Source: Patescibacteria group bacterium
GTDB taxonomy: Bacteria; Patescibacteriota; Patescibacteriia; PEXW01
Length of the DNA: 64,000 bases
Assembly (NCBI GenBank): GCA_041665345.1
Contig: JBAYJA010000001.1
Span: 521,206 to 585,205 of the forward strand
Reading direction: 5' to 3'
How positions within the stretch are numbered: the first letter of the stretch is position 1; every line of letters starts with the position of its first letter. Position numbers and translations under genes: made by a program. Of this stretch, positions 1 to 64,000 are shown piece by piece. The notes beneath the pieces were generated by a model that did no database searches, had not been told where the DNA came from, and saw nothing but the letters and a program-made list of their open reading frames with translations.

Positions 1-326
1 CTGGGCACTTCCACGCATCAGTGAAAGCTGTGGAAGCGGTTGACGCAGCCCTTGGGAAATTATCAGCATTGGTGAAGAAGGTGAAAGGCACGTTAGTGAT
101 TACCGCAGACCACGGCAACATTGAAGAACTGAAGAATGTCCGCAGCGGTGAAGTGGATACCGAGCACTCCGCAAATCCAGTTCCTTTCATTGTTGTTGGG
201 TCACACCTGAAGAAAGTGCGTTTGCAGAAAACCGGTCGGTTGGCAGATATTGCGCCAACCATTCTCCACCTCATGAACACCCCGCAACCCGCGGCCATGA
301 CAGGCAAGAGCTTGCTCTGCTCCTAA
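1..326 (+). CDS. gpmI: 2,3-bisphosphoglycerate-independent phosphoglycerate mutase, C-terminal portion (5' end lies outside window)
   Basis: The frame is open from position 3 (GHFHASVKAVEAV...). The ITADHGN..E..HS..PVPF segment aligns with the C-terminus of the complete copy at 331-1932. Confidence 0.7.
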   Translation, partial: GHFHASVKAVEAVDAALGKLSALVKKVKGTLVITADHGNIEELKNVRSGEVDTEHSANPVPFIVVGSHLKKVRLQKTGRLADIAPTILHLMNTPQPAAMTGKSLLCS

Positions 327-330
327 CGGT

Positions 331-1932
331 ATGCCTGAAACCTTTACTCCAAAAAATCGACCCGTCGTGCTCATCATCCTTGATGGCTGGGGACTAGCTC
401 CGGTCTCGCGCAGCAATCCCTTTAGCATGGCAAAGCTCCCTGCGTACGAATCGTTGTGCACGCATTTTCCCACCATGGCCTTGCAAGCCTCAGGGGAGTC
501 AGTAGGTTTGCCCTGGGGGGAGATGGGGAACTCTGAGGTAGGGCACATCAACCTTGGTTCAGGCAAAATTGTCTACCAAAATTTACCACGGATTAACAAA
601 GCGATTGCCGATGGATCGTTTTTCACCACCGCGGCATTTCAGCAGGCAGTAGCAAATGTAAAGCAGCGAGATTCGCAACTGCACCTGATGGGTTTGGTGA
701 GTTCTGGTGGGGTGCATAGTTTCAATGAGCATTTGTATGCCCTGCTTGAATTTGCCAAACGTGAAGGGGTGGCCAAGGTTTTCGTCCATGCATTTTTGGA
801 TGGACGGGACACCCCACCCAAGAGTGCGGAAAACTTCATTGCGAAATTGCAGCAGCATATCCAAGAGACTGGCGTGGGGGCAATTGCGACGCTTGCGGGC
901 CGGTTCTGGGCCATGGACCGGGACAATCGTTGGGAGCGCATTAGCAAGGCGTACGACGCGCTGGTTCGTGGCAAAGCTGACGTGCAAGGGACGGATCCCT
1001 TAGTCATCATTCAGCAAAGTTACGCGAAGGGAGTGCTGGATGAAGAGTGCGTACCGTCCGTGATCACGGATGCCAGTGGAAAGCCTGTCGCGACCATTCA
1101 GGACGGGGATAGTGTCATCACCTTCAATTTTCGGCCAGACCGGATGCGACAAATAACCAAAGCTTTTACGTTGCCGGGTTTTGAAAAGTTTGACCGAGGG
1201 CCGTACATGCAGAATCTCACGTACGTGACCATGACGGAGTATGATAAAGATTTGCCAGTCACGGTAGCTTTTCCACCGGAGCAAGTTGCCTTTCCTGTAG
1301 CACGTGTCATTGCCGATGCGGGGTTGTCCCAGCTGCACATTGCGGAAACCGAGAAGTACGCGCACGTTACCTACTTCTTCAATGGGGGGCAAGAGCAGGC
1401 GTATCCAAGAGAAGAGCATGTTCTCATTCCCAGTCCACACGTGTCATCCTATGACCAAAAGCCAGCCATGGCTGCGCGGGAAATTACCGAGCGGTTGGAA
1501 AAGGAATTAGCCAAAGCCGCGTATGACTTCTACGTCGTCAATTTTGCCAATGCGGATATGGTCGCCCACACCGGGAACATGCAAGCAACCATTGAAGCCA
1601 TGGAAATTCTGGACGAATGTTTGCAGCGTGTGAGCGAAGCAGTACTTGCGGTGAATGGCGTCGCGTTCATTACTGCAGACCACGGTAACGCTGAAGAATT
1701 GTTGAATTTGCAAACTGGCTCGATTGATAAGGAGCATAGTACCAGCCCAGTGCCATTCATTGCGCTGAGTCAGGCTTGGAAAGACACCTCGCCCTATTTG
1801 CTCCCGGGCGGGACGCAGGTACTGACAAGCGTCCAACCGGTTGGTATACTCTCGGATGTTGCAGTGACGATACTCGAAACCCTTGGGTTGCCTGTGCCAG
1901 AAGAAATGACCGGGAGAAATTTGCTCAGTTAG
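331..1932 (+). CDS. gpmI: 2,3-bisphosphoglycerate-independent phosphoglycerate mutase (full length)
   Basis: 533 aa. N-terminal ILDGWG motif, central metalloenzyme core and C-terminal ADHGN..E motifs typical of iPGM. Confidence 0.9.
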   Translation: MPETFTPKNRPVVLIILDGWGLAPVSRSNPFSMAKLPAYESLCTHFPTMALQASGESVGLPWGEMGNSEVGHINLGSGKIVYQNLPRINKAIADGSFFTTAAFQQAVANVKQRDSQLHLMGLVSSGGVHSFNEHLYALLEFAKREGVAKVFVHAFLDGRDTPPKSAENFIAKLQQHIQETGVGAIATLAGRFWAMDRDNRWERISKAYDALVRGKADVQGTDPLVIIQQSYAKGVLDEECVPSVITDASGKPVATIQDGDSVITFNFRPDRMRQITKAFTLPGFEKFDRGPYMQNLTYVTMTEYDKDLPVTVAFPPEQVAFPVARVIADAGLSQLHIAETEKYAHVTYFFNGGQEQAYPREEHVLIPSPHVSSYDQKPAMAAREITERLEKELAKAAYDFYVVNFANADMVAHTGNMQATIEAMEILDECLQRVSEAVLAVNGVAFITADHGNAEELLNLQTGSIDKEHSTSPVPFIALSQAWKDTSPYLLPGGTQVLTSVQPVGILSDVAVTILETLGLPVPEEMTGRNLLS

Positions 1933-1945
1933 TAACCTCCTCGCC

Positions 1946-3844
1946 ATGATTCACTTCCTCACCCGCAAACTTGAAGGGATCCATCCAGCGCACCACTGGA
2001 CGTTTGGCATTGCCGGACTGGCGTCCATTGCCATTTTGGTCGTGCTCTTCATGGCAAGTCGGCCACCAGTACCATCGCTGACCGGTCTGCGCGAGAATGG
2101 CCTGTACCGCATTGATAGCCCACTGGAACTGGAGTTTGCCTGGCCTGTGGAGCGAAAGCTGGACGTAACGGTTTCACCTGCAGTGCAGCCGCAGATTTCC
2201 TACCACAATTTTCTCCAGCAACGGCATTTAGCCACGGATGCGGTGATAACTCCAGAGCATACCTGGCTACCAAACACCACGTACACGGTTGAAGTGAAAA
2301 ATGTCCGGCGGATGCTCTGGCCTTTTGGTGGACCAAAAACTTTCACTTTCACCTTTACTACACAAGCACTCCCAGCAGTCGCTGTGGTGCAGCCAGGATC
2401 GACGCAGGAAATTCCGGCTGATCAGCAGTGGGATGTGGTGCTGGACAGAGCAATTGATCGAGCGGCAACTTTTGAGGTGCAAACCGAGCCTGCGGGCGCA
2501 TTGACCGTCACCGCGCAAGCAGATCAACGTACCTTACACGTTCAACCGCAGCAACTGTTGACGCAGGGGCAACCGGTAACCTTGGTGGTGTCGCGAACGC
2601 CGCAGCAGTTCATTTTTGATTCTGACGTTGTGGCCAGCCAAGGCGAGCCTGAGGAAATCCATCGGTCGACGTATACCGTGCGTCAGCCACCTGGCCTTTC
2701 CGCCGTGCAACCACAAGGAGCTGGAGTAGCGCTCGCCTCGCCCGTACGGTTAACCTTTTCTGAGCCAGTTGCAGTTGCGGATGTTGAAAAAAATGTAGCA
2801 ATTGCGCCAAAGGTAACAGGGAACTGGTCGCAAGTTGATGCACAGACCGTGCAGTTTGCCCCAAGTGATCTTGTACAAGCAACAACGTACACCGTCAGTG
2901 TGCCCAAAGGTTTGAAAACCACCACAGGAGGATTTATTCCAGCCGAAGTCGTATCACAGTTCCGCACTATTGAACCAGTTGCAGTGACAGGGGTGAGTCC
3001 AGCACATGGGAGCGGTGGCGTCCGCGTCGGATCCAAGCTGCGCTACACCTTCAATCAAGTAGTGGACCATGCCAGTGCCGAAGCGCATTTCCGCATTACG
3101 CCAAAGGTGGAGGGGACTATGAGCTGGGCAGGGAATGTCTTATCATTTACACCCAAGACTGCATTGACGTTGGGTACAGCGTACAGCGTCACCTTGGGTT
3201 CTGGAATAACCAGCCCAGCGGGTTTGCCGTCAACGCAGGATGCAACGTACACCTTTTCCACCGAATTAGCCGTCACCCGCATTGCCGTGCCCTTCCACCG
3301 TCAGGAACGGAGTCTGAGTTGTGAAGCTGCTACTGCGGTTATGGCCCTGCGCTACTACAAGGTGTCTATTACCGAGAAAGCCATTATTGACGCGGTGGGT
3401 TTTGACCGAACGAAGAAACAGGGGAATGTTTGGGGAAACCCGCATGTAGCTTTTGTGGGAGACATTAATGGCCGGCAACCCAGCACTGGGTACGGTGTGT
3501 ACTGGCAACCTATTGCAAAAGCTATTAGTGCGTACCGGCCAGCACGGTGGTTTACGGGTTGGTCCCTGCGGCAACTGCTTACTGAAGTGGAAGCCGGGCA
3601 TCCAGTGATTGTCTGGGGTACAGCTGGGTCTGGGAAGCGGATTGACTGGAAAACCCCAAGCGGCGGGAACGTGGTGGCCGTGATGGGGGAGCACGTCTTC
3701 GTGGTCATGGGCTACATAGGCTCCATTGATAACCCTCAGGTCATCATCACCCAAGATCCGCTCTCTGGTGAGCACCGGTTTACCAAGGCGTCGTTCCTGT
3801 GGAATTGGGGCGTGTTGGGGAACAGCGGGGTCGTGGTAGAGTGA
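1946..3844 (+). CDS. Membrane-anchored protein with Ig-like repeats and C-terminal C39-like cysteine peptidase domain
   Basis: N-terminal TM helix and repetitive beta-rich middle. The C-terminal segment (SCEAATAVMALRYY...GHPVIVWG...GEHVFVVMGY) resembles the peptidase_C39-like (YvpB-type) fold. Confidence 0.5.
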   Translation: MIHFLTRKLEGIHPAHHWTFGIAGLASIAILVVLFMASRPPVPSLTGLRENGLYRIDSPLELEFAWPVERKLDVTVSPAVQPQISYHNFLQQRHLATDAVITPEHTWLPNTTYTVEVKNVRRMLWPFGGPKTFTFTFTTQALPAVAVVQPGSTQEIPADQQWDVVLDRAIDRAATFEVQTEPAGALTVTAQADQRTLHVQPQQLLTQGQPVTLVVSRTPQQFIFDSDVVASQGEPEEIHRSTYTVRQPPGLSAVQPQGAGVALASPVRLTFSEPVAVADVEKNVAIAPKVTGNWSQVDAQTVQFAPSDLVQATTYTVSVPKGLKTTTGGFIPAEVVSQFRTIEPVAVTGVSPAHGSGGVRVGSKLRYTFNQVVDHASAEAHFRITPKVEGTMSWAGNVLSFTPKTALTLGTAYSVTLGSGITSPAGLPSTQDATYTFSTELAVTRIAVPFHRQERSLSCEAATAVMALRYYKVSITEKAIIDAVGFDRTKKQGNVWGNPHVAFVGDINGRQPSTGYGVYWQPIAKAISAYRPARWFTGWSLRQLLTEVEAGHPVIVWGTAGSGKRIDWKTPSGGNVVAVMGEHVFVVMGYIGSIDNPQVIITQDPLSGEHRFTKASFLWNWGVLGNSGVVVE

Positions 3845-3915
3845 AAAAATTGCATAGACGAACTGTATTTATGGCGGTATAGTTTCTGTACCGAAGGATA
3901 TAATTTATACACGAT

Positions 3916-4965
3916 ATGCCAGAATCATCTGAACACTTTCCATACATCCAAGAGGGTCAAGAAGCACGGGAACGTGAGCCCGTTTCGGTTGTTAATGCAT
4001 TTCAGGAACGCGGATTACCATCAAGAGAAGATCAACGCGTTGTAGAGATTACAGGTGAACAATCTGTGGTTGAGCATTTGGAACCGTTGCAAGCGCAGAA
4101 TGCGCCCAATGTACTGTACGGGGTACCCCATGGCGGCGAGCTTGTCCCCAAAGAGCTGCACGACCGAATGACCGAAGAGGGGCGAGAGACATCAGTCATG
4201 ATTGATCTGAATACGCCAGATATTTTTCGAAGTGAAAGAATTCCTTCGGTTGAAACAAAAATTTCACGGTACATTGTTGATCCAAATCGAGCACCAGATT
4301 TTCGTCCAGAGGAAGCTTTTGAACCCGGAAAGGCGCCTGGAAAAATACTTTGGAAAACCGGGGCAAATATGGGTCCAATGTATGAACGTGAGCCGTCCGC
4401 TGATGAAATTCAAGAGTATGCGAAAAAGTTTTACCTACCCTACTATAATCGAATGATGGGAACGGTAGGGACAATGCTTGATCGACGTGCTTCACCCTCT
4501 GAGCGTGTATTGATTCTCGATGGTCATTCATTTCCAGTTGTTGAAGATTTACGAAAGTACTACCAGCATTATGGTATAGACCAACCTGAACTCCTCCCCA
4601 TGTTCATTTTGGGAGACCGTGATGGTGAAGGTTGCGACCCAGACATCATGCAGCGTTTTCGGGTAGGACTTGAACGTGGATTCCAAGAACTCTCCGAGCA
4701 AGATCAGGCGTTACTTCAAACAAGCATGAAAGGCCCATTGGTTAGTCAAAATGAGTTCTTAAAAGGAGTGCATAATATTTCATTTTGGGGTGCGCGTGAG
4801 CAAGGGGCAAACGCAATACAAATTGAAATGAATGAGAGTGCTTATGTTGACAGGCAGGGAAGTAGTTGGGAAAAATTCACTTACAATCCGCAAAAAATCA
4901 CTTTGATGCAGAGAATTATTGAACGTGCATCACTTGAAGTAAATGAGCTCTTGAAGCGGAAGTAA
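3916..4965 (+). CDS. N-formylglutamate amidohydrolase (FGase)-like hydrolase
   Basis: Ordered VPHGGE, VDPNR, DGHSFP and IQIEMNE motifs resemble the FGase family. Lower GC than flanking core genes. Confidence 0.4.
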   Translation: MPESSEHFPYIQEGQEAREREPVSVVNAFQERGLPSREDQRVVEITGEQSVVEHLEPLQAQNAPNVLYGVPHGGELVPKELHDRMTEEGRETSVMIDLNTPDIFRSERIPSVETKISRYIVDPNRAPDFRPEEAFEPGKAPGKILWKTGANMGPMYEREPSADEIQEYAKKFYLPYYNRMMGTVGTMLDRRASPSERVLILDGHSFPVVEDLRKYYQHYGIDQPELLPMFILGDRDGEGCDPDIMQRFRVGLERGFQELSEQDQALLQTSMKGPLVSQNEFLKGVHNISFWGAREQGANAIQIEMNESAYVDRQGSSWEKFTYNPQKITLMQRIIERASLEVNELLKRK

Positions 4966-4978
4966 TTCAACACTTACT

Positions 4979-5833
4979 ATGTCCGAAACTTTTTTCCAAG
5001 AGTTTGACCAGAAGATCACCGCATTTGCCAGCAAGGGGAAAATTCGGCTTGGCATGGGTTTGGCTTCACCAGATGATGCAATTCTGAACAGCTTAAAGCA
5101 AGTTGAACAGTATGCCCAAATAACTTTGGTTGGACCTGCGTCCATTCAAGGTTTGAAAGATTTCCCAGTGATTGTTGACCCCGAACCAGAAGTCCGCTTA
5201 GCAACACTCCTAGCAAAAGGAGAGTTTGATGCTATTATCCGCGGGACAGTTGATGACTTTAAAACGTACGAAAAATACACCGAGTTGACAGGGGAAAAGT
5301 ACACTTTTGCACCTGCACTTTTGGCGTCACCGAATGGTTTTCATTTTTTCCTCACCTCTGCAAGCAACCCGGAGAATTGGCAAAAAGAAGATCGGCTGCT
5401 GTCGTCATCACAAATTGCTGGTTTTCTTCAATCTTGGGATGTAACTCCGAACCTCGCTGTTTTTTCTGGGGAGCGACATGAAACTTACCCTCGGAAAAAG
5501 CATATTCGTGAAGGGGTGGTTGGAATACTCAATCAAACGTATGAAGATGCTGAGTGGATTGTGAAGGAACTGCAGGCGCAGGGGTTCCAAGCAAAGCACT
5601 GGGCAATAGATTTGAACCCAGCAATTGAAGCGGGCGCAAATATAATTTGTCCGGTCAATGGTATGGTTGGCAACCAAGTATTCCGGGTCCTCCTTTTCTG
5701 TGGTGGGAAAATTCTCTTTGGAACGCGCTTAGGTTTATCAAAACTGTACGAAGATAACAGCAGAACCGAAAAGGATTTTTCCTACCATGTGAAGTGGTTA
5801 GCGGCATTGGTGAATAAGCAAGCATATGCATGA
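4979..5833 (+). CDS. Hypothetical protein (weak phosphate acyltransferase-like N-terminus)
   Basis: 284 aa ORF. GKIRLGMGLASPDD...ITLVGP is reminiscent of PTA/PTB N-termini but weak. Overlaps the next gene by 8 nt (ATGCATGA). Confidence 0.3.
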   Translation: MSETFFQEFDQKITAFASKGKIRLGMGLASPDDAILNSLKQVEQYAQITLVGPASIQGLKDFPVIVDPEPEVRLATLLAKGEFDAIIRGTVDDFKTYEKYTELTGEKYTFAPALLASPNGFHFFLTSASNPENWQKEDRLLSSSQIAGFLQSWDVTPNLAVFSGERHETYPRKKHIREGVVGILNQTYEDAEWIVKELQAQGFQAKHWAIDLNPAIEAGANIICPVNGMVGNQVFRVLLFCGGKILFGTRLGLSKLYEDNSRTEKDFSYHVKWLAALVNKQAYA

Positions 5834-7262
5834 ACGTTTTGCTGATCGTTTTCTACATGCAGGTCAAAATCAGCTTCTCACAAAGCAGGAAGGGAACCTC
5901 TCGCTTCTCAATTTTGCCTGTTTGTTAAAAGGGTGTTCCCCAGCCTATACCCGACGATACTACGGAAAAATGGATTTTGGATCCCTTGCTTTTTTTAGCC
6001 AAAAGAAGCATGGTATTTCTTTTTTCTCATTACAAAAGTATCAAGAAACCACTCGTCGTACGTTCAGTGCATATCATCAACGAAATACGAAAAAAAGCCC
6101 AAATGTACAGGATTTTCAGAAGTTGTGGAGGGTGGTTGATGGTTTATATAGCAAGTTCAATGAACAGCGTATTCGTCAATTAGATGAACAAGCTTTACAG
6201 AAGTGCATTTCCGAAATTTTAGACAAGATTGCCCGTCTTTTGGCGATGACCGTGTATACCGAGTCATTGGATATTCCGCAAATACAAACTTACTTTCGCG
6301 AAAGTGGTGGAAGAGCGAGTATAGAAAATTCTTTCTTGCAAAAAGTTGTGGTACCAACCTTCGCATCATTTTCTCAGCATGCTCACAAGTTACTCCTTAA
6401 AAAATATTCGAATCATGATGCGCAATTTCTCTTCAGTGATTACTTTTCCAGCCCAACCGAGATACAAGCACAAACCCGAGCACATAGTTTCATTCGTCAA
6501 AAAGGTGGTGTACAGGCAATGCGCCAAACACTACGGCAAATGCAAAAAATGACAAAAAAATCAGAGCAGGTTATACGTCATTTTTGGAAGAAGTTACTAC
6601 CGCAGGAGCGTAAAGTTTTCGCTTTTGTCCAAGCGAGTATTGCTTTACGGGATCTCCGAAAAATCCCGTTTAATAAACTGTTGGTGCTTTTAAACACTGC
6701 AACTCGGGAGGTGCTGCAACGAAATAAAATCCCAGCGCAACTATCCCCGTATGTTTTTTATGCTGAGCTTGAGGAAGGGGTGGTTCGTCAACCTTCCTAT
6801 CTAAAAGTTTTACGTAGCCGGGAACGAAGAGGTGTGAACGCCTACTTTTTTCCAAATGCTGTCCATATCCGATCCGGCGCCTATAACCAAGAATTGAAGC
6901 AATTACTACGAGCCGTTGGGTCGAAGGCTCGGTCTACTCAACTGCAAGGGACAACTGCATTCATAGGCGTCGTGGAAGGGAAAGTGCAACGAATTCTGAG
7001 TGAAAAAGATTTTCACCGCTTCCGGAAAGGGAATATATTAGTTACCAGTATGACACGGCCTGAATTTGTCCCCCTACTTAAAAAGTCAATCGCCATCATC
7101 ACTGACGAAGGTGGGGTGACTTGCCATGCCGCAATTATTTCTCGTGAATTACAAATTCCTTGTATTGTGGGAACGCAAATTGCTACAAGGGTGTTGAAAG
7201 ATGGCATGCAGGTGCGAGTGGATGCTAAACATGGTGTTGTGCAGGTGTTGAAAAACAAGTAA
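5826..7262 (+). CDS. PEP-utilizing enzyme mobile (phospho-histidine swivel) domain protein
   Basis: C-terminal ILVTSMTRPEFVPLLKKSIAIITDEGGVTCHAAIISRELQIPCIVG is a classic PEP-utilizers His domain. The large N-terminal region has no recognisable family. AT-rich coding. Confidence 0.6.
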   Translation: MHERFADRFLHAGQNQLLTKQEGNLSLLNFACLLKGCSPAYTRRYYGKMDFGSLAFFSQKKHGISFFSLQKYQETTRRTFSAYHQRNTKKSPNVQDFQKLWRVVDGLYSKFNEQRIRQLDEQALQKCISEILDKIARLLAMTVYTESLDIPQIQTYFRESGGRASIENSFLQKVVVPTFASFSQHAHKLLLKKYSNHDAQFLFSDYFSSPTEIQAQTRAHSFIRQKGGVQAMRQTLRQMQKMTKKSEQVIRHFWKKLLPQERKVFAFVQASIALRDLRKIPFNKLLVLLNTATREVLQRNKIPAQLSPYVFYAELEEGVVRQPSYLKVLRSRERRGVNAYFFPNAVHIRSGAYNQELKQLLRAVGSKARSTQLQGTTAFIGVVEGKVQRILSEKDFHRFRKGNILVTSMTRPEFVPLLKKSIAIITDEGGVTCHAAIISRELQIPCIVGTQIATRVLKDGMQVRVDAKHGVVQVLKNK

Positions 7263-7265
7263 TAC

Positions 7266-8210
7266 ATGAATACAATGTATACAAAAGAATTTGCGAAAAT
7301 TAGGAAATCAGATTCTTTCATGGCTGGGGGTAAAGGCGCATCATTAGGAAAAATGACACAAGCGCGGATACCTGTTCCCCCAGGCTTTGTTATTCTTGCC
7401 ACGGCATTTGACAAGTTTATTCTTGAAGGGAGTATTGCAACTATCATTGGATCAACGTTGCGAAAGGTAGATTCCCGACAAACCAAGTCTGTCGTTGTCG
7501 CTTCTAAAGAAATCCGACAGGTCATACGTCGAACCAAAATTCCCAGTGAAATACAGAAAGCCATTCAGCAGCAAGTTTCAAAATTAGGAGCACATTTTTT
7601 AGCAGTACGCTCTTCCGCAACGGCTGAAGATGGGGTTGATGCTTCTTGGGCAGGGGAACTGGAAAGTTACCTTAACGTGACTCCGCAGAATGTTATGGCA
7701 GCAGTTCGGAACTGCTGGTCTTCGCTGTTTACCCCTCGAGCAATTTTTTATCGATTTGAAAAGAAATTCCAGAAGAGAAAAGTATCTGTAGCGGTGGTAG
7801 TGCAAACGATGATTCAATCCGAAGTATCTGGTGTAGCTTTTACCGTACATCCGGTAACCAAAAATCGAAATCATGTGGTCATTGAAGCAGGCTATGGATT
7901 GGGTGAAGCAATTGTGGGTGGAAAAATTACTCCGGATATGTTCGTGGTGCATAAAAAAAGTGGGAACATCATCGAACGTCGCATTAGCGAGCAGCACATG
8001 CAGATTGTCCGTTCAGGAACCGGTACAAAGGAGACAAAAGTACCACGTCAAAAAATTGGTTTGCAAAAACTTTCTGATGCAGTCGTGTTACGTCTAGCAA
8101 AACTTTGTCTGACCATTGAGCAGCATTACAAAAAGCCCCAAGATATTGAGTGGGCTTTTGCAAAAGGAAAACTATGTATAGTGCAAAGCAGGCCAATTAC
8201 TACTTTATGA
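7266..8210 (+). CDS. PEP synthase/pyruvate phosphate dikinase N-terminal ATP-grasp (nucleotide-binding) domain protein
   Basis: GGKGASLGKM...IPVPPGFVI and later ATP-grasp motifs match PPDK_N. Starts 4 nt after the preceding His-domain gene. Confidence 0.65.
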   Translation: MNTMYTKEFAKIRKSDSFMAGGKGASLGKMTQARIPVPPGFVILATAFDKFILEGSIATIIGSTLRKVDSRQTKSVVVASKEIRQVIRRTKIPSEIQKAIQQQVSKLGAHFLAVRSSATAEDGVDASWAGELESYLNVTPQNVMAAVRNCWSSLFTPRAIFYRFEKKFQKRKVSVAVVVQTMIQSEVSGVAFTVHPVTKNRNHVVIEAGYGLGEAIVGGKITPDMFVVHKKSGNIIERRISEQHMQIVRSGTGTKETKVPRQKIGLQKLSDAVVLRLAKLCLTIEQHYKKPQDIEWAFAKGKLCIVQSRPITTL

Positions 8211-8245
8211 TAGAATAAAAGTATCGCAAATAACCAGATTATTGT

Positions 8246-8488
8246 ATGCCCGAAACCCAAGAAGAATTTAAAATCACCAGCGAAAAGCTGGTGGAAAAAG
8301 TGAAGGAACTTATCCACGAAGGGAACATTCGGCGGATCATCATTAAGAACGAGAAAGGGGAGTCAGTCCTGGAAATTCCTGTCACCCTGGGTGCGGTTGG
8401 CTTCTTGCTTGCCCCCTACTTGGCTGCCATTGGCGCTTTAGCGGCGGTGCTGACCAATTGTTCTGTGGTTGTGGTGAAGAAAGCATAA
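8246..8488 (+). CDS. Small membrane-associated protein (DUF4342-like)
   Basis: 80 aa with a hydrophobic C-terminal half (LGAVGFLLAPYLAAIGALAAVL). Confidence 0.4.
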   Translation: MPETQEEFKITSEKLVEKVKELIHEGNIRRIIIKNEKGESVLEIPVTLGAVGFLLAPYLAAIGALAAVLTNCSVVVVKKA

Positions 8489-8516
8489 GCTCAACCTGGT
8501 GCGAAAGACAACAGTC

Positions 8517-8545
8517 TTGACTTTTTACGTAGGAGTTTAATACTA
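8517..8545 (+). promoter_or_regulatory. Candidate sigma70-type promoter for ABC transporter operon
   Basis: TTGACT, a 17-nt spacer, then ATACTA about 40 nt upstream of the 8588 start. Confidence 0.3.
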
Positions 8546-8587
8546 TTCTACAGCCTCTCACTATAGGTAATTACTTTTTTCTCACAT

Positions 8588-9877
8588 ATGATGGAAATTT
8601 TTCGAAACATGTTTCGGCGGAAAATGCGAACTGTGCTGACCATCGTTGGTATCACCGTGGGCATTTTTGCGTTTACGGTTATGGGTTCCATGGCACTCCG
8701 TTTCAACAAAATGATTGCCGGGGGGAAGAGCTTCATTACCGGGCAGATTACGCTCATGCCCAAAGGGACGTCATTCACCTCCATGGGCGGTGCCGCGTTT
8801 TTGCCGGTTGATACCCTGCAGCAAATCAGCAAGGTGGAAGGTGTGCAGGCAGTTGCGGCTGGCGTGGAATTAGCTTTGAAGGAACCAGACCCAGATAATC
8901 CAACCGGGGAGTTTAGTTTTGGTCCGCCGCCGACCATTGAAGGTATGGATCTCAACTCTACCTATGAAAATCGGAACTGGAAGACCATGGATATGAAAGC
9001 TGGGCGAATGCTGGCGAAAGGGGACAAGGATAACCAGGTCACTGTCGGCTACACCATTGCTATTGATAAAGGATTGAAGGTTGGTGATGAAACGGAAATT
9101 CGTGGTCGGAAGTTTGAAGTGATTGGGATTATTGATCAAACCCTCACGGGGCCTGACCAGTACGTATTCATGTCCCTCAAGTCTGCACGTGAGCTGCTTG
9201 TGGAATCCAACCCTTTCCTTAAGTCTTTGAAAGAACGCTCAGACGAAGCAGCGAAAATCTCTGATGCAGATTTGGCAAAGTTGCCTGAAGCAACCCGGAA
9301 GCAGGTTTTGGATGCACGCGCGTTCAAGCTAGAAGACGTGACGCAAATGGGTGCTGTTTCCTGGCAGGATGGTCAAGACCCAGATGTGGTGGCGAATCGG
9401 ATCAAGGATCAATTCAAAGATGAAGTCATTGTCCTCTCGCCCATCAAACTTGGGGAGACCATTGATAAAGCCTCAGCGATTTTCAACGCAATTATTCTTG
9501 GGAGCGCGGTCATTGCGTTGATTGTGGGTGGCTTCTCCATTATCAACACCATGGTCATGTCCATTTCTGAGCGGAAGCGGGAAATTGGGATTAAGAAAGC
9601 CATTGGTGCCTCCAACCGTTCCATTGCGTGGGACTACACTTTGGAAGCTGGTGCCATTGGGATTTTGGGTGGGCTCATTGGCATGGGCTTTGGCCTGCTG
9701 GCAATTTTCTTCATCAACGGGCAAACGGCGAAGAGTGGAGCTGAGATCTTCCTGGTTACTCCTGGCTTCATGGTTGGGGTGGTGGTTTTCTCCCTGGTCT
9801 TGGGTTTGGTCGCAGGTCTCTTGCCGGCCGTCCGTGCATCCAAGATGAATGCGGTTGATGCAATTCGTGAACTGTAA
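8588..9877 (+). CDS. ABC transporter permease, FtsX/MacB-like
   Basis: N-terminal TM helix, large periplasmic domain and a C-terminal FtsX-type 3-TM bundle. Confidence 0.8.
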   Translation: MMEIFRNMFRRKMRTVLTIVGITVGIFAFTVMGSMALRFNKMIAGGKSFITGQITLMPKGTSFTSMGGAAFLPVDTLQQISKVEGVQAVAAGVELALKEPDPDNPTGEFSFGPPPTIEGMDLNSTYENRNWKTMDMKAGRMLAKGDKDNQVTVGYTIAIDKGLKVGDETEIRGRKFEVIGIIDQTLTGPDQYVFMSLKSARELLVESNPFLKSLKERSDEAAKISDADLAKLPEATRKQVLDARAFKLEDVTQMGAVSWQDGQDPDVVANRIKDQFKDEVIVLSPIKLGETIDKASAIFNAIILGSAVIALIVGGFSIINTMVMSISERKREIGIKKAIGASNRSIAWDYTLEAGAIGILGGLIGMGFGLLAIFFINGQTAKSGAEIFLVTPGFMVGVVVFSLVLGLVAGLLPAVRASKMNAVDAIREL

Positions 9878-9886
9878 TTTACCTTT

Positions 9887-10567
9887 ATGAACCGAACTTT
9901 GATTCATACCGAAAACCTGCACAAGCAGTACCGCATGTCCAAAACGAACGTCGTGCACGCGCTGCGGGGGGTGAGCCTGGACGTCCAGGAAGGGGATTTC
10001 ACTGCAATCATTGGTCCTTCTGGCGGCGGCAAATCCACGCTCTTGCACATCCTGGGCTTGCTGGATAAACCAGACAACGGGACGTTCATACTCGACGGCA
10101 TTGATGTGATGAAAATGAAGGAGAAGGAAGCGCACCTGGTTCGCGCCAAAAAACTAGGTTTCATCTTCCAAGGCTTTAACCTCATTCCCACGCTCACCGC
10201 GTTAGAAAACGTGATGCAAGCTGGGCGCTATGGCGGTCTCAATGCCAAAGCACGAAAAACGCGAGCTTTAGAACTCTTGGAGCAGGTTGGTCTACACCAG
10301 CGCGGCAATCACAAACCCAATGAACTCTCAGGTGGCCAGCAGCAGCGAGTTGCCATTGCTCGGGCACTCATGAACAAACCCACCATTATTCTGGCGGATG
10401 AGCCAACTGGCGAGCTGGATTCCAAGACCTCAGCCGAAATTATTGCCATGCTCCAGCAGTTGAATAAGGAGCACAACCAGACCTTCCTCATGGTCACCCA
10501 CAACCTAGACGTGGCCGCGATGTGCAAGAAGGTGGTGAAGCTGGTGGACGGGAAGAATGAAACGTAG
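9887..10567 (+). CDS. ABC transporter ATP-binding protein (LolD/MacB-type)
   Basis: Walker A GPSGGGKST, signature LSGGQQQRVAIARAL, Walker B ILADEPTGELD. Confidence 0.9.
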   Translation: MNRTLIHTENLHKQYRMSKTNVVHALRGVSLDVQEGDFTAIIGPSGGGKSTLLHILGLLDKPDNGTFILDGIDVMKMKEKEAHLVRAKKLGFIFQGFNLIPTLTALENVMQAGRYGGLNAKARKTRALELLEQVGLHQRGNHKPNELSGGQQQRVAIARALMNKPTIILADEPTGELDSKTSAEIIAMLQQLNKEHNQTFLMVTHNLDVAAMCKKVVKLVDGKNET

Positions 10568-10598
10568 AAAATGAAGCGCACGCATTATTGAGTTCGTA

Positions 10599-10633
10599 AA
10601 GAAAAAACCCAAAAATCTTCTGGGTTTTTTTGA
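10599..10633. terminator. Bidirectional rho-independent terminator between convergent genes
   Basis: Hairpin cccaaaaatcttctggg flanked by an A-run and a T-run. Confidence 0.6.
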
Positions 10634-10643
10634 AGCCGCAAGC

Positions 10644-11333
10644 TCACATCCGTGCAGAAATCGCTATTTTTTTGGAAGTGATTTTGTCAAGTAAATTTGT
10701 CGCAACACGAACTTTTGCTTCTTTTGAAGTTTTTCCCGTTGCGGAGTCGTAACTCCGTTGAAAAATAAGTGCTTGGGCAACAAATTTTCCATTTCTAAAG
10801 AAAACGCGGTATTCCACGAATGTCCTGTACACCTGTCGAACGTACTTGGCTAGTTCGGTTATTGGACAGGTTATTGCTCTATCGTTGGCCTTCCACTGCA
10901 TCTCTGGATGAAGCGTTTCTTGTAAAAACCGTTTTGCTTCACGTATACCCCGCTCAATGTAGAGGGCTCCAACCAGTGCCTCATAGGTCGTTCCTAAAGA
11001 ATGTGCGTTCGGCAGGTCTTGGTTGTGCAAAAGATCTTGTAAATAAATATCTACCGCACTTTTTTGGAGTATCGAAGCAAGGCGTTTGTTACTCCAACCC
11101 ATTGACGCCATCTTACTGGCCAACGCAGGATCGAGACCCTCATGACGTATCAGTTGTTCACAGACAAAGAAATGGATAACACCGTCACCCAGGAAAGCAA
11201 GTTGATCCCGAGTGTAGAATGGGGTTCGGTATTTCTTTTTGTCTGGTAAACCAATAGCCACTGCAAGTGCTCTCCGTGTTCGCAGTTGTAAGCCCAGAGC
11301 TTTTGCGAAGTACTGGGCAATAGCATTTTTCAC
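10644..11333 (-). CDS. rnc: Ribonuclease III
   Basis: LAFLGDGV and YEALVGALYIE catalytic-domain motifs plus a C-terminal dsRBD-like GKTSKEAKVRVA. I place the start at GTG 11331-11333 because AAGGAGG lies 5 nt upstream. The longer ATG-started ORF to 11465 is probably spurious. Confidence 0.7.
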   Translation of the reverse strand: MKNAIAQYFAKALGLQLRTRRALAVAIGLPDKKKYRTPFYTRDQLAFLGDGVIHFFVCEQLIRHEGLDPALASKMASMGWSNKRLASILQKSAVDIYLQDLLHNQDLPNAHSLGTTYEALVGALYIERGIREAKRFLQETLHPEMQWKANDRAITCPITELAKYVRQVYRTFVEYRVFFRNGKFVAQALIFQRSYDSATGKTSKEAKVRVATNLLDKITSKKIAISARM

Positions 11334-11377
11334 TTTTCCTCCTTGATTTTGTGTTTCAGTGTTAGTAGTTTTATGGA

Positions 11378-13465
11378 ATGTATGATTTCTGTCAACCGCG
11401 CTATACTGTAACCATGAACTTTTCTGCACTCTTGCATCCAAGATCAATCGCCGTGGTTGGCGCATCGCATGATCGAAAGAAAATTGGGAATGTGCTATTC
11501 CGCAATTGCTTAGGTTTTGGCTACCGAGGAAAAGTGTACCCGGTTAATCCCACGGCCAAACGGATTGAAGGAAAGCGGGCGTATGCATCCATTGGCAGCC
11601 TCCCAGTACGTCCAGACCTGGTAATCATTGCTACACCAGCTGTTACCGTGCCTGCGGTGCTGCGGGATGCTGTGCGTGCCAGAGCCAAAGCAGTAATTGT
11701 CATTAGCGCCGGGTTCGCGGAAACCGGAATGGTTGGCACAAAGCTTGAACGTCAGATTATGGCGATTGCGAAAAAAGGAAAACTGGCTCTGCTGGGTCCA
11801 AATTGTTTGGGCATGGTTTTGCCACACCTAAAGCTCAATGCGTCATTTAGCCAAGGTATGCCAGACGTAGGAAACGTGACCATCCTGTCCCAATCCGGCG
11901 CAATTGCCGTGGCCAACATGGAGTGGGCAAAGAAGCATCACGTTGGCTTCCGGGCAGTGGTGAGTTTGGGAAACAAGGCAGTCTTGGGGGAGGAAGCGTT
12001 GCTTGAAGTGTTTGGGAAAGATAAAGGAACCGGGGTTATCCTCATGTACTTGGAAGACATCCGCAGTGGCCGAGCTTTTTTGGAAACGGCACAGCAGGTG
12101 TCCAAGCAGAAGCCAGTCATCATCTTGCGCGCGGGCAAGACCGCCGCCGGCGCAAAAGCTGCATTCTCGCACACCGGTGCATTGGCGGGGAGTGGGGAAG
12201 TGACCGATGCCTTGCTGCGTCAGGCGGGTTGTACCGTGGTGCGTACTACCGATGAATGGTTTGCCCTTGCGGCGGCGTTTGAGCAACTCAAGCGGGCAAA
12301 AGGAAATCGGTTGGCGATTTTGACTAATGCTGGCGGTGCGGGTATTTTGGCGACTGATGCTATGGCTGGAACCGCGCTGCAATTCGCGTCGTTCAAGCCA
12401 AAGACGATCCAAGCGCTGCGCAAAGTGCTTCCTCCTGCTGCCAGTGTGCACAACCCGGTTGATGTTATTGGTGACGCGCCGCCCAAGCGTTACGCAGACG
12501 CCTTACGAGTTGTAGTCGCAGATCCCGGGGTAGACATCGTGGTCGCTTGCATCACGCACCAAATGGTGACGCAGAGCCGCCTCGTGGCCAAAGCGATTGT
12601 CGAAATACAAAAGCGAACACCCAAGCCAATTATCCCAGTGTTCATTGGTGGTGCACAGGTGCAGCGAGCATTGGATACTGTTCGGAAGGCAAACCTCTCC
12701 GGTTTCGCTTACCCAGAGACAGGCATTTTTGCCGCAGGGGCATTGGCCAGAATGAGCAAAGTAAAACTTCCCATTCGGCCAGTGACAAAGCTACAACCGC
12801 AATCTGCGGGAAAGCTCACGAGTCTGGTTGGCGCCCAAGCCGCAAAACTTCTTCGATCAGCAAAGATTTCCGTGCTCCCAACCTACGCAATTCAGTCAGC
12901 GCAACAGGCGGTGAAAGTTGCCAAGCGACTTGCATATCCGGTTGTCATGAAGCTAGAAGCCTCCAGTGTTTTGCATAAAACCGAAGCAGGGGCAGTAACG
13001 GTTGATCTCCACACCCCAGCCATGGTGCAAGCGGCATATACGACGTTTGCCCGTCGTTTCAGAAAAGAATTAAAGAACCCTAACGCACATATTGTTTTGC
13101 AAGACCAGCGTCAGGGCGGAGTTGAGCTTATTCTCGGTGCGGTTCGTGATCCGCAGTTTGGGCCGATTATTGTCCTGGGGTTTGGGGGCATCTTTGTGGA
13201 AGCCATGCACAGCGTGGCTTACGCGTGCGCGCCCATGACTTTGGCTGATGTAAAAATTTTTGTGGAATCTTCACCAGTCTGGAAAGTGCTCCGGGGTGCG
13301 CGCGGCCAGGAATTTGCCACCCGGGAAGTTATGCACTTGGTTGCGAAGCTCAGTTCGTTCATTGCCAAACACCCTAAGGTGCAGAGTGTGGATCTTAACC
13401 CAGTACTGGTCAATCACCGAGCTGCAACACCTGTGGATGCCCGGATTATGCAATTTCCTGTATGA
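11378..13465 (+). CDS. acd: Acetyl-CoA synthetase (ADP-forming), fused alpha/beta
   Basis: CoA-binding Rossmann domain (SIAVVGAS), succinyl-CoA-synthetase-like flavodoxin domain and C-terminal ATP-grasp. The true start may be the ATG at 11414 (MNFSALL). Confidence 0.8.
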   Translation: MYDFCQPRYTVTMNFSALLHPRSIAVVGASHDRKKIGNVLFRNCLGFGYRGKVYPVNPTAKRIEGKRAYASIGSLPVRPDLVIIATPAVTVPAVLRDAVRARAKAVIVISAGFAETGMVGTKLERQIMAIAKKGKLALLGPNCLGMVLPHLKLNASFSQGMPDVGNVTILSQSGAIAVANMEWAKKHHVGFRAVVSLGNKAVLGEEALLEVFGKDKGTGVILMYLEDIRSGRAFLETAQQVSKQKPVIILRAGKTAAGAKAAFSHTGALAGSGEVTDALLRQAGCTVVRTTDEWFALAAAFEQLKRAKGNRLAILTNAGGAGILATDAMAGTALQFASFKPKTIQALRKVLPPAASVHNPVDVIGDAPPKRYADALRVVVADPGVDIVVACITHQMVTQSRLVAKAIVEIQKRTPKPIIPVFIGGAQVQRALDTVRKANLSGFAYPETGIFAAGALARMSKVKLPIRPVTKLQPQSAGKLTSLVGAQAAKLLRSAKISVLPTYAIQSAQQAVKVAKRLAYPVVMKLEASSVLHKTEAGAVTVDLHTPAMVQAAYTTFARRFRKELKNPNAHIVLQDQRQGGVELILGAVRDPQFGPIIVLGFGGIFVEAMHSVAYACAPMTLADVKIFVESSPVWKVLRGARGQEFATREVMHLVAKLSSFIAKHPKVQSVDLNPVLVNHRAATPVDARIMQFPV

Positions 13466-13740
13466 AAATTTCCATTCCGCTGAGCACAGTTGGCAACCCC
13501 CGCGTCTTCTTCTCACGTTTGGGCTACCATGCTGAACCCAACGGAAGTTACGCGCGGCGGGTGAGCGGCCAACCCTTTCCGCGGTACCATGTGTATGCGG
13601 ATTTGCGCGGCGAAGAAGTGATCGTCAACCTACACTTGGATGCCAAGCGACCCAGTTACGCTGGCACATCAGCCCATGCCGGAGAGTATGACGGACCATT
13701 GGTCGAAGCTGAGTTGCGTCGAATTGCGAGTGGAGGGTAG
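13462..13740 (+). CDS. Hypothetical protein
   Basis: 92 aa ORF. Its start overlaps the acd stop (ATGA) in the recurrent aatttcctgtATGaaa context. Confidence 0.35.
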   Translation: MKISIPLSTVGNPRVFFSRLGYHAEPNGSYARRVSGQPFPRYHVYADLRGEEVIVNLHLDAKRPSYAGTSAHAGEYDGPLVEAELRRIASGG

Positions 13741-13755
13741 GCGATGCATGTAAAA

Positions 13756-13779
13756 GACCTCCCGCAATTGCAGGAGGTC
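13756..13779. terminator. Near-perfect 24-bp palindrome hairpin between convergent genes
   Basis: gacctcccgcaattgcaggaggtc. Confidence 0.45.
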
Positions 13780-13785
13780 AGGTTG

Positions 13786-14082
13786 CTAGTCAAGCACTTG
13801 GCAAACAGAGCTGTCGAATACGAATGCGCCCATGTGTACGAGCGGCGCATTGTTTTCCCACCAGGCGCATGCTTTTTGGTTGCTTTGGCGTAAGATGTTC
13901 AGGGCTTCTTTGGTATTTACCTGAAAGCCACTTCTGTTCACTCGTTTCCCCGTCAGTACACCCCCGACGTATCCGCCAGGGCTCGCGTACTCAAAAGGTA
14001 GTTCTAGTCCTACCCAAGCTTCACGCACCCAGTCAGGTGCTTCTCCAGGAGGAGGAGTGACAATGAGAATTTTCCCGGGCAT
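13786..14082 (-). CDS. Hypothetical protein
   Basis: 98 aa ORF convergent with the 13462 gene. Confidence 0.35.
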   Translation of the reverse strand: MPGKILIVTPPPGEAPDWVREAWVGLELPFEYASPGGYVGGVLTGKRVNRSGFQVNTKEALNILRQSNQKACAWWENNAPLVHMGAFVFDSSVCQVLD

Positions 14083-14130
14083 TTTCCCTCACTTTCATTT
14101 GGATTTTGTCCTTATGTTATACTAGAAACA

Positions 14131-15882
14131 ATGAAACCAACGGTCAATAGTTTTACCTGGAAAATTGGGGGGCAGGCTGGCGATGGCATAATGGTCACCG
14201 GCGCCATGCTGAGCAAAATTTGCACACGCGCAGGGTTGTGGGTCACGGACTACAGCGAGTACCCCAGCCTCATTCGGGGTGGGCACAACACCCAGGTGGT
14301 GCAGGTGGATGCTGAGCAAATTTTTTCGCACGACCAGGGGATTGAAATCCTGGTTGCTTTGAACGAGGAAACCGTTCGGCTCCATGCCAAAGAGCTGAGT
14401 CCAGGTGGGGTCATTCTGCACGACCCAGACAAGCTGGTGATCAACGATGCAATGCTGGGGAATCGAAAAGATGTCCAGGTCATTGGTGTGCCTTTTTTGA
14501 AAATCGCGAATAACTTGGGTGGCAAAGATATCATGCGGAACACGGTGGCCTTGGGTGCAACGCTGGGGTTGCTTCGCGCACCCAAGGAGTTGATTGCCGG
14601 CGTCATGCACGACACGTTTAGCGCTAAGGGTGAGGCGGTGGTGAAAATGAATGAAGACATTTGCATGGCCGGGTACCAGCACGTGATGGAGCACGTGCCA
14701 GAGCAATTTGGCTGGAGCATGCAAGCGCAGCAACTTCCTCCGCGCATGGTGATGACGGGGAATGATGCAATTGTCCTTGGTCTGCTCCATGGTGGTTTGA
14801 AATTCTACGCGGCGTATCCCATGACACCTTCATCCTCCATTCTCACGGGTTTGGCGGAAGTAGCCTCAACCTACGGCATTGTGGTTCGCCATGCAGAAGA
14901 TGAAATTTCTGCCGTGAACCTGGCTATTGGCGCAGCCTACGCCGGTGCCCGCGCTGCCACAGGCACCTCTGGCGGGGGATTCTGCTTAATGACCGAAGGT
15001 GTGGGTTTGGCCGCAGAAGCTGAAGTGCCGCTGGTTATTGTGAATGCCATGCGCCCCGGTCCATCCACGGGTTTGCCAACCTGGACAGAGCAAGGGGATC
15101 TGCGTTTGGTGATGCATGCCTCGCAAGGGGATTTCCCCCGCATCATTGTGGCGCCAGGTGATGTGACGCAGGCATTTCAAGAATCAGCCCGCGCCATGCA
15201 AATTGCCGAAGCCTACCACTTGCAGGTCACTATCCTTACGGATAAGTACTTAGCGGAGAGCCATTGGAGTACTCCACATTTTGCGCTGGAGCAGTTGCAG
15301 CCAACCAAAGCCGGGTTTGCTGATGCAGCGATGTTGCAGGGTGTGGATACCTACCAACGGTACGCAGACACGGCAAATGGGGTTACCCCACGCAGTGTCC
15401 CAGGGCAGCCGGGTGGGGTGCACACGGCAAATTCTGACGAGCATGATGCAATTGGCCATGCGGACGAAACCTCAGAAATGCGCGTGCTCCAAGTGCAGAA
15501 GCGGGAACGGAAACTCGCTGCGGCCATGGCAGACCTGCCGCCGCGTGTCCTTTTGTACGGAGACGCGGATGCGGATATTACTATGGTCACCTGGGGTTCT
15601 GCCACGCTCTCATGTCGCGAAGCCATGCGGAAGCTGACCCGGATGGGCATTCGGGTGAACATTCTGCAAACTCTGTACATCCTGCCATTCCCGGTGGAGG
15701 AAATGCATACTTTTTTCAAAGCCGCAAAGCAGACTGTGCTGGTGGAGAATAACTTTTCTGGCCAGTTTGGCGGCGTGCTGCGCGAGTACACTGGCTTGCA
15801 GTGCAACCATCAACTTTTGAAGTATGATGGTCGGCCTTTCTGGCCAGAGGAAATTGTGGACTACGTGAAAGGGATTGTCTAA
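14131..15882 (+). CDS. korA: 2-oxoacid:ferredoxin oxidoreductase subunit alpha (fused gamma-alpha)
   Basis: N-terminal POR gamma-like domain (KIGGQAGDG) then an alpha subunit domain. Overlaps the downstream beta subunit gene by 8 nt. Confidence 0.85.
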   Translation: MKPTVNSFTWKIGGQAGDGIMVTGAMLSKICTRAGLWVTDYSEYPSLIRGGHNTQVVQVDAEQIFSHDQGIEILVALNEETVRLHAKELSPGGVILHDPDKLVINDAMLGNRKDVQVIGVPFLKIANNLGGKDIMRNTVALGATLGLLRAPKELIAGVMHDTFSAKGEAVVKMNEDICMAGYQHVMEHVPEQFGWSMQAQQLPPRMVMTGNDAIVLGLLHGGLKFYAAYPMTPSSSILTGLAEVASTYGIVVRHAEDEISAVNLAIGAAYAGARAATGTSGGGFCLMTEGVGLAAEAEVPLVIVNAMRPGPSTGLPTWTEQGDLRLVMHASQGDFPRIIVAPGDVTQAFQESARAMQIAEAYHLQVTILTDKYLAESHWSTPHFALEQLQPTKAGFADAAMLQGVDTYQRYADTANGVTPRSVPGQPGGVHTANSDEHDAIGHADETSEMRVLQVQKRERKLAAAMADLPPRVLLYGDADADITMVTWGSATLSCREAMRKLTRMGIRVNILQTLYILPFPVEEMHTFFKAAKQTVLVENNFSGQFGGVLREYTGLQCNHQLLKYDGRPFWPEEIVDYVKGIV

Positions 15883-16753
15883 GCCTATGGAAACCACACC
15901 CCAGCAGAGTGCAAAATTCAATACGGAGAAAGTGCCAACCTGGTGCCCAGGGTGCGGTGACTTTGGCATTTGGACAGCCTTGAAAAATGCCTTCACGGAA
16001 ATGGACTGGAACCCAGCTGACGTTTTGGTGGTCTACGGCATTGGCTGCTCTGGTAACATGTCCAGCTTTGTGAAGTCCTACGGCTTCCATGGTTTGCACG
16101 GCCGCGCCCTGCCAGTGGCCGTGGGCGCCAAGCTGGCCAACCGAAAACTGAAGGTGATCGTGGTGGGCGGTGACGGCGACGGGTATGGTGAAGGCGGGAA
16201 TCACTTCATCCACACGCTCCGGTCCAACCCGGACATCACCTACATTGTGCATGATAACCAGGTGTACGGTCTGACCAAAGGCCAAACCTCTCCCACCACG
16301 GAGCAAGGTGAGAAAACCAGCTCTGCACCTGAAGGTGCACCTGATCAGCCCATCAATCCTCCAGCTCTGGCTATTGCCGCCGGCGGGACATTCGTGGCGC
16401 AGGGCTTTTCCGGTGACACGCGCCAACTCACCCAGCTCATTAAAGACGGGGTAGCGCACCCAGGCATGGCGCATATCAACGTGCTGCAACCCTGCGTGAC
16501 CTTCAACCATCACAATACCTTCTCCTGGTTTTTCAAGCGGGTGTACAAAGTGGAGACCACACCGTACGACTTTACGAACAAAACCGAAGCCTTTGCCAAA
16601 GCACTGGAGTGGGGTGACAAAATCCCCACTGGTCTGCTCTACCGGGAAATCCGTCCAACCCTGGAAGAGCGGATCTCTGAATTGCGGCACGAACCCTTGG
16701 TGCATAAGCCACTTGCCGTGGATCTTGCAGCGACGCTGCAGACCTTCATTTAG
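15875..16753 (+). CDS. korB: 2-oxoacid:ferredoxin oxidoreductase subunit beta (TPP-binding)
   Basis: CPGCGDFGI and GDGDGYGEGGNH TPP-binding motifs. Confidence 0.85.
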   Translation: MSKPMETTPQQSAKFNTEKVPTWCPGCGDFGIWTALKNAFTEMDWNPADVLVVYGIGCSGNMSSFVKSYGFHGLHGRALPVAVGAKLANRKLKVIVVGGDGDGYGEGGNHFIHTLRSNPDITYIVHDNQVYGLTKGQTSPTTEQGEKTSSAPEGAPDQPINPPALAIAAGGTFVAQGFSGDTRQLTQLIKDGVAHPGMAHINVLQPCVTFNHHNTFSWFFKRVYKVETTPYDFTNKTEAFAKALEWGDKIPTGLLYREIRPTLEERISELRHEPLVHKPLAVDLAATLQTFI

Positions 16754-16860
16754 TCTGGCTAACCCATTGTCAAGCAGCCCTGCGCTTGGGGGTTTTTGGC
16801 AACCCTTGCATTTTTCAGCCGCCGGAGTAACCTAGTCTCTATCCCTCAAGGAGGAGGAAA

Positions 16861-17046
16861 ATGCTCATTTCTTGGTTGCGTCAGAAGTTCAGTACGCCCC
16901 CAATTGCCGTTTCACACGAACCACTGTGCCCGTGTGGAGGCACACTCCAACATGCCGAAGCAACAACGTCCTTTGCGTGGCTTGTCTGCAGTAAGTGTGG
17001 ACTTTTTCGCCACCCATCTTGCGTTGCCGGGTTTGGAAAAAAGTAG
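16861..17046 (+). CDS. Small zinc-ribbon-like protein
   Basis: 61 aa with CPCGG...CSKCG cysteine pairs. Unusually strong SD (AAGGAGGAGG) 5 nt upstream. Confidence 0.45.
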   Translation: MLISWLRQKFSTPPIAVSHEPLCPCGGTLQHAEATTSFAWLVCSKCGLFRHPSCVAGFGKK

Positions 17047-17047
17047 C

Positions 17048-17093
17048 CGTTGGTCACCTGACTGACGGCTTTTTCTTCCCTTTTTTTATGCGT
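17048..17093 (+). terminator. Rho-independent terminator
   Basis: agccgttggtcacctgactgacggct hairpin followed by a T-rich run. Confidence 0.55.
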
Positions 17094-17127
17094 AGAAAAC
17101 CCAAAAAGTCTGGTATACTACCAGAAT

Positions 17128-18861
17128 ATGCAGACGACATGGCGGGTGGCAGAGCCGGTGCCTGAGGAGGTGCGGCGGCAATTCCCAGAACTCAACCCAA
17201 TTGTGCTCCAATTACTCTGGAACCGGAACCTTCGTACCCAAGCGACGATGGACGAATTTGTGCAGCCCGACTGGGGGAAGGACATTCATGATCCTTTCCT
17301 GTTTCGGGATATGCAGAAGGCCGTGGATCGAATCCTCCAGGCGATTGCAAAGAAAGAACGGATTATTGTCCACGGTGACTACGACGCAGATGGTGTGTGC
17401 AGCGCCGCAGTGCTGACGACTACCCTGTCCGCCCTGGGTGCAGACGTGGACGTGTACTTGCCGCACCGGGAACGGGAAGGGTATGGCCTGAACCTGCAGA
17501 CCATTGAGCACCTGAAGAAGAATCACGCCGCGCAGCTCATTATCACCTGTGACTGCGGCACCAGCAACGCGGCTGAAGTCGCCCGTGCGCACGAGCTTGG
17601 TATGGACGTGATCATTACCGATCACCACCACGCCCCGGCAGTCATGCCCAAGCCGTACGCCATTATCAATCCGCAATTACCTGACTGTGGTTACCCCTTC
17701 CCACACCTGGCTGGTTCAGGCGTGGCATTCAAAGTTGCGCAGGCGTTGCTCCGCAAGTGTGGACAAAAAATACTCAATGGTTTAAGCATCGAAGGTTTTG
17801 AAAAATGGCTGCTGGATTTCGTAGCCATTAGCACCATCACGGACTTCATGCCGCTCATTGGCGAAAACCGAACCCTGGTGAAGTTTGGCTTGGTGGTGCT
17901 GCGAAAGTCGCCGCGTCCGGGTTTGCGTGCCATGGCAGAGGTCAGCAGTATGAAGCAGGAGAATATTGATACCACCACCATTGGTTTTCAAATTGGCCCA
18001 CGCTTGAATGCCGCTGGGCGGATGGATCATGCCAGTACGGCGTACCGTTTGCTGGTCGCCCCAGATGCATCTGAAGCAACTGCCTTGGCCATTGCGTTGA
18101 ATACCAGCAATGCTGAACGACAGAAACTTACCGAAACAATTTTGCGGGAAGCAAAGCAATCCATTGGCGAGGTCACCTCATCAAAGCGGATGCTCATTGC
18201 CAAAGGCGATCAGTGGCCAGTGGGGATTCTGGGCTTGGTGGCCGGAAAGTTAGCTGACGCGTACCACCGGCCGGTATTGGTCATGTCTGCCCATGGGGAG
18301 GAGTTTGTGGGTTCAGGTCGCAGTATTCCGCAGTTTCACATTACCGAAGCCTTGCTCCGTCACAAAGAGTTGCTTGTGAGGTACGGTGGCCATGCTGGTG
18401 CGTGCGGCTTCACTCTCCGGGTTGATGCGGTGGACACATTTATCCAGGCAATGGAGCAGGACACCAGCGAGCGCGTGACTGAAGCTGATTTGGAAAAAGA
18501 CATTCGGATTGATGCAGACATTCCGCTGCAGCACGTGGACTGGGAGCTCTTTGATGTGATGGATCAGTTTGAACCTTTTGGCGAAGGTAACCCCAAGCCC
18601 GTCTTCGCCACCCGGCACATGACTATCACCGACCTGCAACCAGTGGGTAAAGAGGGGAAGCACCTGCGCATTCACGTGAACCACGTCGTGCCCGAAGTGC
18701 GCAAGTTCATTGCCTTTGGCGCGGGGCTCACTTGGGGGAAGGATCTGACAGTAGGTGATAAAGTGGATATTGCCTACACCGTGGACAAGAATGAGTGGAA
18801 CGGAACCCGGGAATTACAATTGAAGGTTGTTGATCTTCACCGTCACAATCTAGACGTATGA
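17128..18861 (+). CDS. recJ: Single-stranded-DNA-specific exonuclease RecJ
   Basis: DHH motifs (VHGDYDADGV, ITDHHH), a DHHA1 domain and a C-terminal OB-fold region. Confidence 0.85.
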   Translation: MQTTWRVAEPVPEEVRRQFPELNPIVLQLLWNRNLRTQATMDEFVQPDWGKDIHDPFLFRDMQKAVDRILQAIAKKERIIVHGDYDADGVCSAAVLTTTLSALGADVDVYLPHREREGYGLNLQTIEHLKKNHAAQLIITCDCGTSNAAEVARAHELGMDVIITDHHHAPAVMPKPYAIINPQLPDCGYPFPHLAGSGVAFKVAQALLRKCGQKILNGLSIEGFEKWLLDFVAISTITDFMPLIGENRTLVKFGLVVLRKSPRPGLRAMAEVSSMKQENIDTTTIGFQIGPRLNAAGRMDHASTAYRLLVAPDASEATALAIALNTSNAERQKLTETILREAKQSIGEVTSSKRMLIAKGDQWPVGILGLVAGKLADAYHRPVLVMSAHGEEFVGSGRSIPQFHITEALLRHKELLVRYGGHAGACGFTLRVDAVDTFIQAMEQDTSERVTEADLEKDIRIDADIPLQHVDWELFDVMDQFEPFGEGNPKPVFATRHMTITDLQPVGKEGKHLRIHVNHVVPEVRKFIAFGAGLTWGKDLTVGDKVDIAYTVDKNEWNGTRELQLKVVDLHRHNLDV

Positions 18862-19265
18862 TTCCCATCATGGCTACAGTGTGGACAGACGGCGGCGCCC
18901 GGGGTAACCCAGGGCCAGCCGCCATTGGCTACGTCATGGAAATTGAAGGGCAGACCGTGGCTTCGGTTGGCGAATGCATCGGCGAAGCCACGAACAATGT
19001 TGCTGAGTACACGGCATTACTCCGAGCGCTGAATGCGGCAAAAGCAAAGGACGCGACCATGGTGCATTGTTTCCTGGATAGTCTGTTGGTTGTGGAACAG
19101 CTCAACCGGCGGTACAAGGTGAAAGATGCAAACTTGGCCAAACTCTTTACCCAAGTATGGAACCAGTGCCAGCAGTTTCAAAAAGTAACCTTCCAGCATA
19201 TCCCGCGCGAGCAGAACAAGCGGGCAGACGCCTTGGTCAACGCTGCTCTCGACGGAAAACTGTAG
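18858..19265 (+). CDS. rnhA: Ribonuclease H (type 1-like)
   Basis: TDGGARGNPGPAAIGYV, ATNNVAEYTAL and C-terminal NKRADAL motifs. Overlaps the recJ stop (ATGA). Confidence 0.75.
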   Translation: MIPIMATVWTDGGARGNPGPAAIGYVMEIEGQTVASVGECIGEATNNVAEYTALLRALNAAKAKDATMVHCFLDSLLVVEQLNRRYKVKDANLAKLFTQVWNQCQQFQKVTFQHIPREQNKRADALVNAALDGKL

Positions 19266-19269
19266 CTGT

Positions 19270-20151
19270 ATGCTCATCAACCTTGCCCTCATTCTCTTCG
19301 TGGCTGCGGTGGTCGCGCTCATCGTGGCCGCCTGGAAAATTGCAGATAGCCTTATCAAAAGTCCGCGGGAGATCCGTCCGGAGGATTGGGTGACGTTTGG
19401 TTTCCACCCAGAGTTTGTCCGCTTTGCTGCAACGGACAAGGTACAGCTGTCTGGTGCCTTCATCAAAGGCAACCGGCCAGAAACCATTCTCCTCCTCCAC
19501 GGGTACAGCCATTCCAAAACCCAGCTTCTCCCCCAAGCCAAACTCCTGCACGCGCAAGGGTACAATCTCTTTCTCTTTGACTTCCGTGGTTCAGGTGAGA
19601 GTGGAGGAGACTACATTACCTTTGGCGAAGAAGAGCAGCGAGATTTGGTGGGTGCTGTTGATTACCTGCGCTCCCGAAAAGACATTGATACAGACCGCCT
19701 GGGTATTTTTGGTTTTTCCATGGGTGGTTCGGTCGCCTTGCTCAAGGGTGGTGAATTGCCAGGTGTGCGAGCAATTATTGTGGACTCCAGTTACGCGGAA
19801 TTCACCTCACTCATTAAAATGAGTTTCAAAGAGTACTTGGGTAAATTTCCTTTTTTTCCACTTGGGAACTTAGTGCTGTACCTCATTAAGGTTCGGACCG
19901 GTGCGTACTTTGCGAACATCAAACCTTTCCAAAATGTGCACAAACTTGGCAGCATTCCGTTGCTCGTCATTCATGGCACTGCTGACCGCACCGTACCGTT
20001 CTGGGATGCCCTGCGCGTCCAAGGCAGTGCCACAGGCCCTGCTGAGCTAATGGTAGTCCAAGGGGCTGGGCATAATGATACATTTGCCACGGGCGGGGAT
20101 AGGTATGCCAAAAAAGTTGTGGGCTTTTTCCAAACCCACTTAGGCGAGTAA
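19270..20151 (+). CDS. Membrane-anchored alpha/beta hydrolase
   Basis: N-terminal TM helix, GFSMGG nucleophile elbow and a C-terminal HGxxD. Confidence 0.7.
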   Translation: MLINLALILFVAAVVALIVAAWKIADSLIKSPREIRPEDWVTFGFHPEFVRFAATDKVQLSGAFIKGNRPETILLLHGYSHSKTQLLPQAKLLHAQGYNLFLFDFRGSGESGGDYITFGEEEQRDLVGAVDYLRSRKDIDTDRLGIFGFSMGGSVALLKGGELPGVRAIIVDSSYAEFTSLIKMSFKEYLGKFPFFPLGNLVLYLIKVRTGAYFANIKPFQNVHKLGSIPLLVIHGTADRTVPFWDALRVQGSATGPAELMVVQGAGHNDTFATGGDRYAKKVVGFFQTHLGE

Positions 20152-20174
20152 AAAAGCAGAAAATGTGGTAACCC

Positions 20175-20203
20175 TTGACAAATAAGGGGTTTTGGTGTAT
20201 TCT
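20175..20203 (+). promoter_or_regulatory. Sigma70-type promoter
   Basis: TTGACA, a 17-nt spacer, then TATTCT. AAGGAG lies 7 nt before the ATG at 20250. Confidence 0.5.
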
Positions 20204-20249
20204 CAGCAGTTAAAACTGAAATAAAAACACTTTACAACAAGGAGTTGTT

Positions 20250-21035
20250 ATGTGCTTGTTTAAGAGAGTCTACGTAAACGGCCAGCAGGCCACAGTGGCT
20301 CAGGATGGTTTCTTTGAGACCGACCTACGCGGACCGCTGGACATCAGTGTTGCGGTTTTACCGACTGCAGCACAAGCTGCCCGGAGTTTCGCCTTCTCAA
20401 TAACTGGGCGTGAAAAGGTTATCACACTTCGGGATTGGGTCGTGGAAGACGAAGTGGTTAGTGTTGAGTTCACCGTAAAGCTGAACGCTCAAGGCGTTCC
20501 AGCATATCCGGATAACCATATCAAGGTGTTTGCCATTGGCTCGGATGGAGACTTCTCGGTGTACGAAATTTCCGTGGTACGACAGGAAGACCGATTCTTC
20601 CTATGCCAGCAGGTTACCCACCGCGGAACTTGCTACCGTGACCAGGAAGGTCTGGTACGCTGCCCGTACTTCTCGCAAGGCATCCACCAGTGGACCGCGC
20701 TCATGCCGTACATCGAGAACCTAGCCAAAAAGTTCGTCAAGGTTCTCCCGCCCATCAGCGCATACCACGAGCCAAGAGAGCTACTCATTTCGCCGAAGAA
20801 TGGTCATGGTTACGTTTGTTGGTTCAACATTGCCATGGGTGTCGGCGTTGCCAAAGTCCGTTTGGATGGAGAAGTGCAGTCAGTGAAAATTTACTGGCGG
20901 CATATCACCAACCGAACCAATAACGGTCTTCGGTACGTGCCTGAGAGTTCGGTCATTACGTACCAGCACATTCAACTGGTACCCAACCCCAAGGGCCTCT
21001 CTCACCAACTCATTGGTGTGAAGTTGGCCGCTTAA
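20250..21035 (+). CDS. Hypothetical protein
   Basis: 261 aa with its own canonical promoter and SD. No family recognised. Confidence 0.5.
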   Translation: MCLFKRVYVNGQQATVAQDGFFETDLRGPLDISVAVLPTAAQAARSFAFSITGREKVITLRDWVVEDEVVSVEFTVKLNAQGVPAYPDNHIKVFAIGSDGDFSVYEISVVRQEDRFFLCQQVTHRGTCYRDQEGLVRCPYFSQGIHQWTALMPYIENLAKKFVKVLPPISAYHEPRELLISPKNGHGYVCWFNIAMGVGVAKVRLDGEVQSVKIYWRHITNRTNNGLRYVPESSVITYQHIQLVPNPKGLSHQLIGVKLAA

Positions 21036-21058
21036 GTCGCACATTTATTTTCGGAACC

Positions 21059-21086
21059 GGGTACGAGCCTCACAACCTCGTACCCT
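21059..21086 (+). terminator. Hairpin terminator
   Basis: gggtacgag...ctcgtaccc 9-bp stem followed by a T-rich stretch. Confidence 0.45.
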
Positions 21087-21154
21087 CCTTCCTCCAGCGG
21101 TTTTCAAATAACCCTTGAAGGAAGGAATAGAAAATCAACAAATAGGAGAAAAAA

Positions 21155-21661
21155 ATGGAGAACATTACAAATCATTTCATTGCCATGTACGTAGTCGTGG
21201 GTCTGATATTTTTCGTACTTCTTGTTCTGACAATCCGATCTTTTCTTTTCATGAGGAAGCGTTTGAAAGATCGCTGTTACGAGGCACACTGTTACGCTCT
21301 GGAAATGCTCCTCTCTTTGCGAGGCACTGAGATTATGCCTGCAACGCTTGAATGGCACCAGAAGTGTCTAATACTTCTGGAGTCACACCCCTCAATCCCA
21401 GAGTACTTCCGGACGTCAGGTATTGGACCAAGAACATCATCGTTGATGATCTGCTGCATTCGGATCCAAACCTTAAGCGCAATGTACCAACGAACGATGC
21501 AATTCCTAGTGAGAGAGGGACTCTCACAAGAGATGATTGACAGTACACAAAAGCGGTTCGAACAGGAATTTGCCGATACCGAAAAGGTTTTGCAAGAAAA
21601 AGGTTATGCGTACGATATTCAACCAATGCGTCACGCGCTTGCACACGTACTCGGCATTTAA
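21155..21661 (+). CDS. Hypothetical membrane protein
   Basis: 168 aa with an N-terminal TM helix (FIAMYVVVGLIFFVLLVL). Confidence 0.45.
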   Translation: MENITNHFIAMYVVVGLIFFVLLVLTIRSFLFMRKRLKDRCYEAHCYALEMLLSLRGTEIMPATLEWHQKCLILLESHPSIPEYFRTSGIGPRTSSLMICCIRIQTLSAMYQRTMQFLVREGLSQEMIDSTQKRFEQEFADTEKVLQEKGYAYDIQPMRHALAHVLGI

Positions 21662-21743
21662 GTGTAACTTCATCAAAGGCAGTACATTCGTCTCGTTCTT
21701 TCCATGACACGGTCCCTCCTGGATCGTGTTTTGCTATCTGCTG

Positions 21744-21790
21744 ACCCCGCATACGTTAAAGTAATATGCAGCTGCGGGGTTTCGCTCTGC
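21744..21790 (+). terminator. Hairpin upstream of alaS (terminator or leader structure)
   Basis: ccccgcata...tatgc...tgcgggg stem followed by tttcgctctgccttt. Confidence 0.35.
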
Positions 21791-21870
21791 CTTTGCCTCT
21801 TTCATTACAGGCATTATTTGGCGGAGCTCAACTTGCCTTTGGCAGGGTTTTTCGCGTACACTAGGCACAC

Positions 21871-23715
21871 ATGCAGCTGAAGGATATTCGTTCAAAATTC
21901 TTGCATTTCTTTGAAACGCGGAAGCACCGGGTGATATTGTCGTCCTCGCTCATTCCCGCAAATGACCCATCCGTTTTGCTCACCACTGCGGGTATGCAGC
22001 AGTTCAAGCCATACATGCTGGGGGAGCGGGATCCCAAGGCAGACTTGGGTGGCCGCCGGTTCACCAGCGTGCAGAAGTGCTTCCGCACCTCGGACATTGA
22101 CGAAGTGGGGGATGCCACGCACCTAACCTTCTTTGAAATGCTGGGGAACTTTAGCGTGGGGGATTACTTCAAGAAAGAAGCCATTGCCTACGCCTGGGAA
22201 TTTTGCACAAAAGTGGCACACGTCGCTGAAGACCGGATGTGGGCAACGTACTTCCACGGGGATGACGTGCGGGTGAAGAAAGTGAAAACGCACTTACCTG
22301 CCGACAGTGAATCAGCCAAGCTCTGGCAGCAGTACTTGCCCAAGGAACGCATTGCTGGGTACGGGCATGATGCAAACTTCTGGGGTCCACCCGGCCAGAC
22401 TGGCCCTTGCGGCCCGTGTACGGAAATCCACATTGACCGGACGGGTACGCCGTGTGACTTGGGGGCCAAGTGCTTGCCCAATTGCAATTGTGGTCGGTTC
22501 CTGGAAGTCTGGAATTTGGTACTTATGCAGTATGAGAAGAATGCTGAGGGCGCGTATATTGAATTGCCCATGAAGAATATTGACACGGGTATGGGTTTGG
22601 AACGCTTGGCTATGATCTTGCAGGGGAAGGACAGCGTTTTCCAAACCGAAGCGTTCGCACATATTATTGACGTGGTGAAAGCCGACCCGCACTTCGCGTT
22701 GACGGGTGTTGATGTGGAAGATGTGCGCCGCTTGCGCATTGTCTCAGACCACTTGAAGGCCGCGATCTTCCTCCGCGCGGATGAAGTGCGTTTTAGTAAC
22801 AAAGAGCAGGGTTACATTCTGCGCCGCATTTTTCGCCGAGCCTGTGACCAGTACCTCCACCCAAATCCAGATTTGTCAGCAGTCTTTGATGCGGTGGCGA
22901 AAGAGTACGGGCATGCCTACCCCGAGCTGGAGCAGAAGCGCCAAGCGATTTTGGAAGACTTCCAAAAAGAGTATGGGAATTATGAGAAAGTCCGGCTCAT
23001 GGATATTGGCAAACTGGTAAAGCAGTTGCCGCGGGACCATGTCCTTGGGCAAGTGGAAACGCCGCAAGGGGAGTCCCACATCCAAATTACTGGCAAAGCA
23101 GCCGTCCAATTGTTCACGACCTACGGCACGTCCGTGGATCAGTTGCGCCAAAAAGGCTTTGCCTTTGACCAGGCAGACTTTGAAATTGAACTGGACAAGC
23201 ATCGCGGTGTGTCCCGCGCCGGCGCCACCAGCAAATTTGGCGGCCATGGTTTGTACAGCGCTGATTTGACGGACGAGGAACGAAAAATTGCCACGCGGTT
23301 GCACACGGCCACCCACTTGCTGCAGCAAGCTCTGCGCGACGTACTGGGTCCAGAGGTGCAGCAGGACGGGTCAGACATTACCCCAGAGCGTTTACGTTTT
23401 GACTTCCGTTACCCCCAGAAAATGACGCCAGAGCAGATTCTCCAGGTGGAAACCATTGTGAACGCCAAAATCAAGGAAGACTTACCTGTGGAAAAACAGG
23501 AAATGCCCATCAAAGACGCCCTCGCAGCCGGGGCTTTAGCTTTTTTCAAAGAGAAGTACCCAGAGAAGGTTACGGTCTATTCTGTGGGAAATTACTCCAA
23601 GGAACTCTGTGGCGGCCCGCACGTGACGCATACGGGGGAGCTGGGCAGCTTTAAGATCCAGTCGGAGAAGTCAGTTTCCGCCGGGGTACGGCGGATAAAG
23701 GCAGTGGTTGGGTAG
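21871..23715 (+). CDS. alaS: Alanine--tRNA ligase (short form lacking C-Ala domain)
   Basis: N-terminal class II core (FFETRKH, TTAGMQQFKP), editing-domain HxxxH (HTATHLL) and CGGPHV motifs. At 614 aa it ends after the editing domain. Confidence 0.9.
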   Translation: MQLKDIRSKFLHFFETRKHRVILSSSLIPANDPSVLLTTAGMQQFKPYMLGERDPKADLGGRRFTSVQKCFRTSDIDEVGDATHLTFFEMLGNFSVGDYFKKEAIAYAWEFCTKVAHVAEDRMWATYFHGDDVRVKKVKTHLPADSESAKLWQQYLPKERIAGYGHDANFWGPPGQTGPCGPCTEIHIDRTGTPCDLGAKCLPNCNCGRFLEVWNLVLMQYEKNAEGAYIELPMKNIDTGMGLERLAMILQGKDSVFQTEAFAHIIDVVKADPHFALTGVDVEDVRRLRIVSDHLKAAIFLRADEVRFSNKEQGYILRRIFRRACDQYLHPNPDLSAVFDAVAKEYGHAYPELEQKRQAILEDFQKEYGNYEKVRLMDIGKLVKQLPRDHVLGQVETPQGESHIQITGKAAVQLFTTYGTSVDQLRQKGFAFDQADFEIELDKHRGVSRAGATSKFGGHGLYSADLTDEERKIATRLHTATHLLQQALRDVLGPEVQQDGSDITPERLRFDFRYPQKMTPEQILQVETIVNAKIKEDLPVEKQEMPIKDALAAGALAFFKEKYPEKVTVYSVGNYSKELCGGPHVTHTGELGSFKIQSEKSVSAGVRRIKAVVG

Positions 23716-24154
23716 TTGTAAAGCCATAGAGCGGTAAAGCTGTAGAGATCCTGGAAGCCTGCAACAATCTGTCATTGCGAGGAACGAGTCTTTCACCGCC
23801 TTGGCGGGACCCCGCTGCTGCGGTGGCGAGTGACGTGGCAATCCCGCTGTCATACGGAACCAAGATGACTCTCTGGCTCGTGACCAACAATCCACGCACC
23901 CTGGAGAGGGTGCTCTGGTTGTGCACCACCTTGTCACCTCCATTAGGGTTACCTCCCCTACCCCCTCCTTCGAAAGGGGGGGGGAGGAGTTTGTTTAAGT
24001 AAGCCATACCCCCCGTATCGAGATACGTTACACGGATGACGGCAATCGTTAAAGAATCAAGCAATTGTAACCCAACCTTTTACGAAATCCTATGCCCATT
24101 GCCGATACGGGTTGCGATACCGTTACCCGTATTCCATTCCTCCACCCCAGCCCT

Positions 24155-24182
24155 TGACGTCCCTCCAGCGGTCTGGTACAGT
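24155..24182 (+). promoter_or_regulatory. Candidate sigma70-type promoter for infA-ribosomal operon
   Basis: TTGACG, a 16-17-nt spacer, then TACAGT, about 170 nt upstream of infA. Confidence 0.4.
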
Positions 24183-24349
24183 CCACTGGTAGCTGTTTTA
24201 TTCTCTACAACCTGGTCTCTGTTGCGCTCGCCCTTGTCCTGATGCTGCTGTGTACTGACTATCCCATCTTTGTATTGGGAGGTAGTTGCACAGTACCGTC
24301 CTCGGTGTTTTCGGACGGGTGTTTGCCTGACCCAGGAACTTTCCACCGC

Positions 24350-24622
24350 ATGGCTCGATTCCGCCGAAAACCCCAAGATGGACTTCCCAAGCCGGAAGCA
24401 CGCGGGGTCAATAAGAAAGGTTTTTTGGAGGTTGATGGGATTATTGAAGAACTCCTGCCTTCCGCTACCTTTCGCGTCCGTTTGCAGAACGGCCACATTA
24501 TTCTGGCGCACCTCTCCGGCCGCATGCGCATGAACAAGATTAAAATTCTCCCCGGGGACTCGGTGATTCTGGAAATGACCCCCTACGACCTGCACAAGGG
24601 TCGGATTACCTACCGCAAGTAA
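24350..24622 (+). CDS. infA: Translation initiation factor IF-1
   Basis: S1-like core [46 protein letters not shown] chose the ATG at 24350. The longer ORF from 24242 is unlikely. Confidence 0.8.
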
Positions 24623-24630
24623 TTTCCTGT

Positions 24631-24744
24631 ATGAAAGTTCGCGCCTCTGTTAAACCCATTTGCATGAAATGCCGCGTCATTCGACGGGGCAAGAAGCTGC
24701 TGGTCATTTGCAGTAACCCCAAGCATAAGCAACGTCAAGGCTAA
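24631..24744 (+). CDS. rpmJ: 50S ribosomal protein L36
   Basis: [37 protein letters not shown]. Below the ORF-track length cutoff, so read directly from the sequence. Confidence 0.85.
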
Positions 24745-24747
24745 TCT

Positions 24748-25137
24748 ATGGCTGCACGTATCGCCGGTGTCACCCTTCCAAATAAACCCATCCGCATTGC
24801 CTTGCGGTACATTTATGGCATTGGGCCCACCCTGGCTGAGCGGATTTTGGCTGAGGCAAAAGTGAATCCCCAGACGCGGACCAATGATCTGAGTGATACG
24901 GACGTGAACAAGTTGCGTGAACTGGTGGAAAAAGGCCACAAGGTAGAAGGGGATCTGCGACGTGACATTCTCATGAACATCAAGCGTTTGAAAGAAATCA
25001 ACTCGCACCGGGGCATGCGCCACGCGCGCAACTTGCCGGTTCGCGGCCAACGCACCAAGACCAATTCCCGCACCACGCGTGGTAACGTCCGCCGCACCAT
25101 GGGCAGTGGCCGCAAACCTTCAGCAGAAAAGACCTAA
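24748..25137 (+). CDS. rpsM: 30S ribosomal protein S13
   Basis: MAARIAGVTLPNKPIRIALRYIYGIGP. Confidence 0.9.
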   Translation: MAARIAGVTLPNKPIRIALRYIYGIGPTLAERILAEAKVNPQTRTNDLSDTDVNKLRELVEKGHKVEGDLRRDILMNIKRLKEINSHRGMRHARNLPVRGQRTKTNSRTTRGNVRRTMGSGRKPSAEKT

Positions 25138-25146
25138 CCCGCCTCT

Positions 25147-25614
25147 ATGTCTGACGACCAAGCAAAAGTCTTACCCGAATTTAGCACCGAACTTCCCGGC
25201 GCTCCTGTTGCACCTGAGGTGGAAGCCACGGCTCCAGCCAAAAAGAAGCGCAAGAAGTCCAAGAAGTTCGTGCAGCACGGCATTGCTTTTGTGCAAGCCA
25301 CCTACAACAACACCATTGTGAGCATTGCGGATTTGAATGGGAACGTCATTGGCTGGCGCTCTGCCGGCGCCGCAGGTTTTCGCGGCCCCAAGAAGGGCAC
25401 ACCGTACGCCGCCGGGGTGATTGTTCGCCAGCTCATGGAGAAGATTAAGGACGTGGGGTTGCGCCAGGTGGATGTCCGCGTCAAAGGCATTGGCAGTGGC
25501 CGGGAAGCCGCGATCCGCGCCCTGGTTGGCAATGGTTTAGCAATTACGTCAATCAAAGATGTCACGCCCATTCCGCACAACGGTGTTCGGGCACCTAAAG
25601 TTCGCCGCGTCTAA
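25147..25614 (+). CDS. rpsK: 30S ribosomal protein S11
   Basis: GIAFVQATYNNTIVSIADLNGNVIGWRSAG. Confidence 0.9.
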   Translation: MSDDQAKVLPEFSTELPGAPVAPEVEATAPAKKKRKKSKKFVQHGIAFVQATYNNTIVSIADLNGNVIGWRSAGAAGFRGPKKGTPYAAGVIVRQLMEKIKDVGLRQVDVRVKGIGSGREAAIRALVGNGLAITSIKDVTPIPHNGVRAPKVRRV

Positions 25615-25622
25615 CACTTCTT

Positions 25623-26231
25623 ATGGCTCGTACTCTTGGTCCAAAACATAAGCGCTGCCGTCGGTACGGCGTGAAACTCTGCGACGCTGCGAAGTGTCCA
25701 GTCACCCGTCGTCCCTACCCAACCGGGCAGCACGGCCCCAAGGGCGCGTCCCGCATGTCCGAGTATGGCACCCAGCTGGCCGAGAAGCAGAAAGCCCGCG
25801 CCATCTACGGTTTGCTGGAACGGCAATTTTCAAACTACTTTGTGAAAGCCAAGCGGAAGAAAGGCGACACTGGCCAGCACTTGCTGCAGCTCCTGGAGCG
25901 CCGGCTGGACAATGCCGTGTTCCGCGCTGGCTTTGCCGCCACGCACGCCCAGGCCCGGCAGTACGTGGGCCACGGCATGGTCATGGTGAATGGCAAGCGC
26001 GTCACCATTCCTTCCTTCAGCCTGAAAGTTGGCGAAGTGATTACCCTCAAACCCACGGCCCGGGTGAAAGCCCAGGTGCAGGAACGTTTGAAAGGCGTGC
26101 ACGAAGCCGTGCCTACCTGGTTGACCGTGGACATGGAAAAAGTGTCAGCCACGCTGGCTCGGCTCCCCGAACGGGATGACGTGCAGCAGCCGCTCAACAT
26201 GCAGCTCATCGTCGAATTTTACTCTCGCTAG
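25623..26231 (+). CDS. rpsD: 30S ribosomal protein S4
   Basis: MARTLGPKHKRCRRYG plus a C-terminal S4 RNA-binding domain. Confidence 0.9.
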   Translation: MARTLGPKHKRCRRYGVKLCDAAKCPVTRRPYPTGQHGPKGASRMSEYGTQLAEKQKARAIYGLLERQFSNYFVKAKRKKGDTGQHLLQLLERRLDNAVFRAGFAATHAQARQYVGHGMVMVNGKRVTIPSFSLKVGEVITLKPTARVKAQVQERLKGVHEAVPTWLTVDMEKVSATLARLPERDDVQQPLNMQLIVEFYSR

Positions 26232-26249
26232 TTCGTTTACGAAACGCTT

Positions 26250-27023
26250 ATGGAACGCATCCAACTCCCATCCAAAATTTCCTTCACCGACACCGAGCCC
26301 AACGTTACGGACGTGGTCATTGAACCATGCTTCCCTGGCTACGGCACCACGCTGGGCAATGCCCTGCGTCGCGTCCTCCTGTCCTCGTTACCTGGCGCTG
26401 CAATTACCGCGGTGAAGATTACCAATGCCACGCATGAATTTGCCACAGTTCCACATGTGAAAGAAGACGTGGTGGACCTCATTTTGAACCTCAAAGGCGT
26501 ACGCTTGGCTGTGCACGAAGGGGAAGGCGGCACCGTGATGCTGAAGGTGAAGGGTGAGAAGGTTGCAACCGCTGGGGACATTAAGTGCCCAGCCAACATT
26601 GAAATCCGCAACCCTGAGCATGTCATTGCTACCCTAACCGACAAAGCTGCCGATTTGGAAATTGAGTGCACGGTTGGCGTTGGCCGTGGGTACGTCCCCG
26701 TGGAGCAGCGCGAGAAAGAGCGGTTGGATCTGGGCGTGATTGCTGTGGATGCGATTTACACTCCAGTGCGCAATGTGAACTTTGCCGTGGAGCACGTCCG
26801 CGTTGGCCAAATGACCAACTACGACAAAGTGACATTGACCATCCGCACGGACGGTACCATCACCCCCGCAGCTGCCTTTGGTGATGCCACGCATATCCTG
26901 GTTGACCACTTCCAACATTTGCTCGAGTCCGTTCCTGCTGTTGCGGTTGCTGAAGTAGCAGACGAAAAACCTGCGAAGAAAAAGAAAGCAACCAAGAAAG
27001 AGAAAGCTGAAGACGCTGAATAA
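26250..27023 (+). CDS. rpoA: DNA-directed RNA polymerase subunit alpha, N-terminal domain only (no alpha-CTD)
   Basis: The alpha NTD dimerisation/assembly domain is clear. The protein ends at 257 aa with a lysine-rich tail instead of the CTD. Confidence 0.85.
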   Translation: MERIQLPSKISFTDTEPNVTDVVIEPCFPGYGTTLGNALRRVLLSSLPGAAITAVKITNATHEFATVPHVKEDVVDLILNLKGVRLAVHEGEGGTVMLKVKGEKVATAGDIKCPANIEIRNPEHVIATLTDKAADLEIECTVGVGRGYVPVEQREKERLDLGVIAVDAIYTPVRNVNFAVEHVRVGQMTNYDKVTLTIRTDGTITPAAAFGDATHILVDHFQHLLESVPAVAVAEVADEKPAKKKKATKKEKAEDAE

Positions 27024-27031
27024 TATTTTGT

Positions 27032-27382
27032 ATGCGCCACCGGAAGACCCGTCCCACTCTTGATCGAAAAGCTGCACCACGCAACGCCATGTTGCGCCAG
27101 ATGGTGGCGAGTGTTGTGCTGACCGGACGGATTGTGAGCACCACGGCTAAAGTCCGCGCGGTGCAACCTCTAGTGGAGCGCGCCGTGACCACGGCGAAGA
27201 GCAACACCCTGGCTGCCCGGCGTCAGCTTATGCGCACCTTGCCGGAAGCTGCAGTCAACAAACTCCTTACCACCTGGGGCCCCAAGTTCAAAGAGCGCAA
27301 AGGCGGCTACACTCGCCGCATGCTCATTGGCCAACGCCAAGGCGACGGCGGCCACCAGGCAATGCTTGAATTCATCGACTAA
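27032..27382 (+). CDS. rplQ: 50S ribosomal protein L17
   Basis: MRHRKTRPTLDRKAAPRNAMLRQM. Confidence 0.9.
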   Translation: MRHRKTRPTLDRKAAPRNAMLRQMVASVVLTGRIVSTTAKVRAVQPLVERAVTTAKSNTLAARRQLMRTLPEAAVNKLLTTWGPKFKERKGGYTRRMLIGQRQGDGGHQAMLEFID

Positions 27383-27747
27383 TGCGTAAACCCTCACCAC
27401 CACAAACGATTGTGACTCTGGATGCCAGCGGCAAAGTCCTGGGTCGTTTTGCAACCCAAGTTGCCGTCTATCTCATGGGCAAGCACCGTCCTAGCTACCG
27501 GCCAGATGCCATTACTGGCGACCGGGTGGTGGTGGAAAATGCCAAGAAGATTATGGTGACCGGCAACAAGCTCACCCAGAAGCACTACCACCACTTCTCC
27601 GGCTACCCCGGTGGCTTGCGCAGCACCAACCTGCGAGACAAGCTTGCTAAAGATCCAACCTCCATCATCATTCTGGCCGTGAAGCGCATGCTGCCCAACA
27701 ACCGGCAGCGCGCGCTCCTGCTCAAGCGGCTCACCGTCAAACCGTAA
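27382..27747 (+). CDS. rplM: 50S ribosomal protein L13
   Basis: Start overlaps the rplQ stop (TAATG). L13 core motifs are present. Confidence 0.85.
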   Translation: MRKPSPPQTIVTLDASGKVLGRFATQVAVYLMGKHRPSYRPDAITGDRVVVENAKKIMVTGNKLTQKHYHHFSGYPGGLRSTNLRDKLAKDPTSIIILAVKRMLPNNRQRALLLKRLTVKP

Positions 27748-27759
27748 ACTTTTTTCCAA

Positions 27760-28329
27760 ATGCCTACCAAAGCTACTGCCAAGCCAGCCCGCAAACCCGC
27801 CGCCAAAGCCGCGGCCAAGAAACCCACCAAGCACACTGCTGCTGGCGGGAAGATTGTGGTGAAGCGCGCGGTGAAGAAAGTAGTCCACAAAGCAGCCGTA
27901 CCAAAGGTGGAAGCGCTGCACACGGTGGCCATGCCCGCCCGGGAGGAGTACCAGTCAACAGTTGGCCGCCGCAAAACTGCGGTTGCCCGCGTGCGCTACT
28001 ACAAACTGGGTACCGGGGAAATTGTGGTAAACAACTTGCCCGTGGAAAAGTACTTTGGGTACTTTACCTGGCAAGAGCTGGCCAAGCGCCCGCTGACCAT
28101 TGCCAACTGGCAAACTGGCCGCTGGACCATCAAAGTCCAAGGCGGTGGCGTTCCCGCCCAGGCGCACGCCATGGCGCACGGCATTGCCCGCATGCTCCAA
28201 ACTCTGGACGTTGATCTGCGTGCTTCCCTCAAGAAGGCAGGCATGTTGACCCGGGATGCCCGCGTCAAAGAGCGCAAGAAGTACGGTTTGAAGCGTGCTC
28301 GCCGCGCCCCGCAGTGGCAGAAGCGTTAA
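27760..28329 (+). CDS. rpsI: 30S ribosomal protein S9 with about 60-aa K/A-rich N-terminal extension
   Basis: S9 core YQSTVGRRKTAVARV... through C-terminal KKYGLKRARRAPQWQKR. Histone-H1-like N-terminal tail. Confidence 0.85.
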   Translation: MPTKATAKPARKPAAKAAAKKPTKHTAAGGKIVVKRAVKKVVHKAAVPKVEALHTVAMPAREEYQSTVGRRKTAVARVRYYKLGTGEIVVNNLPVEKYFGYFTWQELAKRPLTIANWQTGRWTIKVQGGGVPAQAHAMAHGIARMLQTLDVDLRASLKKAGMLTRDARVKERKKYGLKRARRAPQWQKR

Positions 28330-28376
28330 GCTTTGCCCATGCGCCACTGGCGCACTGTCGGTGCTGGTGATTCCCT

Positions 28377-29912
28377 ATGACCAAGCCCGAACCTACAACC
28401 GAAACCAACAGCGGCCAAAGTCGCATTTTGCGGAACACGTCGTACCTGACGGGGGCTTTTGTGCTGCAGAAGGTTATCTCCTTTGTCTACTACACGGTCG
28501 TCGTCAACCACATTGGCGTGTCCCGGTCTGGGGAGTACGATCCGCTCAAGTCGCTCATTCCCATTGCCCTCATCCTCATTGACTTCTCCTTGTCCCAGGT
28601 GGTCACCCGGGAAATTGCCCGCAACCCTGGGCGGATGAAATCCATTCTGGGCAACGTGCTGGGGCTTAAGCTCCTGTTCACCCTGGTGGTCATGACTGCC
28701 TTTGGGTTTGTCACCAACTTTGGGAACTTCAGCCAGGACGTGCAGTCTTCGCTCTACCTCGTTGCGCTCATCGTTGGCTTTGACACGTTCACCCTCACGT
28801 TCTTCGCCGTGCTCCGGGGTTTGCAGAACATGAAGTACGAGGCCATGGGCATGATCATCAACCAAGTCCTGGCCGTGGGCATTGGCTACACCACCCTGCG
28901 CCTGGACCTGGGTCTGCGCGGCATTTTCTTTGCCACCCTGCTGGGTTCTGCTGCAAACTTCGCCTGGTCCACCTACGCCCTGCGCCGGTTCGCCAAAGTC
29001 TGGCCGCGGTTATACTGGGATGTGGTGCTGGTCAAAGAGTTGCTCAAACTGGCTGTCCCGTTCGCCATTGCTGCCATGCTGGTGAAAGTCTACACCTACA
29101 CCGACCGGTACTTGCTGCTCATCCAGAAGGGTTCTATTGCGGTTGGGTACTACGCCGTGGCGCACAAGTTGACGTTCGCCCTGGAGTTCCTCCCTTCCGC
29201 CTTTGCCGCGGGTTTATACCCAGCCATGAGCAATTTCTACGTAAGTTCCAAGGAGAAACTAGCTGACACCTTTGAGCGCGCAATGGTGTACATGATGATC
29301 ATTAGCGTGCCCATGTCCTTGGGCATCTTCGTGCTCGCGAGTAGCTTTGTGGGCCTGGCGTTCAAAGACTTCTTTGCTCCGTCCGCAGACCCCCTTCGGA
29401 TCCTCATCCTCAGCTTGCCGGTCATCTTCATGAACTTCCCGGTGGGTACTTTGCTGAATGCTAGCAACCGCACCCGGTTCAATACCATCAGCATGGGCAT
29501 CACTGTCTTGGTGAACCTCTCCCTCAATACGTTGCTCATCACTCGGTACTCGTACATGGGCGCAGCTGTGGCAACCTTCATTAGCGGCACCGTCTTGTTC
29601 TGCATGGGCATGTACTGGACCAAAGGGGTCATTGACGTGCCCTGGCGCCGTTTGCTGCACCGCCTGGGCCGGGTCTACCTGTCAGCGGTCGTGGCCGGCG
29701 CTGCCATTTTCCCCATCCGGAATGCATTCCCCATTTTCGTCAGCGGCCGGCGGGCTGACGTGGTGCTGTGGACCTTGCTCTTCGTCATCATCTACGTGGC
29801 CGGTCTGTTGTACTTCAAAGGTGTGAAGCGGGAAGAGCTGGCTGCCATTTGGAAAATCATTCGGCGCAAGTCTGCCATTGCCAAAGCTGACGGACCTGCA
29901 GCCGGGAAGTAG
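28377..29912 (+). CDS. Polysaccharide biosynthesis protein / MOP-family flippase (Wzx/MurJ-like)
   Basis: 511 aa with about 14 predicted TM helices, typical of oligosaccharide flippases. Confidence 0.7.
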   Translation: MTKPEPTTETNSGQSRILRNTSYLTGAFVLQKVISFVYYTVVVNHIGVSRSGEYDPLKSLIPIALILIDFSLSQVVTREIARNPGRMKSILGNVLGLKLLFTLVVMTAFGFVTNFGNFSQDVQSSLYLVALIVGFDTFTLTFFAVLRGLQNMKYEAMGMIINQVLAVGIGYTTLRLDLGLRGIFFATLLGSAANFAWSTYALRRFAKVWPRLYWDVVLVKELLKLAVPFAIAAMLVKVYTYTDRYLLLIQKGSIAVGYYAVAHKLTFALEFLPSAFAAGLYPAMSNFYVSSKEKLADTFERAMVYMMIISVPMSLGIFVLASSFVGLAFKDFFAPSADPLRILILSLPVIFMNFPVGTLLNASNRTRFNTISMGITVLVNLSLNTLLITRYSYMGAAVATFISGTVLFCMGMYWTKGVIDVPWRRLLHRLGRVYLSAVVAGAAIFPIRNAFPIFVSGRRADVVLWTLLFVIIYVAGLLYFKGVKREELAAIWKIIRRKSAIAKADGPAAGK

Positions 29913-29918
29913 ACACCC

Positions 29919-31655
29919 ATGAAGGTGCTCCTCCTCACCACTACCTTTCTCCCAGCCTACGGCGGCGTGGAGAAGTTTTTGGCCACGCTGTTTGGAGACC
30001 AAGCTGCTCTCCACGTTGATGTGCTCACCGAACCCGGGGCAGACGTGGTCCCCAAGTGGAAGCTTATTCGTCAGCCCTTGCTCACTGGGAAAATCCGCCC
30101 CCGCTGGCTGCAGACTCTGTGGCAGATTCCAAAGCTCGTTAGCGAGCAAAAGTACGACGTCATTGTGCTGGGCCACTACGCTCCATACCTCGCAGGCGCG
30201 TTCAATGCACGCAAGAAGTTTGGCACCAAAGTCGTGGTTATCACCCATGGGTACGATGTCCTGAGCTATGACACTGCTGGTGGCTTCCGCCGGTGGTGGT
30301 TGCGTCGTCACTTGCGGAGTGCAAACCTGGTGGTCGCCAATAGCCAGTTTACAAACGAGCACCTGAAGCGCTTGGGGGTGGCGGAAAGCCGCAGAACCGT
30401 CCTGACGCCTGGGGCAGAGATTCCCATTGACGTCCTGAGCAAAGCTGAGGCTCGGCAAAAATTACAACTACCTGCTGATAGCCAGGTGCTGCTCACCGTG
30501 GGCCGATTAGCGAACCGTAAAGGCCATACCCTGGCTGTCGACGCCGTGGCGCAGCTTGTGCAAACCTTTCCCAAGTTGCACTACCTTATTGTTGGCCGCG
30601 GGTCAGAAGAGGGGAGTATTCAGCAGCGGATTGCCAAGCACAAGCTGGAAGCGCAGGTACACGTCCTGAACAACGTAGAAGATACCAGCATTGTCTACGC
30701 TGCCGCTGATTTGTTCCTGTTCCCCAGTACCGAAGGCGGGCGGGGGAATGTGGAAGGTTTTGGCTTGGTGAGCGTGGAAGCGCAGATGCACGGGCTACCA
30801 GTCATTGCCAGCAACACCGGCGGCATTCCCGAAACCCTGGAAAAAGGTTTGACCGGCGAGTTGGTAGAACCCGGGGAAGCGGATGAAATTGCCAAAGCCG
30901 TGGAACCGCTGCTGGCTGATCCCTTGAAACTCCAACGTTACAGTGACCGCGCCCGGAAGTTTGCCGTTGAGCATTTCCAGTGGGAAACCCGCCGTACCCG
31001 GATTGTGGAACTACTCACTACTGTCACAAAAGTTCCCAAGGTGAAAGTGAGCGTAGTAATTCCAGCCTTTAACAGTGCCAAGACGCTTGCCACCACCCTC
31101 AACAACCTCAATGCCCAAACCTTGAAGCCAGCAGAGATTGTCGTTGTGGATGATGGTTCTACTGACGACACCTCCGAAATCGCGAAGAAGTTTGACGTGC
31201 AGCTTATCCGCCAGGAGAACAAAGGCGCCCCTGCCGCTCGGAATGCCGGGTTTGCCAAAACCACAGGGGACTTTGTGCTGTACTGTGATGCCGATGTGCA
31301 GCTGCAGCCAACCATGCTGGAAAATATGACTCGAGCCTTGCTCCTGCACCCTGAGGCCGGCTATGCCTACAGTGACTTCAAGTTTGGCTGGCATACGTTT
31401 GATTTGTTTGATTTTGATTCAGAGCGTTTGCAAAAAGCCAACTACATTTCCACCATGTCCTTGCTGCGGAGAGAGAACTGTATTGGCTTTGATGAGAGCT
31501 TGAAACGGTACCAGGACTGGGATTTGTGGAAGAGGTTGCTGGTGAAGGGTGTGAGGGGGATGTGGGTGCCTGGACGACTTTTTAATGCAGGCTTCGGAGG
31601 GATAAGCAAAGATTCTGTGAAGGATGTATGGAAACTCGCAAAGTCGAAAATGTAG
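29919..31655 (+). CDS. Bifunctional glycosyltransferase (N-terminal GT4, C-terminal GT2)
   Basis: GT4 motifs (EGFGLVSVEAQMHGLPVIASNTGG) followed by a GT2 domain (VSVVIPAFN...VVDDGSTDDT). Confidence 0.8.
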   Translation: MKVLLLTTTFLPAYGGVEKFLATLFGDQAALHVDVLTEPGADVVPKWKLIRQPLLTGKIRPRWLQTLWQIPKLVSEQKYDVIVLGHYAPYLAGAFNARKKFGTKVVVITHGYDVLSYDTAGGFRRWWLRRHLRSANLVVANSQFTNEHLKRLGVAESRRTVLTPGAEIPIDVLSKAEARQKLQLPADSQVLLTVGRLANRKGHTLAVDAVAQLVQTFPKLHYLIVGRGSEEGSIQQRIAKHKLEAQVHVLNNVEDTSIVYAAADLFLFPSTEGGRGNVEGFGLVSVEAQMHGLPVIASNTGGIPETLEKGLTGELVEPGEADEIAKAVEPLLADPLKLQRYSDRARKFAVEHFQWETRRTRIVELLTTVTKVPKVKVSVVIPAFNSAKTLATTLNNLNAQTLKPAEIVVVDDGSTDDTSEIAKKFDVQLIRQENKGAPAARNAGFAKTTGDFVLYCDADVQLQPTMLENMTRALLLHPEAGYAYSDFKFGWHTFDLFDFDSERLQKANYISTMSLLRRENCIGFDESLKRYQDWDLWKRLLVKGVRGMWVPGRLFNAGFGGISKDSVKDVWKLAKSKM

Positions 31656-31703
31656 TAAATTGGTATAGCCGATCGATTTTGCCTCGGAAAAGGAGAAGTG
31701 AGG

Positions 31704-31731
31704 GTAAAAAAATCCCATCGGGTGATGGGAT
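31704..31731 (-). terminator. Rho-independent terminator (minus-strand gene; possibly bidirectional)
   Basis: tcccatcgggtgatggga hairpin preceded by an A7 run, giving a T-run on the minus strand. Confidence 0.55.
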
Positions 31732-31750
31732 GTAAATTCTGGGAGGTGTA

Positions 31751-32389
31751 TTAGACCCCCTGGGTCAATTTGTGTTGGTACCATGGAGCAATGTCGAGGT
31801 GCCACCCGAGCTCCTGGGTTGCTTTCCACAGGAGAAGCTCAATTGCGGCGAGGCGATCGTTCGGGTGTTCTTCGACGAGTAGCCTGACGGCTTTGACAAG
31901 GTTGAATGCAACCTTGTCGCAGGCATAGCGCTCGGTTTTGCCGAGGCACTCAATGAGCAGATCGAGATTGTCGAGGACCCCTATGAACCCAATGGACTCA
32001 CCAGTCATGGAATCACGGTAGTACTCGTATGCATCGTCAGAAACGGTACCATTCACATAGAGCCCTGGTATGACTGATTGGGGAGGAGCGTCACGCACGC
32101 CGTCAAGCGGGTAATAGCCGAGACCGCCCAAGCCGTTCTCGAGCTTATTGACGATATAGCCCGGTGAATTGCTCGGTCCCTCCGGTGTCATCAGCGCGAT
32201 TACCGCACGCATGATAAGTTCACACGCATTGTGCGGAGAATAGTCCTTGCCGCTTAATGCCAGGCAATACTGGACCGTTTCTGCGCGGGCTAAGAGATCG
32301 GAGCGGCTGATCGTGCCGTTAGTCGATGTGACGTATGCATGGGTCAACGGGATTTCCCCCGGCTTGATCCTAATGGAGATAGGGTTCAC
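31751..32389 (-). CDS. Hypothetical protein
   Basis: 212 aa, native GC, no recognised family. Confidence 0.45.
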   Translation of the reverse strand: MNPISIRIKPGEIPLTHAYVTSTNGTISRSDLLARAETVQYCLALSGKDYSPHNACELIMRAVIALMTPEGPSNSPGYIVNKLENGLGGLGYYPLDGVRDAPPQSVIPGLYVNGTVSDDAYEYYRDSMTGESIGFIGVLDNLDLLIECLGKTERYACDKVAFNLVKAVRLLVEEHPNDRLAAIELLLWKATQELGWHLDIAPWYQHKLTQGV

Positions 32390-32700
32390 TTTTCCTCCTG
32401 GGAAGATGCTTTGTTTTGAGTTTTTGCTTTCGTAAAGATTACCTGTGATTTACACTTATGGCAAGGTCAGTAGTTGATTTTTGGCTAGGAAAGGGGGAGA
32501 ATGGGGGCATGATCGAACTCAAGACCAAGAAAACCAAGGCATCAAGCAGCTCAAGAAAAAGCTCTATAGCAAAGTCCGTCGAGGTCCGGTTGAGGGGAAG
32601 GCTGTGAGCAGGGATTGAGGTAGGAGAGGGTTGTTTTGGTTGGTTTTCGTCTCGCCGGCAGGCTTTGATTTATCGGCAGTATTTAGAGTAGACTAGCTTT

Positions 32701-34671
32701 ATGAAGATTACTTCTGTTTCAATATCTAATATCCTTAGTTTTCCTCATAAGGAAGCATTTTCTACTCCCACTATTACCTTTCAAGGCGAACGATCAGGAG
32801 GAAGTCAGCATATTTTGATTGGTCCAAACGGGTCGGGGAAAAGTAATTTTATTGAAATAATCAACCAGATTTTCCAAAGGGTTCTGTTTCAGCCTATTGT
32901 CTTTAATGAAAGCTCTCTAAATCAATTTAAAAGGACTGGTAATAAGAATGGCTTAGGGCAAACAATCCAGACACCACAAAAAAGCCCCACTAGTTATATT
33001 GAAAAAAATTATTATTCAACCCAGATGGATAAAAAAGTAATTATAGAGATTGAACTAAGCGATAAAGACCAGGAAAACATAATCTTTCTTGGACACAATA
33101 TTGAACAAATAAATGAAATGATTGATAGGTATGGAAGTTCAGGCACTCCGGTGATTCATAAATTCTCAACCAGTTTTGATTTAAACGAACTTGCCAAAAT
33201 TCACAAGTTAGAGTTAACAATTGAAGATAATTCACCGACAAATACCTATACTGTAAACGTAAATGGAAATACCCCAGAAAAGCAGCTTGCGAGTGAATAC
33301 CTTCAATTTTTTAAACTTTTAAAAAGGCTTATATATATTCATAACAGTTATGAGATAGGAGAGCGGGGAACTTCTTGGAAAGAAATAAACGAAAATTTCG
33401 TTTTGCTCGGAAGCTACAGGAATTACCATAGCTTTAATGAATCAGTCGATGTTAATCCTGATCCCGAGGCTCAATTTAGGGCATTGGATGAGAGGCGATT
33501 AAATGAAAATACTAAGAGTGGTGACAATAACGAACCAGCTGTCATGGAACTTGTTCGCCGAAAAGTAGCAAATGAATACCATCGTTTAATACATAATCCG
33601 GAAGCAACTGTTAAAAAAGCACCCGAGTTAATAAAAAGCTTCCCATTGCTAAAGAAAATTAATGAAAAGTTAAATTCTTTTTTAGGTATAACCCTAGAAA
33701 TCACTGATCCAGAATATAGGGATTTAAGCTATGAAATGTTTTTTTCCGACAATAACGCAGGTGGTCAAAGGGTGAATTTCTCCGGTTTAAGTTCAGGCCA
33801 AAAAAGTATAGTACACCTTATTTTTACTTTGTTTGGATACGATCTTGATAACGGTTCTATAATAATTGATGAGCCAGAACTTCATTTGCATCCTCAAATG
33901 CAACAAAAGTACTTAAAACTTATTAAAGAATTAAAGGAAGAAAAGAACATACAATTTGTTATCGCTACTCACTCCCCAATTTTTGTAAATTCTGAAACTA
34001 TTAAGGACACATATCGATTTTTTATGGACCAGAAAGAGACAAAAATTATTAATCCAAAGATCACGAGTTCAGAATATGAACTAATCAAAATTCTGGATTA
34101 TACAAATTCTTCAAAGATCTTTTTCTCTGAAAAAGCAATTCTAGTCGAAGGCGAGTCTGACGAGTTTTTTTATAGGTACTTCATTGAAGAATATCTGAAA
34201 ACAGAATTCCCATCTCTACAAAGTCAACAGTTAAAAACTTATGAAGTTTTTAATATTAGTGGGAAAGGAAGTAGTAAAAGATGGAGAAAGTTTTTAGAAG
34301 ATTTTAAAGTCGATGTCTCTTTTGTGGCAGATTGGGACAATATCGCTAACTTTAAAATTGAAAATGTACAAGAAATGGCGAATCTTACAAGCAAGACTCA
34401 AACTGATTATTGCGGAATAACTGAAGAATTGATCAAGAATCATAACGTAAAGTTTAGTGAGATTTCGTCAGCTATTGATAGCCTCAAAGCGTCTAAGAAT
34501 TACATATTAAAATTAGGGTCCCTTGAGTGTTACCTAGGGTTGTCAGGAAAGGAAAAAGTGGAAGAAGTCATTGATTTTTGTCATACAAGATTTTTAAGCT
34601 GGAAAATAGAACCCGTCTATGAGAACAAACGGCTTGAATTAGAAAATATTTTTAAAGGCATACTAGTATAA
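32701..34671 (+). CDS. OLD-family ATP-dependent endonuclease (ABC-type ATPase + TOPRIM), class-1 OLD or fused PARIS AriA/AriB-like
   Basis: Walker A GPNGSGKSN, ABC signature-like LSSGQKS, Walker B IIIDEPELHLHP, H-loop ATHSP. TOPRIM motifs: ILVEGESDE, ISGKGS, VADWDN. Strongly AT-rich compared with the flanks. Confidence 0.8.
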   Translation: MKITSVSISNILSFPHKEAFSTPTITFQGERSGGSQHILIGPNGSGKSNFIEIINQIFQRVLFQPIVFNESSLNQFKRTGNKNGLGQTIQTPQKSPTSYIEKNYYSTQMDKKVIIEIELSDKDQENIIFLGHNIEQINEMIDRYGSSGTPVIHKFSTSFDLNELAKIHKLELTIEDNSPTNTYTVNVNGNTPEKQLASEYLQFFKLLKRLIYIHNSYEIGERGTSWKEINENFVLLGSYRNYHSFNESVDVNPDPEAQFRALDERRLNENTKSGDNNEPAVMELVRRKVANEYHRLIHNPEATVKKAPELIKSFPLLKKINEKLNSFLGITLEITDPEYRDLSYEMFFSDNNAGGQRVNFSGLSSGQKSIVHLIFTLFGYDLDNGSIIIDEPELHLHPQMQQKYLKLIKELKEEKNIQFVIATHSPIFVNSETIKDTYRFFMDQKETKIINPKITSSEYELIKILDYTNSSKIFFSEKAILVEGESDEFFYRYFIEEYLKTEFPSLQSQQLKTYEVFNISGKGSSKRWRKFLEDFKVDVSFVADWDNIANFKIENVQEMANLTSKTQTDYCGITEELIKNHNVKFSEISSAIDSLKASKNYILKLGSLECYLGLSGKEKVEEVIDFCHTRFLSWKIEPVYENKRLELENIFKGILV

Positions 34672-34710
34672 AAAAATCTAGGCTCATGCCCAAAACCCCA
34701 CTTCAACCCC

Positions 34711-35112
34711 ATGAAATATCCCCTCACAATCATCGCCATCATCACTCTTCTCCTGACCGCCACGGCATGCACAAAGAATACTCCAACGACTAACACGCCG
34801 GTTGTGGTCAATACTATAGTGAATCAAGGCACCGCACCTACCGAATCCGGATGTCCGCAAGAAGGGCATATTAAATCTCCGGCCAGCACAAACGCGGCGA
34901 CGATTACATTTGATAACCAAACTGGCGCTGACCTGAAAGTTTACTGGCTCGACTTTAACGGGGCGCGGAAGTTTTATACCGACGTGAAAGCGCATAGCAA
35001 AAAAGACCAAGCCACCTGGGTCGGACATGTATGGGTCGTGGCTGATGGTGCCGGACAATGCGTCAAGCTTCATTCCGCCAACGCCGTCGCTCAAACGCTC
35101 GTGATTGATTAA
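34711..35112 (+). CDS. Lipoprotein, N/T-rich linker family
   Basis: Signal peptide and lipobox LLTATAC, then a TNTPVVVNTIVNQG linker. Confidence 0.6.
   Translation: MKYPLTIIAIITLLLTATACTKNTPTTNTPVVVNTIVNQGTAPTESGCPQEGHIKSPASTNAATITFDNQTGADLKVYWLDFNGARKFYTDVKAHSKKDQATWVGHVWVVADGAGQCVKLHSANAVAQTLVID
35041..35112 (+). repeat. Direct repeat copy 1 (3' end of lipoprotein gene)
   Basis: About 86% identical to 35779-35850. Confidence 0.8.
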
Positions 35113-35148
35113 GAAGGCTCAGCTTTACATTGCTTAACAACCAACTGT

Positions 35149-35763
35149 ATGCGTAAAATAGTCACAACGACATTCATTACCCTTGATGGGGTCATGCAAG
35201 CGCCGGGCGGCCCAGATGAGGATAAAGCCAGTGGGTTTGCGTTTGGTGGATGGCAAGCGCCGTTCGTGGATGGTGAGCTCATGAAGACTATGGGCGAATG
35301 GCTGGGGCAGCCGTTCGAACTGCTCCTTGGCCGAAAAACCTACGATATCTTCGCAGCGTACTGGCCCTCGAATACGAGTGTGCCGGTTGTGGCCGAGCCA
35401 TTCAATGCAACCAGAAAGTACGTCGTTTCACACAATCCTGATTTCAAGCCCACGTGGAATAATTCCGTGGTGGTGTCTGGCGATGTTGCAGCCGAAATTG
35501 CAAAACTCAAAGCCATGGAGGGCAAGGATCTTTGGGTGCATGGCAGTGGGAGCCTTATTCAGACCTTGCTTAAGCACCAGTTGATCGATCGGATGCACCT
35601 CTGGATCCATCCACTGACCATTGGCTCTGGCAAGAAATTGTTCGAACAGGGAACCCAGCCGGCGACGTGGAAACTGGTTGAGGCAAAGATTGGGACCTCG
35701 GGGATAATCTTAGCCACCTATGAGCCTGCCGGGCCGCTGGAAACGGGGACCGTGGGGACATAA
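35149..35763 (+). CDS. Dihydrofolate reductase family protein (RibD C-terminal domain-like)
   Basis: TFITLDGVMQAPGGPDED...LLLGRKTYD...WVHGSGSLIQTLL matches the bacterial DHFR-like/RibD_C family. Confidence 0.7.
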   Translation: MRKIVTTTFITLDGVMQAPGGPDEDKASGFAFGGWQAPFVDGELMKTMGEWLGQPFELLLGRKTYDIFAAYWPSNTSVPVVAEPFNATRKYVVSHNPDFKPTWNNSVVVSGDVAAEIAKLKAMEGKDLWVHGSGSLIQTLLKHQLIDRMHLWIHPLTIGSGKKLFEQGTQPATWKLVEAKIGTSGIILATYEPAGPLETGTVGT

Positions 35764-35778
35764 ACATTCACTTTTTTG

Positions 35779-35850
35779 GCTGATGGTGCCGGACAATGCG
35801 TCAAACTCCATTCAGCCAACGCCGTTAGCCAAACGCTGGTGATTAATTAG
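35779..35850 (+). repeat. Direct repeat copy 2 (remnant of lipoprotein 3' end; candidate pseudogene fragment)
   Basis: It would encode LADGAGQCVKLHSANAVSQTLVIN*, versus VADGAGQCVKLHSANAVAQTLVID* in copy 1. It is in the same frame as the DHFR-like gene and directly after its stop. Confidence 0.75.
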
Positions 35851-35875
35851 CAAGCTTAATTGGTTATTAACGCCT

Positions 35876-36370
35876 ATGAAAAAAACAATTTGTTTCCTCA
35901 GCACCGTGCTATTTGCCCTTCTCCTCTCCGGCTGTACGTCTGGCAGCACAACGAACACGACAAATACTACTGGTGTGGTGAATACCATAAATCAGGCCGT
36001 GGCGACAGCGAATGAGAACAGTAATGCAAGTGTCGCAAGCGATACAGATAAAGTATGTGGCTGGGTAAATAAATCTGATGTGATTATGAAGCTCAACTTT
36101 GCCGATGGTGTGGCAAAAGATACTTCGTACGAAGCAGGGTTTTATTTGTCAGAAATAAATCTCTTTGCCCGGCTCGCCCGCAAGGAGTGTGATTACCGGA
36201 CTGGTTTCAGCTACGAAGAGCTGAAGGGGAAGGGCGCAGTTCAGCTGGGCGTGCGGGGGTATACGGATAGCAATCGGCGCCAGCTGGCAAACGAGCCGCT
36301 CAGTGTTGTCATCGGTGCTGATGGCCATCCCAATATTGGGTCTGCTATCGAAGTAACGGTTTTGGATTAA
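35876..36370 (+). CDS. Lipoprotein, N/T-rich linker family
   Basis: Lipobox LLLSGC, then TNTTNTTGVVNTINQA. Confidence 0.6.
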   Translation: MKKTICFLSTVLFALLLSGCTSGSTTNTTNTTGVVNTINQAVATANENSNASVASDTDKVCGWVNKSDVIMKLNFADGVAKDTSYEAGFYLSEINLFARLARKECDYRTGFSYEELKGKGAVQLGVRGYTDSNRRQLANEPLSVVIGADGHPNIGSAIEVTVLD

Positions 36371-36531
36371 TGAAAAGAATAACCCTCTCCATCCTCGCAA
36401 TACTGCTCGGAGTATTTCTCTTTATCTACGGCGGAGCTGATGATAGTCCTGGCGCCCAAGGACTTGGGCTGCTCCTGGTGCTTTTTGGGGTATACTGGTT
36501 CTGGAAGATGAAGAAGAAAAAGGCTGTCTAA
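36370..36531 (+). CDS. Small two-TM membrane protein
   Basis: 53 aa, MKRITLSILAILLGVFLFIYGG...LLLVLFGVYWFWKMKKKKAV. Its start overlaps the upstream stop (TAATG). Not in the ORF track because it is under 60 aa. Confidence 0.45.
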   Translation: MKRITLSILAILLGVFLFIYGGADDSPGAQGLGLLLVLFGVYWFWKMKKKKAV

Positions 36532-36556
36532 CATTCCCCGTTTGTATGTAATCCGT

Positions 36557-36590
36557 TTTACTCAATAAAAAGCACCCCGTTGAAAAACTC
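36557..36590 (-). terminator. Rho-independent terminator for minus-strand lipoprotein gene
   Basis: ccccgttgaaaaactcaacgggg hairpin preceded by an A-run on the + strand. Confidence 0.55.
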
Positions 36591-36627
36591 AACGGGGGCT
36601 GAAATGTGCTGATTTGACCGAAGTGGC

Positions 36628-37086
36628 TTACTTATTCAAAAAGTCAAACAGAGCTTTCTGGGAGGGAGTCAGGTCTTCGACGAGTATCATTTCTTCATCC
36701 CATTTGGTCTTTCCTGGGCGAATGAATGAAAGGTAAATCCTTTTTACTCGCTCGCAATAAACAGTATGACCAACTCTTCCTGCCGCATCAACAAGATCGT
36801 CGGTGTCTTCGTAGTCTTCCGTTACGAGTCTATTCGTGGCTCCAGATACCGTGCCAATGATCAGACTCGCTTCCTTGTCTTTGCATGAATCCGGTACTTC
36901 GGTTGAGTAGATCACTTTGACTTCGGCGCTTTCCATTCGTGCCGCCTGCAGAAGATTGACCAACGTGATGTTGTCAGTGGATTCAGCTTTCGCCTCTCCT
37001 TCAGAACTCCCGCTGCAGCCAACTAGCGAAATGCTTGCGAACATTGCGGCGAAAAGCAGGGTCAGTAGAATTGTACTCTTTTTCAA
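36628..37086 (-). CDS. Lipoprotein
   Basis: Signal peptide and lipobox SLVGC. Confidence 0.6.
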   Translation of the reverse strand: MKKSTILLTLLFAAMFASISLVGCSGSSEGEAKAESTDNITLVNLLQAARMESAEVKVIYSTEVPDSCKDKEASLIIGTVSGATNRLVTEDYEDTDDLVDAAGRVGHTVYCERVKRIYLSFIRPGKTKWDEEMILVEDLTPSQKALFDFLNK

Positions 37087-37268
37087 GGTGCCTCCTAGAT
37101 ATTAGGTGTTGGTGCTTGGTTTCTTCGTTTCGTAATCAAAAACAATAGCACAAATTGATTATTTGTCAATAGCATTAGGGAAAGGGTTGACCGTTAGCAC
37201 CAATAACGAAGTTTTCAATTCGCACGGGAGGGGAAGGTGACAAGAGAGAGCCGGTATGCTATAGCTAC

Positions 37269-37628
37269 ATGCACACTATGGCGCAAATTCAACTACTAAC
37301 GACAGCACTGACGAAAGCCGAGTTGCAAGAAATTGCAAACGAACGTTTTGGTGATATGGTGAAAGGTGTTGTGGACGTTGCGCAGGGGCTTTTGGCACTT
37401 GGCGGAGAGCTCCATGCGGATATTGAAGCGTTTCTCCTGGATCATGGCTCCGTGCAGGCAAATTTGTGGGGCATAAACCTCTACCCATCAATGGATTTCC
37501 CGGGTATGGTTGAATTCGATTCAATGATCAATATTCGTCCCAGCCAAGGAAATTCGTCCCGCGGGGTTGAAAATGAGGATCTCCAGAAAAAGATTCTGGC
37601 AGTTGTACAGAAGCACCTTGTCCAATGA
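37269..37628 (+). CDS. Hypothetical protein
   Basis: 119 aa ORF. Confidence 0.4.
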   Translation: MHTMAQIQLLTTALTKAELQEIANERFGDMVKGVVDVAQGLLALGGELHADIEAFLLDHGSVQANLWGINLYPSMDFPGMVEFDSMINIRPSQGNSSRGVENEDLQKKILAVVQKHLVQ

Positions 37629-37948
37629 GCCAAGCACAGCATCATGACCTGGCGCAGGGACGGTGGCAAAATATGACTTTAGCCGAACAGCTTGGGAACG
37701 TTGGAAGTGAGTACAGCCGAGCACGAAAGTGGAAGGAGCAGGGGAACGAACAGTTTTTTGGTAAAGCTTTTTCTCGGCTCCTTGAGCTTCTGGATTTGAC
37801 GATTACTGATAACCGCTGGCACGGACCACGTCGCCGCGAACTCACTCGGGTGCGTAGTGGGGTATGCGAAGAGCTCCTGGGGAGAGAAGCAGCAGGAATG
37901 AGCTTCAACAAGTACTTTGATGTCATGGCTGTAGCGGCGCGAAGGTAG
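37625..37948 (+). CDS. Hypothetical protein
   Basis: 107 aa. Overlaps the upstream stop (ATGA). Confidence 0.4.
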   Translation: MSQAQHHDLAQGRWQNMTLAEQLGNVGSEYSRARKWKEQGNEQFFGKAFSRLLELLDLTITDNRWHGPRRRELTRVRSGVCEELLGREAAGMSFNKYFDVMAVAARR

Positions 37949-37977
37949 AATCTTCGCGTTGTTTCAGAGTAATCACT

Positions 37978-38289
37978 ATGACCAAACCAAAAATCTCCGG
38001 CGGTGTCGCCCACAAAATGCCCTTGGATTTGCAGAAAGCTCTGCTTGCTGACAAAGCTGCTTTGCATTTGTGGGAAGACATTACCCCGCTGGCCCGGAAT
38101 GAGTGGATTTGCTGGGTGGAATTTGTGAAGTCACCAGAGAAGCGGAAGGAGCATATTGTACGTGTGGTTTCCGAGCTTAAAGAGGGGATGCGCCGACCGT
38201 GCTGTTGGATTGGGTGTACGCACCGGAAAGATAAAAAAATAAGCCCATCAGTCAAAGGGATACTTTTGAAACGGGGATATAAAGTTTAG
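37978..38289 (+). CDS. YdeI/OmpD-associated family protein
   Basis: The LDLQKALLADKAALHLWEDITPLARNEWICWV pattern is typical of the YdeI-like bacteriocin-protection family. Confidence 0.55.
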   Translation: MTKPKISGGVAHKMPLDLQKALLADKAALHLWEDITPLARNEWICWVEFVKSPEKRKEHIVRVVSELKEGMRRPCCWIGCTHRKDKKISPSVKGILLKRGYKV

Positions 38290-38296
38290 GGGTATA

Positions 38297-38311
38297 CCCC
38301 CACACCAAATT
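38297..38311. repeat. Left 15-bp inverted repeat (cccccacaccaaatt)
   Basis: Perfect reverse complement of 38565-38579. Confidence 0.85.
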
Positions 38312-38566
38312 ATGTTTTATCTTTATATCTTAAAAAGTCACAAGGATAATAAGCTGTATATTGGATCAACGAATGACCTTCGACGACGCTTTAAGGAGCA
38401 CAATGAAGGTAAAGTCTTTTCGACGAAAAGCAGACGACCATTTGAGATCGTATACTATGAGGCATATAAGGCCGAAAAAGACGCGCGTCATAGAGAGGTA
38501 AATGTAAAATTACGTAGTCGTGCCTTTACGCAATTGAAGAAGCGAATTGGAAATAGTCTAGAGTAA
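38312..38566 (+). CDS. GIY-YIG nuclease family protein (UPF0213/YhbQ-like)
   Basis: FYLYILKS...LYIGSTNDLRRRFKEHNEG. AT-rich coding. Confidence 0.75.
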   Translation: MFYLYILKSHKDNKLYIGSTNDLRRRFKEHNEGKVFSTKSRRPFEIVYYEAYKAEKDARHREVNVKLRSRAFTQLKKRIGNSLE

Positions 38567-38579
38567 TTTGGTGTGGGGG
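38565..38579. repeat. Right 15-bp inverted repeat (aatttggtgtggggg)
   Basis: Overlaps the stop codon of the GIY-YIG gene. Confidence 0.85.
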
Positions 38580-38700
38580 CAAGCAGAAGTGGATTCTTGG
38601 GAAAAAGAAGTAATAAAGTTGCGGTGGAGAATAATAACCCCACTGAAATAGACAGGGTATATTTTGATTCCTAGGGGGCGTGTTCATTTTACCTGCACGC

Positions 38701-38729
38701 TTGACATTCTTTACTTTCCATGATAGTGT
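38701..38729 (+). promoter_or_regulatory. Candidate sigma70-type promoter
   Basis: TTGACA, a 17-nt spacer, then TAGTGT. GGAGG SD before the ATG at 38772. Confidence 0.4.
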
Positions 38730-38771
38730 AGTAGATCAAAAATACATTACATTGAAATAATTGGAGGTTTT

Positions 38772-39119
38772 ATGTTCGGATCAATGCGCTACCCGGAGGG
38801 ACTACATAAGCCCGAACGAGGTGGGGAAGTGGATTGGCATGTCTGGTGCAACACAGGCGCACAAGAGATTCTTCGGACAGAAGAGTATGCGGAGAAAATT
38901 TCTGCAAATCCTGCCTATAAGTGGGTAGTAAGTTTTGCCAATGCTTCTGCTGCACGCATTTTTCCCGGCCATCCAATGTGGGAATTGCTGACAAGCATAG
39001 CCAAAACGTACAAAGTGGAAGTATTTCAACTCACTTTGGAGGGCGGGTATGTTCCTTGGCACGGAGGATCTGGTGATCTCCGCGAGTTTGATGGGATTAA
39101 AATTAGTGCGCTCGGCTAG
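38772..39119 (+). CDS. Hypothetical protein
   Basis: 115 aa. Confidence 0.45.
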   Translation: MFGSMRYPEGLHKPERGGEVDWHVWCNTGAQEILRTEEYAEKISANPAYKWVVSFANASAARIFPGHPMWELLTSIAKTYKVEVFQLTLEGGYVPWHGGSGDLREFDGIKISALG

Positions 39120-39137
39120 CACATTGCAAGAGGTACA

Positions 39138-39176
39138 AAGGCACAACTACGGTTGTGCCTTTTTGCATATTTTTAG
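39138..39176 (+). terminator. Rho-independent terminator
   Basis: aggcacaactacggttgtgcct followed by ttttt. Confidence 0.65.
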
Positions 39177-39326
39177 ACATCTGGTACGCTAATACACATT
39201 GGATCCATACTCTTGCCCTGCCCTTGGGATGCGTAAAAAAGAGTCCAATTTCTACTCAACAAGGGCCCCAATCATCCAACTAGTCAGGTCGAGTGGATGA
39301 TCTTCGCTCACTAACTCTACCCACAT

Positions 39327-39521
39327 ATGGACCAAGAAGCAGAGTTCAAGAGTACCCACGGCGGTATGACGCCGCAAGAGGAGTACTGGGTGAACCATAA
39401 AGGGCGACGGTGGAGATGGGATGAATGGGGCTCGCCAGTTGGCTTAAGCCTGGGCTGGGCACTCTTCATAATCCCCCTGGGGATATTCCTGTACTTCCTG
39501 CACCTCTCGGGCATTATCTAG
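39327..39521 (+). CDS. Small membrane protein
   Basis: 64 aa with a C-terminal TM helix. Confidence 0.35.
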   Translation: MDQEAEFKSTHGGMTPQEEYWVNHKGRRWRWDEWGSPVGLSLGWALFIIPLGIFLYFLHLSGII

Positions 39522-39540
39522 CATCGCAGTGGTAATGCAG

Positions 39541-39578
39541 AACCGACCTCCTTTGTAGGGGGTCGGTTTGCTTTTTTA
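39541..39578 (+). terminator. Rho-independent terminator
   Basis: aaccgacctcctttgtagggggtcggtt followed by a T6 run. Confidence 0.65.
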
Positions 39579-39667
39579 ACCAAGCCATTTCCATCCGGGT
39601 TGACACAACAGACAACCCATGGTACGGTCAGGTGTTAAAAAATCGAAACTGAAAGAAGGAGAAGTGC

Positions 39668-40063
39668 ATGCGTATTGCATACATTATGCGTGGTGTGTCT
39701 GGCAGCGGCAAGACCACGGTAGCAAAGCAGCTCATTCAAAATGGAGGGACAATCCACGCAACAGACAACTACTTCATGGTTGAGGGAGTGTATACGTTCG
39801 ACCCGGCGAAGCTTTCGGAATACCATGAACTAAACTTCCAGTCTTTTTCCGAAAGTCTGCAAGCAGGCGTGCCTGTCATTGTGTGTGACAATACGAACAT
39901 TCTGTATACACATTACCAACGGTACGTTGAGGCTGCTGAGCAGGCTGGCTACCTGGTTGCTATTGTGACCTTGCCGCACCCAGATCCGCAGCAAGCGGCT
40001 GAGCGTAACCTGCACGGTGTCCCTCTGTACGCCATCGACCGGCAAATCAGCCGTTTTGAGTAG
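39668..40063 (+). CDS. P-loop NTPase / small kinase (AAA_33-like)
   Basis: Walker A GVSGSGKTT. AAGGAG SD upstream. Confidence 0.55.
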   Translation: MRIAYIMRGVSGSGKTTVAKQLIQNGGTIHATDNYFMVEGVYTFDPAKLSEYHELNFQSFSESLQAGVPVIVCDNTNILYTHYQRYVEAAEQAGYLVAIVTLPHPDPQQAAERNLHGVPLYAIDRQISRFE

Positions 40064-40205
40064 TTCTAGTGGCTCTTCGATTTTATCGGGGAGCCTTTTC
40101 CATTTGCACTTTTGCCCGAAGGAAAGACCAAGAAGAGATGTGGCCACAAAGGAAGCGTTCAAAAATATTTTGAACAATCACAGAACGTACGCTATACTAC
40201 GGCTT

Positions 40206-41009
40206 ATGAAAAAAGCACACATGTTTTCCGTTCTGGTCGCTGTCGTTCTCCTGGGTACCGCGTGTAGTACACCCAGCCAGCAGATAAATGCCCCGGTTGC
40301 GAACACGAACACCAGCACATTTTCGAACACGAATGAGGGCACAAACACGAATACCGCTGTCACGACTGATCCCAACCAACCAGACCTCCTAATAAAGCAT
40401 CTGGGTTTGAACGTTGGTCCGTACGATTCAGCCACCAAAATGGCGGGAGATATCAAGTTTATCAAATCCAAGCTAGGGGGGACCGACCGGCCGCTGTCCG
40501 AATTTGGCTACATTATTCCAGGGGCAAATACCTCAACGCGGATGGATAAACCAAACCCACAACCAACTTTCAGCGCGCCACTAGGCACCAAAGTCCATGC
40601 TATTGTGGATGGCGAAGTCGTCCGTATTGAAACGCTGTACAGCAATGACTTCTCCATTATGCTTGCCTCATCACGCGAGAGTGAGTGGATCTACGAACTG
40701 GAACACGTCATCAAACCCGTCGTCAAGGTTGGCGATCACGTCAAGGCTGGCGACATCATCGCCGAGGTCAGTACTCACGACTCGCAGCACTATCCTGGTA
40801 TTGGCCTGGTAGAAATTGGGATTCTCCGTGGTGGCAACCCCCCACAGCACGTCTGCCCTTTCCAATATTTGGACCCAACCGTAAAAGTTGACCTTCAGCA
40901 GCGCATCAAAAATCTACAGGACGCGTGGGAAACGTATCGCGGAAATAAGAGCATCTACGGGACTGACCAGATTATTGGTTGCAAGAGCTTGGAGCCAATC
41001 CAAGGGTAA
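40206..41009 (+). CDS. Lipoprotein, N/T-rich linker family
   Basis: Lipobox LLGTAC and an N/T-rich linker. The C-terminal domain is related to the 49034 lipoprotein. Start chosen at the ATG at 40206. Confidence 0.55.
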   Translation: MKKAHMFSVLVAVVLLGTACSTPSQQINAPVANTNTSTFSNTNEGTNTNTAVTTDPNQPDLLIKHLGLNVGPYDSATKMAGDIKFIKSKLGGTDRPLSEFGYIIPGANTSTRMDKPNPQPTFSAPLGTKVHAIVDGEVVRIETLYSNDFSIMLASSRESEWIYELEHVIKPVVKVGDHVKAGDIIAEVSTHDSQHYPGIGLVEIGILRGGNPPQHVCPFQYLDPTVKVDLQQRIKNLQDAWETYRGNKSIYGTDQIIGCKSLEPIQG

Positions 41010-41020
41010 AACACTATCCT

Positions 41021-41503
41021 ATGAACCCACTAATGAAACCCATTACCCCACATCTGTGGTTTGATACGCCTGAGAAAGTGAAAGCCGCGGTTGAGTACTA
41101 TGTCTCGGTTTTTCCGAACTCCAAGACCCTCAGCTCCTACGTGCTGCACAACACACCCACGCCTGGCGGGGACACGTTTGTCTACGAATTTGCATTGAAC
41201 GGCCAGCGGTTCATCGCCATCAATGGTGGTGACCTGTTCAAGTTTAACGAAGCGATCTCCTTCATCATTACCTGTGAATCGCAAGAAGAGCTGGATGCCT
41301 ACTGGTCCAAACTCTCGGCCGTTCCGGCGTCTGAACAGTGTGGCTGGTGTAAGGACAAATTTGGATTGATTTGGCAAATCACGCCGGTGTATCTGGATGA
41401 GGTAATGTCCAGCGGGAATCAGGCGAAAATTGACCGTGTGACGCAAGCATTCTTACCAATGAAAAAGATTATCATTTCTGATCTGAAGAAAGCTGCAGAG
41501 TAA
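41021..41503 (+). CDS. VOC-family protein (PhnB / 3-demethylubiquinone-9 3-methyltransferase-domain-like)
   Basis: ITPHLWFDT...AVEYYVSVFPNS...GQRFIAINGG motifs. Confidence 0.6.
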   Translation: MNPLMKPITPHLWFDTPEKVKAAVEYYVSVFPNSKTLSSYVLHNTPTPGGDTFVYEFALNGQRFIAINGGDLFKFNEAISFIITCESQEELDAYWSKLSAVPASEQCGWCKDKFGLIWQITPVYLDEVMSSGNQAKIDRVTQAFLPMKKIIISDLKKAAE

Positions 41504-41507
41504 ACCC

Positions 41508-41927
41508 ATGCCCGAAATAAAGACCAAGAAGAACAAAGGCAGTGTGTCCAAGTTCATCCAGGCTGTCCCTGACGTGAAGCGGCGCAAAGATGCCCAGGTG
41601 TTGGTGAAAATGTTTGCTGAGGTGACGGGTAAAAAGCCAACTATGTGGGGCACGGCTATTGTGGGCTACGGCATGTTTCACTACAAGTCTGCGCGCAGCA
41701 CCCAAGAAGGTGATTGGCCGCTGAGTGCCTTTTCACCGCGGAAGCAGAATCTGACCTTGTACATCATGCATGGCCTGAAGCCGGCTGACCTAAAAAACCT
41801 GGGACCACATACCACGAGTAAAGGCTGTTTGTACATCAAACGGTTGTCTGATGTAAATCTCGTGGTCCTGAAAGCCGCGATTTTGAAGTCGTACAAGTTT
41901 ATGCAGAAGCAGTACCCACGGGGATAA
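41508..41927 (+). CDS. DUF1801 (YdhG-like) domain protein
   Basis: SVSKFIQAVPDVKRRKDAQVLVKMFAEVTG pattern. Confidence 0.55.
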   Translation: MPEIKTKKNKGSVSKFIQAVPDVKRRKDAQVLVKMFAEVTGKKPTMWGTAIVGYGMFHYKSARSTQEGDWPLSAFSPRKQNLTLYIMHGLKPADLKNLGPHTTSKGCLYIKRLSDVNLVVLKAAILKSYKFMQKQYPRG

Positions 41928-42020
41928 AGAACAAAATTCCCACCAAATCACTAGGAGTTTGTCGGGCAGGGGATTTTTTGGTATCGTAGACACATAGCTT
42001 CGTATTCAACAACCGACCAT

Positions 42021-42419
42021 ATGAAAATGTGCCCTGTGGTGCACTTCGAAATGCCTGCCGAAGATAAAAAGCGGATGACCGAGTTTTACACCAAAGTTTT
42101 TGGTTGGCAAACCCAGCAGCTGGGCAAGGAGATGGGGGAGTACGTGGTGGTTACCACCACGGAGACTGATGAAAATCGGATGGTGAAAGCACCTGGGACC
42201 ATCAACGGTGGTTTTTACCAAAAGACTGAGGACAAGCTTTCACAGTACCCGTCCATTGTCATTCAGGTGGATGATATCCAAGCGCATATGAAGATTGTGG
42301 AAGATGCCGGCGGAAAAATCTCTGGGAAGATGGAAGACATTCCCGGGATTGGGTTGTGGGCATCCATTATTGATTCCGAAGGCAACCGCATTAGCATGCT
42401 GCAGCCGCACAAGCGGTAA
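42021..42419 (+). CDS. VOC family / glyoxalase-bleomycin resistance fold protein
   Basis: HFEMPAEDKKRMTEFYTKVFGWQ and C-terminal ISMLQP. Confidence 0.65.
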   Translation: MKMCPVVHFEMPAEDKKRMTEFYTKVFGWQTQQLGKEMGEYVVVTTTETDENRMVKAPGTINGGFYQKTEDKLSQYPSIVIQVDDIQAHMKIVEDAGGKISGKMEDIPGIGLWASIIDSEGNRISMLQPHKR

Positions 42420-42454
42420 CGATTGAAAAACGTTTTGCTTCTTTTGAGCCGCGG

Positions 42455-42530
42455 GGTGCCCCAACCAGTTGTTTGCAGATTCCCATCGCTGCAACTGGCC
42501 CACCCCCGGCTCTTTTTTGTGAAGAAAAAA
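42455..42530 (+). terminator. Compound (nested-hairpin) rho-independent terminator, paralogous to 43535-43607
   Basis: Outer ggggtg/cacccc stem, inner ccagttg/caactgg stem, then cggctcttttttgtg. Confidence 0.55.
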
Positions 42531-42663
42531 AGCAGAAGGTTAGTTCCAAAACTTTTTCCCGCTGTGGTAGAGCGTTGACTAAACGCCAAGGCAAGTTTGA
42601 GGATTTTTGGGTTGTATGAATTATCCATAGTGTAAATTTACGAAAGAATTGAAGCCCGAGCGA

Positions 42664-42702
42664 AGTAGATTGGAAAAATAAAAAGAAGCCCAGGCGAAGT
42701 TT
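42664..42702 (-). terminator. Rho-independent terminator for STAS gene
   Basis: aagcccaggcgaagtttcgtcgggctt preceded by an A-run, giving a T-run on the minus strand. Confidence 0.55.
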
Positions 42703-42739
42703 CGTCGGGCTTGTTTGGTATAAAACCGTAAGTGATGAG

Positions 42740-43108
42740 TTATGCAGAAGCGGAAAGGGAACGGTGCAGCACCTCTGCTGCCTTTTCTGCAGAAGGGTAG
42801 ATATACACTTCCTTATTCAAGAATGCGCATGCTAGTTGTATAAGGAGCGGGTGTTCACCACCAAGCGTGAGGGCAAGTTTCTGCTTTTTGTTGCCCAGGA
42901 GCTTGTGGATCAAAATGAGCTTGCCCACCGCATAGTCGCTAATGGCTGTAACGCCTGTCAGGTTTACGAGATGCAGGGTATACTCGTTTGCCTCATTCGT
43001 TATGGCGAAATCAAGTATATCCGCAACATAGTCATTAATGGCTCCTGTTAGCGTGTACTCCATAATATCCCGGTCGCGTACCTGCTGGACTAGTTGTTTA
43101 GGGTTCAT
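42740..43108 (-). CDS. STAS-domain protein (anti-sigma-factor antagonist-like)
   Basis: 122 aa with a STAS-like pattern. Overlaps the PadR gene by 11 nt, suggesting an operon. Confidence 0.5.
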   Translation of the reverse strand: MNPKQLVQQVRDRDIMEYTLTGAINDYVADILDFAITNEANEYTLHLVNLTGVTAISDYAVGKLILIHKLLGNKKQKLALTLGGEHPLLIQLACAFLNKEVYIYPSAEKAAEVLHRSLSASA

Positions 43109-43424
43109 TTTTCCTCACTTTTTTTGATGCCTTTGCAATTATCTCAAGTGATGCCTGAGTGATTCTTTGCCCTTTTTTTGTAAGTGCAAAATACGTTTTT
43201 GCACGACCACCACGTGTTGGGGTAGGTTGTCTCGTTTGCTTCGACAGCATTCCTTTTTTCACAAGCCGATTGAGGGTTGTGTATAGCGCGCCGACAGTTG
43301 GCATGTTTGCGAACTTGCCGATGTCTTCGCGGATGCTTATGCCGTAAGCGTTTTTGTTGTTTCGCATAACGGCAAGCATCACCAGCAATTCAAAACGTAT
43401 AAAGTGCATTTTTTTGATTTTCAT
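43098..43424 (-). CDS. PadR family transcriptional regulator
   Basis: Winged-helix signature ISIREDIGKFANMPTVGALYTTLNRLVKKG. Confidence 0.7.
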   Translation of the reverse strand: MKIKKMHFIRFELLVMLAVMRNNKNAYGISIREDIGKFANMPTVGALYTTLNRLVKKGMLSKQTRQPTPTRGGRAKTYFALTKKGQRITQASLEIIAKASKKVRKNEP

Positions 43425-43534
43425 TTTTCCTCTTTTGGAAATGCGTGATATTCAAATCATTTTATAATAGTAAGGCTAGCCCGTCAATACTATCTTATTG
43501 ATTGCCTGAATCTTGCGTAAGCACAGGGGTTGGA

Positions 43535-43607
43535 GCTTTCCCAGAAGTTGAGAACCGTACGGTACGATTGCTACAGCTGGCTCACCCCCGGCGCTTTTTG
43601 TGAAAAA
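43535..43607 (+). ncRNA. Candidate small RNA 3' end / terminator-like element, paralogous to 42455-42530
   Basis: ggggttggagc...gctcacccccggcgcttttt. No upstream + strand CDS. Confidence 0.3.
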
Positions 43608-43670
43608 ATACCCCGGTAGTTGGTGTCTACCGGGGGCTGCATCCCATATTCTACAAGGTTGAAAGGCTCC
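43604..43670 (+). repeat. Hairpin repeat unit A (aaaataccccggtag-loop-ctaccgggggctgcatcccatat...)
   Basis: Perfect 9-bp stem. Related to unit B. Confidence 0.6.
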
Positions 43671-43767
43671 CACAGCTGGAGTCCAAATACAGTCTGTGCG
43701 TCAATGGAGCCAAAAATACGGAATGAACAGGTTTTCAGTGTAGCAAAGTGCTTTCCTATGTCAAGAA

Positions 43768-43833
43768 CAAAATACCCCAGTAGCAAGCTACCGGGGCTGC
43801 CTTCCACATATGTAGAGGCTGATAGACACCCAC
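43768..43833 (+). repeat. Hairpin repeat unit B (aaaataccccagtag-loop-ctaccggggctgccttccacatat...)
   Basis: About 75% identical to unit A over about 65 nt. Confidence 0.6.
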
Positions 43834-43957
43834 ACAGGGTCAGTGCAAAGACGTACCTGTGCTTTGGGCGCCTAAACGAAAAATATGACAGATATAGGAC
43901 TTCGGCTTTGTATTCCTTTCGCCTGCAGTCAGAGGTACACAACCCAGCTACGGAGAT

Positions 43958-44296
43958 TTAGCGCGTCTGCCTGCGGTTTTTCGTGATATCCACCAATGCA
44001 GCCTTGGCTCGAGTGCCGCAGCTTCGAATGAGGACGTCCAAGGGCTTTTTGAGGAGTTCCAGAACCGTCTCCGGTGTTGGTGCTTGATCCAGCATACGCA
44101 AGGTTTTCGTGCTTTTTTGCTGGGTAGCGTAGGCCAGCCAGACGCAACCGCAGGTTGGACTTTCCCCCCGAACCGCGGCGTAGTGCGTGAAGGATGGATC
44201 TACATCATTGGGATGTACTCCTTCCAATTCTCGCAGGTCGTACCACGTTGTCACCGCGTGCAGAATAGTACCGTGCCGGGGGCAGAATATTTTCAT
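43958..44296 (-). CDS. Hypothetical protein
   Basis: ORF on the minus strand. Start chosen at the internal ATG (MKIFCPRHG). Confidence 0.35.
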   Translation of the reverse strand: MKIFCPRHGTILHAVTTWYDLRELEGVHPNDVDPSFTHYAAVRGESPTCGCVWLAYATQQKSTKTLRMLDQAPTPETVLELLKKPLDVLIRSCGTRAKAALVDITKNRRQTR

Positions 44297-44416
44297 TTTC
44301 AAATTTGGTTTTCGCATGCGCAATCTCCTTTTGTTTCTGTCTTTTGCATTCACTCTAGGTCGAGTTTTAGGCTTCTGTCAACGTCGTTTGCTCAGGCTTG
44401 ATTCTTCCGCAGGGGT

Positions 44417-47400
44417 ATGGCACCATGGGGCTACAGTGAAGGTGAACTATCACCTGAACATGTTTTTTCTCCGCTTACTGAATACCATATGGAAAATCCA
44501 GGGCAGCAGGCCGGTTCGTTTAAAGAGCATCCGTTCGATTGGAACGCGAAACTTGTCCGGTACTTCTTGCACAACTCCCGGCTGGTGTGGGTCATTATTG
44601 GCGCCATTGTTATTGGCGGACTTTTTGCTTTAGTACACTTTCAGCGCCAAGGCTTTCCTCAGGTAAGTCCGAAAATAGTCTTGGTGCAGACACTTTTTCC
44701 TGGAGCCACGGCAGAGGAAATGGAACGGCAGGTGACAAGCGTGATTGAGGCGGCGGTGAAAGATGTCAAAGGCCTGAAAGAAACGTCCTCAACGTCTGCC
44801 AACAGTTTTTCTAATGTTGTGGTTACCTTGGAAGAATCGGTGAATTTGGATACCGCCACCCAAGACGTGCAATCCAAAGTCCAGGCGATCCAGGCCGAGT
44901 TGCCAGACGATGCTGAGGCGCCAAAAGTAGAGACGTTCTCCACCAGTGGCCCAGCCTTCATCTTCGGTATTACGCACGAGAGCCAAAAGATAGACACGAT
45001 TCGTCAGGTTGCTAGTGACGTCATCCATGCATTGAGCGATGTCCCAGGAGTGAAGTCTGTCACGCTGGCTGCTGATGCCCCGGAGCAGATTCACATTACC
45101 TTTGATCCAGCAAAGATGTCGCAGGCTGGGGTCAACCTGCAAATTCTCCAGCTGGCACTCCAGGGCGCGAACGTCAATTTTCCTGCCGGCACTTTGGATT
45201 TGGATGGGAAAGCGCAGTCCATCGTAACGATTGGCGCCTATAGCAGATTGGAAGATATTTCGAATTTGCTTTTGGGTGTAAACCCGCAAACCAAGCAGCC
45301 GATTCGGGTTCAAGATATTGCCAAGGTCACCCGGGGTTTTGCAACCGAGGAAAACATTGATCGGTTTGGGTACATTACCAATAATCAGCTCGTGAGCCGG
45401 CCTGGTGTACTGGTGAATATTATGGTGACGAATGATGCTGATGTCATTAAAACCAAGGCCGCCATTGATGCCCACCTGGCAGAAATGCGAGACGCAAACA
45501 CATTGGCGAAAGAGGTGGACGTGGTTGAGCTCAGCGACACGGCGCGTGACACGAAGAACCAGATAGGCGAAATTTTAGATGGCGCAGTTGGATCGCCAGC
45601 CAATGCGTACTTCCTTGGGGGGATTCAGCTCCTTTTCCTGGTCATGCTGGTGTTTGTGAACTGGCGTACTGCCATTGTGGCCGCCTTGGCCATTCCGCTG
45701 TCCATGCTCTTCACGTTCACGGCTTTGGCCATCACTGGCACGCAGCTGAACACCATAGTGTTATTCTCTCTCATTTTGGTGCTGGGGTTAATTGTGGACC
45801 CAGCGATCATCATGATTGAGGCTATTCAACGCTACCGGGATCTGCAGCATAGTGCTACGGATGCCGTGTTGGAATCTGGCCGACGGTATGGCGCGTCACT
45901 GTTCATGGCGGTGCTAGCGTCCATCATTGTCTTCCTGCCCTTTGGAGTAGTGTCTGGTATCTTTGGGGAAATTATTACGTACATTCCGCTTACTGTCATT
46001 CCCGCGCTTATTGCCTCGTACCTCATCCCCATTGCCATTCTGCCCATGCTTTCCAAGTGGCTCATGCGGCCGCGGCGGGTGAAAGCCGGGGATCAGGCTA
46101 TAGCTGCCGAAGATGAAGGACTGTGGCCTGTTGCCCGCTGGTTCATGTCCGTAAGCCAAAAGTTGTTGAAAGCAAAGTGGCGGCAGATTACGACTATTGT
46201 CGTGGCACTCATTTTAGTCATGGCCTCAGTCTCTATTGTGGGCTCTGGCAAAGTGCAAGTGGTGCAATTTTCCAAAGCGAATGATAATCCTTACATTTCT
46301 ATTGATGCACGCTTTACCAAAGGGTTGACTTTCGCTGATCGGTCGGCCACAGGTACTGCCCTGGAAGCGCTTTTGCTGGACGAGCCAGGAGTGGCAAAAT
46401 TTTTCTACTACCAGCAGAGCCGGGATAACCTTTTCCTCTTCGCTGAACTACAAGCGAAAGCCGAACGGGATGCGGAGAATACTAGTAAAAAGATTGTGGA
46501 GCGTTTGAAAGCAAATGTTGCAGCTGTGCCGCACTTGGATGATGTGCTGGTGGGTGAGCTGGGCGTGGGTCCACCTGAAGCGGACTACCAAATCCAGGTT
46601 CAGTTGAATGATAATGACCCGACGATTCTGGAAAAAGCCGCGGTGGATATTGGCAACCACCTGCGCTCGTTGGAGCACATTATCCGGGTGGATGATGGCT
46701 ACACCGGGAAAGGCGAATCCGAAGTTCGGGTGACTCTGGATCGGACGAAAGTGCAAGTAGCGGGTTTGTCCAGCTTTGAAATTGGCCAACAGCTGAAAGC
46801 AGTAATCGGTGAAACCACGGTGACCAAGTTCACGGGCGAAGGTGGCTCAGCCGACGTCATTTTGAAGAACGGGGCTGTACCCAAAGACTTGGAAGCCATC
46901 CGCAACCTGCCACTGGTTAGTAGCCGCACAGGCCAAACGGTCCGCGTTCGTGACGTGGCGACGGTGCAGCAAGAATCAACAGTCAGTGCTATCCAGCGGT
47001 TTGACGGTCTGCGCTACGTCAGCGTCCGGGCCCGGATTGATGACAGCAAGAACTTGGTGGCCGTCCAGCAGAAGCTGAACGACTACCTGACCGATGAGAA
47101 GTTGGAGCAGTTGGGGATTGATAGCCGAGATTCCCGTGGAGACTTTGACGACATTGCCAAGTCATTCAAAGACTTGGGCATGGCGCTGGCTGCGGCCATT
47201 CTGCTCACCTACATTTTCCTGGTGCTGCAGTTCAAGTCCTTTTCTCAGCCGCTCATCATGCTCATCACCGTGCCGCTTTCGCTCACCGGCGTCTTCCCGG
47301 CGCTGCTACTCACCGGGTCTGACCTAGGCTTCCTGGAAGTGCTTGGCGTTACTATTCTGGTGGGGATTGTGGTAAGTGTAGGTATCTTCCTCATGGACTA

Positions 47401-47683
47401 CGCCAACCAGCTCGTCAAGGAACGTGGCTACACCGCGAAGGAGGCCATTATCCAAGCCACCGGCGTTCGCTTCCGTCCCATTGTCCTCACAAAACTGGTA
47501 GTCATTGGCGGGCTTTTGCCTCTGGCCATTGAGTCAGAATTCTGGCGCGGCTTAGCCGTGGTAATTATTGGTGGTATTGCTCTCTCCGGTTTCCTGTCCC
47601 TCATTGTCCTGCCCATTCTCTACGTTTGGATCCAGGCGGGCCGGAAGAAACTGCATGGATCTCTGACGAAACTTGAAGGTTAG
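44417..47683 (+). CDS. RND-superfamily efflux transporter permease (AcrB/MMPL-like)
   Basis: Twelve TM helices in two 6-TM bundles with two large periplasmic loops. The likely start is the ATG at 44489. No adjacent membrane-fusion protein gene. Confidence 0.8.
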   Translation: MAPWGYSEGELSPEHVFSPLTEYHMENPGQQAGSFKEHPFDWNAKLVRYFLHNSRLVWVIIGAIVIGGLFALVHFQRQGFPQVSPKIVLVQTLFPGATAEEMERQVTSVIEAAVKDVKGLKETSSTSANSFSNVVVTLEESVNLDTATQDVQSKVQAIQAELPDDAEAPKVETFSTSGPAFIFGITHESQKIDTIRQVASDVIHALSDVPGVKSVTLAADAPEQIHITFDPAKMSQAGVNLQILQLALQGANVNFPAGTLDLDGKAQSIVTIGAYSRLEDISNLLLGVNPQTKQPIRVQDIAKVTRGFATEENIDRFGYITNNQLVSRPGVLVNIMVTNDADVIKTKAAIDAHLAEMRDANTLAKEVDVVELSDTARDTKNQIGEILDGAVGSPANAYFLGGIQLLFLVMLVFVNWRTAIVAALAIPLSMLFTFTALAITGTQLNTIVLFSLILVLGLIVDPAIIMIEAIQRYRDLQHSATDAVLESGRRYGASLFMAVLASIIVFLPFGVVSGIFGEIITYIPLTVIPALIASYLIPIAILPMLSKWLMRPRRVKAGDQAIAAEDEGLWPVARWFMSVSQKLLKAKWRQITTIVVALILVMASVSIVGSGKVQVVQFSKANDNPYISIDARFTKGLTFADRSATGTALEALLLDEPGVAKFFYYQQSRDNLFLFAELQAKAERDAENTSKKIVERLKANVAAVPHLDDVLVGELGVGPPEADYQIQVQLNDNDPTILEKAAVDIGNHLRSLEHIIRVDDGYTGKGESEVRVTLDRTKVQVAGLSSFEIGQQLKAVIGETTVTKFTGEGGSADVILKNGAVPKDLEAIRNLPLVSSRTGQTVRVRDVATVQQESTVSAIQRFDGLRYVSVRARIDDSKNLVAVQQKLNDYLTDEKLEQLGIDSRDSRGDFDDIAKSFKDLGMALAAAILLTYIFLVLQFKSFSQPLIMLITVPLSLTGVFPALLLTGSDLGFLEVLGVTILVGIVVSVGIFLMDYANQLVKERGYTAKEAIIQATGVRFRPIVLTKLVVIGGLLPLAIESEFWRGLAVVIIGGIALSGFLSLIVLPILYVWIQAGRKKLHGSLTKLEG

Positions 47684-47699
47684 GCCATTCTCAGTTTCC

Positions 47700-47730
47700 C
47701 AGCCGCCTCATGGATTGGGGCGGTTTTTGG
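47700..47730 (+). terminator. Rho-independent terminator
   Basis: gccgcctcatggattggggcggt followed by ttttt. Confidence 0.6.
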
Positions 47731-47769
47731 GTTGTTGATTTCTCATCGTAACAATGAGATGATACGCAT

Positions 47770-48117
47770 ATGGAAAATGATATCAAGGACCTCCAAAAGC
47801 GAATTATTGCTTTCCGAGATGCGAGAGACTGGGCGAAGTTTCATCAACCAAAAGAACTGGCTATTTCTTTGGCCATTGAGGCAGCAGAGCTACTAGAAAA
47901 GTTTCAATGGCAAAAGGGCGGGACAAAGGAGTACCAGGACGAAAACCGGGAAGATATTGGGGATGAGCTTGCAGATGTCTTCATTTACGCGCTCAACTTG
48001 GCGCACCAGATGGGTTTTGACGTGAAGGAGATCGTGGAAGAGAAGTTGAAGAAGAGTGGTCTGAAGTACCCCGTGGAAAAGGCAAAAGGGACGGATAAGA
48101 AGTATACGGAGCTATGA
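47770..48117 (+). CDS. MazG-like nucleotide pyrophosphohydrolase
   Basis: EAAELLE...DELADVFIY EExxE/D motifs. Confidence 0.7.
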   Translation: MENDIKDLQKRIIAFRDARDWAKFHQPKELAISLAIEAAELLEKFQWQKGGTKEYQDENREDIGDELADVFIYALNLAHQMGFDVKEIVEEKLKKSGLKYPVEKAKGTDKKYTEL

Positions 48118-48280
48118 AAATCAACGCCATTTGGCACAAAGCACATCGAATGCCAAAGAACGCAACGCTGAAGCAGAGAATTACCTGGCACACAGGACAT
48201 GCCGAAAATTGTCAGTGCCGGGACTCAAAGGCTCATCTCAACAAACTTAAACTGAAGCAACGCCATGTTGCACTTACTGT

Positions 48281-49012
48281 ATGAATGACACATTAACGAA
48301 TTGGGTGAAGACCGCGAAACAGGCCGGCATGTCCGAGGTTAATATCATTACACAACTAAAGGGGCAAGGCTGGCGCTTAAATGATATTCAACCGGTATTG
48401 CAGACCGTGGCAGACGGAGAACGTGTCGCTACAAAGGAGTTGGTAACATTTTCTTTACCTCCGGAACCATTTTTAGGGTACTGGGTAGGTGCAGGAACTT
48501 TGTTCATTGGGATGCTTATTGTTACCGGGATTGGACTACAATTTGTCCCCAGTGACCAAGATGCACCGTTGTCAGATGTTTTTGTAAGCTGGTCTGGTCT
48601 AGCAATTATTTTTCTTCTATTTTTGGCACCGGCACTCTTCTACGTTGTTCATTTTCTGGTTCCGTGGTTCCAAAGCGCGCGTTACCACCGAACCCTTACT
48701 TTTTCGCAGACTGGCGTGAGTATGCAATTTCATGGGGGGAGGAAAGATACATATATACCCTGGGAAAAAGTTGATCATTACTCAGTAATCACTCCAAAAG
48801 CATTAGATTCTCTGGTCAAAAAAATAAACCACAGTCTTGGTACCGTCGATATTCATTTACACCAAAAATCGGCGAAGAAGTCAGTTTTTGCTGGGGCAGG
48901 CGGCACCACTTTTTTTGGCGATGATCTAAAGTACGTCCTGGAGATTCCAGCTGAAAAACAAAAAGACGTTAAGACGTTCATGAGTGCGAAGAATATTTCT
49001 TTAGAAATGTAA
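48281..49012 (+). CDS. Hypothetical membrane protein
   Basis: Two or three TM helices in the central region. Confidence 0.45.
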   Translation: MNDTLTNWVKTAKQAGMSEVNIITQLKGQGWRLNDIQPVLQTVADGERVATKELVTFSLPPEPFLGYWVGAGTLFIGMLIVTGIGLQFVPSDQDAPLSDVFVSWSGLAIIFLLFLAPALFYVVHFLVPWFQSARYHRTLTFSQTGVSMQFHGGRKDTYIPWEKVDHYSVITPKALDSLVKKINHSLGTVDIHLHQKSAKKSVFAGAGGTTFFGDDLKYVLEIPAEKQKDVKTFMSAKNISLEM

Positions 49013-49033
49013 AGTTCGTTCCATCGTATCCAT

Positions 49034-49819
49034 ATGCGAAAACTCTATCTTCTCCTCAGCGTCAGCCTTCTCCTCCTCATAGGTGCAGCCTGCACCAAGC
49101 AAGTTGCAACGACCCAGAACCAGAATAGTTCTGCTTTGGTGAATACTGCGCAAACAAATGAAAATCCGCACAGCGCAAACGCCAATGCACAGGTTGTTTC
49201 TGACACGCATTTTTTGACTGCTGATGTTTTACCCGTAAATTTGGTCGGGCAAATTTCCAAGTTTCGGTCTGGCTCCGGGCATGATTTCAACGACGGAACC
49301 GAAACTTGTCGGAGCATGAAACACTACCTTGACCCAAAGACCCGGCAGCTACTCACACCCGACGAGCTATTGAATGAGAAGTACCCAGCCACGGTTCCGG
49401 TTTACAGTCCAACCACTGGAACTATCCGGGAAATCCAAACTGAGCAATTCCCTTTGGGTAAGCAGATCCACATTGCACCCGGCATGGCCTCAGACTATAA
49501 CATTCGACTTTTTCATATTTACCCTTTGGCCACGCTGAAGGTGGGGGATAATGTAGCTGCCGGTCAGCAAATTGGGACTATTAAAGCAGTGCAAGGTTTT
49601 GACATTGCGGTGGAGAAGTTTGGCGCTCAACGTCCTTCGCTTCTCTCGATGTTCGAGGTGATGAATGAGCAGCAACTCGCAGCATGGGCAGCACGGGGTG
49701 TCACCCCAGCAAATGCAATTATCTCTAAAGCCGCCCGGGATGCAGACTCTCTAACCTGCAATGGCGAAGCTTTTACGACAAGCCAAGAGAATGCCAAGGA
49801 TTGGGTGAAGTTGAAGTAG
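49034..49819 (+). CDS. Lipoprotein, N/T-rich linker family
   Basis: Lipobox LLIGAAC and a Q/N-rich linker. C-terminal domain similar to the 40206 lipoprotein. Confidence 0.6.
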   Translation: MRKLYLLLSVSLLLLIGAACTKQVATTQNQNSSALVNTAQTNENPHSANANAQVVSDTHFLTADVLPVNLVGQISKFRSGSGHDFNDGTETCRSMKHYLDPKTRQLLTPDELLNEKYPATVPVYSPTTGTIREIQTEQFPLGKQIHIAPGMASDYNIRLFHIYPLATLKVGDNVAAGQQIGTIKAVQGFDIAVEKFGAQRPSLLSMFEVMNEQQLAAWAARGVTPANAIISKAARDADSLTCNGEAFTTSQENAKDWVKLK

Positions 49820-49865
49820 ACTGATTTACTACGAAAGTTTGAGTTGAAACGCCTACACCATTGAC

Positions 49866-49905
49866 AATGGAAAAGCCAAAAAAAACGGACAACCATAGTG
49901 GTGTC
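49866..49905. terminator. Bidirectional rho-independent terminator
   Basis: acggacaaccatagtggtgtccgt flanked by an A-run and a T-run. Confidence 0.65.
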
Positions 49906-49939
49906 CGTTTTTTTACAAGGAGCCTGTAGAAGACCGGTA

Positions 49940-50647
49940 TTAGTCGTCAGAGCGACCAAAAATCCGGAGGAGGTGCAAAAAGAGATTCACAATGTCCAGG
50001 TAGATTGCAACTGAAACGTCTACAGCGTTATCAAGTGTGTAATCTAGCTCCAACGCGCGATTCCAGTCGAACATGATGTAACAGGTGAAGAGTATGGCAC
50101 CACCGTAATCAAGGATACTTACCCACCAGGGGACGGCTGCGGTGACATCGACAATTGGGGCAAAGAAGACTTCGAGGAGACGTCCTGCGAGTAGGACCAG
50201 TAAACCCGCAAAAAGGTACTTACTCCAATGCTGAAGCGAGCCTGGGTAGATGATGCCAATGATCGACATAATCGTCGAAACGCCGATTGTCATCAACAAG
50301 GCATTGATGACCACATCTGTTTTATAGAGAGCAACCGTAGGTCCACAGAGTGCCCCAAGCGGAATGACTACCATTAGGTAGCCAAGGAAGGAAATCACCC
50401 AGTTACGGCTGTTGACTGAAATGATTATTCCGGCAATGGGAATCCCGAGGCCGATGACAATAGCCATCAACCAGTGTGGTTGCCATGCCAAGCACTGATA
50501 CGCCATCAACGCGGACGCGATGAGTCCCAATAAGGTAAAGAATGTCACCGCAAAGATGTACGTCCGCTCCGACATACTGGGTGTTTGAGCCCGGGACCAG
50601 CCACGATCCCAAACCGAATCAGATAATCCCATACTTTCTCCTCTCAC
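49940..50647 (-). CDS. Bax inhibitor-1/YccA family membrane protein
   Basis: Seven predicted TM helices, BI-1-like organisation. Confidence 0.6.
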   Translation of the reverse strand: MRGESMGLSDSVWDRGWSRAQTPSMSERTYIFAVTFFTLLGLIASALMAYQCLAWQPHWLMAIVIGLGIPIAGIIISVNSRNWVISFLGYLMVVIPLGALCGPTVALYKTDVVINALLMTIGVSTIMSIIGIIYPGSLQHWSKYLFAGLLVLLAGRLLEVFFAPIVDVTAAVPWWVSILDYGGAILFTCYIMFDWNRALELDYTLDNAVDVSVAIYLDIVNLFLHLLRIFGRSDD

Positions 50648-50823
50648 TTTCTGTCCTCAAGTTATTCTACTGTCAAAGAGTTTGCTCATTACTGTAGCGC
50701 TATTTCAACACTTTGTCAAGTCCTTGTGCGCTTCCATGAAAAATATAAAGGATTTGATGAAGTAGGCGGTATTTATGCAAAATGAAAAAGCGGGAAGATT
50801 TCTCTTCCCGCTTGTATGTACAA

Positions 50824-52203
50824 TTAGAACTTTCGCCCAGCGCCGCCACCGCCAAAGCGACCGCCACCGGGTTTGTACCCAGCGCCGCCACCAGACCGGG
50901 AACCGCCAAACGAGCTCGTTCGTCGGGTTTGATTCAGACTGGTGTACGTTTGCCGTGGATGCAAATCATCTTCGGCATAGCTCAGGGCGCTGCCCATAAG
51001 CTGTGTTGCATCCCTCAGGTGCTTGCTGACCTCCAACCAGTCAATTGGCGTCTCCGCAATCGATGCCTTAGCTGCTTGTAACGATTTTTCGGCACTCGAA
51101 AGTTTGGCCTTGGCTTCCTTTCCAACTTTCTCGTCGGCAACGGTTTTGCTCGCTATTGCAAGTGCATTTGTGAGTTTCTGTAGTTCTTCTGGAACTGTTT
51201 GCTGTGCGTGACGTAAATCCGCCAACCGAGCTGAGATTGCGAGAACAGATGCCTCAGCTTGGTTCGCCAGTATCAGCGCTTCTGCTGCAGCTGATGCAGC
51301 TTCGATTATGTCGTCTCGTTTTTCAGACTTCAGTAGCGTCGTTGCACGTTGCATGTGCTGCTCTGCTTTCGTGTGGAGTTTGGCAACGACGCTTGCGAAA
51401 CCTGTCAGTGCGTTCCAGTTTACTGGCGGGTAGTTTTCTCGCAGATGCTGGAGAAGTTTTTCCTTTTCTGGAATTCCTTCTGTTGCACGAGCAAAGGTTT
51501 GTTTTACATTTCCTAAGCTCTTCTGCGCATCTTGCCGAGTTCGTTGCAAAAAGCGTTTGCGTTGAATTGGGATGTAAATAATTGCCGTAATCCCCCCAAT
51601 GACCATAAGACCCAGAAGAACCATCAGGAAACCTTGTAGCAATGCCGCCGTCTCCTGCTTCTCTCGCTGTTGTACTTGCGTGTTGTATGCAAGGCGCTGT
51701 TCCCACGATTTTTCTCCTAGAGTGCGTTGTACGGCTTGCACCCCAGCCAGCAGTGCTTCAGCGTAGTGTTCCTGCTTCAACAAACCCATCATGTCTTGAT
51801 CAATGATATGACCGCAAGCAATGTCCGGTAACTCATTTTCAATGCCGTAACCGGTATGGAAACGTACTTCCCGAGCATCAGGATCTACGGTGAGATGGAG
51901 AATGATGCCATTATCCAAACCTTGCTTTCCTGGCTTCCATACATCACCCAGCTTTTGGGTAAATGTAAACATGTCGTATCCACCAAGATTGGCAGTCGTC
52001 ACCACCACGATTTCAATGCTGGTTGTGGTGTCGTAGGATTTCAGAATACTGTTCAAATGCGCACGCTGCGCATTGGAAAAAACACCAGCGTGGTCCTGTA
52101 CGTACTCCCACTTTTCGTTGAAGACTGGGACTTCTTGCCCAAACCCAACGGTAATCATACTGGCAATAACCAGTGCTAGCCCAAGGAAAAATACTCGTCG
52201 CAT
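50824..52203 (-). CDS. TPM-domain (YgcG-like) membrane protein with Gly-rich C-terminus
   Basis: Signal peptide, TPM phosphatase-like domain, TM helix, coiled coil and a GGGAGYKPGGGRFGGGG tail. Confidence 0.65.
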   Translation of the reverse strand: MRRVFFLGLALVIASMITVGFGQEVPVFNEKWEYVQDHAGVFSNAQRAHLNSILKSYDTTTSIEIVVVTTANLGGYDMFTFTQKLGDVWKPGKQGLDNGIILHLTVDPDAREVRFHTGYGIENELPDIACGHIIDQDMMGLLKQEHYAEALLAGVQAVQRTLGEKSWEQRLAYNTQVQQREKQETAALLQGFLMVLLGLMVIGGITAIIYIPIQRKRFLQRTRQDAQKSLGNVKQTFARATEGIPEKEKLLQHLRENYPPVNWNALTGFASVVAKLHTKAEQHMQRATTLLKSEKRDDIIEAASAAAEALILANQAEASVLAISARLADLRHAQQTVPEELQKLTNALAIASKTVADEKVGKEAKAKLSSAEKSLQAAKASIAETPIDWLEVSKHLRDATQLMGSALSYAEDDLHPRQTYTSLNQTRRTSSFGGSRSGGGAGYKPGGGRFGGGGAGRKF

Positions 52204-52320
52204 CTCGCTTCCTCCTGTTCGGTGATATTGTATTGTTAATGAACACCTGAAACTACCTCATAAAACCTACTTTGTCAAGGTGTAACCATACTTCAGTTTT
52301 TTCCTCTATACTCAACTCCT

Positions 52321-52818
52321 ATGCGCATTCCCACCCGTAAACCCGGTAAGTACGCTGACCTCTTCCGCGATCCTCACATGACGCAGGAGAAATTTGATGA
52401 ACTCAGCGCACTCCTGGCTCGTCTAAAGAAAGCTAGGCCAGAAGCAGCGGCTGAAGTGAAACGTCTAGCCGAGATGGGGGACTTTTCCGAAAACGCGGCA
52501 TACCAACTCGCCAAAGGCCGGTTGCGTGGGTTGAACCAAAAGCTCATGGAAACTGAGGATCATCTCAAACATGCGAAAATCATCTCCACGGCAAAAGGTA
52601 ACGGCGTTGTGCAGCTAGGAAGTACAGTAACCGTGAACCAGGCTGGGAAGCAGCAGACGTACCGGATTCTTGGGCCAACCGAGACAAATCCTAGCAAAGG
52701 GATTATTTCGCATGTGTCACCGTTGGGTGCAGCATTACAAGGCAAGAAAGTAGGGGATACAGTGCAAATGAATATTGGATCGGACACTGTTCGCATTACC
52801 ATCATCAGCGTGGCTTGA
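52321..52818 (+). CDS. greA: Transcription elongation factor GreA
   Basis: N-terminal coiled coil with DFSENAAY and a C-terminal FKBP-like domain. Confidence 0.85.
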   Translation: MRIPTRKPGKYADLFRDPHMTQEKFDELSALLARLKKARPEAAAEVKRLAEMGDFSENAAYQLAKGRLRGLNQKLMETEDHLKHAKIISTAKGNGVVQLGSTVTVNQAGKQQTYRILGPTETNPSKGIISHVSPLGAALQGKKVGDTVQMNIGSDTVRITIISVA

Positions 52819-52852
52819 CACTGTATTATAATAAGATTATAATACATCTACT

Positions 52853-53092
52853 ATGACCCAAAAAGTCCTAAAAGTTGGCGATTCCGCGGCGGTGACTATT
52901 TCAAAGGAATCACTGAAAAACCTTGGCTGGAAGGTTGGTTCACGCGTAAATGTTACCGTTGACCCACTGAAGCAAATAGTAAAGATAGTCCCGGAAAAGC
53001 GTCAGAATGCTGATGAAGACAAGATCGCAAAATTGACGATGCGTTTTATTGAGCGTTATCGTTCAGACTTGTTAGCCCTAGCAAAACAGTAA
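52853..53092 (+). CDS. AbrB/MazE-type antitoxin
   Basis: VLKVGDSAAVTISKESLKNLGWKVGSRVNV swapped-hairpin motif. Overlaps the toxin start. Confidence 0.65.
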   Translation: MTQKVLKVGDSAAVTISKESLKNLGWKVGSRVNVTVDPLKQIVKIVPEKRQNADEDKIAKLTMRFIERYRSDLLALAKQ

Positions 53093-53481
53093 TGCGATAC
53101 CTTAAAGTTGAGCATCTCTTGAAGATGCACTCATTTGTAGTAGACGAAACTGGTGGCGCTCATGGTCTTCGTGATCGTGGGCGCTTAGAAAGTGCAACAA
53201 CCCGACCGCAACAGAGTGTGTTTGGAAAAGAATTATTCCCAACAATTTTTCAAAAGGCGGCTGCGTATGCACACGCAATAATTTTTGACCATCCATTTGT
53301 AGATGGAAACAAACGAACAGCTATGACTGCAGCGCTCGTTTTCCTTGAAGACAATGGTTTTCGCTGTGTTACAAAAGAAGGTGAAATTCATGCATTCGCT
53401 TTACGGATTGTCCGTGAGAAAATGGAAATTCCTTCAATTGCAATCTGGCTGCAAAAACATACTGAGCAAATAAGAAACTGA
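53092..53481 (+). CDS. doc: Doc (death-on-curing) / Fic-family toxin
   Basis: Fic motif HPFVDGNKRTA. Confidence 0.8.
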   Translation: MRYLKVEHLLKMHSFVVDETGGAHGLRDRGRLESATTRPQQSVFGKELFPTIFQKAAAYAHAIIFDHPFVDGNKRTAMTAALVFLEDNGFRCVTKEGEIHAFALRIVREKMEIPSIAIWLQKHTEQIRN

Positions 53482-53486
53482 ACCCC

Positions 53487-54959
53487 ATGACACATGATTC
53501 CGTTGTTCTCCGTTTTTCCGACGTCAGCTTTGAGTACGAACGCAGCCACAAAAAGTTGCTGGACGACGTGTCTTTTTCTGTACGCACGGGCAGCCGCATC
53601 ACGCTCATGGGCCAGAATGGCGCAGGGAAGAGTACTATTTTTAAACTCATTACCGGGGAAGCTGAACCAACCGAAGGCCAGGTCTTCCGAACGCCAAGCA
53701 ATGCTACTGTTGCCATTGCCCGGCAAGTGATGCCCAAGGACATGCTGGGGCTGAGTATCCGGGACTACTTTGCCACAGCTTTCACGGAGGTCGAATACAG
53801 TCTGGATAAGCTTATTAAAGATGTCTTTGCAATTGTTCACCTAGATGTACCAATCACCAAACTGGTGAAGGAACTTTCTGGCGGGCAACAAGCGAGGTTA
53901 CTGCTCGCACATGCACTCATTCAGAAGCCTGACATTCTGTTGCTGGATGAGCCCACGAACAATTTGGACCAGCATGGGATTGACCACCTCACCAGCTTCC
54001 TGGTGATGTATGAGAAAACCTGCCTGGTCATTTCGCACGATGCTGACTTCCTGAATGCATTTTCCGACGGGGTGCTGTACTTGGACGTGCACACGCAGAA
54101 GGTGGAGCAGTACACGGGGAACTACACAGATGTGGTAGAGGAGATTAGCCAGCGGATTGAACGTGAAAATTTACTCAATGCTCGTATGCAGCGCCAGGTG
54201 AAGGAGAAGCGGGCGCAGGCTGAAGTCTTTGCCCACAAAGGCGGCAAACTCCGGTTCGTAGCCAAGCGCATGCGGCAAGCAGCAGAGTCTGCCGAAGAAA
54301 GTATTGTCAGCGTTCGCCAAGAGGATAAAGCTATTCGACCTTTTACCATTCTCTGCCAAAACTTTGACAGCCACTTCCATGGGAAAATTGTGCAGCTCCA
54401 TGCTGTGGGCGCCATGTACAACCACAAAGTGGCAATCAAGAAATTTGATCTGGATATTCGGAAAAATACCCACATTGTGCTTGCGGGTCCAAATGGCATT
54501 GGGAAGAGCACGTTGCTGGCCGTGCTCGCCGCAGGCTCGTCCGACTATGCCACCATTGCCCCAGAGGTTGTGGTTGGGTACTACCAGCAGGACTTTGGGA
54601 ACTTGGATGGTGAGCAAATTGCGTACGACGCTTTGGTGGAAGTCATGGCCGAACGAGATGAGCACAAGCTGCGCTCCACAGCCGCTGGGTTTCTGCTGGA
54701 CGGAGCTATTCTCTCCCGCAAAATTGAAGCGCTATCCGAAGGGCAGAAGGCGCTACTCTCGTACAGCCGTCTAGTTTTGCAAAAACCTGGACTACTCATT
54801 TTAGATGAGCCAACCAACCATGTGAATTTCCGCCATTTGCCTGTCCTGGCTGACGCACTGGATCAGTACCAAGGAGCAATGATTATGGTTTCGCACATTC
54901 CAGAGTTTGTGCAGCAAATCCGCGTGGATACGGTTATTGACCTCGCAGCGATACGGTAA
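53487..54959 (+). CDS. ABC-F family ATPase (two tandem ABC domains, no TMD)
   Basis: Two Walker A motifs (GQNGAGKST, GPNGIGKST) and two signature motifs. Confidence 0.8.
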   Translation: MTHDSVVLRFSDVSFEYERSHKKLLDDVSFSVRTGSRITLMGQNGAGKSTIFKLITGEAEPTEGQVFRTPSNATVAIARQVMPKDMLGLSIRDYFATAFTEVEYSLDKLIKDVFAIVHLDVPITKLVKELSGGQQARLLLAHALIQKPDILLLDEPTNNLDQHGIDHLTSFLVMYEKTCLVISHDADFLNAFSDGVLYLDVHTQKVEQYTGNYTDVVEEISQRIERENLLNARMQRQVKEKRAQAEVFAHKGGKLRFVAKRMRQAAESAEESIVSVRQEDKAIRPFTILCQNFDSHFHGKIVQLHAVGAMYNHKVAIKKFDLDIRKNTHIVLAGPNGIGKSTLLAVLAAGSSDYATIAPEVVVGYYQQDFGNLDGEQIAYDALVEVMAERDEHKLRSTAAGFLLDGAILSRKIEALSEGQKALLSYSRLVLQKPGLLILDEPTNHVNFRHLPVLADALDQYQGAMIMVSHIPEFVQQIRVDTVIDLAAIR

Positions 54960-56194
54960 TGTCGGTGTACGACCTTTTGGTCATTGGTGGTGGCGCAGCG
55001 GGGATGATGGCCGCAGGCAGGGCTGCCGAGCGTGGGAAACGTGTACTCCTCCTTGAGAAGAATGCACAGCTTGGTGCAAAGCTCGCTATAACCGGTGGTG
55101 GTCGGTGCAACATTACCAACGCAGAAGAGAACCAGCGTCTGTTTTTGGCACACTTTGGGAAGGCGGAAAAATTCCTCTACTCGTCCTTTGCCCAATTTGA
55201 CAATCAAGATGCAATGCGGTTTTTCACGGATCAGGGGTTGCCCACTGTGGTCCAAGCCGGTCAGAGAGCATTTCCAAAAACGGAACGCGCTGAGGATGTG
55301 GTTCGTCTGTTCGTCAACTACTTGGCATGCGGAAAAGTGGAGGTGCGGAAGCGAACAACCGTAGAAACCATCCGTATAGTTGATGGAAAAATAGCTGGCG
55401 TTGTGGTGGGGAAAGAACTCATGGTTGCAAAAAATTATCTATTGGCTACAGGCGGACGTTCCCATCCTGAGACTGGTTCAACCGGTGATGGTTTCCGGTG
55501 GCTGGCAAAGTTAGGGCATACCGTAGTACCCCCAACACCAACCATTGTTCCACTCGCTGTCGCTGACACCTGGGTAAAAAACTTAGCTGGTGTCGCATTG
55601 GATGATGTGCACGTAAGCTTTTTCCAAAAAGGGCAGAAGCTATTGCAGTTGAAGGGCCGGATACTCTGCACCCACTTTGGCTTGTCAGGCCCGCTCATTC
55701 TCAACGCTGCGGGCAAGGTGGGGGATATGCTCCGCCAGGGTAAAGTGACCGTGAGTATTGATGTTTTTCCAAAACTGGACTTTGGTAGCCTCGATAAGCA
55801 CATCACCAAAGTTTTTGATCAAAATAAAAACAAAGTGTTGAAAAATGTGCTGCGACTCCTCACGCCAACCGGCACGGCAGCCAGCATCATTACCTTACTT
55901 CCCAGAGTTCTACACGAAAAGAAAATTCATAGTATCTCCCAAGCTGAGCGGAAAGCTCTGGGGCAATTATTGAAGGCTCTGCCCATCACCGTTCAAGGTC
56001 TTATGGGCTATGAATGGGCTGTGGTGGCAGACGGTGGTGTTCCCATTCGTGAGGTGGATGGGAAGACTTTTCGATCTCGGAAATACGACAATCTTTTCAT
56101 TACTGGCGACCTACTGCACATTACCCGGCCTTCAGGCGGGTACTCTTTACAACTGTGCTGGACCAGTGGGTACGTAGCCGGAAATCATACCTAG
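54959..56194 (+). CDS. HI0933-like FAD-dependent oxidoreductase
   Basis: DLLVIGGGAAGMMAAGRAAERGKRVLLLEK FAD-binding fold. Confidence 0.75.
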   Translation: MSVYDLLVIGGGAAGMMAAGRAAERGKRVLLLEKNAQLGAKLAITGGGRCNITNAEENQRLFLAHFGKAEKFLYSSFAQFDNQDAMRFFTDQGLPTVVQAGQRAFPKTERAEDVVRLFVNYLACGKVEVRKRTTVETIRIVDGKIAGVVVGKELMVAKNYLLATGGRSHPETGSTGDGFRWLAKLGHTVVPPTPTIVPLAVADTWVKNLAGVALDDVHVSFFQKGQKLLQLKGRILCTHFGLSGPLILNAAGKVGDMLRQGKVTVSIDVFPKLDFGSLDKHITKVFDQNKNKVLKNVLRLLTPTGTAASIITLLPRVLHEKKIHSISQAERKALGQLLKALPITVQGLMGYEWAVVADGGVPIREVDGKTFRSRKYDNLFITGDLLHITRPSGGYSLQLCWTSGYVAGNHT

Positions 56195-56210
56195 TTGCTA
56201 TACTTGCGCT

Positions 56211-56474
56211 ATGGATACCTTGCAAGCGCAAATTGCAGAAATCCAAGCTAGAAATGCCAGGGTTGAAGCTGACAAAGCTTGGGAGCGAAGTTGGATACGT
56301 CGTGGCTTTATTGCCCTAACGACGTACGTTTTTGCGCTCCTTTGGTTGCTTGTCATTCACAGTGACCGGCCATTCCTCACTGCGCTCATCCCTTCTGTTG
56401 GGTACGTGCTTTCAACCATTTCCCTTCGCTCACTACAGCAAAGGTGGTTGGCACGCAAGAAGCAAGTCGTATGA
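56211..56474 (+). CDS. Hypothetical small membrane protein
   Basis: Two TM helices. Confidence 0.4.
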   Translation: MDTLQAQIAEIQARNARVEADKAWERSWIRRGFIALTTYVFALLWLLVIHSDRPFLTALIPSVGYVLSTISLRSLQQRWLARKKQVV

Positions 56475-57718
56475 ACCGTCCCCTAATCTTTCTTATCACC
56501 CTCGTTGTAGTTGCTGCAGCCTTTGGGGTAGCACCCAAGGCTGGCAAAGCTGCAACGACAAAGACCTTTACCTTTGCAGCAGATATGTACAGCTTCACCT
56601 ACCCTAGTACGTGGAGCACGAAGCAGGGGAAGAAGGCAGTCACACTTCTTCCACCAGCTGCAAATGTGAAAAAGCTACAGCAGCAAGGGGTTAGCTATAC
56701 CGCAAACGTGCAATTGCTGAATAATGAGAGTAACATCCTCACAGCCGGGTTGCGAGCAACGTTGAAGAAGAGTTGGTCTGGGTTTGTCACAGCGTATGCG
56801 AAAGAGGTGACAAAGAAGAATGGCGCTACCCAAAAGGTTTCAGCATCCAGTCGCTTGGGTTGGCAGGCATCCATCATTACTTTGCAGCGGACAGTTCGTG
56901 GCACCAAGACCACATGGCGTATCACCCTACTCTCACCTGACAAGCAAAGCGTCTTTGCAGTTGCAGAAAAATGGACCAAGCAAAGCAGTAGTCCATTTCC
57001 GGCGACCATCGCCAATGTCGTAAAGACCCTTACCCCATTTGCAAATGTGCAGTGGTCATTCAACGGGCAGCAGTGGCGAGTGAGTGGTGTACCTCCTGCC
57101 TGCCCAAACCCATTGCTCATCCCCTCACCCGTGGACGTAACGCTGGCCACTTCAATGCTCTACCCCGGACAGTACCGGAGCGGGAATTACAAAGCGCACG
57201 GTGGCTTTCGGTTACAGGGCGTTCCAAGTGGGGAAGTGGGTATCTGGGTTCCTCAAGATGCGTTTGTTGTAGACGGGGCCCACTACACTGAAAATGGAGA
57301 TCCACAGTACATGTTTGACCTCCATGCTCCTTGCGGCATACAGTACCGCTTTGATCACCTCCGTACTCTCTCACCAACTTTCGCTACACTGGCTGCGCAA
57401 CTTCCTGCTGGAGGTGCGGGGGATACTCGCACCACAACTTTCAAAAAACCGCTTTTGGTCAAAGCTGGGACGGCAATTGCCACGACTGTTGGTGAACCTG
57501 CCAGTTCAAATATCTTTTTTGACTTTGGGGTCTACGACCTGCGCCAGCAGAATACTGCATCTCGGAATGCTACCTGGACTGCAGAGCACCCTTTGAGTAG
57601 TCAAAGTTGGTACGCGGTTTGCTGGCTCAAGCTGTTGCCAGCAGCAGATTCTGCCTTTGTTCTGGGTTTACCTGCAGCAGACGGGGTGAGTGGGGATAGT
57701 AGTGATTACTGCAATTAA
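56471..57718 (+). CDS. Secreted hypothetical protein
   Basis: Signal peptide MNRPLIFLITLVVVAAAFG. Start chosen at the internal ATG. Confidence 0.5.
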   Translation: MNRPLIFLITLVVVAAAFGVAPKAGKAATTKTFTFAADMYSFTYPSTWSTKQGKKAVTLLPPAANVKKLQQQGVSYTANVQLLNNESNILTAGLRATLKKSWSGFVTAYAKEVTKKNGATQKVSASSRLGWQASIITLQRTVRGTKTTWRITLLSPDKQSVFAVAEKWTKQSSSPFPATIANVVKTLTPFANVQWSFNGQQWRVSGVPPACPNPLLIPSPVDVTLATSMLYPGQYRSGNYKAHGGFRLQGVPSGEVGIWVPQDAFVVDGAHYTENGDPQYMFDLHAPCGIQYRFDHLRTLSPTFATLAAQLPAGGAGDTRTTTFKKPLLVKAGTAIATTVGEPASSNIFFDFGVYDLRQQNTASRNATWTAEHPLSSQSWYAVCWLKLLPAADSAFVLGLPAADGVSGDSSDYCN

Positions 57719-57810
57719 CCGTATGCACCTATGAAAGTGCGTAGGTTTGTCTGCAGTCGTAATCTCGTACTATACTACTGTGAGTTCACTCGCCATAATC
57801 ATACCTTTGT

Positions 57811-58314
57811 ATGACCAACAGTAGCCAAGCAGGTAGTGATGCACTCATTATCGAACGCACTTTTTCTGCACCCGTAGAAAAAGTCTGGCAAGCCTGGTCT
57901 GACCCAGAGCTCGCGAAGAAGTGGTGGGGTGCCAAAGCTTTTACTGCACCTTCTATGACCATTGACTTCCGCGTCGGTGGGAAGTACTTGTTCTGCATGC
58001 GCGGCAAGCCCGCACCTGATGCGCCAGAGCAAGATTTTTGGAGTACTGGCACGTACAAGGAGATTGTGCCCATGCAGAAAATTGTGTGCACCGACAGCTT
58101 TGCAGATGCGCAAGGGAATATTATTTCTGGGAAAGAGTATGGGATGGAAAACTTTCCACTGGAGTTAGAAGCCACAATTACTTTTGAATCACTTGCCGAT
58201 GGTACAACCAAGATGCGCCTGGAGCATGCTGGCATGCCGGCTGGTACTGACAAAGAGCTAACGCAAGTTGGCTGGAACGAATCATTTGATAAGCTTGCGG
58301 CTGCAATCGAATAG
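57811..58314 (+). CDS. SRPBCC (AHSA1-like) domain protein
   Basis: ERTFSAPVEKVWQAWSDPEL..KWWG. Confidence 0.7.
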   Translation: MTNSSQAGSDALIIERTFSAPVEKVWQAWSDPELAKKWWGAKAFTAPSMTIDFRVGGKYLFCMRGKPAPDAPEQDFWSTGTYKEIVPMQKIVCTDSFADAQGNIISGKEYGMENFPLELEATITFESLADGTTKMRLEHAGMPAGTDKELTQVGWNESFDKLAAAIE

Positions 58315-58317
58315 TCT

Positions 58318-58704
58318 ATGCAATCCACAAAAGTTCCAAAAACTGTCTCCGCGTACATTGCTGCTGCGGCGCCGCAAGCAAGGCCTATGCTACGGCAATT
58401 GCGGAAACTCATCACCTCTTGCGCACCCAAGGCAGTGGAAGGCTTAAGCTACCACATGCCGTACTACAGCTACAAAGGTCGCTTGGTGTACTTTGCTGCC
58501 TTTCGGGATCACTGCAGTCTTTTCCCAGCCAGTGGTTCAGTCACCAAAAATTTTGCCAAAGAGCTAACGAAGTACAAAACGTCTAAAGGGACAATTCAAT
58601 TTCCCTTAGGAAAAGCTATTCCCGCTGGTTTAGTAAAAAAGATTGTGAAGGCGCGGATGCAGGAGAATGAAATACGAAATACGTTTCGGACTGTCAAAGT
58701 GTAG
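58318..58704 (+). CDS. DUF1801 domain protein
   Basis: YIAAAAPQARPMLRQLRKLI...YHMPYY. Confidence 0.55.
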   Translation: MQSTKVPKTVSAYIAAAAPQARPMLRQLRKLITSCAPKAVEGLSYHMPYYSYKGRLVYFAAFRDHCSLFPASGSVTKNFAKELTKYKTSKGTIQFPLGKAIPAGLVKKIVKARMQENEIRNTFRTVKV

Positions 58705-58919
58705 AAAAGGCGGTCGGCATGGAGGCTCGTTAGGTCAGAGGGTATGGAAGAAGGTTTTTTAGGATACATTGCATTTTCTGAGACTCTACCCTCGGCCGTA
58801 CAACCTAACTAGCCTCCACACCCACTAACCACGTCGCCATACCTTTCCCCTTGCATGCATCGGCTATTCAGCGTACACTAGTAGCCTTTGGGCAACTCCT
58901 GCCTGGTATCTGCATTCTT

Positions 58920-59438
58920 ATGGCGAAACCTTCATTTTCACGACGTCCAGGCGGTAAACGCCCAGCTGGGAAGTTTGGGGGTCGGGATCGGAGTGTGGAT
59001 AGCACAATGCACTTGGCAACCTGCGCGAATTGCGGTGACTCATGTGAGGTACCGTTTTTGCCAAAGGGGAAAAAGCCCGTGTACTGTAACAAGTGCTTTA
59101 AGCAATTTGGGAAAGGTGAAGGGGAGGAGACATTTGCGGATGAACCCCGGCTGTACCCGGCAACCTGTGGCAATTGCGGCAATGAATGCACGGTACCTTT
59201 CCGGCCTGTGCAGGGTAAACCAGTCTTTTGCAAAAACTGCTTTGGGAAGTACAAAGGTAGCCCCGGCCAAGCAGATGGCGGAAATATGCAGGAGCAAATG
59301 GACCGCATCAATATGAAGTTAGATAACATTCTCCGGGTTTTGGCTGCTCGGCCCACCCGGCCTGCCGCACCAACGCGGGATTACCCCCGCACCGGAAAGA
59401 ATTCTGGCTGGCGAAAAGACAACAAGAAGCGATTCTAA
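58920..59438 (+). CDS. Tandem CxxC-CxxC zinc-ribbon protein
   Basis: Two copies of C.NCG..C.VPF.P..GKPV.C..CF. Start taken at the internal ATG (MAKPSF). Confidence 0.5.
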   Translation: MAKPSFSRRPGGKRPAGKFGGRDRSVDSTMHLATCANCGDSCEVPFLPKGKKPVYCNKCFKQFGKGEGEETFADEPRLYPATCGNCGNECTVPFRPVQGKPVFCKNCFGKYKGSPGQADGGNMQEQMDRINMKLDNILRVLAARPTRPAAPTRDYPRTGKNSGWRKDNKKRF

Positions 59439-59450
59439 GTCTCTTCCTGT

Positions 59451-59711
59451 ATGTACGTCCTTTACGTTGTTCGGTGCGCAGACGCAACTCTGTACACCGG
59501 TATTACCGTAGACATTTCCCGCCGGATTACTGAGCATAATACCTCCAGCAAAGGCGCGCGGTACACACGCAGCAGACGGCCTGTGCGTTTGGTATATGTA
59601 AAGAAGTACCGAACGCGTTCCACGGCAACCAAGGCCGAATTGCAATTCAAGCAGCTTTCTCGCAATGAAAAGTTGCAGCTTATCAAGCAGGCAAAGCGAA
59701 AAGCAAAGTAG
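59451..59711 (+). CDS. GIY-YIG nuclease family protein (native-GC paralog)
   Basis: YVLYVVRC...LYTGITVDISRRITEHN. Confidence 0.75.
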   Translation: MYVLYVVRCADATLYTGITVDISRRITEHNTSSKGARYTRSRRPVRLVYVKKYRTRSTATKAELQFKQLSRNEKLQLIKQAKRKAK

Positions 59712-59726
59712 AGTATACTGTGCGAT

Positions 59727-60077
59727 ATGAGCACGAGGACGGAAACCATAACTTACCTTTTGGACCAGCTCACTGGCTTGCCGGACATTGCCGCGCGAAA
59801 AATGTTTGGGGAATATGCTCTGTACTGCAATGGGAAGGTTGTTGCATTGGTGTGTGATGACCAACTTTTTGTAAAAATCACTGAACCTGGAAAAGGTTTC
59901 ATTGGCAAGGAATATGAAGAAGGTGAGGCATATCCTGGGGCAAAACCTTCCATGCGGATCAGTGAGGAATTGCTGGAAGATCGGCAGTGGTTTGGTAAAC
60001 TCATTCAGCTTACGGCAGATGCATTGCCAATGCTAAAATCAAAGCCGAAAAAGTTGGCAAGGGGCCCTCGTTCGTAG
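59727..60077 (+). CDS. TfoX N-terminal domain protein
   Basis: MFGEYALYCNGKVVALVCDDQLFVK pattern. Confidence 0.55.
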   Translation: MSTRTETITYLLDQLTGLPDIAARKMFGEYALYCNGKVVALVCDDQLFVKITEPGKGFIGKEYEEGEAYPGAKPSMRISEELLEDRQWFGKLIQLTADALPMLKSKPKKLARGPRS

Positions 60078-60101
60078 TTTTCAGGACTTTTCTTTGTCCA
60101 T

Positions 60102-60785
60102 ATGCGCAAAGTTGCAATTTTCGACATTGACGGCACTATCTTCCGTTCCAGCCTACTCATTGAGGTCACCAATGCTTTGATTGCCGAAGGAGTGTTTCCT
60201 GCATCAACAAGAAAAATGTACCAGAAGCCATTTGAAAATTGGCTGAACCGCAAAGCTGGGTATGACAAGTACATTGCCGCGGTGGTCAAGGCTTTTGATA
60301 AGCATATCCAGGGAGTAGAGCGCGCTGTCTTTCTCCGCATTGCGCAGAAAGTTTTGGACTACCAAAGCCACCGGGTGTACCGGTATACTCGTGACCTCAT
60401 TACTACCCTGCGAAAGCGGGGCTACTTTCTGCTGGCCATTTCTCACTCGCCCAAAGACATGGTGGACGCATTCACCAAGCACTGGGGATTTTCCAAAGTG
60501 TATGGTCGTATTTTTGAACTTGATAGCCAAAATTGTTTTACTGGAAAAATTTTGTACCGCGAACTTATTGATGACAAAGCCACAATACTACAACGAGCAA
60601 TTTCCAAGGAGAAGCTCTCGCTGAAAAGTTCCATTGGTGTTGGAGATTCGGAAGGGGACATACCCATGCTGAAAATGGTTGAGCAGCCTATTTGCTTTAA
60701 TCCAAACGCTGTCCTCTACAAGGAAGCAAAGAAGCGGGGTTGGGAAATTGTGGTGGAGCGGAAGGATGTGATTTACGTTTTATAG
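60102..60785 (+). CDS. HAD-superfamily hydrolase (subfamily IB-like)
   Basis: Motif I FDIDGT and C-terminal GDSEGD. Confidence 0.7.
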   Translation: MRKVAIFDIDGTIFRSSLLIEVTNALIAEGVFPASTRKMYQKPFENWLNRKAGYDKYIAAVVKAFDKHIQGVERAVFLRIAQKVLDYQSHRVYRYTRDLITTLRKRGYFLLAISHSPKDMVDAFTKHWGFSKVYGRIFELDSQNCFTGKILYRELIDDKATILQRAISKEKLSLKSSIGVGDSEGDIPMLKMVEQPICFNPNAVLYKEAKKRGWEIVVERKDVIYVL

Positions 60786-60794
60786 TGCAATGAA

Positions 60795-60820
60795 AAGGCC
60801 TCGTTATGTAACGAGGCCTT
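60795..60820. terminator. Bidirectional hairpin terminator
   Basis: aaggcctcgttatgtaacgaggcctt. A T-run follows on the minus strand. Confidence 0.6.
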
Positions 60821-60841
60821 TAACGAGCAAGTCGAAATTGT

Positions 60842-61285
60842 TTATGCGGTCGGCGTACCGTTATTAGGTGCGGCATTGAGCTTCGCAAGGTGGATTGAAA
60901 TCACCTGTTGAACCTCAGAGCAGATTGATGGCCATGGAACAAGCGAAGTGCGTTCGATACGCACTTTGTACCGATCAACCTTCACGTCCTGAACGCCGTG
61001 GATTTTTGAAATCTCGATTACGAGATTTTCTGACGGTTCTGATGATTTCTGGTCAATCAGTTTGAGATGGTGTGCACGGTCTGAAAGTTGGACATTTGTG
61101 CTCAACCAGGCGACAGTGTATAGTTCGCCGTTTTGATCCCATGAAAATTGATGAATGCATGGCATTTGTAAAGAACCTCCTGTGCGCAATAGGGTTGCGC
61201 GTTCCCATCTTGAATCGATACCGAACACACTTATGGTCGCACGTTCAAGACTGCCTATACTAGCGCATGCAATGTGTATTGTCAA
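60842..61285 (-). CDS. Hypothetical protein
   Basis: 147 aa. Confidence 0.45.
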   Translation of the reverse strand: MTIHIACASIGSLERATISVFGIDSRWERATLLRTGGSLQMPCIHQFSWDQNGELYTVAWLSTNVQLSDRAHHLKLIDQKSSEPSENLVIEISKIHGVQDVKVDRYKVRIERTSLVPWPSICSEVQQVISIHLAKLNAAPNNGTPTA

Positions 61286-61354
61286 GGCTTACGTGCTCTG
61301 AGTATCACAAAACAAGGAAATTCTTGTTATGATAAAAAGTGATAGAATAATGTT

Positions 61355-62131
61355 ATGTCCGACTACTACAACCCCCAAAGAACCAAAAATCTCTACGACC
61401 CCAAAAGTCCAGCGCCGTTCCGACTCTCTCGTTCAAAAATAGATTTGTATTTAGAGTGTCCACGCTGCTTCTACCAAGACCGTCGCTTGGGCGTGGGTCG
61501 GCCACCGGGGTTTCCTTTCAGCTTGAATAGTGCAGTGGATGAACTGCTAAAGCGGGAATTTGACGTGCACCGTGCCAAAGGTACCAAGCACCCGCTGCAG
61601 AAGAAGTACAAAATCAATGCCAAACCCATGGCGCATGAGAAGCTGGACGAGTGGCGTGATTCCCTTCGGCGGGGTATTACGTTCCACCATTCGCTTACAA
61701 ACTTCCTCATTACTGGTGGCATTGACGATCTCTGGGTCAAACCCAAGGGTGAGTTGATCATCGTTGACTACAAAGCCACATCAAAAAAAGAAGAAGTGAA
61801 CCTGGATGCGGATTGGCAAATTGGCTACAAGCGGCAAATGGAAGTGTACCAATGGTTGTTCCGGCAAAATGGCTTTACCGTTTCAGACACCGGGTACTTT
61901 GTGTACTGCAATGGGGACAGTGATGCAAAAGCTTTTGATGCAAAGCTGGAATTTACCATCAAGCTCATACCCTACGTCGGGAAGACAGACTGGGTTGAGC
62001 CAACGTTACTGGATGCGTACCGATGCTTGCAGTCAAATGACCTTCCTGCAGCTGGAGCAGGCTGCGACTACTGTCGGTACGTTGGTGCTATTACGCAAAT
62101 ACGCTCAGCGAAAGGCAAAAGCGGGTTATGA
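61355..62131 (+). CDS. PD-(D/E)XK nuclease, Cas4/RecB-like with 4-Cys cluster
   Basis: N-terminal CPRC, GIDDLW, IVDYKAT and YKRQMEVYQ (QxxxY) motifs, and a C-terminal CDYCRY. Confidence 0.7.
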   Translation: MSDYYNPQRTKNLYDPKSPAPFRLSRSKIDLYLECPRCFYQDRRLGVGRPPGFPFSLNSAVDELLKREFDVHRAKGTKHPLQKKYKINAKPMAHEKLDEWRDSLRRGITFHHSLTNFLITGGIDDLWVKPKGELIIVDYKATSKKEEVNLDADWQIGYKRQMEVYQWLFRQNGFTVSDTGYFVYCNGDSDAKAFDAKLEFTIKLIPYVGKTDWVEPTLLDAYRCLQSNDLPAAGAGCDYCRYVGAITQIRSAKGKSGL

Positions 62132-62191
62132 GTTCGTGAGTGGTAGGGGAGGGGAAAAAGCAGTACACTTACAGTACTTCGCATTTTTTTC

Positions 62192-63067
62192 ATGGCTATG
62201 CCAGACACCCACGAGCACCATGCTCCATACCGAAAAACTATATTCTGGTGGGTTTTCTTTACCTTCCTTTTCATTGGCTTCATTGCCAGCGGAACACTCT
62301 ATCTCATCCGAACGAAGTACATTTTTAGCGAAACGCAGAAAGAGCTACAACAAATTGCGATAAACGTCGTTCAAGGAGTTCCTGCAGTTGTGCATGAGTC
62401 CCTGCAAAAGCCCGAAGATCAAAAAGAGAGCGGCTACGCGCAAATTGAAAGCTACTTTCAATCAGTGATGAAAGGGAATCCGGCTATCGATGATATTTAC
62501 ACACTCCGCCCAACTGCCAATGCGCATACCATGACTTTTGTGGTGAGTGGTAAAGGATCAACCGACGCAGATGGGAATGGCACCATTGATAATGATGAAG
62601 TGAAAGCCATGCTGGGTGAAGAGTATGACACTACTGAACTTCCGGAGCTTGAAGCAGGTCTACTCGCTCCATCCGTAGACCCAGCGTTCACCTATGATAA
62701 GTGGGGTACGTGGCTTTCTGGGTACGCGCCGCTGAAGAATGCTGAGGGGACGTCCATTGCTGTTCTGGGGATTGACTTGTCAGCCAGTACAGTGAACGAA
62801 CAGCGCTGGCAAGTACTTCGCTCCATTGGATATGCAGATTTGATCATTTTTCCAATCGTCCTCATCATCTCCTTGCTCCTGGCTTGGCGGATAAGTAAAC
62901 CATTTACCATTCTAGCGCAGGGGATGGATCGGGTAACCCATGGGGATCTCAACTTTCACTTGCCAGTAACTGGAAATCGGGAAGAGAAGCATTTCCGAGA
63001 ACTCTTCAATGGTATGCTTTCGGCTTTTGAAACTGCCCGTGCAAAGCCACCGAAGAAAAACTCATAG
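62192..63067 (+). CDS. Membrane protein with periplasmic Cache-like domain and HAMP domain, no output domain
   Basis: TM1, a roughly 180-aa extracytoplasmic domain, TM2, then a HAMP-like segment. Ends at 291 aa. Confidence 0.55.
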   Translation: MAMPDTHEHHAPYRKTIFWWVFFTFLFIGFIASGTLYLIRTKYIFSETQKELQQIAINVVQGVPAVVHESLQKPEDQKESGYAQIESYFQSVMKGNPAIDDIYTLRPTANAHTMTFVVSGKGSTDADGNGTIDNDEVKAMLGEEYDTTELPELEAGLLAPSVDPAFTYDKWGTWLSGYAPLKNAEGTSIAVLGIDLSASTVNEQRWQVLRSIGYADLIIFPIVLIISLLLAWRISKPFTILAQGMDRVTHGDLNFHLPVTGNREEKHFRELFNGMLSAFETARAKPPKKNS

Positions 63068-63072
63068 CGACT

Positions 63073-63678
63073 ATGCCAATTGTGCAGCACACATCTTGGG
63101 AAGATATCTACCAATTTGGGAACCTGCAATCTGCATCGTGGTTTCGGAGTGATGTGGATCCAGATATTGAGAAGGCGGTAACAACCTACGGGCAGAAAGG
63201 TGGACGGGTGCTGGACGTTGGCTGTGGCATGGGCATGCAAACTATAGCCTTGGCAAAGCTTGGCTATCCAGCGACTGGAATAGACGTATCACCAACAGCC
63301 ATTCACCACGCCCGTCAGCTGGCCGAGCGTGAGGGTGTGGAAGTAACTTTCACCGTTGCAAATTTTTTGCACGCACGTTTTCCAGAACCCTTTTCCATTA
63401 TTTTAGACCGAGCAGTGCTGCAGGGTTTTAGCGTGCATGAGCACGAACTGTACATGGAGGCGTTGCAACATGCCTGTAGCGCCAGCGGCATTGTCATCGT
63501 TAAGACGCTGCACCAGCAATCCCAGAAAAGTGTTGGTCCACATGGGTATGACGAGGAAGCGTTGAAAGCTTTGTTCGCGCCAGCCTTTTCTTTGGAAAAC
63601 ATTTGGGAATGCAGTTTTAGCGGACACCCCAACGCCCCAAAGAATGCGCTCTGCGCTATTCTCCGTCGTGAAGCGTAA
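63073..63678 (+). CDS. Class I SAM-dependent methyltransferase
   Basis: VLDVGCGMGMQ motif I. Confidence 0.75.
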   Translation: MPIVQHTSWEDIYQFGNLQSASWFRSDVDPDIEKAVTTYGQKGGRVLDVGCGMGMQTIALAKLGYPATGIDVSPTAIHHARQLAEREGVEVTFTVANFLHARFPEPFSIILDRAVLQGFSVHEHELYMEALQHACSASGIVIVKTLHQQSQKSVGPHGYDEEALKALFAPAFSLENIWECSFSGHPNAPKNALCAILRREA

Positions 63679-63683
63679 GGACA

Positions 63684-64000
63684 GTGGAGAGCGATCAATT
63701 TCACGCTATTGTTCTGGAGGCATGGGAAGCGCTTCCGGCACGGTTTCGGGAACGCATTCACAATGTTGCGATCGTCGTTGAGCCGGTTGGCCGCACGCCA
63801 GTTGGTTTTGAGCATGGGATTGCCAGAGGTTCCATACTCTTGGGTTTATACCAGGGCATTCCCTTGAACCGGCGGAGCGAAGGCTATAGCGGTGTGCTAC
63901 CAGACCGGATTACCCTTTTCCAAGAAGCTATTCAGCAGGTTGCGCAAGGGGATGATCACCTCGTTCGGCAAGTAGTGGAAGATGTGCTACTGCATGAAGT
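63684..64000 (+). CDS. Metallopeptidase-family (zincin-like, DUF1025-type) protein, 3' end outside window
   Basis: GTG start. Open frame to the window edge, ending ...VVEDVLLHE (start of HExxH). Confidence 0.45.
   Translation, partial: MESDQFHAIVLEAWEALPARFRERIHNVAIVVEPVGRTPVGFEHGIARGSILLGLYQGIPLNRRSEGYSGVLPDRITLFQEAIQQVAQGDDHLVRQVVEDVLLHE

Follow-up and report, generated by a model that had tools for sequence, protein, structure and literature searches.

Two-component relatives of rifampin phosphotransferase (RPH) are an already described kind of enzyme, represented by PpsAB, CreHI and HpeHI (PMC12167813). HpeHI is a biochemically characterised two-component RPH homologue, in which HpeH contributes the substrate domain and a phosphohistidine swivel and HpeI the ATP-grasp, and for PpsAB the dikinase chemistry, in which ATP yields AMP and Pi, is established (PMC12167813). 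In RPH itself, the phosphotransfer network consists of Arg666, Glu667 and Lys670, with His825 as the catalytic histidine (PMC4844700).

We analysed a window of 64,000 nt, the whole stretch of DNA under study, from a Patescibacteria (CPR) MAG. The window has one swivel domain and one PPDK_N domain, both in a single pair of adjacent genes. We conclude, with a probability of about 0.75, that this pair encodes the two subunits of an RPH-type small-molecule dikinase of the same kind as PpsAB, CreHI and HpeHI. The pair is the smallest, one-module form of a large and apparently undescribed gene system that ultra-small symbionts, both bacterial and archaeal (CPR/DPANN), carry. The features of the locus are as follows.

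3855..3883, + strand: promoter-like site (TAGACG-17-TATAGT; consensus scan, 9/12 matches), a possible but weak operon promoter
3916..4965, + strand: FGase-family hydrolase, 349 aa (PF05013, E 2.5e-30), opening the low-GC operon
4979..5833, + strand: MtxX/Mmp4-like protein of predicted PTA fold, 284 aa (TIGR03270 below cut-off; Foldseek 9nzy)
5826..6935, + strand: gene 1, predicted N-terminal RPH-type domain, aa 1-370 (AF2 and Foldseek)
6936..7262, + strand: gene 1, C-terminal phosphohistidine swivel domain, aa 371-478 (PF00391)
7266..8210, + strand: gene 2, stand-alone ATP-grasp (PPDK_N) nucleotide-binding subunit, 314 aa (PF01326)
8246..8488, + strand: DUF4342 small protein, 80 aa (PF14242, E 1.7e-26)

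Gene 1 (5826-7262, +, 478 aa) ends with a TAA at 7260-7262 and gene 2 (7266-8210, +, 314 aa) starts with an ATG at 7266, leaving a 3-nt spacer; the placement given in the preliminary description is confirmed. Upstream, the ATG of gene 1 and the stop of the preceding gene lie in an 8-nt overlap (ATGCATGA). An iPGM gene precedes the operon. The promoter-like site sits in the 71-nt gap between a Big_5/C39 gene and the FGase-like gene, and the consensus scan gave site counts no higher than in a shuffled control. No Rfam elements were found in 3500-8800, and the PADLOC models of known anti-phage defence systems, searched against five proteins at E up to 0.01, gave zero matches. A MacB-type ABC exporter is encoded downstream of the pair, at 8588-10567.

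Four genes (3916-8210) form a low-GC block, with GC of 0.42-0.45 and GC3 of 0.35-0.43; the genes of the window average 0.506 and 0.547, which puts the four genes at z -1.2 to -2.1. Lower GC had been reported for a segment of 3.85-8.5 kb; the deficit is real but the block is narrower, since the DUF4342 gene (8246-8488), at GC 0.494, is unlike the four genes and falls outside. No DUF4342 homologue lay beside a module in about 150 related loci, and this protein is probably a neighbour outside the dikinase module. All ORFs of the block are intact and keep their conserved catalytic residues. Further low-GC genes occur elsewhere in the window, for example at 32701-34671 (GC 0.333).

Of the 328 profile positions of PPDK_N (PF01326), 4-311 align with aa 20-313 of gene 2 (E 4e-99). 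The protein stops at the domain boundary (...IVQSRPITTL) and aligns over its whole length with the ATP-grasp domains of RPH and PEPS; its PDB matches are PEPS (8a8e, 3.5e-67), the RPH grasp (5hv6, 4.4e-61) and HpeI (9goj, 3.9e-52). The GGKG, AVRSSATAED, QDIEW and QSRPIT motifs are all intact, and the key residues K23 in GGKG (7332-7334), R115 and S134 have Lys22, Arg117 and Thr136 as their counterparts in RPH (PMC4844700). PigC/RedH-type NCBIfam models reach 237 and 229 bits on gene 2, far under cut-off.

In gene 1, Pfam detected PEP-utilizers (PF00391) at aa 399-470 (E 1.8e-24) and no other domain, in agreement with the initial assignment of a swivel to its C-terminus and of the ATP-grasp to a separate gene. 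The PDB matches of the swivel are PEPS structures (9dae and 8a8e, E about 1e-24). The candidate catalytic residue, His434 (7125-7127), lies within TDEGGVTCHAAIISRE and is invariant in 40 homologues; T426-DEGGVTC-H434 fits the motif T/SxxGGxxxH as defined previously (PMC12167813), and GGVTCHAAI is the PEPS-type GGxTCHAAI, including the regulatory Thr.

The N-terminal region of gene 1 had been left unassigned in the preliminary description, with structure prediction proposed. We obtained an AF2 model of gene 1 with a pLDDT of 92.5, and its first six Foldseek matches are all RPH-Lm structures (5fbs, 5fbu and 5fbt at E 3e-12 to 8e-12), with a TMq of 0.49-0.53 across the full chain; matches to PPDK, PEPS and EI have a TMq of about 0.2, corresponding to the swivel alone. 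The predicted structure thus superposes on both the rifampin-binding and the swivel domains of RPH, consistent with the RPH-like small-molecule phosphotransferase module suggested at the outset. On the strength mainly of this one model and the Foldseek search, we assign the N-terminus as a putative RPH-type substrate-binding domain. It is mostly helical, and its identity to RPH in the structural alignment does not exceed 16%. Significant sequence matches of the N-domain to RPH, HpeH and PpsA are confined to its last ~70 residues and the swivel, a profile (A1) carries the match of gene 1 into RPH residues 701-866, and PRK08296 models align only at aa ~351-476 (NF006153, 103.6 bits against a cut-off of 578, aa 351-476). 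By sequence, gene 1 is placed in a separate subfamily of substrate subunit, apart from the PpsA/HpeH type. The N-domain also contains R275-D276-L-R278-K279 (6648-6662); the homologues of gene 1 all share R275, D276 and R278, and conservation of K279 among them is at least 90%. Judged by motif spacing, with an alignment offset of about 391-394, this R-D-x-x-K would match Arg666-Glu667-x-x-Lys670 of RPH.

The upstream part of the block holds, as described earlier, an FGase-like hydrolase (PF05013) and a PTA-fold gene of the MtxX/Mmp4 family. For the product of 3916-4965 we rejected a HutG identity (N-formylglutamate amidohydrolase, TIGR02017 equivalog, 54.8 bits against a cut-off of 278.75), and its family membership places it in the FGase superfamily only; its PDB match is 2q7s (E 5e-9). 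Only 13 relatives of this protein were found in a database of 5.8 billion proteins. Swivel genes are present on all six of the FGase-relative contigs examined (L083, L085, L101 and L148-L150), and on five of these six a PTA-fold gene adjoins the FGase gene. The product of 4979-5833 scores 79.1 bits with TIGR03270 (cut-off 190, E 2.8e-22) and matches MtxX in the PDB (9nzy, E 4e-6), and is classed accordingly by score as an MtxX/Mmp4 homologue and not an equivalog. Its AF2 model (pLDDT 92.9) retrieves 9nzy first in Foldseek (2.4e-15, TMt 0.74), with PTA domains next. It contains a D-N-S-R motif (aa 259-262, 5753-5764) in which S261 is invariant and R262 at least 90% conserved among 31 homologues; the counterparts are DTSR in MtxX and the catalytic Ser-Arg pair of PTA (PMC12978539).

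The operon FGase-like / MtxX-like (PTA fold) / module / ATP-grasp recurs across CPR and DPANN genomes. A swivel gene lies directly 3′ of the MtxX-like gene in 33 of 44 loci, and in at least 15 of those 33 it is a gene-1-like module that directly follows. The order FGase-MtxX-module-grasp is found in L083, L085 and L101, and minimal [MtxX][module][grasp] sets also exist (e.g. L142). The closest relatives of gene 1, by contrast, have isochorismatase (L081, L082) or a fused dikinase (L080) as their neighbour in place of MtxX; coupling to one pathway is therefore not universal. Each of 29 grasp-bearing loci has exactly one grasp, while the number of swivels per locus ranges from 1 to 11 across all 79 loci. 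Relatives with a single ATP-grasp have between 2 and 11 modules in an array, every module pairing a variable domain with a swivel, and in fused relatives these are proteins of 3,768 and 4,714 aa; the fused form is grasp-(domain-swivel)8-10 and reaches at least 4,714 aa. The RPH-type domains of the modules divide into more than 50 subfamilies. Between paralogues, identity is 55% in the swivel and only 21% in the N-domain, and the His is kept in almost all of 350 swivels.

These comparisons bear on two points raised in the preliminary description. The pair had been called circularly permuted, but this is simply the gene order of two polypeptides: fused homologues of the same subfamily (P0014, P0022, P0079) keep the RPH order of grasp, middle domain and swivel, whereas in split relatives the grasp gene comes after the modules (9), inside them (3) or before them (2). 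It had also been considered that the pair might turn out to be a common, conserved split ppsA. The two-component split does occur commonly in the lineage and is conserved there, but the gene that is split is not ppsA; gene 1 has no PpsA central or PEP-binding domain at its N-terminus, and Pfam found no PEP-utilizers_C TIM barrel in gene 1, gene 2 or the rest of the window.

We regard the pair as a two-component RPH-like dikinase because the N-terminus of gene 1 appears to be an RPH-type substrate domain, a reading that starts from the observed domain identities, fold, catalytic motifs, operon structure and conserved gene set of the pair. The split enzyme probably uses ATP to phosphorylate a small molecule, a reaction that we infer from these features. 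ATP would be bound by gene 2, the ATP-grasp subunit. The C-terminal swivel of gene 1 would dock on gene 2, where His434 would attack the beta-phosphate, with departure of AMP and release of the gamma-phosphate as Pi. The phospho-His domain would then swing back to the N-terminal RPH-type domain of gene 1, and the R275/D276/K279 network would position the phosphoryl group for transfer to an oxygen of the bound small molecule. Given the conserved linkage, two co-transcribed enzymes, the MtxX-like protein of PTA fold and the FGase-like amidohydrolase, may act on the phospho-product or its precursor. The most economical guess at the substrate is an anionic or hydrophobic metabolite salvaged by biosynthetically poor symbionts.

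We further propose, at odds that we consider about even, that one ATP-grasp charger phosphorylates the conserved swivels of many substrate-module proteins across CPR and DPANN, and that the pair is the minimal form of this system. The partner enzymes of the modules are MtxX-like or PTA, FGase, His_Phos_1, isochorismatase, HAD and HD proteins. If the proposal is true, the system would be an ATP-driven, PTS-like battery for multi-substrate phosphorylation, plausibly serving metabolite or lipid salvage in organisms of minimal biosynthetic capacity, and the tight link to MtxX-like genes would give a first functional handle on methanogen marker protein 4.

The oxygen acceptor might instead be a carboxylate, which we consider possible although rather unlikely. 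The module would then make an acyl-phosphate, the MtxX-like enzyme would move the acyl group to a thiol or other acceptor and the FGase-like amidase would supply the acid from an N-acyl compound; the overall route would be AMP-forming and run through amide, acid, acyl-phosphate and acyl-carrier in turn. Succinyl-CoA synthetase offers a precedent for a carboxylate as acceptor of the phosphoryl group of phospho-His. The FGase family consists of amidohydrolases, and PTA-fold partners recur, both as the MtxX-like genes beside modules in 33 of 44 loci and as genuine PTA_PTB genes (E 7e-90) that lie within arrays of DPANN, 8 in number. The cleft of MtxX keeps the PTA Ser-Arg pair that binds acetyl-phosphate, and its predicted ligand is acidic and hydrophobic (PMC12978539); D-N-S-R is kept here. 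However, the proposed catalytic Asp of PTA is not conserved in MtxX (PMC12978539), the operon is without a CoA- or ACP-related gene, and the characterised members of the RPH family all phosphorylate hydroxyl or enol oxygens (rifampin C21-OH, phenols).

That the four-gene block came in recently by horizontal transfer, as an island that may be decaying or without function here, is doubtful. In favour of it, its GC and GC3 are 1.2-2.1 sd under those of the window genes, the N-domain of gene 1 has no orthologue among the modules of the syntenic relative L085, CPR bacteria and DPANN archaea alike have the family, and a related cluster (L148) adjoins PrgI/TraC/TraG-like genes. Against this, a Parcubacteria relative (L085) has the order iPGM, Big_5/C39, FGase, MtxX, modules, grasp, with identities of 74% (iPGM), 47% (Big_5/C39), 51% (FGase), 62% (MtxX) and 57% (grasp), and its operon is likewise lower in GC than its own flanks. 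No tRNA, integrase or flanking repeat was detected around the block, whose ORFs and catalytic residues are intact. The synteny with the Parcubacteria relative and the recurrence in CPR and DPANN therefore argue against recent acquisition of the whole block, which we do not regard as a recent island. The best reading is an old resident operon in which the module cassette was replaced.

We give little credence to a role in antibiotic or xenobiotic inactivation, in which an RPH-like kinase would confer resistance to rifamycins or to some other toxin from the host; an antibiotic phosphotransferase was among the roles that the preliminary description had entertained. RPH is the closest solved fold, a survey of CPR genomes counted rph-like genes among resistance genes (PMC8651080), and the MacB-type exporter follows the pair. 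But the low-GC block does not include the exporter, whose presence beside the module is not conserved, the conserved FGase and MtxX partners are metabolic-type enzymes, and the RPH equivalogs NF041857 / NF000283 give 64.4 and 284.4 bits against 999, and 51.1 and 197.1 against 1700. An RPH orthologue thus does not fit the pair. The low identity of the N-domain to RPH also speaks against this role, and most RPH homologues are not rifampin enzymes, as their middle domain diverges (Stogios et al.; PMC4844700).

A regulatory phosphorelay, in which gene 1 is a ligand sensor whose phospho-His state controls other proteins in a PTS-like manner, is very unlikely. The syntenic operons of L083 (902-2566) and L085 (5180-6853) open with a MerR-HTH protein ending in a swivel domain, which implies that some swivel proteins are regulators; the window has no MerR-swivel gene, however, and gene 1 lacks a DNA-binding or output domain and retains R-D-x-x-K, a phosphotransfer motif that belongs to catalytic substrate domains. 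A split genuine PEP synthase (pyruvate, water dikinase), acting in gluconeogenesis beside iPGM and enolase and in line with the original label of a PEP-synthase-like split, is extremely improbable and does not fit the pair: although the top NCBIfam annotation is PEP synthase (NF005057, 125 and 331 bits), the swivel motif is of PEPS type and iPGM lies upstream, the missing PEP/pyruvate-binding TIM barrel refutes it at the level of domain content, scores are under the PEPS cut-offs of 598 and 739.75 (TIGR01418 / NF005057; 115 and 321 bits against 739.75), and the N-domain of gene 1 is RPH-like.

Compared with known systems, the preferred two-component dikinase shares with PpsAB, CreHI and HpeHI a stand-alone ATP-grasp subunit and a partner made of an RPH-type domain and a C-terminal swivel with T/SxxGGxxxH. 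Judging by the names of those systems, the substrate/swivel gene precedes the grasp gene there, as it does here. They differ in host (a CPR symbiont here, an aromatic-degrading free-living bacterium there) and in partners (FGase-like and MtxX-like here, aromatic catabolic genes there), and the present pair belongs to a multi-module system. Unlike HpeH (about 71 kDa), gene 1 has 478 aa, and the two match in sequence only over the last ~70 N-domain residues and the swivel. RPH-Lm (PDB 5FBS, 5FBT, 5FBU, 5HV1) is the best structural match of the whole of gene 1 and matches gene 2 at 4e-61, with three functional domains, the swivel mechanism and the R-[ED]-x-x-K motif in common; RPH, however, is one polypeptide (grasp - RIF-BD - swivel), whereas here it is split with the genes reversed, the substrate domain of gene 1 falls short of that of RPH by about 80 aa, and the scores with the RPH equivalog HMMs do not reach their cut-offs. 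In PEP synthase and PPDK, the ATP-grasp and swivel are homologous but the domain order and third domain differ.

The prodigiosin ligases PigC and RedH share the RPH architecture, and illustrate that the RPH family can use phosphoryl activation for condensation; they are single polypeptides, and there are no pyrrole-pathway genes here. The plant alpha-glucan, water dikinases GWD and PWD consist of a substrate-binding region, a phospho-His domain and a C-terminal PPDK_N-type domain, which is the gene order here; GWD uses carbohydrate-binding modules and acts on starch. This likeness, seen also in one relative that has the swivel ahead of the grasp in a single ORF (L070, 4417-5949), is one of order only, with no evidence of close relationship. 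For 4979-5833, MtxX / methanogen marker protein 4 (9NZY) is the best match in sequence and fold, with the PTA fold and the Ser-Arg cleft motif, although identity is about 19%, the host is no methanogen and the neighbourhood is one of dikinase modules, unlike the settings of methanogen MMP genes or UPP synthase. Lastly, in the PTS (Enzyme I to HPr to EII) the donor is PEP, whereas here it would be ATP via the ATP-grasp, and HPr and EII are absent; the EI swivel is nevertheless homologous, and the two systems have a common logic of one charger and many substrate-specific phospho-His modules.

Gene 1 and gene 2 form a predicted two-component small-molecule dikinase of the rifampin phosphotransferase (RPH) type. 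They lie in a co-directional run of five genes, listed here with their Pfam assignments:

3916-4965, co-directional: FGase-like gene, PF05013
4979-5833, co-directional: MtxX-like gene, no domain assigned
5826-7262, co-directional: gene 1, PEP-utilizers phosphohistidine swivel domain at aa 399-470 and no other domain
7266-8210, co-directional: gene 2, full PPDK_N ATP-grasp domain at aa 20-313
8246-8488, co-directional: DUF4342 gene

The FGase-like and MtxX-like genes are separated by 13 nt, the MtxX-like gene overlaps gene 1 by 8 nt (ATGCATGA), a 3-nt spacer divides gene 1 from gene 2, and the DUF4342 gene follows 35 nt further on. A domain search of the 64-kb window found no additional swivel or PPDK_N domains. 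Promoter and terminator scans returned site counts no higher than those of shuffled controls, and an Rfam search of positions 3500-8800, at E values up to 1, found no riboswitch or RNA element as a clue to the ligand. The preliminary description had reported the gene pair and a low-GC segment at 3.85-8.5 kb, and the ORFs, domains, junctions and GC values that we found confirm both with small corrections. The four genes between 3916 and 8210 have a GC content of 0.42-0.45 and a GC3 of 0.35-0.43 (z -1.2 to -2.1), relative to means of 0.506 and 0.547 for 67 genes of the window, so that the dip is real over this interval; the DUF4342 gene (8246-8488; GC 0.494) and the MacB-type ABC genes next to it (0.50-0.53) lie outside the block.

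Gene 2 aligned end to end with the ATP-grasp domains of PEP synthase (8a8e; E 3.5e-67) and rifampin phosphotransferase (5hv6; E 4.4e-61), and with a stand-alone ATP-grasp chain (9goj; E 3.9e-52) that we take to be HpeI of HpeHI. The motifs GGKG, AVRSSATAED, QDIEW and QSRPIT are all intact, the C-terminus falls exactly at the domain boundary, and K23, R115 and S134 align with Lys22, Arg117 and Thr136 of RPH. The swivel of gene 1 matched PEP synthase (PEPS) swivels with E ~1e-24, and includes the PEPS-type catalytic motif TDEGGVTCH434AAIISRE. Scores against the NCBIfam equivalogs for PEP synthase, RPH, PigC/RedH and PpsA-like PRK08296 were all far under the cut-offs.

A single-sequence search with the N-terminal domain of gene 1 against 1.84 billion representatives gave 108 matches, all from one metagenomic family, and hence no sequence bridge to characterised enzymes. 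An AlphaFold2 model of gene 1, based on 40 full-length homologues, had a pLDDT of 92.5 and a pTM of 0.92. The top six Foldseek matches to this model in the PDB were RPH-Lm structures (E 3e-12 to 6e-10), aligned over the whole chain, with TMq values of 0.49-0.53 in four cases and 0.30-0.33 in two G527Y-mutant entries, whereas matches confined to the swivel (PPDK, pyruvate kinase and Enzyme I) reached a TMq of only ~0.2. Given this difference, we conclude that the N-terminal domain (~370 aa) is, as modelled, an RPH-type substrate-binding domain. With the family profile of gene 1, the matched sequence reaches further, covering RPH residues 701-866. Three residues of the RPH substrate domain, Arg666, Glu667 and Lys670, hold both the phosphate and His825 (PMC4844700). 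Gene 1 has the sequence R275-D276-L-R278-K279, in which R275, D276 and R278 are invariant among the 40 homologues and K279 is at least 90% conserved; by alignment offset, this sequence would fall at approximately RPH 666-669.

For the pair, the analysis establishes which domains are present, their fold, the catalytic motifs, the coupling within the operon and the conserved linkage; the reaction can be outlined from the mechanism of RPH and HpeHI. Gene 2 would bind ATP, and His434 of gene 1 would take the beta-phosphate with release of AMP and Pi. The swivel would then return to gene 1's own N-terminal domain, where R275, D276 and K279 would hold the phosphoryl group in place to be passed on to the bound small molecule. 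Judging by their linkage, two neighbouring proteins may act on the product or a precursor: the MtxX-like PTA-fold protein, which has a Ser-Arg cleft and a predicted ligand that is both acidic and hydrophobic (PMC12978539), and the FGase-like amidase. More speculatively, a carboxylate could be converted to an acyl-phosphate followed by acyl transfer, a variant for which the recurrent PTA-fold partners are the sole argument.

The MtxX-like gene matched TIGR03270 with E 2.8e-22, under the cut-off, and PDB entry 9nzy with E 4e-6. Foldseek searches with its AlphaFold2 model (pLDDT 92.9) placed MtxX first (2.4e-15), followed by PTA domains. Relatives with 45-66% identity occur in CPR bacteria and DPANN archaea. 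We fetched 65 loci through this family, 44 of which had room downstream; a swivel-domain gene lies directly downstream of the MtxX-like gene in 33 of the 44, and in at least 15 of those 33 loci the downstream module (variable N-terminal domain plus swivel) is similar to gene 1. The minimal sets seen included grasp-MtxX-module and MtxX-module-grasp. For the FGase-like protein, a database of 5.8 billion proteins yielded only 13 relatives. All six FGase contigs examined (L083, L085, L101 and L148-L150) also have swivel genes, and a PTA-fold gene adjoins the FGase gene in five of them. On L148 (7440-11748) the FGase/module cluster is beside PrgI, TraC-like and TraG-like genes, and may be on a mobile element; on L149 (7563-10065) it adjoins a flavokinase fragment, riboflavin synthase, lumazine synthase and FolD.

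One of these contigs, the 51.5-kb Parcubacteria contig L085, is syntenic with the window, in the order enolase, iPGM, iPGM, Big_5/C39, MerR-HTH+swivel, FGase, MtxX, module, module, grasp. Identity to the window proteins is 74% for iPGM, 47% for Big_5/C39, 51% for FGase, 62% for the MtxX-like protein and 57% for the grasp. The two L085 modules (8869-11851) are non-orthologous to gene 1, aligning only over the swivel and ~100 preceding residues, and the operon has a GC content of 0.39-0.45 between flanks of 0.49-0.50. The synteny, the non-orthologous modules and the shared GC dip suggest that the low-GC block is an old resident of its chromosomal site in which the substrate module was exchanged, as a cassette replacement in a conserved frame. 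That the block is instead a recently acquired island is a reading weakened by the synteny with L085.

The iPGM genes of the window are in tandem (21-326 and 331-1932), with the partial ORF at the start matching iPGM aa 415-532; two adjacent iPGM genes after enolase are also found in L085. Proteins of ~555 aa with a MerR/HTH_17 N-terminus and a C-terminal swivel (L085 5180-6853 and L083 902-2566; also in loci L084, L088 and L139) head the FGase-MtxX-module-grasp operon of relatives, and the window has no such gene. These proteins may be phospho-His-controlled transcription regulators; a regulatory phosphorelay is possible for them, but not for gene 1.

The other window genes, including iPGM, ADP-forming acetyl-CoA synthetase, PFOR, RecJ and AlaRS, fit a fermentative CPR bacterium, and the window contains no tRNA as an integration landmark. 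An E. coli origin is rejected, since megablast of positions 3800-8600 returned no match; gene 1 is identical to a Patescibacteria MAG protein annotated as a PEP-utilizing enzyme, and the MtxX-like gene to WCV85_02755. Its most atypical gene (32701-34671; GC 0.333, z -3.6) encodes an OLD-family nuclease of 656 aa (AAA_15/AAA_21 ATPase and OLD-like TOPRIM), probably a horizontally acquired defence gene. A Fic/DOC family gene (53092-53481; GC3 0.30, z -2.5) is immediately followed by an ABC-type ATPase gene. At its listed start, the ADP-forming acetyl-CoA synthetase gene (11378-13465, plus strand) shares 88 nt with the low-GC RNase III gene (10644-11465, minus strand; GC 0.439); the true start of the synthetase gene probably lies further downstream.

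Retrieval with gene 1 gave 79 genome loci, which show a wider system that is present in relatives and not in the window. All 79 are from MAGs of CPR or DPANN, and their swivels lie in co-directional arrays, with a median of four and a maximum of 11 swivels per ~17-kb locus. Exactly one grasp is present in each of the 29 grasp-containing loci. The arrays (among loci L001-L082; for example L011 4065-17428, L042, L050 and L007) comprise 2-11 genes of ~330-520 aa, each with a variable RPH-type N-terminal domain and a conserved swivel. In some loci, giant ORFs that are uninterrupted and free of Ns have the layout ATP-grasp-(domain-swivel)n:

L022, 81-11384: single ORF of 3,768 aa, one PPDK_N and eight PEP-utilizers domains, Pfam-confirmed
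L045, 3-14144: single ORF of at least 4,714 aa, one grasp and ten swivels
L008, 6153-15059: single ORF of 2,969 aa, one grasp and six swivels
L006, 2601-9431: single ORF of 2,277 aa, four swivels

The N-terminal domains are mostly 350-400 aa; 269 of ~320 were linked at 1e-5, forming one superfamily that separates into >50 subfamilies at 1e-30. Arrays mostly draw on several different subfamilies; that of gene 1 has 15 members. Between paralogues in one locus, swivels are 55% identical and N-terminal domains only 21%, and the catalytic His is kept in almost all of 350 swivels. The strict pattern R[DE]xx[KR] is present in 132 of 322 array paralogues, compared with 38 in shuffled sequences, and is thus enriched but not universal. 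A single grasp per locus, conserved swivels with their His, and divergent N-terminal domains fit an arrangement in which many substrate modules dock on one charger.

Genes recurring in the arrays encode PTA_PTB, His_Phos_1, isochorismatase, HAD, HD-like, hexapeptide-repeat and TrmB proteins. Genuine PTA_PTB genes (E 7e-90) are inside DPANN arrays (L047 9905-10894; also L033, L046, L053, L055, L058, L072 and L078), often in the trio Hexapep, unknown 431-aa protein, PTA. One array swivel (L004 2518-4203) lacks the catalytic His (...LSPSVEQQ...); its module may have degenerated or may serve in regulation. Precomputed Pfam labels for UDP-GlcNAc 2-epimerase fusions (proteins P0002 and P0087) were spurious, being sub-cut-off and overlying the swivel itself. 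Some array-bearing TPA-assembled MAGs are labelled Gammaproteobacteria or Methanosarcinales (L002, L025, L038, L039, L069, L006, L048, L059 and L078); since every other match is CPR or DPANN, these MAGs have probably been mislabelled or their contigs misbinned.

The domain set, fold and catalytic motifs bear out the earlier proposal of an RPH-like phosphotransferase pair. Its description as circularly permuted does not hold as a protein-level feature, since fused relatives keep the RPH order: members of the gene 1 subfamily P0014, P0022 and P0079 (783-810 aa) are all arranged grasp, middle, swivel. Where the genes are split, the grasp gene follows the module genes in nine loci, lies among them in three and precedes them in two. 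A true permuted fusion, which is rare, is found at L070 4417-5949, one ORF with a swivel (aa 84-151) ahead of PPDK_N (aa 212-510).

Rifamycin resistance, the activity of RPH itself, is unlikely for the pair, because RPH HMM scores are below the cut-off, the binding domain is divergent and the partner genes are metabolic. A resistome survey counted rph-like genes in CPR (PMC8651080); such counts call for caution, since genes called "rph" or "PEP synthase" in CPR genomes most likely correspond to modules of the present kind. We reject a split PEP synthase because the pair has no TIM-barrel domain, and a defence system, for which there was no PADLOC match.

We found no description of CPR/DPANN arrays or dikinases in the searchable literature, and the multi-module system, which together with the MtxX link is of main interest here, is apparently undescribed. 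In arrays and megaproteins, as many as 10 phospho-His modules accompany one ATP-grasp over stretches of up to ~14 kb, a large share of small genomes (the source contig is ~1 Mb), implying an important part of the physiology. The conserved position of MtxX-like genes next to dikinase modules offers a hypothesis, open to testing, on MtxX/MMP4, the activity of which is still unknown (PMC12978539).

The known two-component RPH-like dikinases HpeHI, CreHI and PpsAB consist of a subunit with the substrate domain and swivel, plus an ATP-grasp subunit; neither subunit can be dispensed with, nor can the conserved His (PMC12167813). The window pair has the same two-subunit architecture. Gene 1 is shorter, shows no sequence match beyond the swivel to PpsA or HpeH, and represents a new subfamily of substrate subunit. 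Enzymes of this type have so far been characterised only in phenolic catabolism of free-living bacteria; the pair extends them, with a new substrate-domain subfamily, to the ultra-small CPR and DPANN symbionts.

What the first reader, a model, noticed from the sequence alone, without database searches (positions are those of the whole stretch)
32701..34671. AT-rich single-gene island encoding an OLD-family ABC-ATPase/TOPRIM nuclease (candidate defence system)
A 656-aa protein combines an ABC-type ATPase with a C-terminal TOPRIM domain carrying VEGESDE and DxD motifs. This is the architecture of OLD-family nucleases (phage P2 Old, Gabija GajA, PARIS AriA+AriB). Its DNA is markedly more AT-rich than both flanks and the change is sharp at the gene boundaries, so it looks horizontally acquired. 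No UvrD-like helicase (GajB) and no separate DUF4435 gene follows. It is therefore either a class-1 stand-alone OLD nuclease or a fused single-polypeptide PARIS-like effector. It sits beside other accessory cargo.
Basis: partly seen in the sequence, partly recalled or inferred. Interest (0 to 1): 0.75.

Follow-up and report, generated by a model that had tools for sequence, protein, structure and literature searches.

The report
Stand-alone OLD nuclease defence gene
A small-genome Patescibacteria (CPR) bacterium has picked up one foreign, AT-rich gene for an OLD-family ATPase-nuclease, most likely an anti-phage defence gene; the gene is a distant new member of a known family, and it sits at a spot where related bacteria carry other defence genes.

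Summary
ORF 32701-34671 (+) encodes a 656-aa protein with an ABC-type ATPase (AAA_21, AAA_15) and an OLD-type TOPRIM domain. Every catalytic motif is intact. GC is 0.333 against 0.507 for the rest of the window. The lowest-GC gene-sized stretch starts exactly at the start codon, and a change-point fit gives 32666-34680.

The window comes from a 1.08-Mb contig of a Patescibacteria (Kerfeldbacteria-like) MAG. Relatives keep L17-L13-S9-flippase-glycosyltransferase, but none has the OLD gene downstream. In several of them the same slot holds other AT-rich defence cargo (restriction-modification genes, GmrSD/HNH, Mrr, AbiEii).

No helicase, reverse transcriptase or DUF4435 partner is present here or beside eight homologues, so by context it is a Class 1 (stand-alone) OLD. 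The nearest solved relative is Thermus OLD (Class 1). The fused PARIS-like alternative is not supported.

The protein belongs to a small, uncultured, bacterial-archaeal clade (226 representatives at E<=1e-30). Its nearest full-length relatives are about 37-40% identical. Unlike the Class 1 enzymes described so far, the clade keeps a near-canonical ABC signature motif.

Verdict: a real gene and a new member of a known kind. Interest is moderate to low. The trigger and the nucleic-acid target are unknown.

The parts
32701..34671 (+). OLD-family ATPase-nuclease gene, 656 aa (NCBI MFA6042264.1 / MFA6473799.1, annotated 'AAA family ATPase')
   Evidence: ORF list; Pfam AAA_21, AAA_15 and OLD-like_TOPRIM; PADLOC Old 9.8e-29; accessions; AlphaFold2 model pLDDT 88.4 with TsOLD 6P74 as top Foldseek hit
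32666..34680 (.). AT-rich segment (GC 0.332 against 0.512 outside): the acquired unit, which is the ORF plus 35 bp upstream and 9 bp downstream
   Evidence: two-change-point likelihood fit, log-likelihood ratio 98; sliding GC
32812..32847 (+). Walker A / P-loop, ILIGPNGSGKSN (residues 38-49); N43, G46, K47, S48 invariant in the clade
   Evidence: alignment A1; coordinates
33781..33807 (+). Near-canonical ABC signature motif, LSSGQ (L363, S364, G366); reported as degenerate in Class 1 OLDs described so far
   Evidence: A1 invariants; coordinates; statement about degenerate signature in PMC7049728
33856..33894 (+). Walker B and D-loop, SIIIDEPELHLHP (D390, E391, H397; H397 corresponds to Ts H283)
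   Evidence: A1 invariants; alignment to 6P74; TsOLD residue roles
33946..33978 (+). Q418 and H-loop, ATHSP (H424 corresponds to Ts H310)
34120..34338 (+). OLD-type TOPRIM core (residues 474-546). It includes E483 (metal A), D487 (metal B) and D544xD546 (metal A).
   Evidence: Pfam PF20469; alignment to TsOLD E377, D381, D431, D433; residue roles; invariance
34516..34551 (+). G606-S607-L-E609 (inferred metal-B ligands, like Ts S478/E480) and K617 (inferred equivalent of Ts R487 / Bp K562)
   Evidence: G606 and E609 invariant; position after the last TOPRIM strand in the model. The mapping to Ts residues is inferred from motif spacing and was not shown by superposition.
31656..36386 (.). Variable slot immediately downstream of the conserved glycosyltransferase. 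It holds hyp212 (-), OLD, a VHL-like lipoprotein, RibD_C and a 164-aa lipoprotein. All are absent at this position in relatives.
   Evidence: tblastn and blastn against related loci. In L012 the GT is followed at once by the small ORF matching 36387-36519, then OmdA.
29919..31655 (+). Left anchor: fused GT4-GT2 glycosyltransferase, last gene of the conserved L17-L13-S9-flippase-GT block
   Evidence: Pfam; 68-89% identical in relatives
37269..38566 (+). Right anchors: DUF5674, hyp107, OmdA and a GIY-YIG gene. In relatives these recur 0.04-8.7 kb downstream of the GT.

Best explanation
This is a horizontally acquired, single-gene anti-phage defence determinant: a Class 1 (stand-alone) OLD-family nuclease. 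It lies in a recurrent defence-cargo slot of a Kerfeldbacteria-like Patescibacteria genome.

Shown here:
- The protein has an N-terminal Rad50/SMC-like ABC ATPase interrupted by an insertion of about 300 aa, followed by a C-terminal OLD-type TOPRIM nuclease. All ATP-binding and hydrolysis motifs and both metal-binding acidic clusters are intact.
- The gene is compositionally foreign and absent from relatives.
- The same slot in relatives carries other defence genes.

Inferred, by analogy with TsOLD, VcOLD and P2 OLD:
- The protein dimerises through the inserted domain.
- ATP binding or hydrolysis at the engaged heads licenses the TOPRIM site. The near-canonical LSSGQ signature makes head engagement plausible.
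- The TOPRIM site cuts nucleic acid by two-metal catalysis once a phage cue is sensed.
- The outcome is either a block of phage genome replication by DNA nicking or degradation (as in VcOLD and TsOLD), or abortive infection by cutting host tRNA (as in P2 OLD).

The trigger and the substrate cannot be told from sequence.
For: Architecture and motifs.

Nearest solved relative is the Class 1 TsOLD, both by fold (Foldseek E 5.8e-15) and by clade profile (74 bits, 7.6e-20, spanning the ATPase C-lobe and TOPRIM). The Eco8 OLD (Class 3) scores 49 bits. GajA is not among the 60 rows listed of the 71 sequence hits.

Foreign composition with sharp boundaries.

Absent downstream of the GT in about 20 related loci.

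The same slot in relatives is AT-rich and holds defence genes:
- L032: N6_N4 methylase plus a weak PD-(D/E)XK hit
- L009: EcoRI-type methylase, GmrSD_N/HNH, DpnI-like
- L028: AbiEii, Eco57I/MmeI methylase, ResIII helicase, Mrr

No partner gene here, and no recurrent partner in eight homologue loci.

Homologues sit among defence or mobile genes: type III Mod and Res, PDC-S31, Mrr-NACHT, serine recombinase, AlpA/RhuM. They are AT-rich relative to flanks in 8 of 9 loci and are spread over bacteria and archaea.

Class 1 OLDs have experimentally shown anti-phage activity: PMC12392090, PMC12445682, PMC13261556.
Against: There is no functional evidence for this protein or for any member of its clade.

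No known phage of this host exists, and no phage-encoded or plasmid-encoded close relative was found.

No integrase, tRNA gene or flanking repeat marks a mobile element, so the acquisition route is unknown.

The protein is very distant from characterised OLDs: under 100 bits to any PADLOC model, below every NCBIfam cut-off, and 14% identity to TsOLD in the structural alignment.

Not all OLD-family proteins are defensive. Cran1 (Class 5) acts in the archaeal cell cycle.

All four samples carry 99.99% identical DNA, so selection on the gene cannot be measured.
Confidence: 0.78

Rival explanations
1. It is a fused single-polypeptide PARIS-like (AriA+AriB, Class 4) effector that senses phage anti-restriction proteins and releases a tRNA-cutting TOPRIM.
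For: The AriA models score well on the ATPase part (PDLC02980, 87 bits; AriA 64 bits with the clade profile). The fused AriAB model also gives a hit (65 bits).
Against: The TOPRIM matches OLD-like_TOPRIM PF20469 and gave no DUF4435 hit at E<=1. The Old model outscores AriAB, 99 against 65 bits, and covers ATPase plus TOPRIM. The AriA hits cover only the shared ABC ATPase core. The best structural match is TsOLD and then GajA, not AriA or AriB.
Confidence: 0.05
2. It is one component of a multi-gene system whose partner is an unrecognised neighbouring gene, such as the 212-aa gene upstream or the VHL-like lipoprotein 40 bp downstream. That would make it not truly Class 1.
For: The downstream gene is only 40 bp away on the same strand. 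The neighbours are also absent from relatives at this position. Some clade members do overlap adjacent genes: type III Mod and Res in L007, and a 372-aa gene with a weak PDC-M34B hit in L006.
Against: The neighbours have host-like GC and GC3 (0.47-0.55 and 0.49-0.65), while the AT-rich unit ends within 9-35 bp of the ORF. The neighbours have no PADLOC hit. Homologues of hyp212 and VHL133 are absent from all eight homologue loci. No gene recurs next to clade members.
Confidence: 0.07
3. It has a non-defence cellular role in DNA repair or chromosome and cell-cycle maintenance, like Cran1, the Class 5 OLD ATPase-nickase of Sulfolobales.
For: OLD ATPases resemble Rad50/SMC/RecF. Cran1 shows that an OLD protein can be essential and not defensive. 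The gene lies a few genes downstream of a ribosomal-protein operon.
Against: Cran1-type genes are vertically inherited and conserved within one order. This gene is absent from all relatives sampled, compositionally foreign, a singleton at 50% identity, and part of a clade scattered across bacteria and archaea in variable neighbourhoods.
Confidence: 0.05
4. It is a selfish or decaying remnant of a mobile element, with no current benefit to the host.
For: It is foreign DNA with no mobility genes left. Some homologues lie next to a serine recombinase or AlpA, or between Cas1 and PolB.
Against: The reading frame is full length and every catalytic residue invariant in the clade is retained. The same sequence was recovered in four samples.
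Confidence: 0.05

Closest known systems
Thermus scotoductus OLD (TsOLD, PDB 6P74), Class 1 OLD nuclease
   Same: It is the best structural hit (Foldseek E 5.8e-15) and the best sequence-profile hit (74 bits). Both have an ABC ATPase with an inserted domain followed by a TOPRIM, and both are stand-alone genes. The catalytic residues map as follows: K47=K34, E391=E277, H397=H283, H424=H310, E483=E377, D487=D381, D544/D546=D431/D433. Only about 45 residues follow the SxE motif, so there is no Class 2-type C-terminal helical domain.
   Different: Identity in the structural alignment is only 14%. The protein is 128 residues longer, mostly through a larger insertion in the ATPase (about residues 60-360). 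It has a canonical Walker B Asp (D390) where Ts has Glu, and a near-canonical LSSGQ signature where Class 1 OLDs are reported as degenerate. The stretch between DxD and SxE is longer, variable and helical (residues 547-600, low pLDDT at 551-570).
Phage P2 Old, Vibrio cholerae VcOLD and E. coli YbjD (characterised Class 1 OLDs)
   Same: All are stand-alone genes in variable neighbourhoods with the same two-domain plan. PADLOC's Old model is the best hit.
   Different: The score against the Old model is below 100 bits. The known members act differently from each other: P2 OLD severs tRNA anticodon stems, VcOLD nicks DNA, and YbjD does not need its TOPRIM. Which behaviour applies here is therefore open. 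No close relative exists in cultured phages or plasmids.
Gabija GajA (Class 2 OLD)
   Same: It is the second-best structural match (8U7I, 8X5I, 8SM3). Several GajA models hit at 1e-17 to 1e-22.
   Different: No GajB or UvrD-like helicase lies next to the gene or next to any of eight homologues. GajA is not among the 60 rows listed of the 71 profile-sequence hits.
Uncharacterised OLD clades U1-U11 of Yang et al. 2025 (PMC12796447)
   Same: That study reports mixed bacterial-archaeal uncharacterised OLD clades (U1, U2, U4), whose scattered distribution is taken as a sign of horizontal spread. This clade likewise mixes Patescibacteria, Nitrososphaerota and Bacteroidota.
   Different: I could not establish whether this clade is one of them. 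Clade-specific motifs were not found in the stored part of their dataset, but that file may be truncated.

Membership tests
OLD family (ABC ATPase + TOPRIM nucleases) | N-terminal ABC-type ATPase with Walker A, Walker B, D-loop and H-loop | tested here: met
   AAA_21 and AAA_15 above cut-off. GPNGSGKS, IIIDEPELHLHP and ATHSP are present and invariant in the clade.
OLD family (ABC ATPase + TOPRIM nucleases) | C-terminal OLD-type TOPRIM with a conserved Glu, a DxD, and a second acidic cluster for two-metal catalysis | tested here: met
   PF20469 at 45 bits against a cut-off of 23. E483, D487, D544, D546 and E609 are invariant. E483, D487 and DxD align to Ts E377, D381 and D431/D433. The SxE and Lys mapping is inferred from spacing.
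OLD family (ABC ATPase + TOPRIM nucleases) | ATP hydrolysis and metal-dependent nuclease activity | not testable with these tools
   This needs purified protein.
Class 1 OLD (stand-alone) | Single gene in a variable neighbourhood, with no dedicated partner | tested here: met
   There is no helicase, RT or DUF4435 within +/-10 kb. The neighbours have no PADLOC hit. Eight homologue loci show no recurrent neighbour.
Class 1 OLD (stand-alone) | Lacks the Class 2 C-terminal helical domain; the catalytic Arg or Lys comes from the loop after the SxE motif | tested here: inconclusive
   The model has only about 45 residues of short helices after E609, and K617 lies 8 residues after E609. No residue-level superposition on 6P74 or 6NK8 was possible.
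Class 1 OLD (stand-alone) | Degenerate ABC signature motif (reported for all Class 1 homologues in PMC7049728) | tested here: not met
   LSSGQ is present, with S364 invariant and L363 and G366 at 90% or more in the clade. This is a descriptive trait of previously sampled members, not the class definition, which rests on context.
Class 2 OLD / Gabija GajA | [quoted passage not shown] | tested here: not met
   No such gene is present here or beside any homologue examined.
Class 3 OLD / retron Eco8-type effector | Adjacent reverse transcriptase and msr/msd non-coding RNA | tested here: not met
   No RT domain within +/-10 kb. No Rfam family hit anywhere in the window. The NCBIfam Eco8 effector scores 60 bits against a cut-off of 250.
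Class 4 OLD / PARIS (AriA+AriB) | TOPRIM of the DUF4435 type, on a separate AriB protein or fused | tested here: not met
   No DUF4435 hit at E<=1; PF20469 hits instead. The AriAB model scores 65 bits against 99 for Old. There is no separate DUF4435 gene.
Class 5 OLD / Cran1 | Vertical inheritance and conservation within a lineage | tested here: not met
   The gene is absent from all related loci, compositionally foreign, and belongs to a clade scattered across domains.

The most novel reading that the evidence does not exclude
The clade may be a distinct, uncharacterised class of stand-alone OLD nucleases. It comprises about 226 representatives at 50% identity, is known almost only from uncultured bacteria and archaea, is consistently AT-rich, retains a near-canonical ABC signature, and has a large ATPase insertion. 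Its activation logic (canonical ATP-sandwich head engagement) and its target may differ from P2, Vc and Ts OLD. It would then serve as a portable one-gene immunity module for ultra-small CPR bacteria and Nitrososphaerota. Separately, the slot after the ribosomal-operon-flippase-GT block may be an integrase-free defence hotspot shared by a whole Kerfeldbacteria-like lineage.
Probability: 0.25. Interest if true: 0.55.

Novelty: new member of a known kind. Interest (0 to 1): 0.35.

Why it matters
Class 1 OLD nucleases are the least understood branch of a widespread defence family. Only a handful have been tested, and those act in different ways (tRNA amputation, DNA nicking, TOPRIM-independent effects).

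This gene adds a very divergent, apparently functional member from a CPR bacterium with a genome of about 1.08 Mb. Such organisms cannot be cultured and little is known about their immunity.

The more useful by-product is contextual. A single chromosomal slot just after a conserved ribosomal-operon-flippase-glycosyltransferase block carries different AT-rich defence cargo in different relatives. That slot gives a simple anchor for mining new defence genes in Patescibacteria metagenomes.

The clade's intact ABC signature also makes it a good candidate for structural work on how ATP controls the OLD nuclease.

Tried and rejected
- tRNA and Rfam scans of the whole window found nothing, so there is no tRNA integration site and no retron RNA.
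- A search for flanking direct or inverted repeats found only short chance matches. Promoter-like and terminator-like sites were no more frequent than in shuffles.
- A metagenome scan with the upstream 212-aa protein found no relative, so no clean empty site with both immediate neighbours adjacent could be recovered.
- I tried to place the clade among U1-U11 of PMC12796447 by searching clade motifs in its supplementary dataset. There were no matches, and the file may be truncated, so this is inconclusive.
- Protein searches of the phage and plasmid collections found no close relatives and therefore no vector.
- Comparing the four samples that carry the gene showed 99.99% identical DNA, so no test of selection was possible.
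- The other low-GC stretch of the window (4-9 kb) was checked and is metabolic, not defence.
- A literature search on defence systems in Patescibacteria gave nothing specific.
- The fused PARIS, Gabija, retron and Cran1-like readings were rejected on the tests listed under membership.
Full report
**Observation**

The ORF at 32701-34671 (+) is real and encodes 656 aa. Pfam finds AAA_21 (1.9e-24), AAA_15 (3.4e-23) and OLD-like_TOPRIM PF20469 (1.4e-11, residues 474-546), all above their curated cut-offs. The best PADLOC model is Old (9.8e-29). It is followed by AriA (ATPase part only), GajA, the retron I-B ATPase-Toprim model and PtuA. No NCBIfam model reaches its cut-off; the best is the Eco8 effector at 60 bits against 250.

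Gene GC is 0.333, against 0.507 for the rest of the window. The lowest-GC 1,971-bp window of the whole 64 kb starts exactly at 32701 (z = -4.7), and the gene is also the top tetranucleotide outlier. GC3 is 0.30, against 0.49-0.78 for the surrounding genes. A two-change-point fit places the AT-rich unit at 32666-34680. The composition claim and the "sharp at the gene boundaries" claim both hold.

**Source and context**

The identical protein is on record from a Patescibacteria MAG (NCBI MFA6042264.1) on a 1,075,605-bp contig. It was also found in three further samples with the same neighbours and 99.99% identical DNA.

Upstream lies the S13-S11-S4-rpoA-L17-L13-S9 operon, then a polysaccharide flippase and a fused GT4-GT2 glycosyltransferase. 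Downstream come small lipoproteins, RibD_C, DUF5674, OmdA and a GIY-YIG gene. There is no helicase, reverse transcriptase, DUF4435 gene, integrase or tRNA nearby. No neighbour has a meaningful PADLOC hit.

**Synteny test**

I used the glycosyltransferase as a probe and recovered about 20 related loci, labelled Kerfeldbacteria or Patescibacteria, with 68-89% GT identity.

- All loci with enough upstream sequence keep L17-L13-S9-flippase-GT. None has the OLD gene, nor hyp212, the VHL-like lipoprotein, RibD_C or the 164- and 152-aa lipoproteins, downstream of the GT.
- The right-hand genes recur at variable distance from the GT. OmdA follows it directly in L012. The GIY-YIG gene follows it directly in L035. 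DUF5674-hyp107 lie 4.4 kb away in L032, the closest relative.
- In L012 the small ORF just after the GT matches window 36387-36519, which places the variable segment at about 31656-36386.
- In L009, L010, L014, L028 and L032, GC drops from 0.54-0.59 in the core to 0.31-0.40 soon after the GT.

The cargo in that slot is largely defence-related:

| Locus | Cargo downstream of the GT |
|---|---|
| L032 | DUF3644, N6_N4 methylase, weak PD-(D/E)XK hit |
| L009 | EcoRI-type methylase, GmrSD_N/HNH, DpnI-like |
| L028 | AbiEii, Eco57I/MmeI methylase, ResIII/T5orf172 helicase, Mrr |
| L010 | ATPase_2/DUF234, DUF3800 |
| L014 | MerR, DUF4325 |

The OLD gene therefore occupies a lineage-wide slot that repeatedly receives AT-rich defence cargo.

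**The protein**

I aligned 65 clade members (A1). The invariant and near-invariant residues map onto the TsOLD catalytic residues as follows. TsOLD roles come from PMC7049728, the alignments, and the coordinates.

| Motif | Residues here | TsOLD equivalent |
|---|---|---|
| Walker A | N43, G46, K47, S48 | K34 |
| ABC signature | L363, S364, G366 (LSSGQ) | degenerate in Ts |
| Walker B | D390, E391 | E276, E277 |
| D-loop His | H397 | H283 |
| H-loop | H424 | H310 |
| TOPRIM metal A | E483, D544xD546 | E377, D431/D433 |
| TOPRIM metal B | D487; inferred S607, E609 | D381; S478, E480 |
| Transition-state Arg/Lys | inferred K617 | R487 |

The G606-S607-L-E609 and K617 assignments rest on motif spacing and position in the model, not on a superposition.

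Two traits differ from the Class 1 enzymes described so far. The ABC signature is near-canonical rather than degenerate, and the Walker B has a canonical Asp.

The AlphaFold2 model is confident (pLDDT 88.4, pTM 0.88). Its best PDB match is TsOLD 6P74 (E 5.8e-15), followed by GajA structures. With the clade profile, TsOLD is again first (74 bits, spanning the ATPase C-lobe and the TOPRIM). It leads AriA, PtuA and the Eco8 OLD (49 bits), and GajA is not among the 60 rows listed of the 71 hits.

**The clade**

An exhaustive search of 1.84 billion representatives gives 226 proteins at E<=1e-30 and 730 at E<=1e-10. The query is a singleton at 50% identity. Its nearest full-length relatives are about 37-40% identical and come from Patescibacteria, Nitrosotalea and other Nitrososphaerota, Cytophagaceae and unnamed metagenomes. 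No close relative exists in cultured phages or plasmids.

Eight homologue loci show no recurrent partner, and hyp212 and VHL133 homologues are absent from all of them. Their neighbours are:

- a serine recombinase and a PDC-S31 candidate defence gene (L005)
- a type III Mod and Res that overlap the OLD gene (L007)
- Cas1 and, further along, a family-B polymerase (L008)
- smpB nearby (L041)
- AlpA and RhuM (L043)
- an Mrr-NACHT protein (L044)
- housekeeping genes (L042)
- a 372-aa gene overlapping the OLD gene, with a weak PDC-M34B hit (L006)

The OLD gene is more AT-rich than its flanks in 8 of 9 loci.

**Interpretation**

OLD classes are defined by gene context (Dot et al. 2023, as summarised in PMC10568477 and PMC12796447). 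By that definition this is a Class 1 stand-alone OLD. The Class 2, 3, 4 and 5 definitions each fail on a tested feature; see the membership table.

The most likely function is anti-phage defence. The inferred mechanism has three steps:
1. The protein dimerises through the inserted domain.
2. ATP controls engagement of the ATPase heads.
3. Head engagement gates a two-metal TOPRIM nuclease.

Characterised Class 1 enzymes diverge in mode: P2 OLD severs tRNA anticodon stems, VcOLD nicks DNA and blocks phage replication, TsOLD is an exo/endonuclease in vitro, and YbjD does not need its TOPRIM. The substrate and the trigger here therefore remain open.

**Verdict**

The gene is a new, distant member of a known kind. 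The defence-hotspot context and the clade's ATPase features are the points worth following up.

Noticed in passing
window 31656-37268; related loci L009 11735-16800, L010 11735-16750, L014 8281-10250, L028 7341-15250, L032 410-2830: The interval just after the conserved L17-L13-S9-flippase-GT block is a recurrent slot for AT-rich, mostly defence-type cargo in a Kerfeldbacteria-like lineage (R-M genes, GmrSD/HNH, Mrr, AbiEii, DUF3800). No integrase, tRNA gene or flanking repeats are visible.
   Followed up: partly
L007 4223-10555: An OLD homologue (P0017, 36% identical) is nested between a type III methyltransferase (PADLOC MTase_III, 424 bits) and a type III restriction helicase (REase_III, 100 bits). 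Start and stop codons overlap on both sides, which suggests a three-gene Mod-OLD-Res operon and a possible partnered variant of this clade.
   Followed up: partly
L008 3104-12925 (Nitrosotalea devaniterrae LN890280.1): The archaeal OLD homologue P0040 lies between a Cas1 gene and a family-B DNA polymerase gene, an arrangement reminiscent of a casposon carrying OLD as cargo. Terminal inverted repeats were not searched.
   Followed up: no
L014 8401-9445 and L007 1226-2272: The same gene pair, a MerR/HTH_17 regulator followed by a DUF4325 (STAS-like) protein, appears in the defence slot of a relative (L014) and upstream of the Mod-OLD-Res cluster in L007. It may be a small mobile or defence-associated cassette.
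   Followed up: no
window 32458-32607: Some gene callers predict a 49-aa ORF in the 310-bp spacer upstream of the OLD gene (L002, L003). The spacer has host-like GC (0.47-0.50) and no matches elsewhere. The ORF is probably spurious.
   Followed up: partly
window 38312-38566: An 84-aa stand-alone GIY-YIG protein gene with low GC (0.38, GC3 0.36) is nevertheless conserved in relatives (about 60% identity in L028 and L035). Low GC here is therefore not by itself proof of recent acquisition.
   Followed up: partly
window 3916-8210: A second, milder low-GC stretch (0.42-0.46) encodes an FGase-like amidohydrolase, an unknown 284-aa protein, and a split PEP-utilising enzyme (a mobile-domain protein followed by a PPDK_N protein). 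It is metabolic rather than defence.
   Followed up: partly
window 27760-28329: Ribosomal protein S9 carries a Lys/Ala/Pro-rich N-terminal extension of about 60 residues (189 aa in total). In relatives the tblastn alignments often begin only at residue 26-39.
   Followed up: no
L002 7220-8955 and 9051-9512, against window 29919-31655 and 31751-32389: In one sample the glycosyltransferase is called as two genes (310 + 268 aa) and hyp212 as 153 aa, yet the DNA differs from the window by a single mismatch and a single gap. This is either a real frameshift variant or an assembly error.
   Followed up: no

Follow-up and report, generated by a model that had tools for sequence, protein, structure and literature searches.

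A GIY-YIG nuclease gene set between the arms of a perfect inverted repeat: a candidate minimal hairpin-ended mobile element in Patescibacteria

The nuclease cassette and its surroundings

The window (the whole 64-kb stretch of DNA analysed) contains a 283-bp cassette in which a nuclease gene is enclosed by a perfect 16-bp inverted repeat. The left arm, CCCCCACACCAAATTA (38297–38312, forward strand), has the A of the start codon as its final base, and the right arm, TAATTTGGTGTGGGGG (38564–38579, forward strand), includes the stop codon. The ORF that they enclose runs from ATG to TAA (38312–38566, forward strand) and encodes an 84-residue single-domain GIY-YIG nuclease, identified by Pfam family PF01541, the invariant residues and an AlphaFold2 model. 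A sequence-only reading had described the repeat as one of 15 bp: cccccacaccaaatt at 38297–38311 abuts the ATG at 38312, and its exact reverse complement aatttggtgtggggg at 38565–38579 overlaps the TAA at 38564–38566. The repeat is real and one base pair longer, since the first base of the start codon (A) also pairs with the first base of the stop codon (T). The arms are 100% complementary and lie 251 nt apart, and the pairing extends no further on either side.

The 15-mer occurs twice in the 64-kb window, both times as a cassette arm; further matches there with up to three mismatches are at chance level. No solo hairpin was found in the window, which holds one cassette copy and two arms in total. 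All 319 window ORFs of 60–400 residues were scored for a perfect inverted repeat around start and stop. The cassette ORF reaches 16 against 10 for the runner-up, with a mode of 5–6.

The gene directly upstream (37978–38289, forward strand) is a host gene of the OmdA/YdeI family (Pfam PF13376, E = 3.3e-14), supported by synteny with a diverged relative, L001. Its stop codon lies 22 nt before the nuclease ATG, making the gene a possible source of read-through transcription. It is also a paralogue of the disrupted target. Alignment with L001 shows that the cassette is flanked by the remnants of a second, partial OmdA copy, gggtata on the 5′ side (38290–38296, forward strand) and the 3′ end of the same copy (38580–38616, forward strand, ...SQKWILGKKK*).

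The G-run of the flank, four nucleotides and the first Cs of the left arm form a small palindrome, GGGGTATACCCC, at 38289–38300. By eye, and uncounted, a GG-NNNN-CC junction was also noticed at several other element ends (GGTTTACC, GGTAAACC and GGATAACC).

The cassette protein matches PF01541 with E = 2.7e-17 over residues 1–71. Residues Y5, Y16, G18, R26, H30 and E62 are invariant in the alignment of the family. The AlphaFold2 model (pLDDT 96.4) is one compact GIY-YIG domain, with UPF0213, Slx1, I-TevI and UvrC as its best solved-structure matches. Neither Pfam nor the model gives a DNA-binding domain beyond the catalytic domain in the 84 residues. With L001 as the reference, dN/dS is 0.075, a ratio that indicates purifying selection on the ORF; all catalytic residues are intact, and the gene is still maintained. 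The ORF is not called as a gene in the four identical public assemblies of this genome, and such cassettes may thus be under-annotated.

As had been noted from the sequence, the ORF is AT-rich, with a GC content of 0.376 against a window mean of 0.502; 255-nt segments as AT-rich as this one amount to 3%. The second GIY-YIG gene noted at 59451 was likewise borne out. This ORF (59451–59711, Pfam E = 1.6e-16) has native GC and a KGARYTR motif, and shares 36–37% identity with the cassette protein. No bracketing repeat was found around it, and it looks like the UPF0213 type.

The cassette lies at the same place in L001, as judged by synteny, at a dS of about 0.9. Compared with L001, the window lacks 13 nt in a gap that directly abuts the left arm, and 49 nt within 2 nt of the right arm, where the first two flank bases are kept. 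These deletions account for the lack of a target duplication at the window copy (TATA against CAAG), and their position at or within 2 nt of the arm ends fits continued cutting at the ends. The comparison indicates that the cassette of the window inserted long ago, in an ancestor shared with L001, into a partial paralogue of OmdA. Of the signs envisaged in the sequence-only reading, no further 15-mer copy turned up in the 64-kb window, and no empty site in the four identical assemblies or in L001, which is occupied.

A domesticated gene would account just as well for the occupied orthologous site and the strong purifying selection. The nuclease would then be immobile with relic ends, its inverted repeat kept as a regulatory or recognition site, and would work for the host, perhaps as a cutter of incoming or replicating single-stranded DNA at hairpin sites. 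The sharing of the copy with L001 at that dS, the low dN/dS, and the single copy in 64 kb without target duplication all favor this explanation. It also has a precedent: domestication was proposed for Neisseria SsnA, with a role in controlling transformation (PMC11893778). However, with no other arm copy in 64 kb (of a genome of about 1 Mb), a nuclease in the service of the host would find few sites to cut here. The family as a whole also has the pattern of selfish spread, with GC below that of the host in 73 of 78 loci, a range across phyla and insertions into genes. We regard domestication as quite unlikely.

Arms, gene-less hairpins and insertion sites across the family

A total of 631 word-sharing homologues was collected, the best 120 of which show 72–92% identity and are mostly exactly 84 residues long. 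The hosts include Patescibacteria, Cloacimonadota, Margulisbacteria, Omnitrophota and others. At E ≤ 1e-10 there are 977 cluster representatives (50% identity). A bracket with the same core, CCCCCACACC...GGTGTGGGGG, surrounds the ORF in at least 54 of 80 homologous loci, where the terminal inverted repeat is 12–23 bp long. This recurrence and the 319-ORF control rule out a coincidence or a peculiarity of one locus. In most of the family, the right arm either covers part of the stop codon or lies directly beside it. The gene usually lies inside one split hairpin; a minority of loci (L007, L014) have a layout of two complete hairpins. The GC of the ORF is lower than that of the flanks in 73 of the 78 loci, which suggests a foreign composition.

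The 13-bp core helix is 99.1% paired, with changes on both sides at 10 of the 13 pairs. None of 500 shuffles reached this pairing, and slid controls are 42–51% paired. The arms are identical even between copies whose synonymous sites are saturated (pS 0.82–0.95). On this evidence arm pairing is under selection. Arm class (CCCCC or CCCGC) agrees with that of the nearest protein neighbour in 60 of 61 cases, where about 40 would be expected, indicating that nuclease clade co-varies with arm type.

A conserved stem could act in RNA. The arms would pair in the transcript and sequester the start and stop codons, either repressing translation or forming a stem for RNase III-type processing, by which the nuclease mRNA is released or stabilised; such processing would trim the insertion from host transcripts, much as happens to rRNA intervening sequences. 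The RNA fold suggested earlier does find such a stem: RNA and DNA folds of 38280–38595 both close with 16–17 bp, the RNA at a minimum free energy of -77.3 kcal/mol (z = -2.1). In the window the A of the ATG is part of the arm, a Shine-Dalgarno sequence would not fit, and read-through transcripts from OmdA would contain both arms. The covariation suits any nucleic-acid stem, and the three loci with arm-bracketed tRNA genes described below can be read in the same way. GIY-YIG ORFs have also been reported from insertions in CPR rRNA that belong to neither the group I nor the group II introns (PMC11270868), a finding counted for this explanation. An RNA-level role is therefore possible for the window copy, whose left arm abuts the ATG.

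The family argues otherwise. Of the 26 members with 15 nt or more between left arm and ATG, 18 have a TATAAT box downstream of the arm core that ends 4–12 nt before the ATG, so that a leaderless transcript of their own would lack the left arm. No Rfam family matches the site at the gathering threshold or at E ≤ 1. None of the 80 loci lies inside an rRNA gene, and no rRNA match was found in the window or in any of these loci. The gene-less palindromes of 27 nt with 4-bp duplications and the interrupted genes are DNA-level events that an RNA stem leaves unexplained. We therefore consider the RNA-level explanation unlikely. The long-range stem that the sequence-only reading offered as an alternative is thus retained in part. 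Arm pairing is what is conserved, and the TATAAT box between the distal left arm and the ATG in those 18 loci makes pairing in single-stranded DNA, not in mRNA, most likely. Separately, an rRNA intervening sequence with an internal ORF, for which a stem is predicted, is ruled out by the lack of any cassette in an rRNA gene among the 80 loci.

The same arms also occur without the gene, as palindromic hairpin elements of 26–164 nt, the smallest of which are near-perfect palindromes of 26–28 nt. The 434 kb of loci contain 148 arm cores, with about 2 expected, and 24 solo left-right hairpins. Another 30 solo elements came from metagenome contigs. The metagenome scan with the 15-mer gave a GIY-YIG match in none of 119 loci; about three quarters of its matches have no partner arm and are probably chance occurrences. 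The arms enclose other cargo as well, namely inserts of 50–140 nt and, in three metagenome loci, tRNA genes; no tRNA gene was found in the window. A simple model of a nuclease plus its own ends does not foresee arm-bracketed tRNA genes, and these count against the explanation preferred below.

Exact 4-nt direct repeats surround 20 of 54 cassettes (permutation mean 2.4, maximum 9) and 17 of the 30 metagenome solo elements (mean 2.3, maximum 7). The duplicated sequences are varied and mostly A/T-rich, and about half of the elements have no exact 4-nt duplication. That the four flanking nucleotides merely extend the inverted repeat is ruled out, as they are 57% paired and match exactly in inverted orientation in 1 of 54. 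Many elements lie in tandem or adjacent to each other, a placement that can mimic duplications. The gene-interrupting and tRNA-end cases speak against such mimicry as the full explanation.

Two interruptions were accepted after inspection and Pfam checks, those in L003 and L063. The L003 cassette splits an OmdA ORF at ...GAT TTA | TTTA CGA...; removal in silico of the element and one TTTA restores the ORF, and the Pfam OmdA match (E = 2e-19) then spans the junction. The second cassette in L063 splits an ORF6N-domain ORF, which is restored in silico when the element and one repeat are taken out. An automatic search for ORFs restored by excision was too noisy, because stop-to-stop frames cross junctions by chance. 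Insertion sites are diverse, comprising OmdA, ORF6N, the ends of tRNA, tmRNA and RNase P RNA genes, and intergenic DNA.

These sites bear on the homing affinity that had been suggested for the nuclease. A classical free-standing homing endonuclease cassette would be copied into one cognate site by double-strand-break repair. The protein is distantly similar to the catalytic domain of I-TevI (1mk0/1ln0) and, with E = 5.8e-6, to the group I intron endonuclease model TIGR01453, a match below cut-off (31 residues, 26.5 bits against 56); the ORF is also richer in AT than its host. However, the protein is a bare catalytic domain of 84 residues without a DNA-binding domain, the insertion sites are many and unrelated, and neither target duplications nor gene-less copies are products of homing. 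The suggestion is not supported, and homing is very improbable.

A probable hairpin-ended element and its possible mode of movement

Recurrent arms, gene-less copies, 4-nt duplications and split genes together point to a hairpin-ended, IS-like element. The window cassette is probably a copy of a minimal element of this kind, with the GIY-YIG nuclease as its only gene. The two ends of the element would be the halves of one long hairpin (core CCCCCACACC / GGTGTGGGGG), the loop of which carries the nuclease gene. The miniature mobile cassette proposed from the window sequence thus stands at the level of the family, where the bracket in at least 54 of the 80 loci, the gene-less copies, the 4-bp duplications and two split genes support it. 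It does not stand for present mobility of the window copy, which has no duplication, is single in 64 kb and has an occupied counterpart in L001. Taken literally, a repeat confined to this locus in the window and an occupied orthologue favor a structural stem, as the same reading had reasoned; the wider family comparison overrides that outcome.

Terminal inverted repeats, a duplication of fixed length (4 bp) and abundant short gene-less derivatives are also the classical signature of DDE transposons and their MITEs. The arms might then be the ends of a conventional (e.g., DDE) transposon, the hairpins its MITEs, and the GIY-YIG gene a passenger. The ability of the arms to hold tRNA genes and 50–140-nt inserts suits a passenger, and we know of no GIY-YIG transposase in prokaryotes. 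Yet in those loci that were looked at closely, no transposase ORF was seen inside the arms or next to them. The gene is, moreover, built into the ends, with its stop codon in the right arm and its start codon or -35 region in the left. Nuclease clade and arm type go together in 60 of 61 cases, DDE terminal repeats do not need near-perfect complementarity with compensatory changes, and there is the precedent of the Ssn nucleases, relatives of this protein that recognise their flanking hairpins. A passenger gene in a MITE seems rather unlikely.

The cassette contains no transposase of a known class (DDE, HUH, serine, tyrosine or Cas1); its sole ORF is the GIY-YIG gene. GIY-YIG nucleases form no covalent DNA intermediate, a point against the preferred hairpin-ended element. 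For this element, the manner of movement can be modelled on the experimentally characterised Ssn nucleases, single-domain GIY-YIG proteins that recognise a hairpin repeat in single-stranded DNA and cleave immediately 5′ to it (PMC11893778). By analogy, the cassette nuclease probably recognises the paired arms in single-stranded DNA. The arms would be bound while the DNA is single-stranded, during replication, repair or uptake, and the nick would fall at the foot of the stem, which is the element boundary. Excision, and insertion at a target break with a 4-nt stagger, would be completed by host repair and ligation, and gene-less hairpins would be mobilised in trans. Both the single-strand specificity and the cleavage site are extrapolated from proteins that are 30–36% identical to the cassette protein.

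A bolder form of this model is possible, and we put it forward tentatively. The cassettes (about 285–320 bp) would be autonomous transposable elements, the smallest known in bacteria, whose nuclease represents a new catalytic class of prokaryotic transposase. They would move as stem-closed single strands, generate 4-bp duplications, and mobilise the 27-nt palindromes and the tRNA-carrying derivatives in trans. If the nuclease drives movement, this would answer a question left open by the Ssn paper (2025, PMC11893778) and by a 2013 survey of CGTC-tagged REPs, namely whether the "transposases" that palindromic repeat families lack are small GIY-YIG proteins. The cassettes would then provide a concrete, testable system of less than 300 bp, in which the ends and the 4-bp duplication are defined and non-autonomous partners occur naturally. 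They would also carry the Ssn concept, with a new recognition sequence, into Patescibacteria and further uncultivated phyla, which is of practical interest because Ssn enzymes are under development as sequence-specific cutters of single-stranded DNA.

Comparison with known systems

GIY-YIG homing endonucleases (I-TevI, the Seg proteins) resemble the cassette nuclease in the catalytic domain and in having a gene that is AT-rich relative to the host. Homing enzymes have a long DNA-binding domain and one cognate site, and produce no duplication and no gene-less hairpins. The cassette protein, in contrast, has one domain of 84 residues, and its sites are diverse. Stand-alone GIY-YIG proteins of the UPF0213/YhbQ/YazA type (PDB 1zg2, 1ywl) are similar in size and fold and are the best solved-structure matches. 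To our knowledge, UPF0213 proteins are encoded by ordinary chromosomal genes for which flanking repeats are undescribed. A tblastn search of plasmids returned YazA/UPF0213-type matches only, at 33–41% identity.

Bacterial MITEs such as the Correia elements share with the cassette family the terminal inverted repeats, a short duplication of fixed length, a size of tens to a few hundred base pairs, and insertion within or next to genes. MITEs are deletion derivatives of transposase-encoding IS, whereas the sole gene associated with the cassette arms is a GIY-YIG nuclease gene integrated into the ends.

The IS200/IS605 "peel-and-paste" elements are also very small, with hairpin-defined ends that are recognised in single-stranded DNA, and with an end-adjacent tetranucleotide that matters. 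Each of their ends has subterminal hairpins that are not identical; they use a Y1 transposase and make no target duplication. In the cassette, by contrast, the ends pair mutually, the enzyme is unrelated, and in the family duplications are present.

The REP/BIME repeats and their RAYTs show the same arrangement of a nuclease gene flanked by short palindromic repeats that it supposedly disperses, with one gene copy, many gene-less hairpins, and hairpin recognition in single-stranded DNA. RAYTs are HUH/Y1 enzymes that form covalent intermediates, and REPs carry a GTAG tag and make no target duplication. The cassette family differs in its GIY-YIG enzyme, in arms with neither a GTAG nor a CGTC tag, and in its 4-bp duplication.

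Among described systems, the Ssn nucleases with their hairpin repeats, published in 2025, come closest in design. Its hairpin repeats (NTS/SRM; CGTC-tagged REPs) flank the ssn genes in an architecture noted as IS-like (Chenal et al., Nat Commun 2025, PMC11893778), and the analogy with REP/RAYT was drawn by its authors (PMC11893778). A scan of viral contigs for NTS gave six GIY-YIG ORFs on NTS-bearing contigs, with L132 and L155 as verified examples of the canonical NTS(+)-ssn-NTS(-) layout. Five of the six proteins were compared with the cassette protein and show 30–36% identity (blastp E 1.5e-11 to 5e-9 in a 5-sequence database), which is no closer than the cassette protein is to UPF0213 (1zg2, 35%) or to the second GIY-YIG protein of the window.

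The repeats of the two systems differ. The cassette core CCCCCACACC has no CGTC tag. The SRM pattern HGTCWYN(0-2)YYVSBRHN(0-5)WNVSBRGN(0-2)RNCYNB matches the window once, at 23787 (shuffle mean 0.48), and the 434 kb of related loci twice, in no case beside a nuclease gene. The cassette gene usually lies within one split hairpin (arm-gene-arm), whereas the ssn gene lies between two complete hairpins. The cassette family shows 4-bp duplications and gene interruptions; the words "duplication" and "target site" do not occur in the Ssn paper (PMC11893778). The cassettes occur mainly in Patescibacteria, a group that goes unmentioned in that paper (PMC11893778). What the two systems share is a single-domain GIY-YIG protein of fewer than 100 residues, 84 and without an extra domain in the cassette, and inverted, hairpin-forming flanking repeats, which at the level of the cassette family recur elsewhere in the genomes and co-vary with the nuclease.

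The bracketed nuclease gene

The ORF at 38312–38566 encodes an 84-residue protein whose GIY-YIG identity, proposed from sequence alone, is borne out by a Pfam match (E = 2.7e-17). Its AlphaFold2 model (pLDDT 96.4) matches the catalytic domains of UPF0213, Slx1, I-TevI and UvrC in structure comparison. The gene lies in the context ...gtttaggggtata CCCCCACACCAAATTA TG...(84 codons)...gag TAATTTGGTGTGGGGG caagcag. The perfect repeat described in the sequence-only reading does bracket it, but is 16 bp long and not 15, since it includes the A of the ATG: 38297–38312 and 38564–38579 are fully complementary and separated by 251 nt, the innermost pair is formed by the A of ATG and the T of TAA, and there is no outward extension. 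The longest perfect inverted repeat around start and stop was scored for all window ORFs of 60–400 residues (n = 319); this ORF scored 16, the second 10, and the mode was 5–6. The 15-mer arm is absent elsewhere in the 64-kb window, where matches allowing 3 mismatches are about as frequent as expected by chance. The observation of a GIY-YIG gene bracketed by an inverted repeat is thus confirmed as a whole, and so is its AT-richness: the GC content of 0.376, against 0.502 for the window, is among the lowest 3% of 255-nt windows.

A second GIY-YIG ORF is present at 59451–59711, as had been noted. It encodes 86 residues with a KGARYTR motif, is 36–37% identical to the cassette protein, has no bracketing repeat and looks like an ordinary UPF0213/YhbQ/YazA type. 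Its sequence is visibly more GC-rich. Rfam families and tRNAs were not found in the window.

Arms as ends of mobile DNA

Close relatives of the cassette protein number in the hundreds; at E ≤ 1e-10 an exhaustive scan found 977 sequences, each representing a 50%-identity cluster. The 120 top relatives are 72–92% identical, mostly exactly 84 residues long, and come from Patescibacteria, Margulisbacteria, Cloacimonadota, Endomicrobiia and others. Y5, Y16, G18, R26, H30 and E62 are invariant residues. Many homologues of 230–370 residues (e.g. P0140, P0143, P0146, P0153, P0155) carry the cassette-type GIY-YIG at the N-terminus, followed by a C-terminal extension.

Relatives are encoded in 229 stretches of one-genome-per-species contigs, and the best 80 were compared. 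An inverted repeat of 12–23 bp with a common core brackets the ORF in at least 54 of these 80 loci, with the consensus (T-W-W-A)CCCCCACACC ... GGTGTGGGGG(T-W-W-A). The left arm lies 0–33 nt 5′ of the ATG; the right arm usually adjoins the stop codon or shares bases with it. When 50 distinct arm pairs are aligned, pairing in the 13-bp core helix amounts to 99.1%, and two-sided changes occur at 10 of the 13 pairs, e.g. CCCGCACAC/GTGTGCGGG and GCCCCTCACC/GGTGAGGGGC. This level was not reached in any of 500 shuffles, and structures slid by 1–3 columns were 42–51% paired. Identical arms occur in copies with saturated synonymous sites (pS 0.82–0.95), which together with the near-complete core pairing indicates that the arms are constrained in both sequence and complementarity. 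Arm type and protein clade go together: for 60 of 61 proteins the nearest neighbour shares the arm class (about 40 expected).

The comparison of loci indicates that the arms are the ends of mobile DNA. The arm core occurs 148 times in 434 kb of loci, where about 2 are expected, and forms 24 local arm-loop-arm elements of 27–146 nt, frequently adjoining the gene or in tandem. Scanning metagenomes with the 15-mer of the window yielded 119 loci, none of them with a GIY-YIG match; most 15-mer matches had no partner arm, but 30 further solo elements were recovered, mostly near-perfect palindromes of 26–28 nt, CCCCCACACCAAATTTTGGTGTGGGGG. When the 4 nt outside the C-run were compared with the 4 nt outside the G-run, exact direct repeats were found at 20 of 54 cassettes (2.4 on average and at most 9 in 2000 permutations) and, independently, at 17 of 30 solo elements (2.3 on average and at most 7 in 5000). 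The repeats vary by site (TTTA, TAAA, TTGA, CTTG, CACG, CAAA and others). In locus L003 the cassette splits an OmdA-family ORF, ...GAT TTA|cassette|TTTA CGA..., and in-silico excision of the element with one TTTA restores an 82-residue ORF, with a Pfam OmdA domain (E = 2e-19) running across the junction. In L063 an ORF6N-domain ORF is split by the second of two cassettes. ORF GC is lower than flank GC in 73 of 78 loci. At family level, the gene-less copies, 4-nt duplications and interrupted genes uphold the geometry of a mobile cassette that had been read from the window.

Several further features were observed. The 4-nt flanks were also considered as an inverted extension of the arms and rejected, with 57% of cells pairing. 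Gene callers merge a 17-codon OmdA N-terminus, the left arm (PPHQI) and the GIY-YIG ORF of L003 into 106 residues (2935–3255, P0010). The two L063 cassettes (780–1031 and 1491–1751) lie 460 nt apart with identical arms (ACCCCGCACCTTTTAAGCAT); this is the only one of the 80 loci with two gene copies. Solo elements of 109 nt (L007 1766–1874 and 2159–2267; L014 3305–3413) and about 136–138 nt (L035 605–742; L044 3327–3462; L049 1909–2044) are conserved across different genomes, with long internal stems and cargo.

The acceptor-stem end of stable RNA genes can be supplied by the G- or C-run of an arm. The right-arm G-run is the 5′ end of tRNA-Ala (L054 3262–3278), tRNA-Ser (L059 ~3259–3284) and tmRNA (L070 3265–3273), and the left-arm C-run overlaps the 3′ end of tRNA-Gly (L079 2974–2982), tRNA-His (L057 ~2956) and RNase P RNA (L021 2887–2895). 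The same arms also enclose tRNA genes in place of the nuclease gene: Arg-CCG, Pro-GGG and Gln-CTG (L241, arms at ~907 and ~1014; L289 5717–5826; L315 3591–3755). Outside the left arm of L289 there is a duplicate of 15 nt from the tRNA 3′ end (CGGGCTGCCGGGAAT), and another tRNA-Pro(GGG) is found at a distance of 70 nt. LOOT RNA and DUF3800-II RNA, matched by Rfam in cassette-bearing loci (L012 1414–1534; L045 5234–5297), are probably unrelated neighbours.

A long-range stem sequestering the start and stop had been offered as an alternative, and both RNA and DNA folding do predict the closing stem. In the window the left arm reaches the ATG and the preceding OmdA gene ends 22 nt before it, so read-through transcripts could form the stem and hide the start, and arm pairing may have a role in RNA for this copy. 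However, 18 of the 26 loci whose left arm is located 15 nt or more upstream contain a TATAAT box that ends 4–12 nt before the ATG, inside the element, so that the gene's own, probably leaderless, transcript would lack the left arm. This position, the duplications and the gene-less palindromes place the conserved pairing function at the DNA level.

History of the window copy

The window belongs to a 1,075,605-bp contig (ENA ERZ27249449), and 3 other assemblies with the same sequence are 100% identical over the cassette. The ORF is uncalled as a gene in all four, and its protein is absent from a 15-billion-protein collection that holds homologues of up to 92% identity. A syntenic Patescibacteria MAG locus, L001, shares OmdA and the cassette at 73.6% identity over 652 nt. 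The low dN/dS of 0.075 (dS ~0.9) between these copies and the invariant residues indicate that the ORF is maintained.

The cassette of L001 is embedded in a second, partial copy of OmdA (...GMRRPC | cassette | CCWIGCVHRRDKPLSRSQKYLIGKRKY*), where its flanks are CCTG/CGTG; in the window this copy is reduced to scraps. Compared with L001, the window lacks 13 nt immediately beside the left arm and a further 49 nt no more than 2 nt from the right arm, and because of these deletions it has no target duplication. Repeated end-cutting followed by resection would leave deletions that start ≤2 nt from both element ends. The mobile-cassette reading is partly supported for the window copy itself, a single, old copy with eroded flanks.

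The partial copy directly follows the full OmdA gene (L001 2965–3355; window 38290–38616). Candidate origins of this layout are tandem paralogues with adjacent deletion, or co-transfer of flanking target sequence. In L001 the first OmdA ORF, intact in other respects, contains a 34-nt GC-rich hairpin (2748–2781, cctgcccgcttgctgagctcgcgaggcagg...) that shifts the reading frame and introduces an in-frame TGA. This hairpin has no relation to the CCCCCACACC arms and may represent another kind of small palindromic element.

Proposed mechanism and known systems

Homing, which had also been suggested, is unsupported. We propose instead that the encoded nuclease would recognise the paired arms in single-stranded DNA and nick the element ends, and that insertion would occur at a 4-nt staggered break and be completed by host functions. 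The enzymology is proposed by analogy, the remaining parts from comparative evidence.

Literature searches for the cassette family found no description. A CPR study reports rRNA insertions that contain GIY-YIG ORFs and belong to neither the group I nor the group II introns (PMC11270868). These ORFs may be related to the cassette family, in which 0 of 80 loci have the cassette in rRNA. A 2013 survey of CGTC-tagged REPs concluded that these repeats have no dedicated transposase.

The closest described system is Ssn, single-domain GIY-YIG proteins (cd10448, ~94 residues) that bind NTS/SRM, a hairpin repeat, in single-stranded DNA and cleave immediately on its 5′ side (Chenal et al. 2025, PMC11893778). 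The ssn genes are flanked by NTS/SRM repeats, and the authors liken NTS-ssnA-NTS to an insertion sequence and draw the REP/RAYT analogy (PMC11893778). The terms "duplication" and "target site" and any mention of Patescibacteria are absent from that paper (PMC11893778). An NTS scan of viral contigs found a GIY-YIG ORF of ~100 residues between NTS and inverted NTS in two loci, L132 and L155. The cassette protein is 30–36% identical to NTS-flanked-type proteins from viral contigs, and is equally distant from Ssn-type proteins, UPF0213 and the GIY-YIG at 59451. The published SRM pattern is absent at cassette-family genes; its sole match in the window, at 23787–23814 (AGTCTTTCACCGCCTTGGCGGGACCCCG), is at chance level (shuffle mean 0.48).

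By analogy, the window element would work like an Ssn/SRM unit without demonstrably being a member of the Ssn family. It differs in its recognition sequence and in its split-hairpin layout with the gene in the loop, yet L007 and L014 have two complete flanking elements. The cassette family also differs in host range, and carries explicit transposon signatures.
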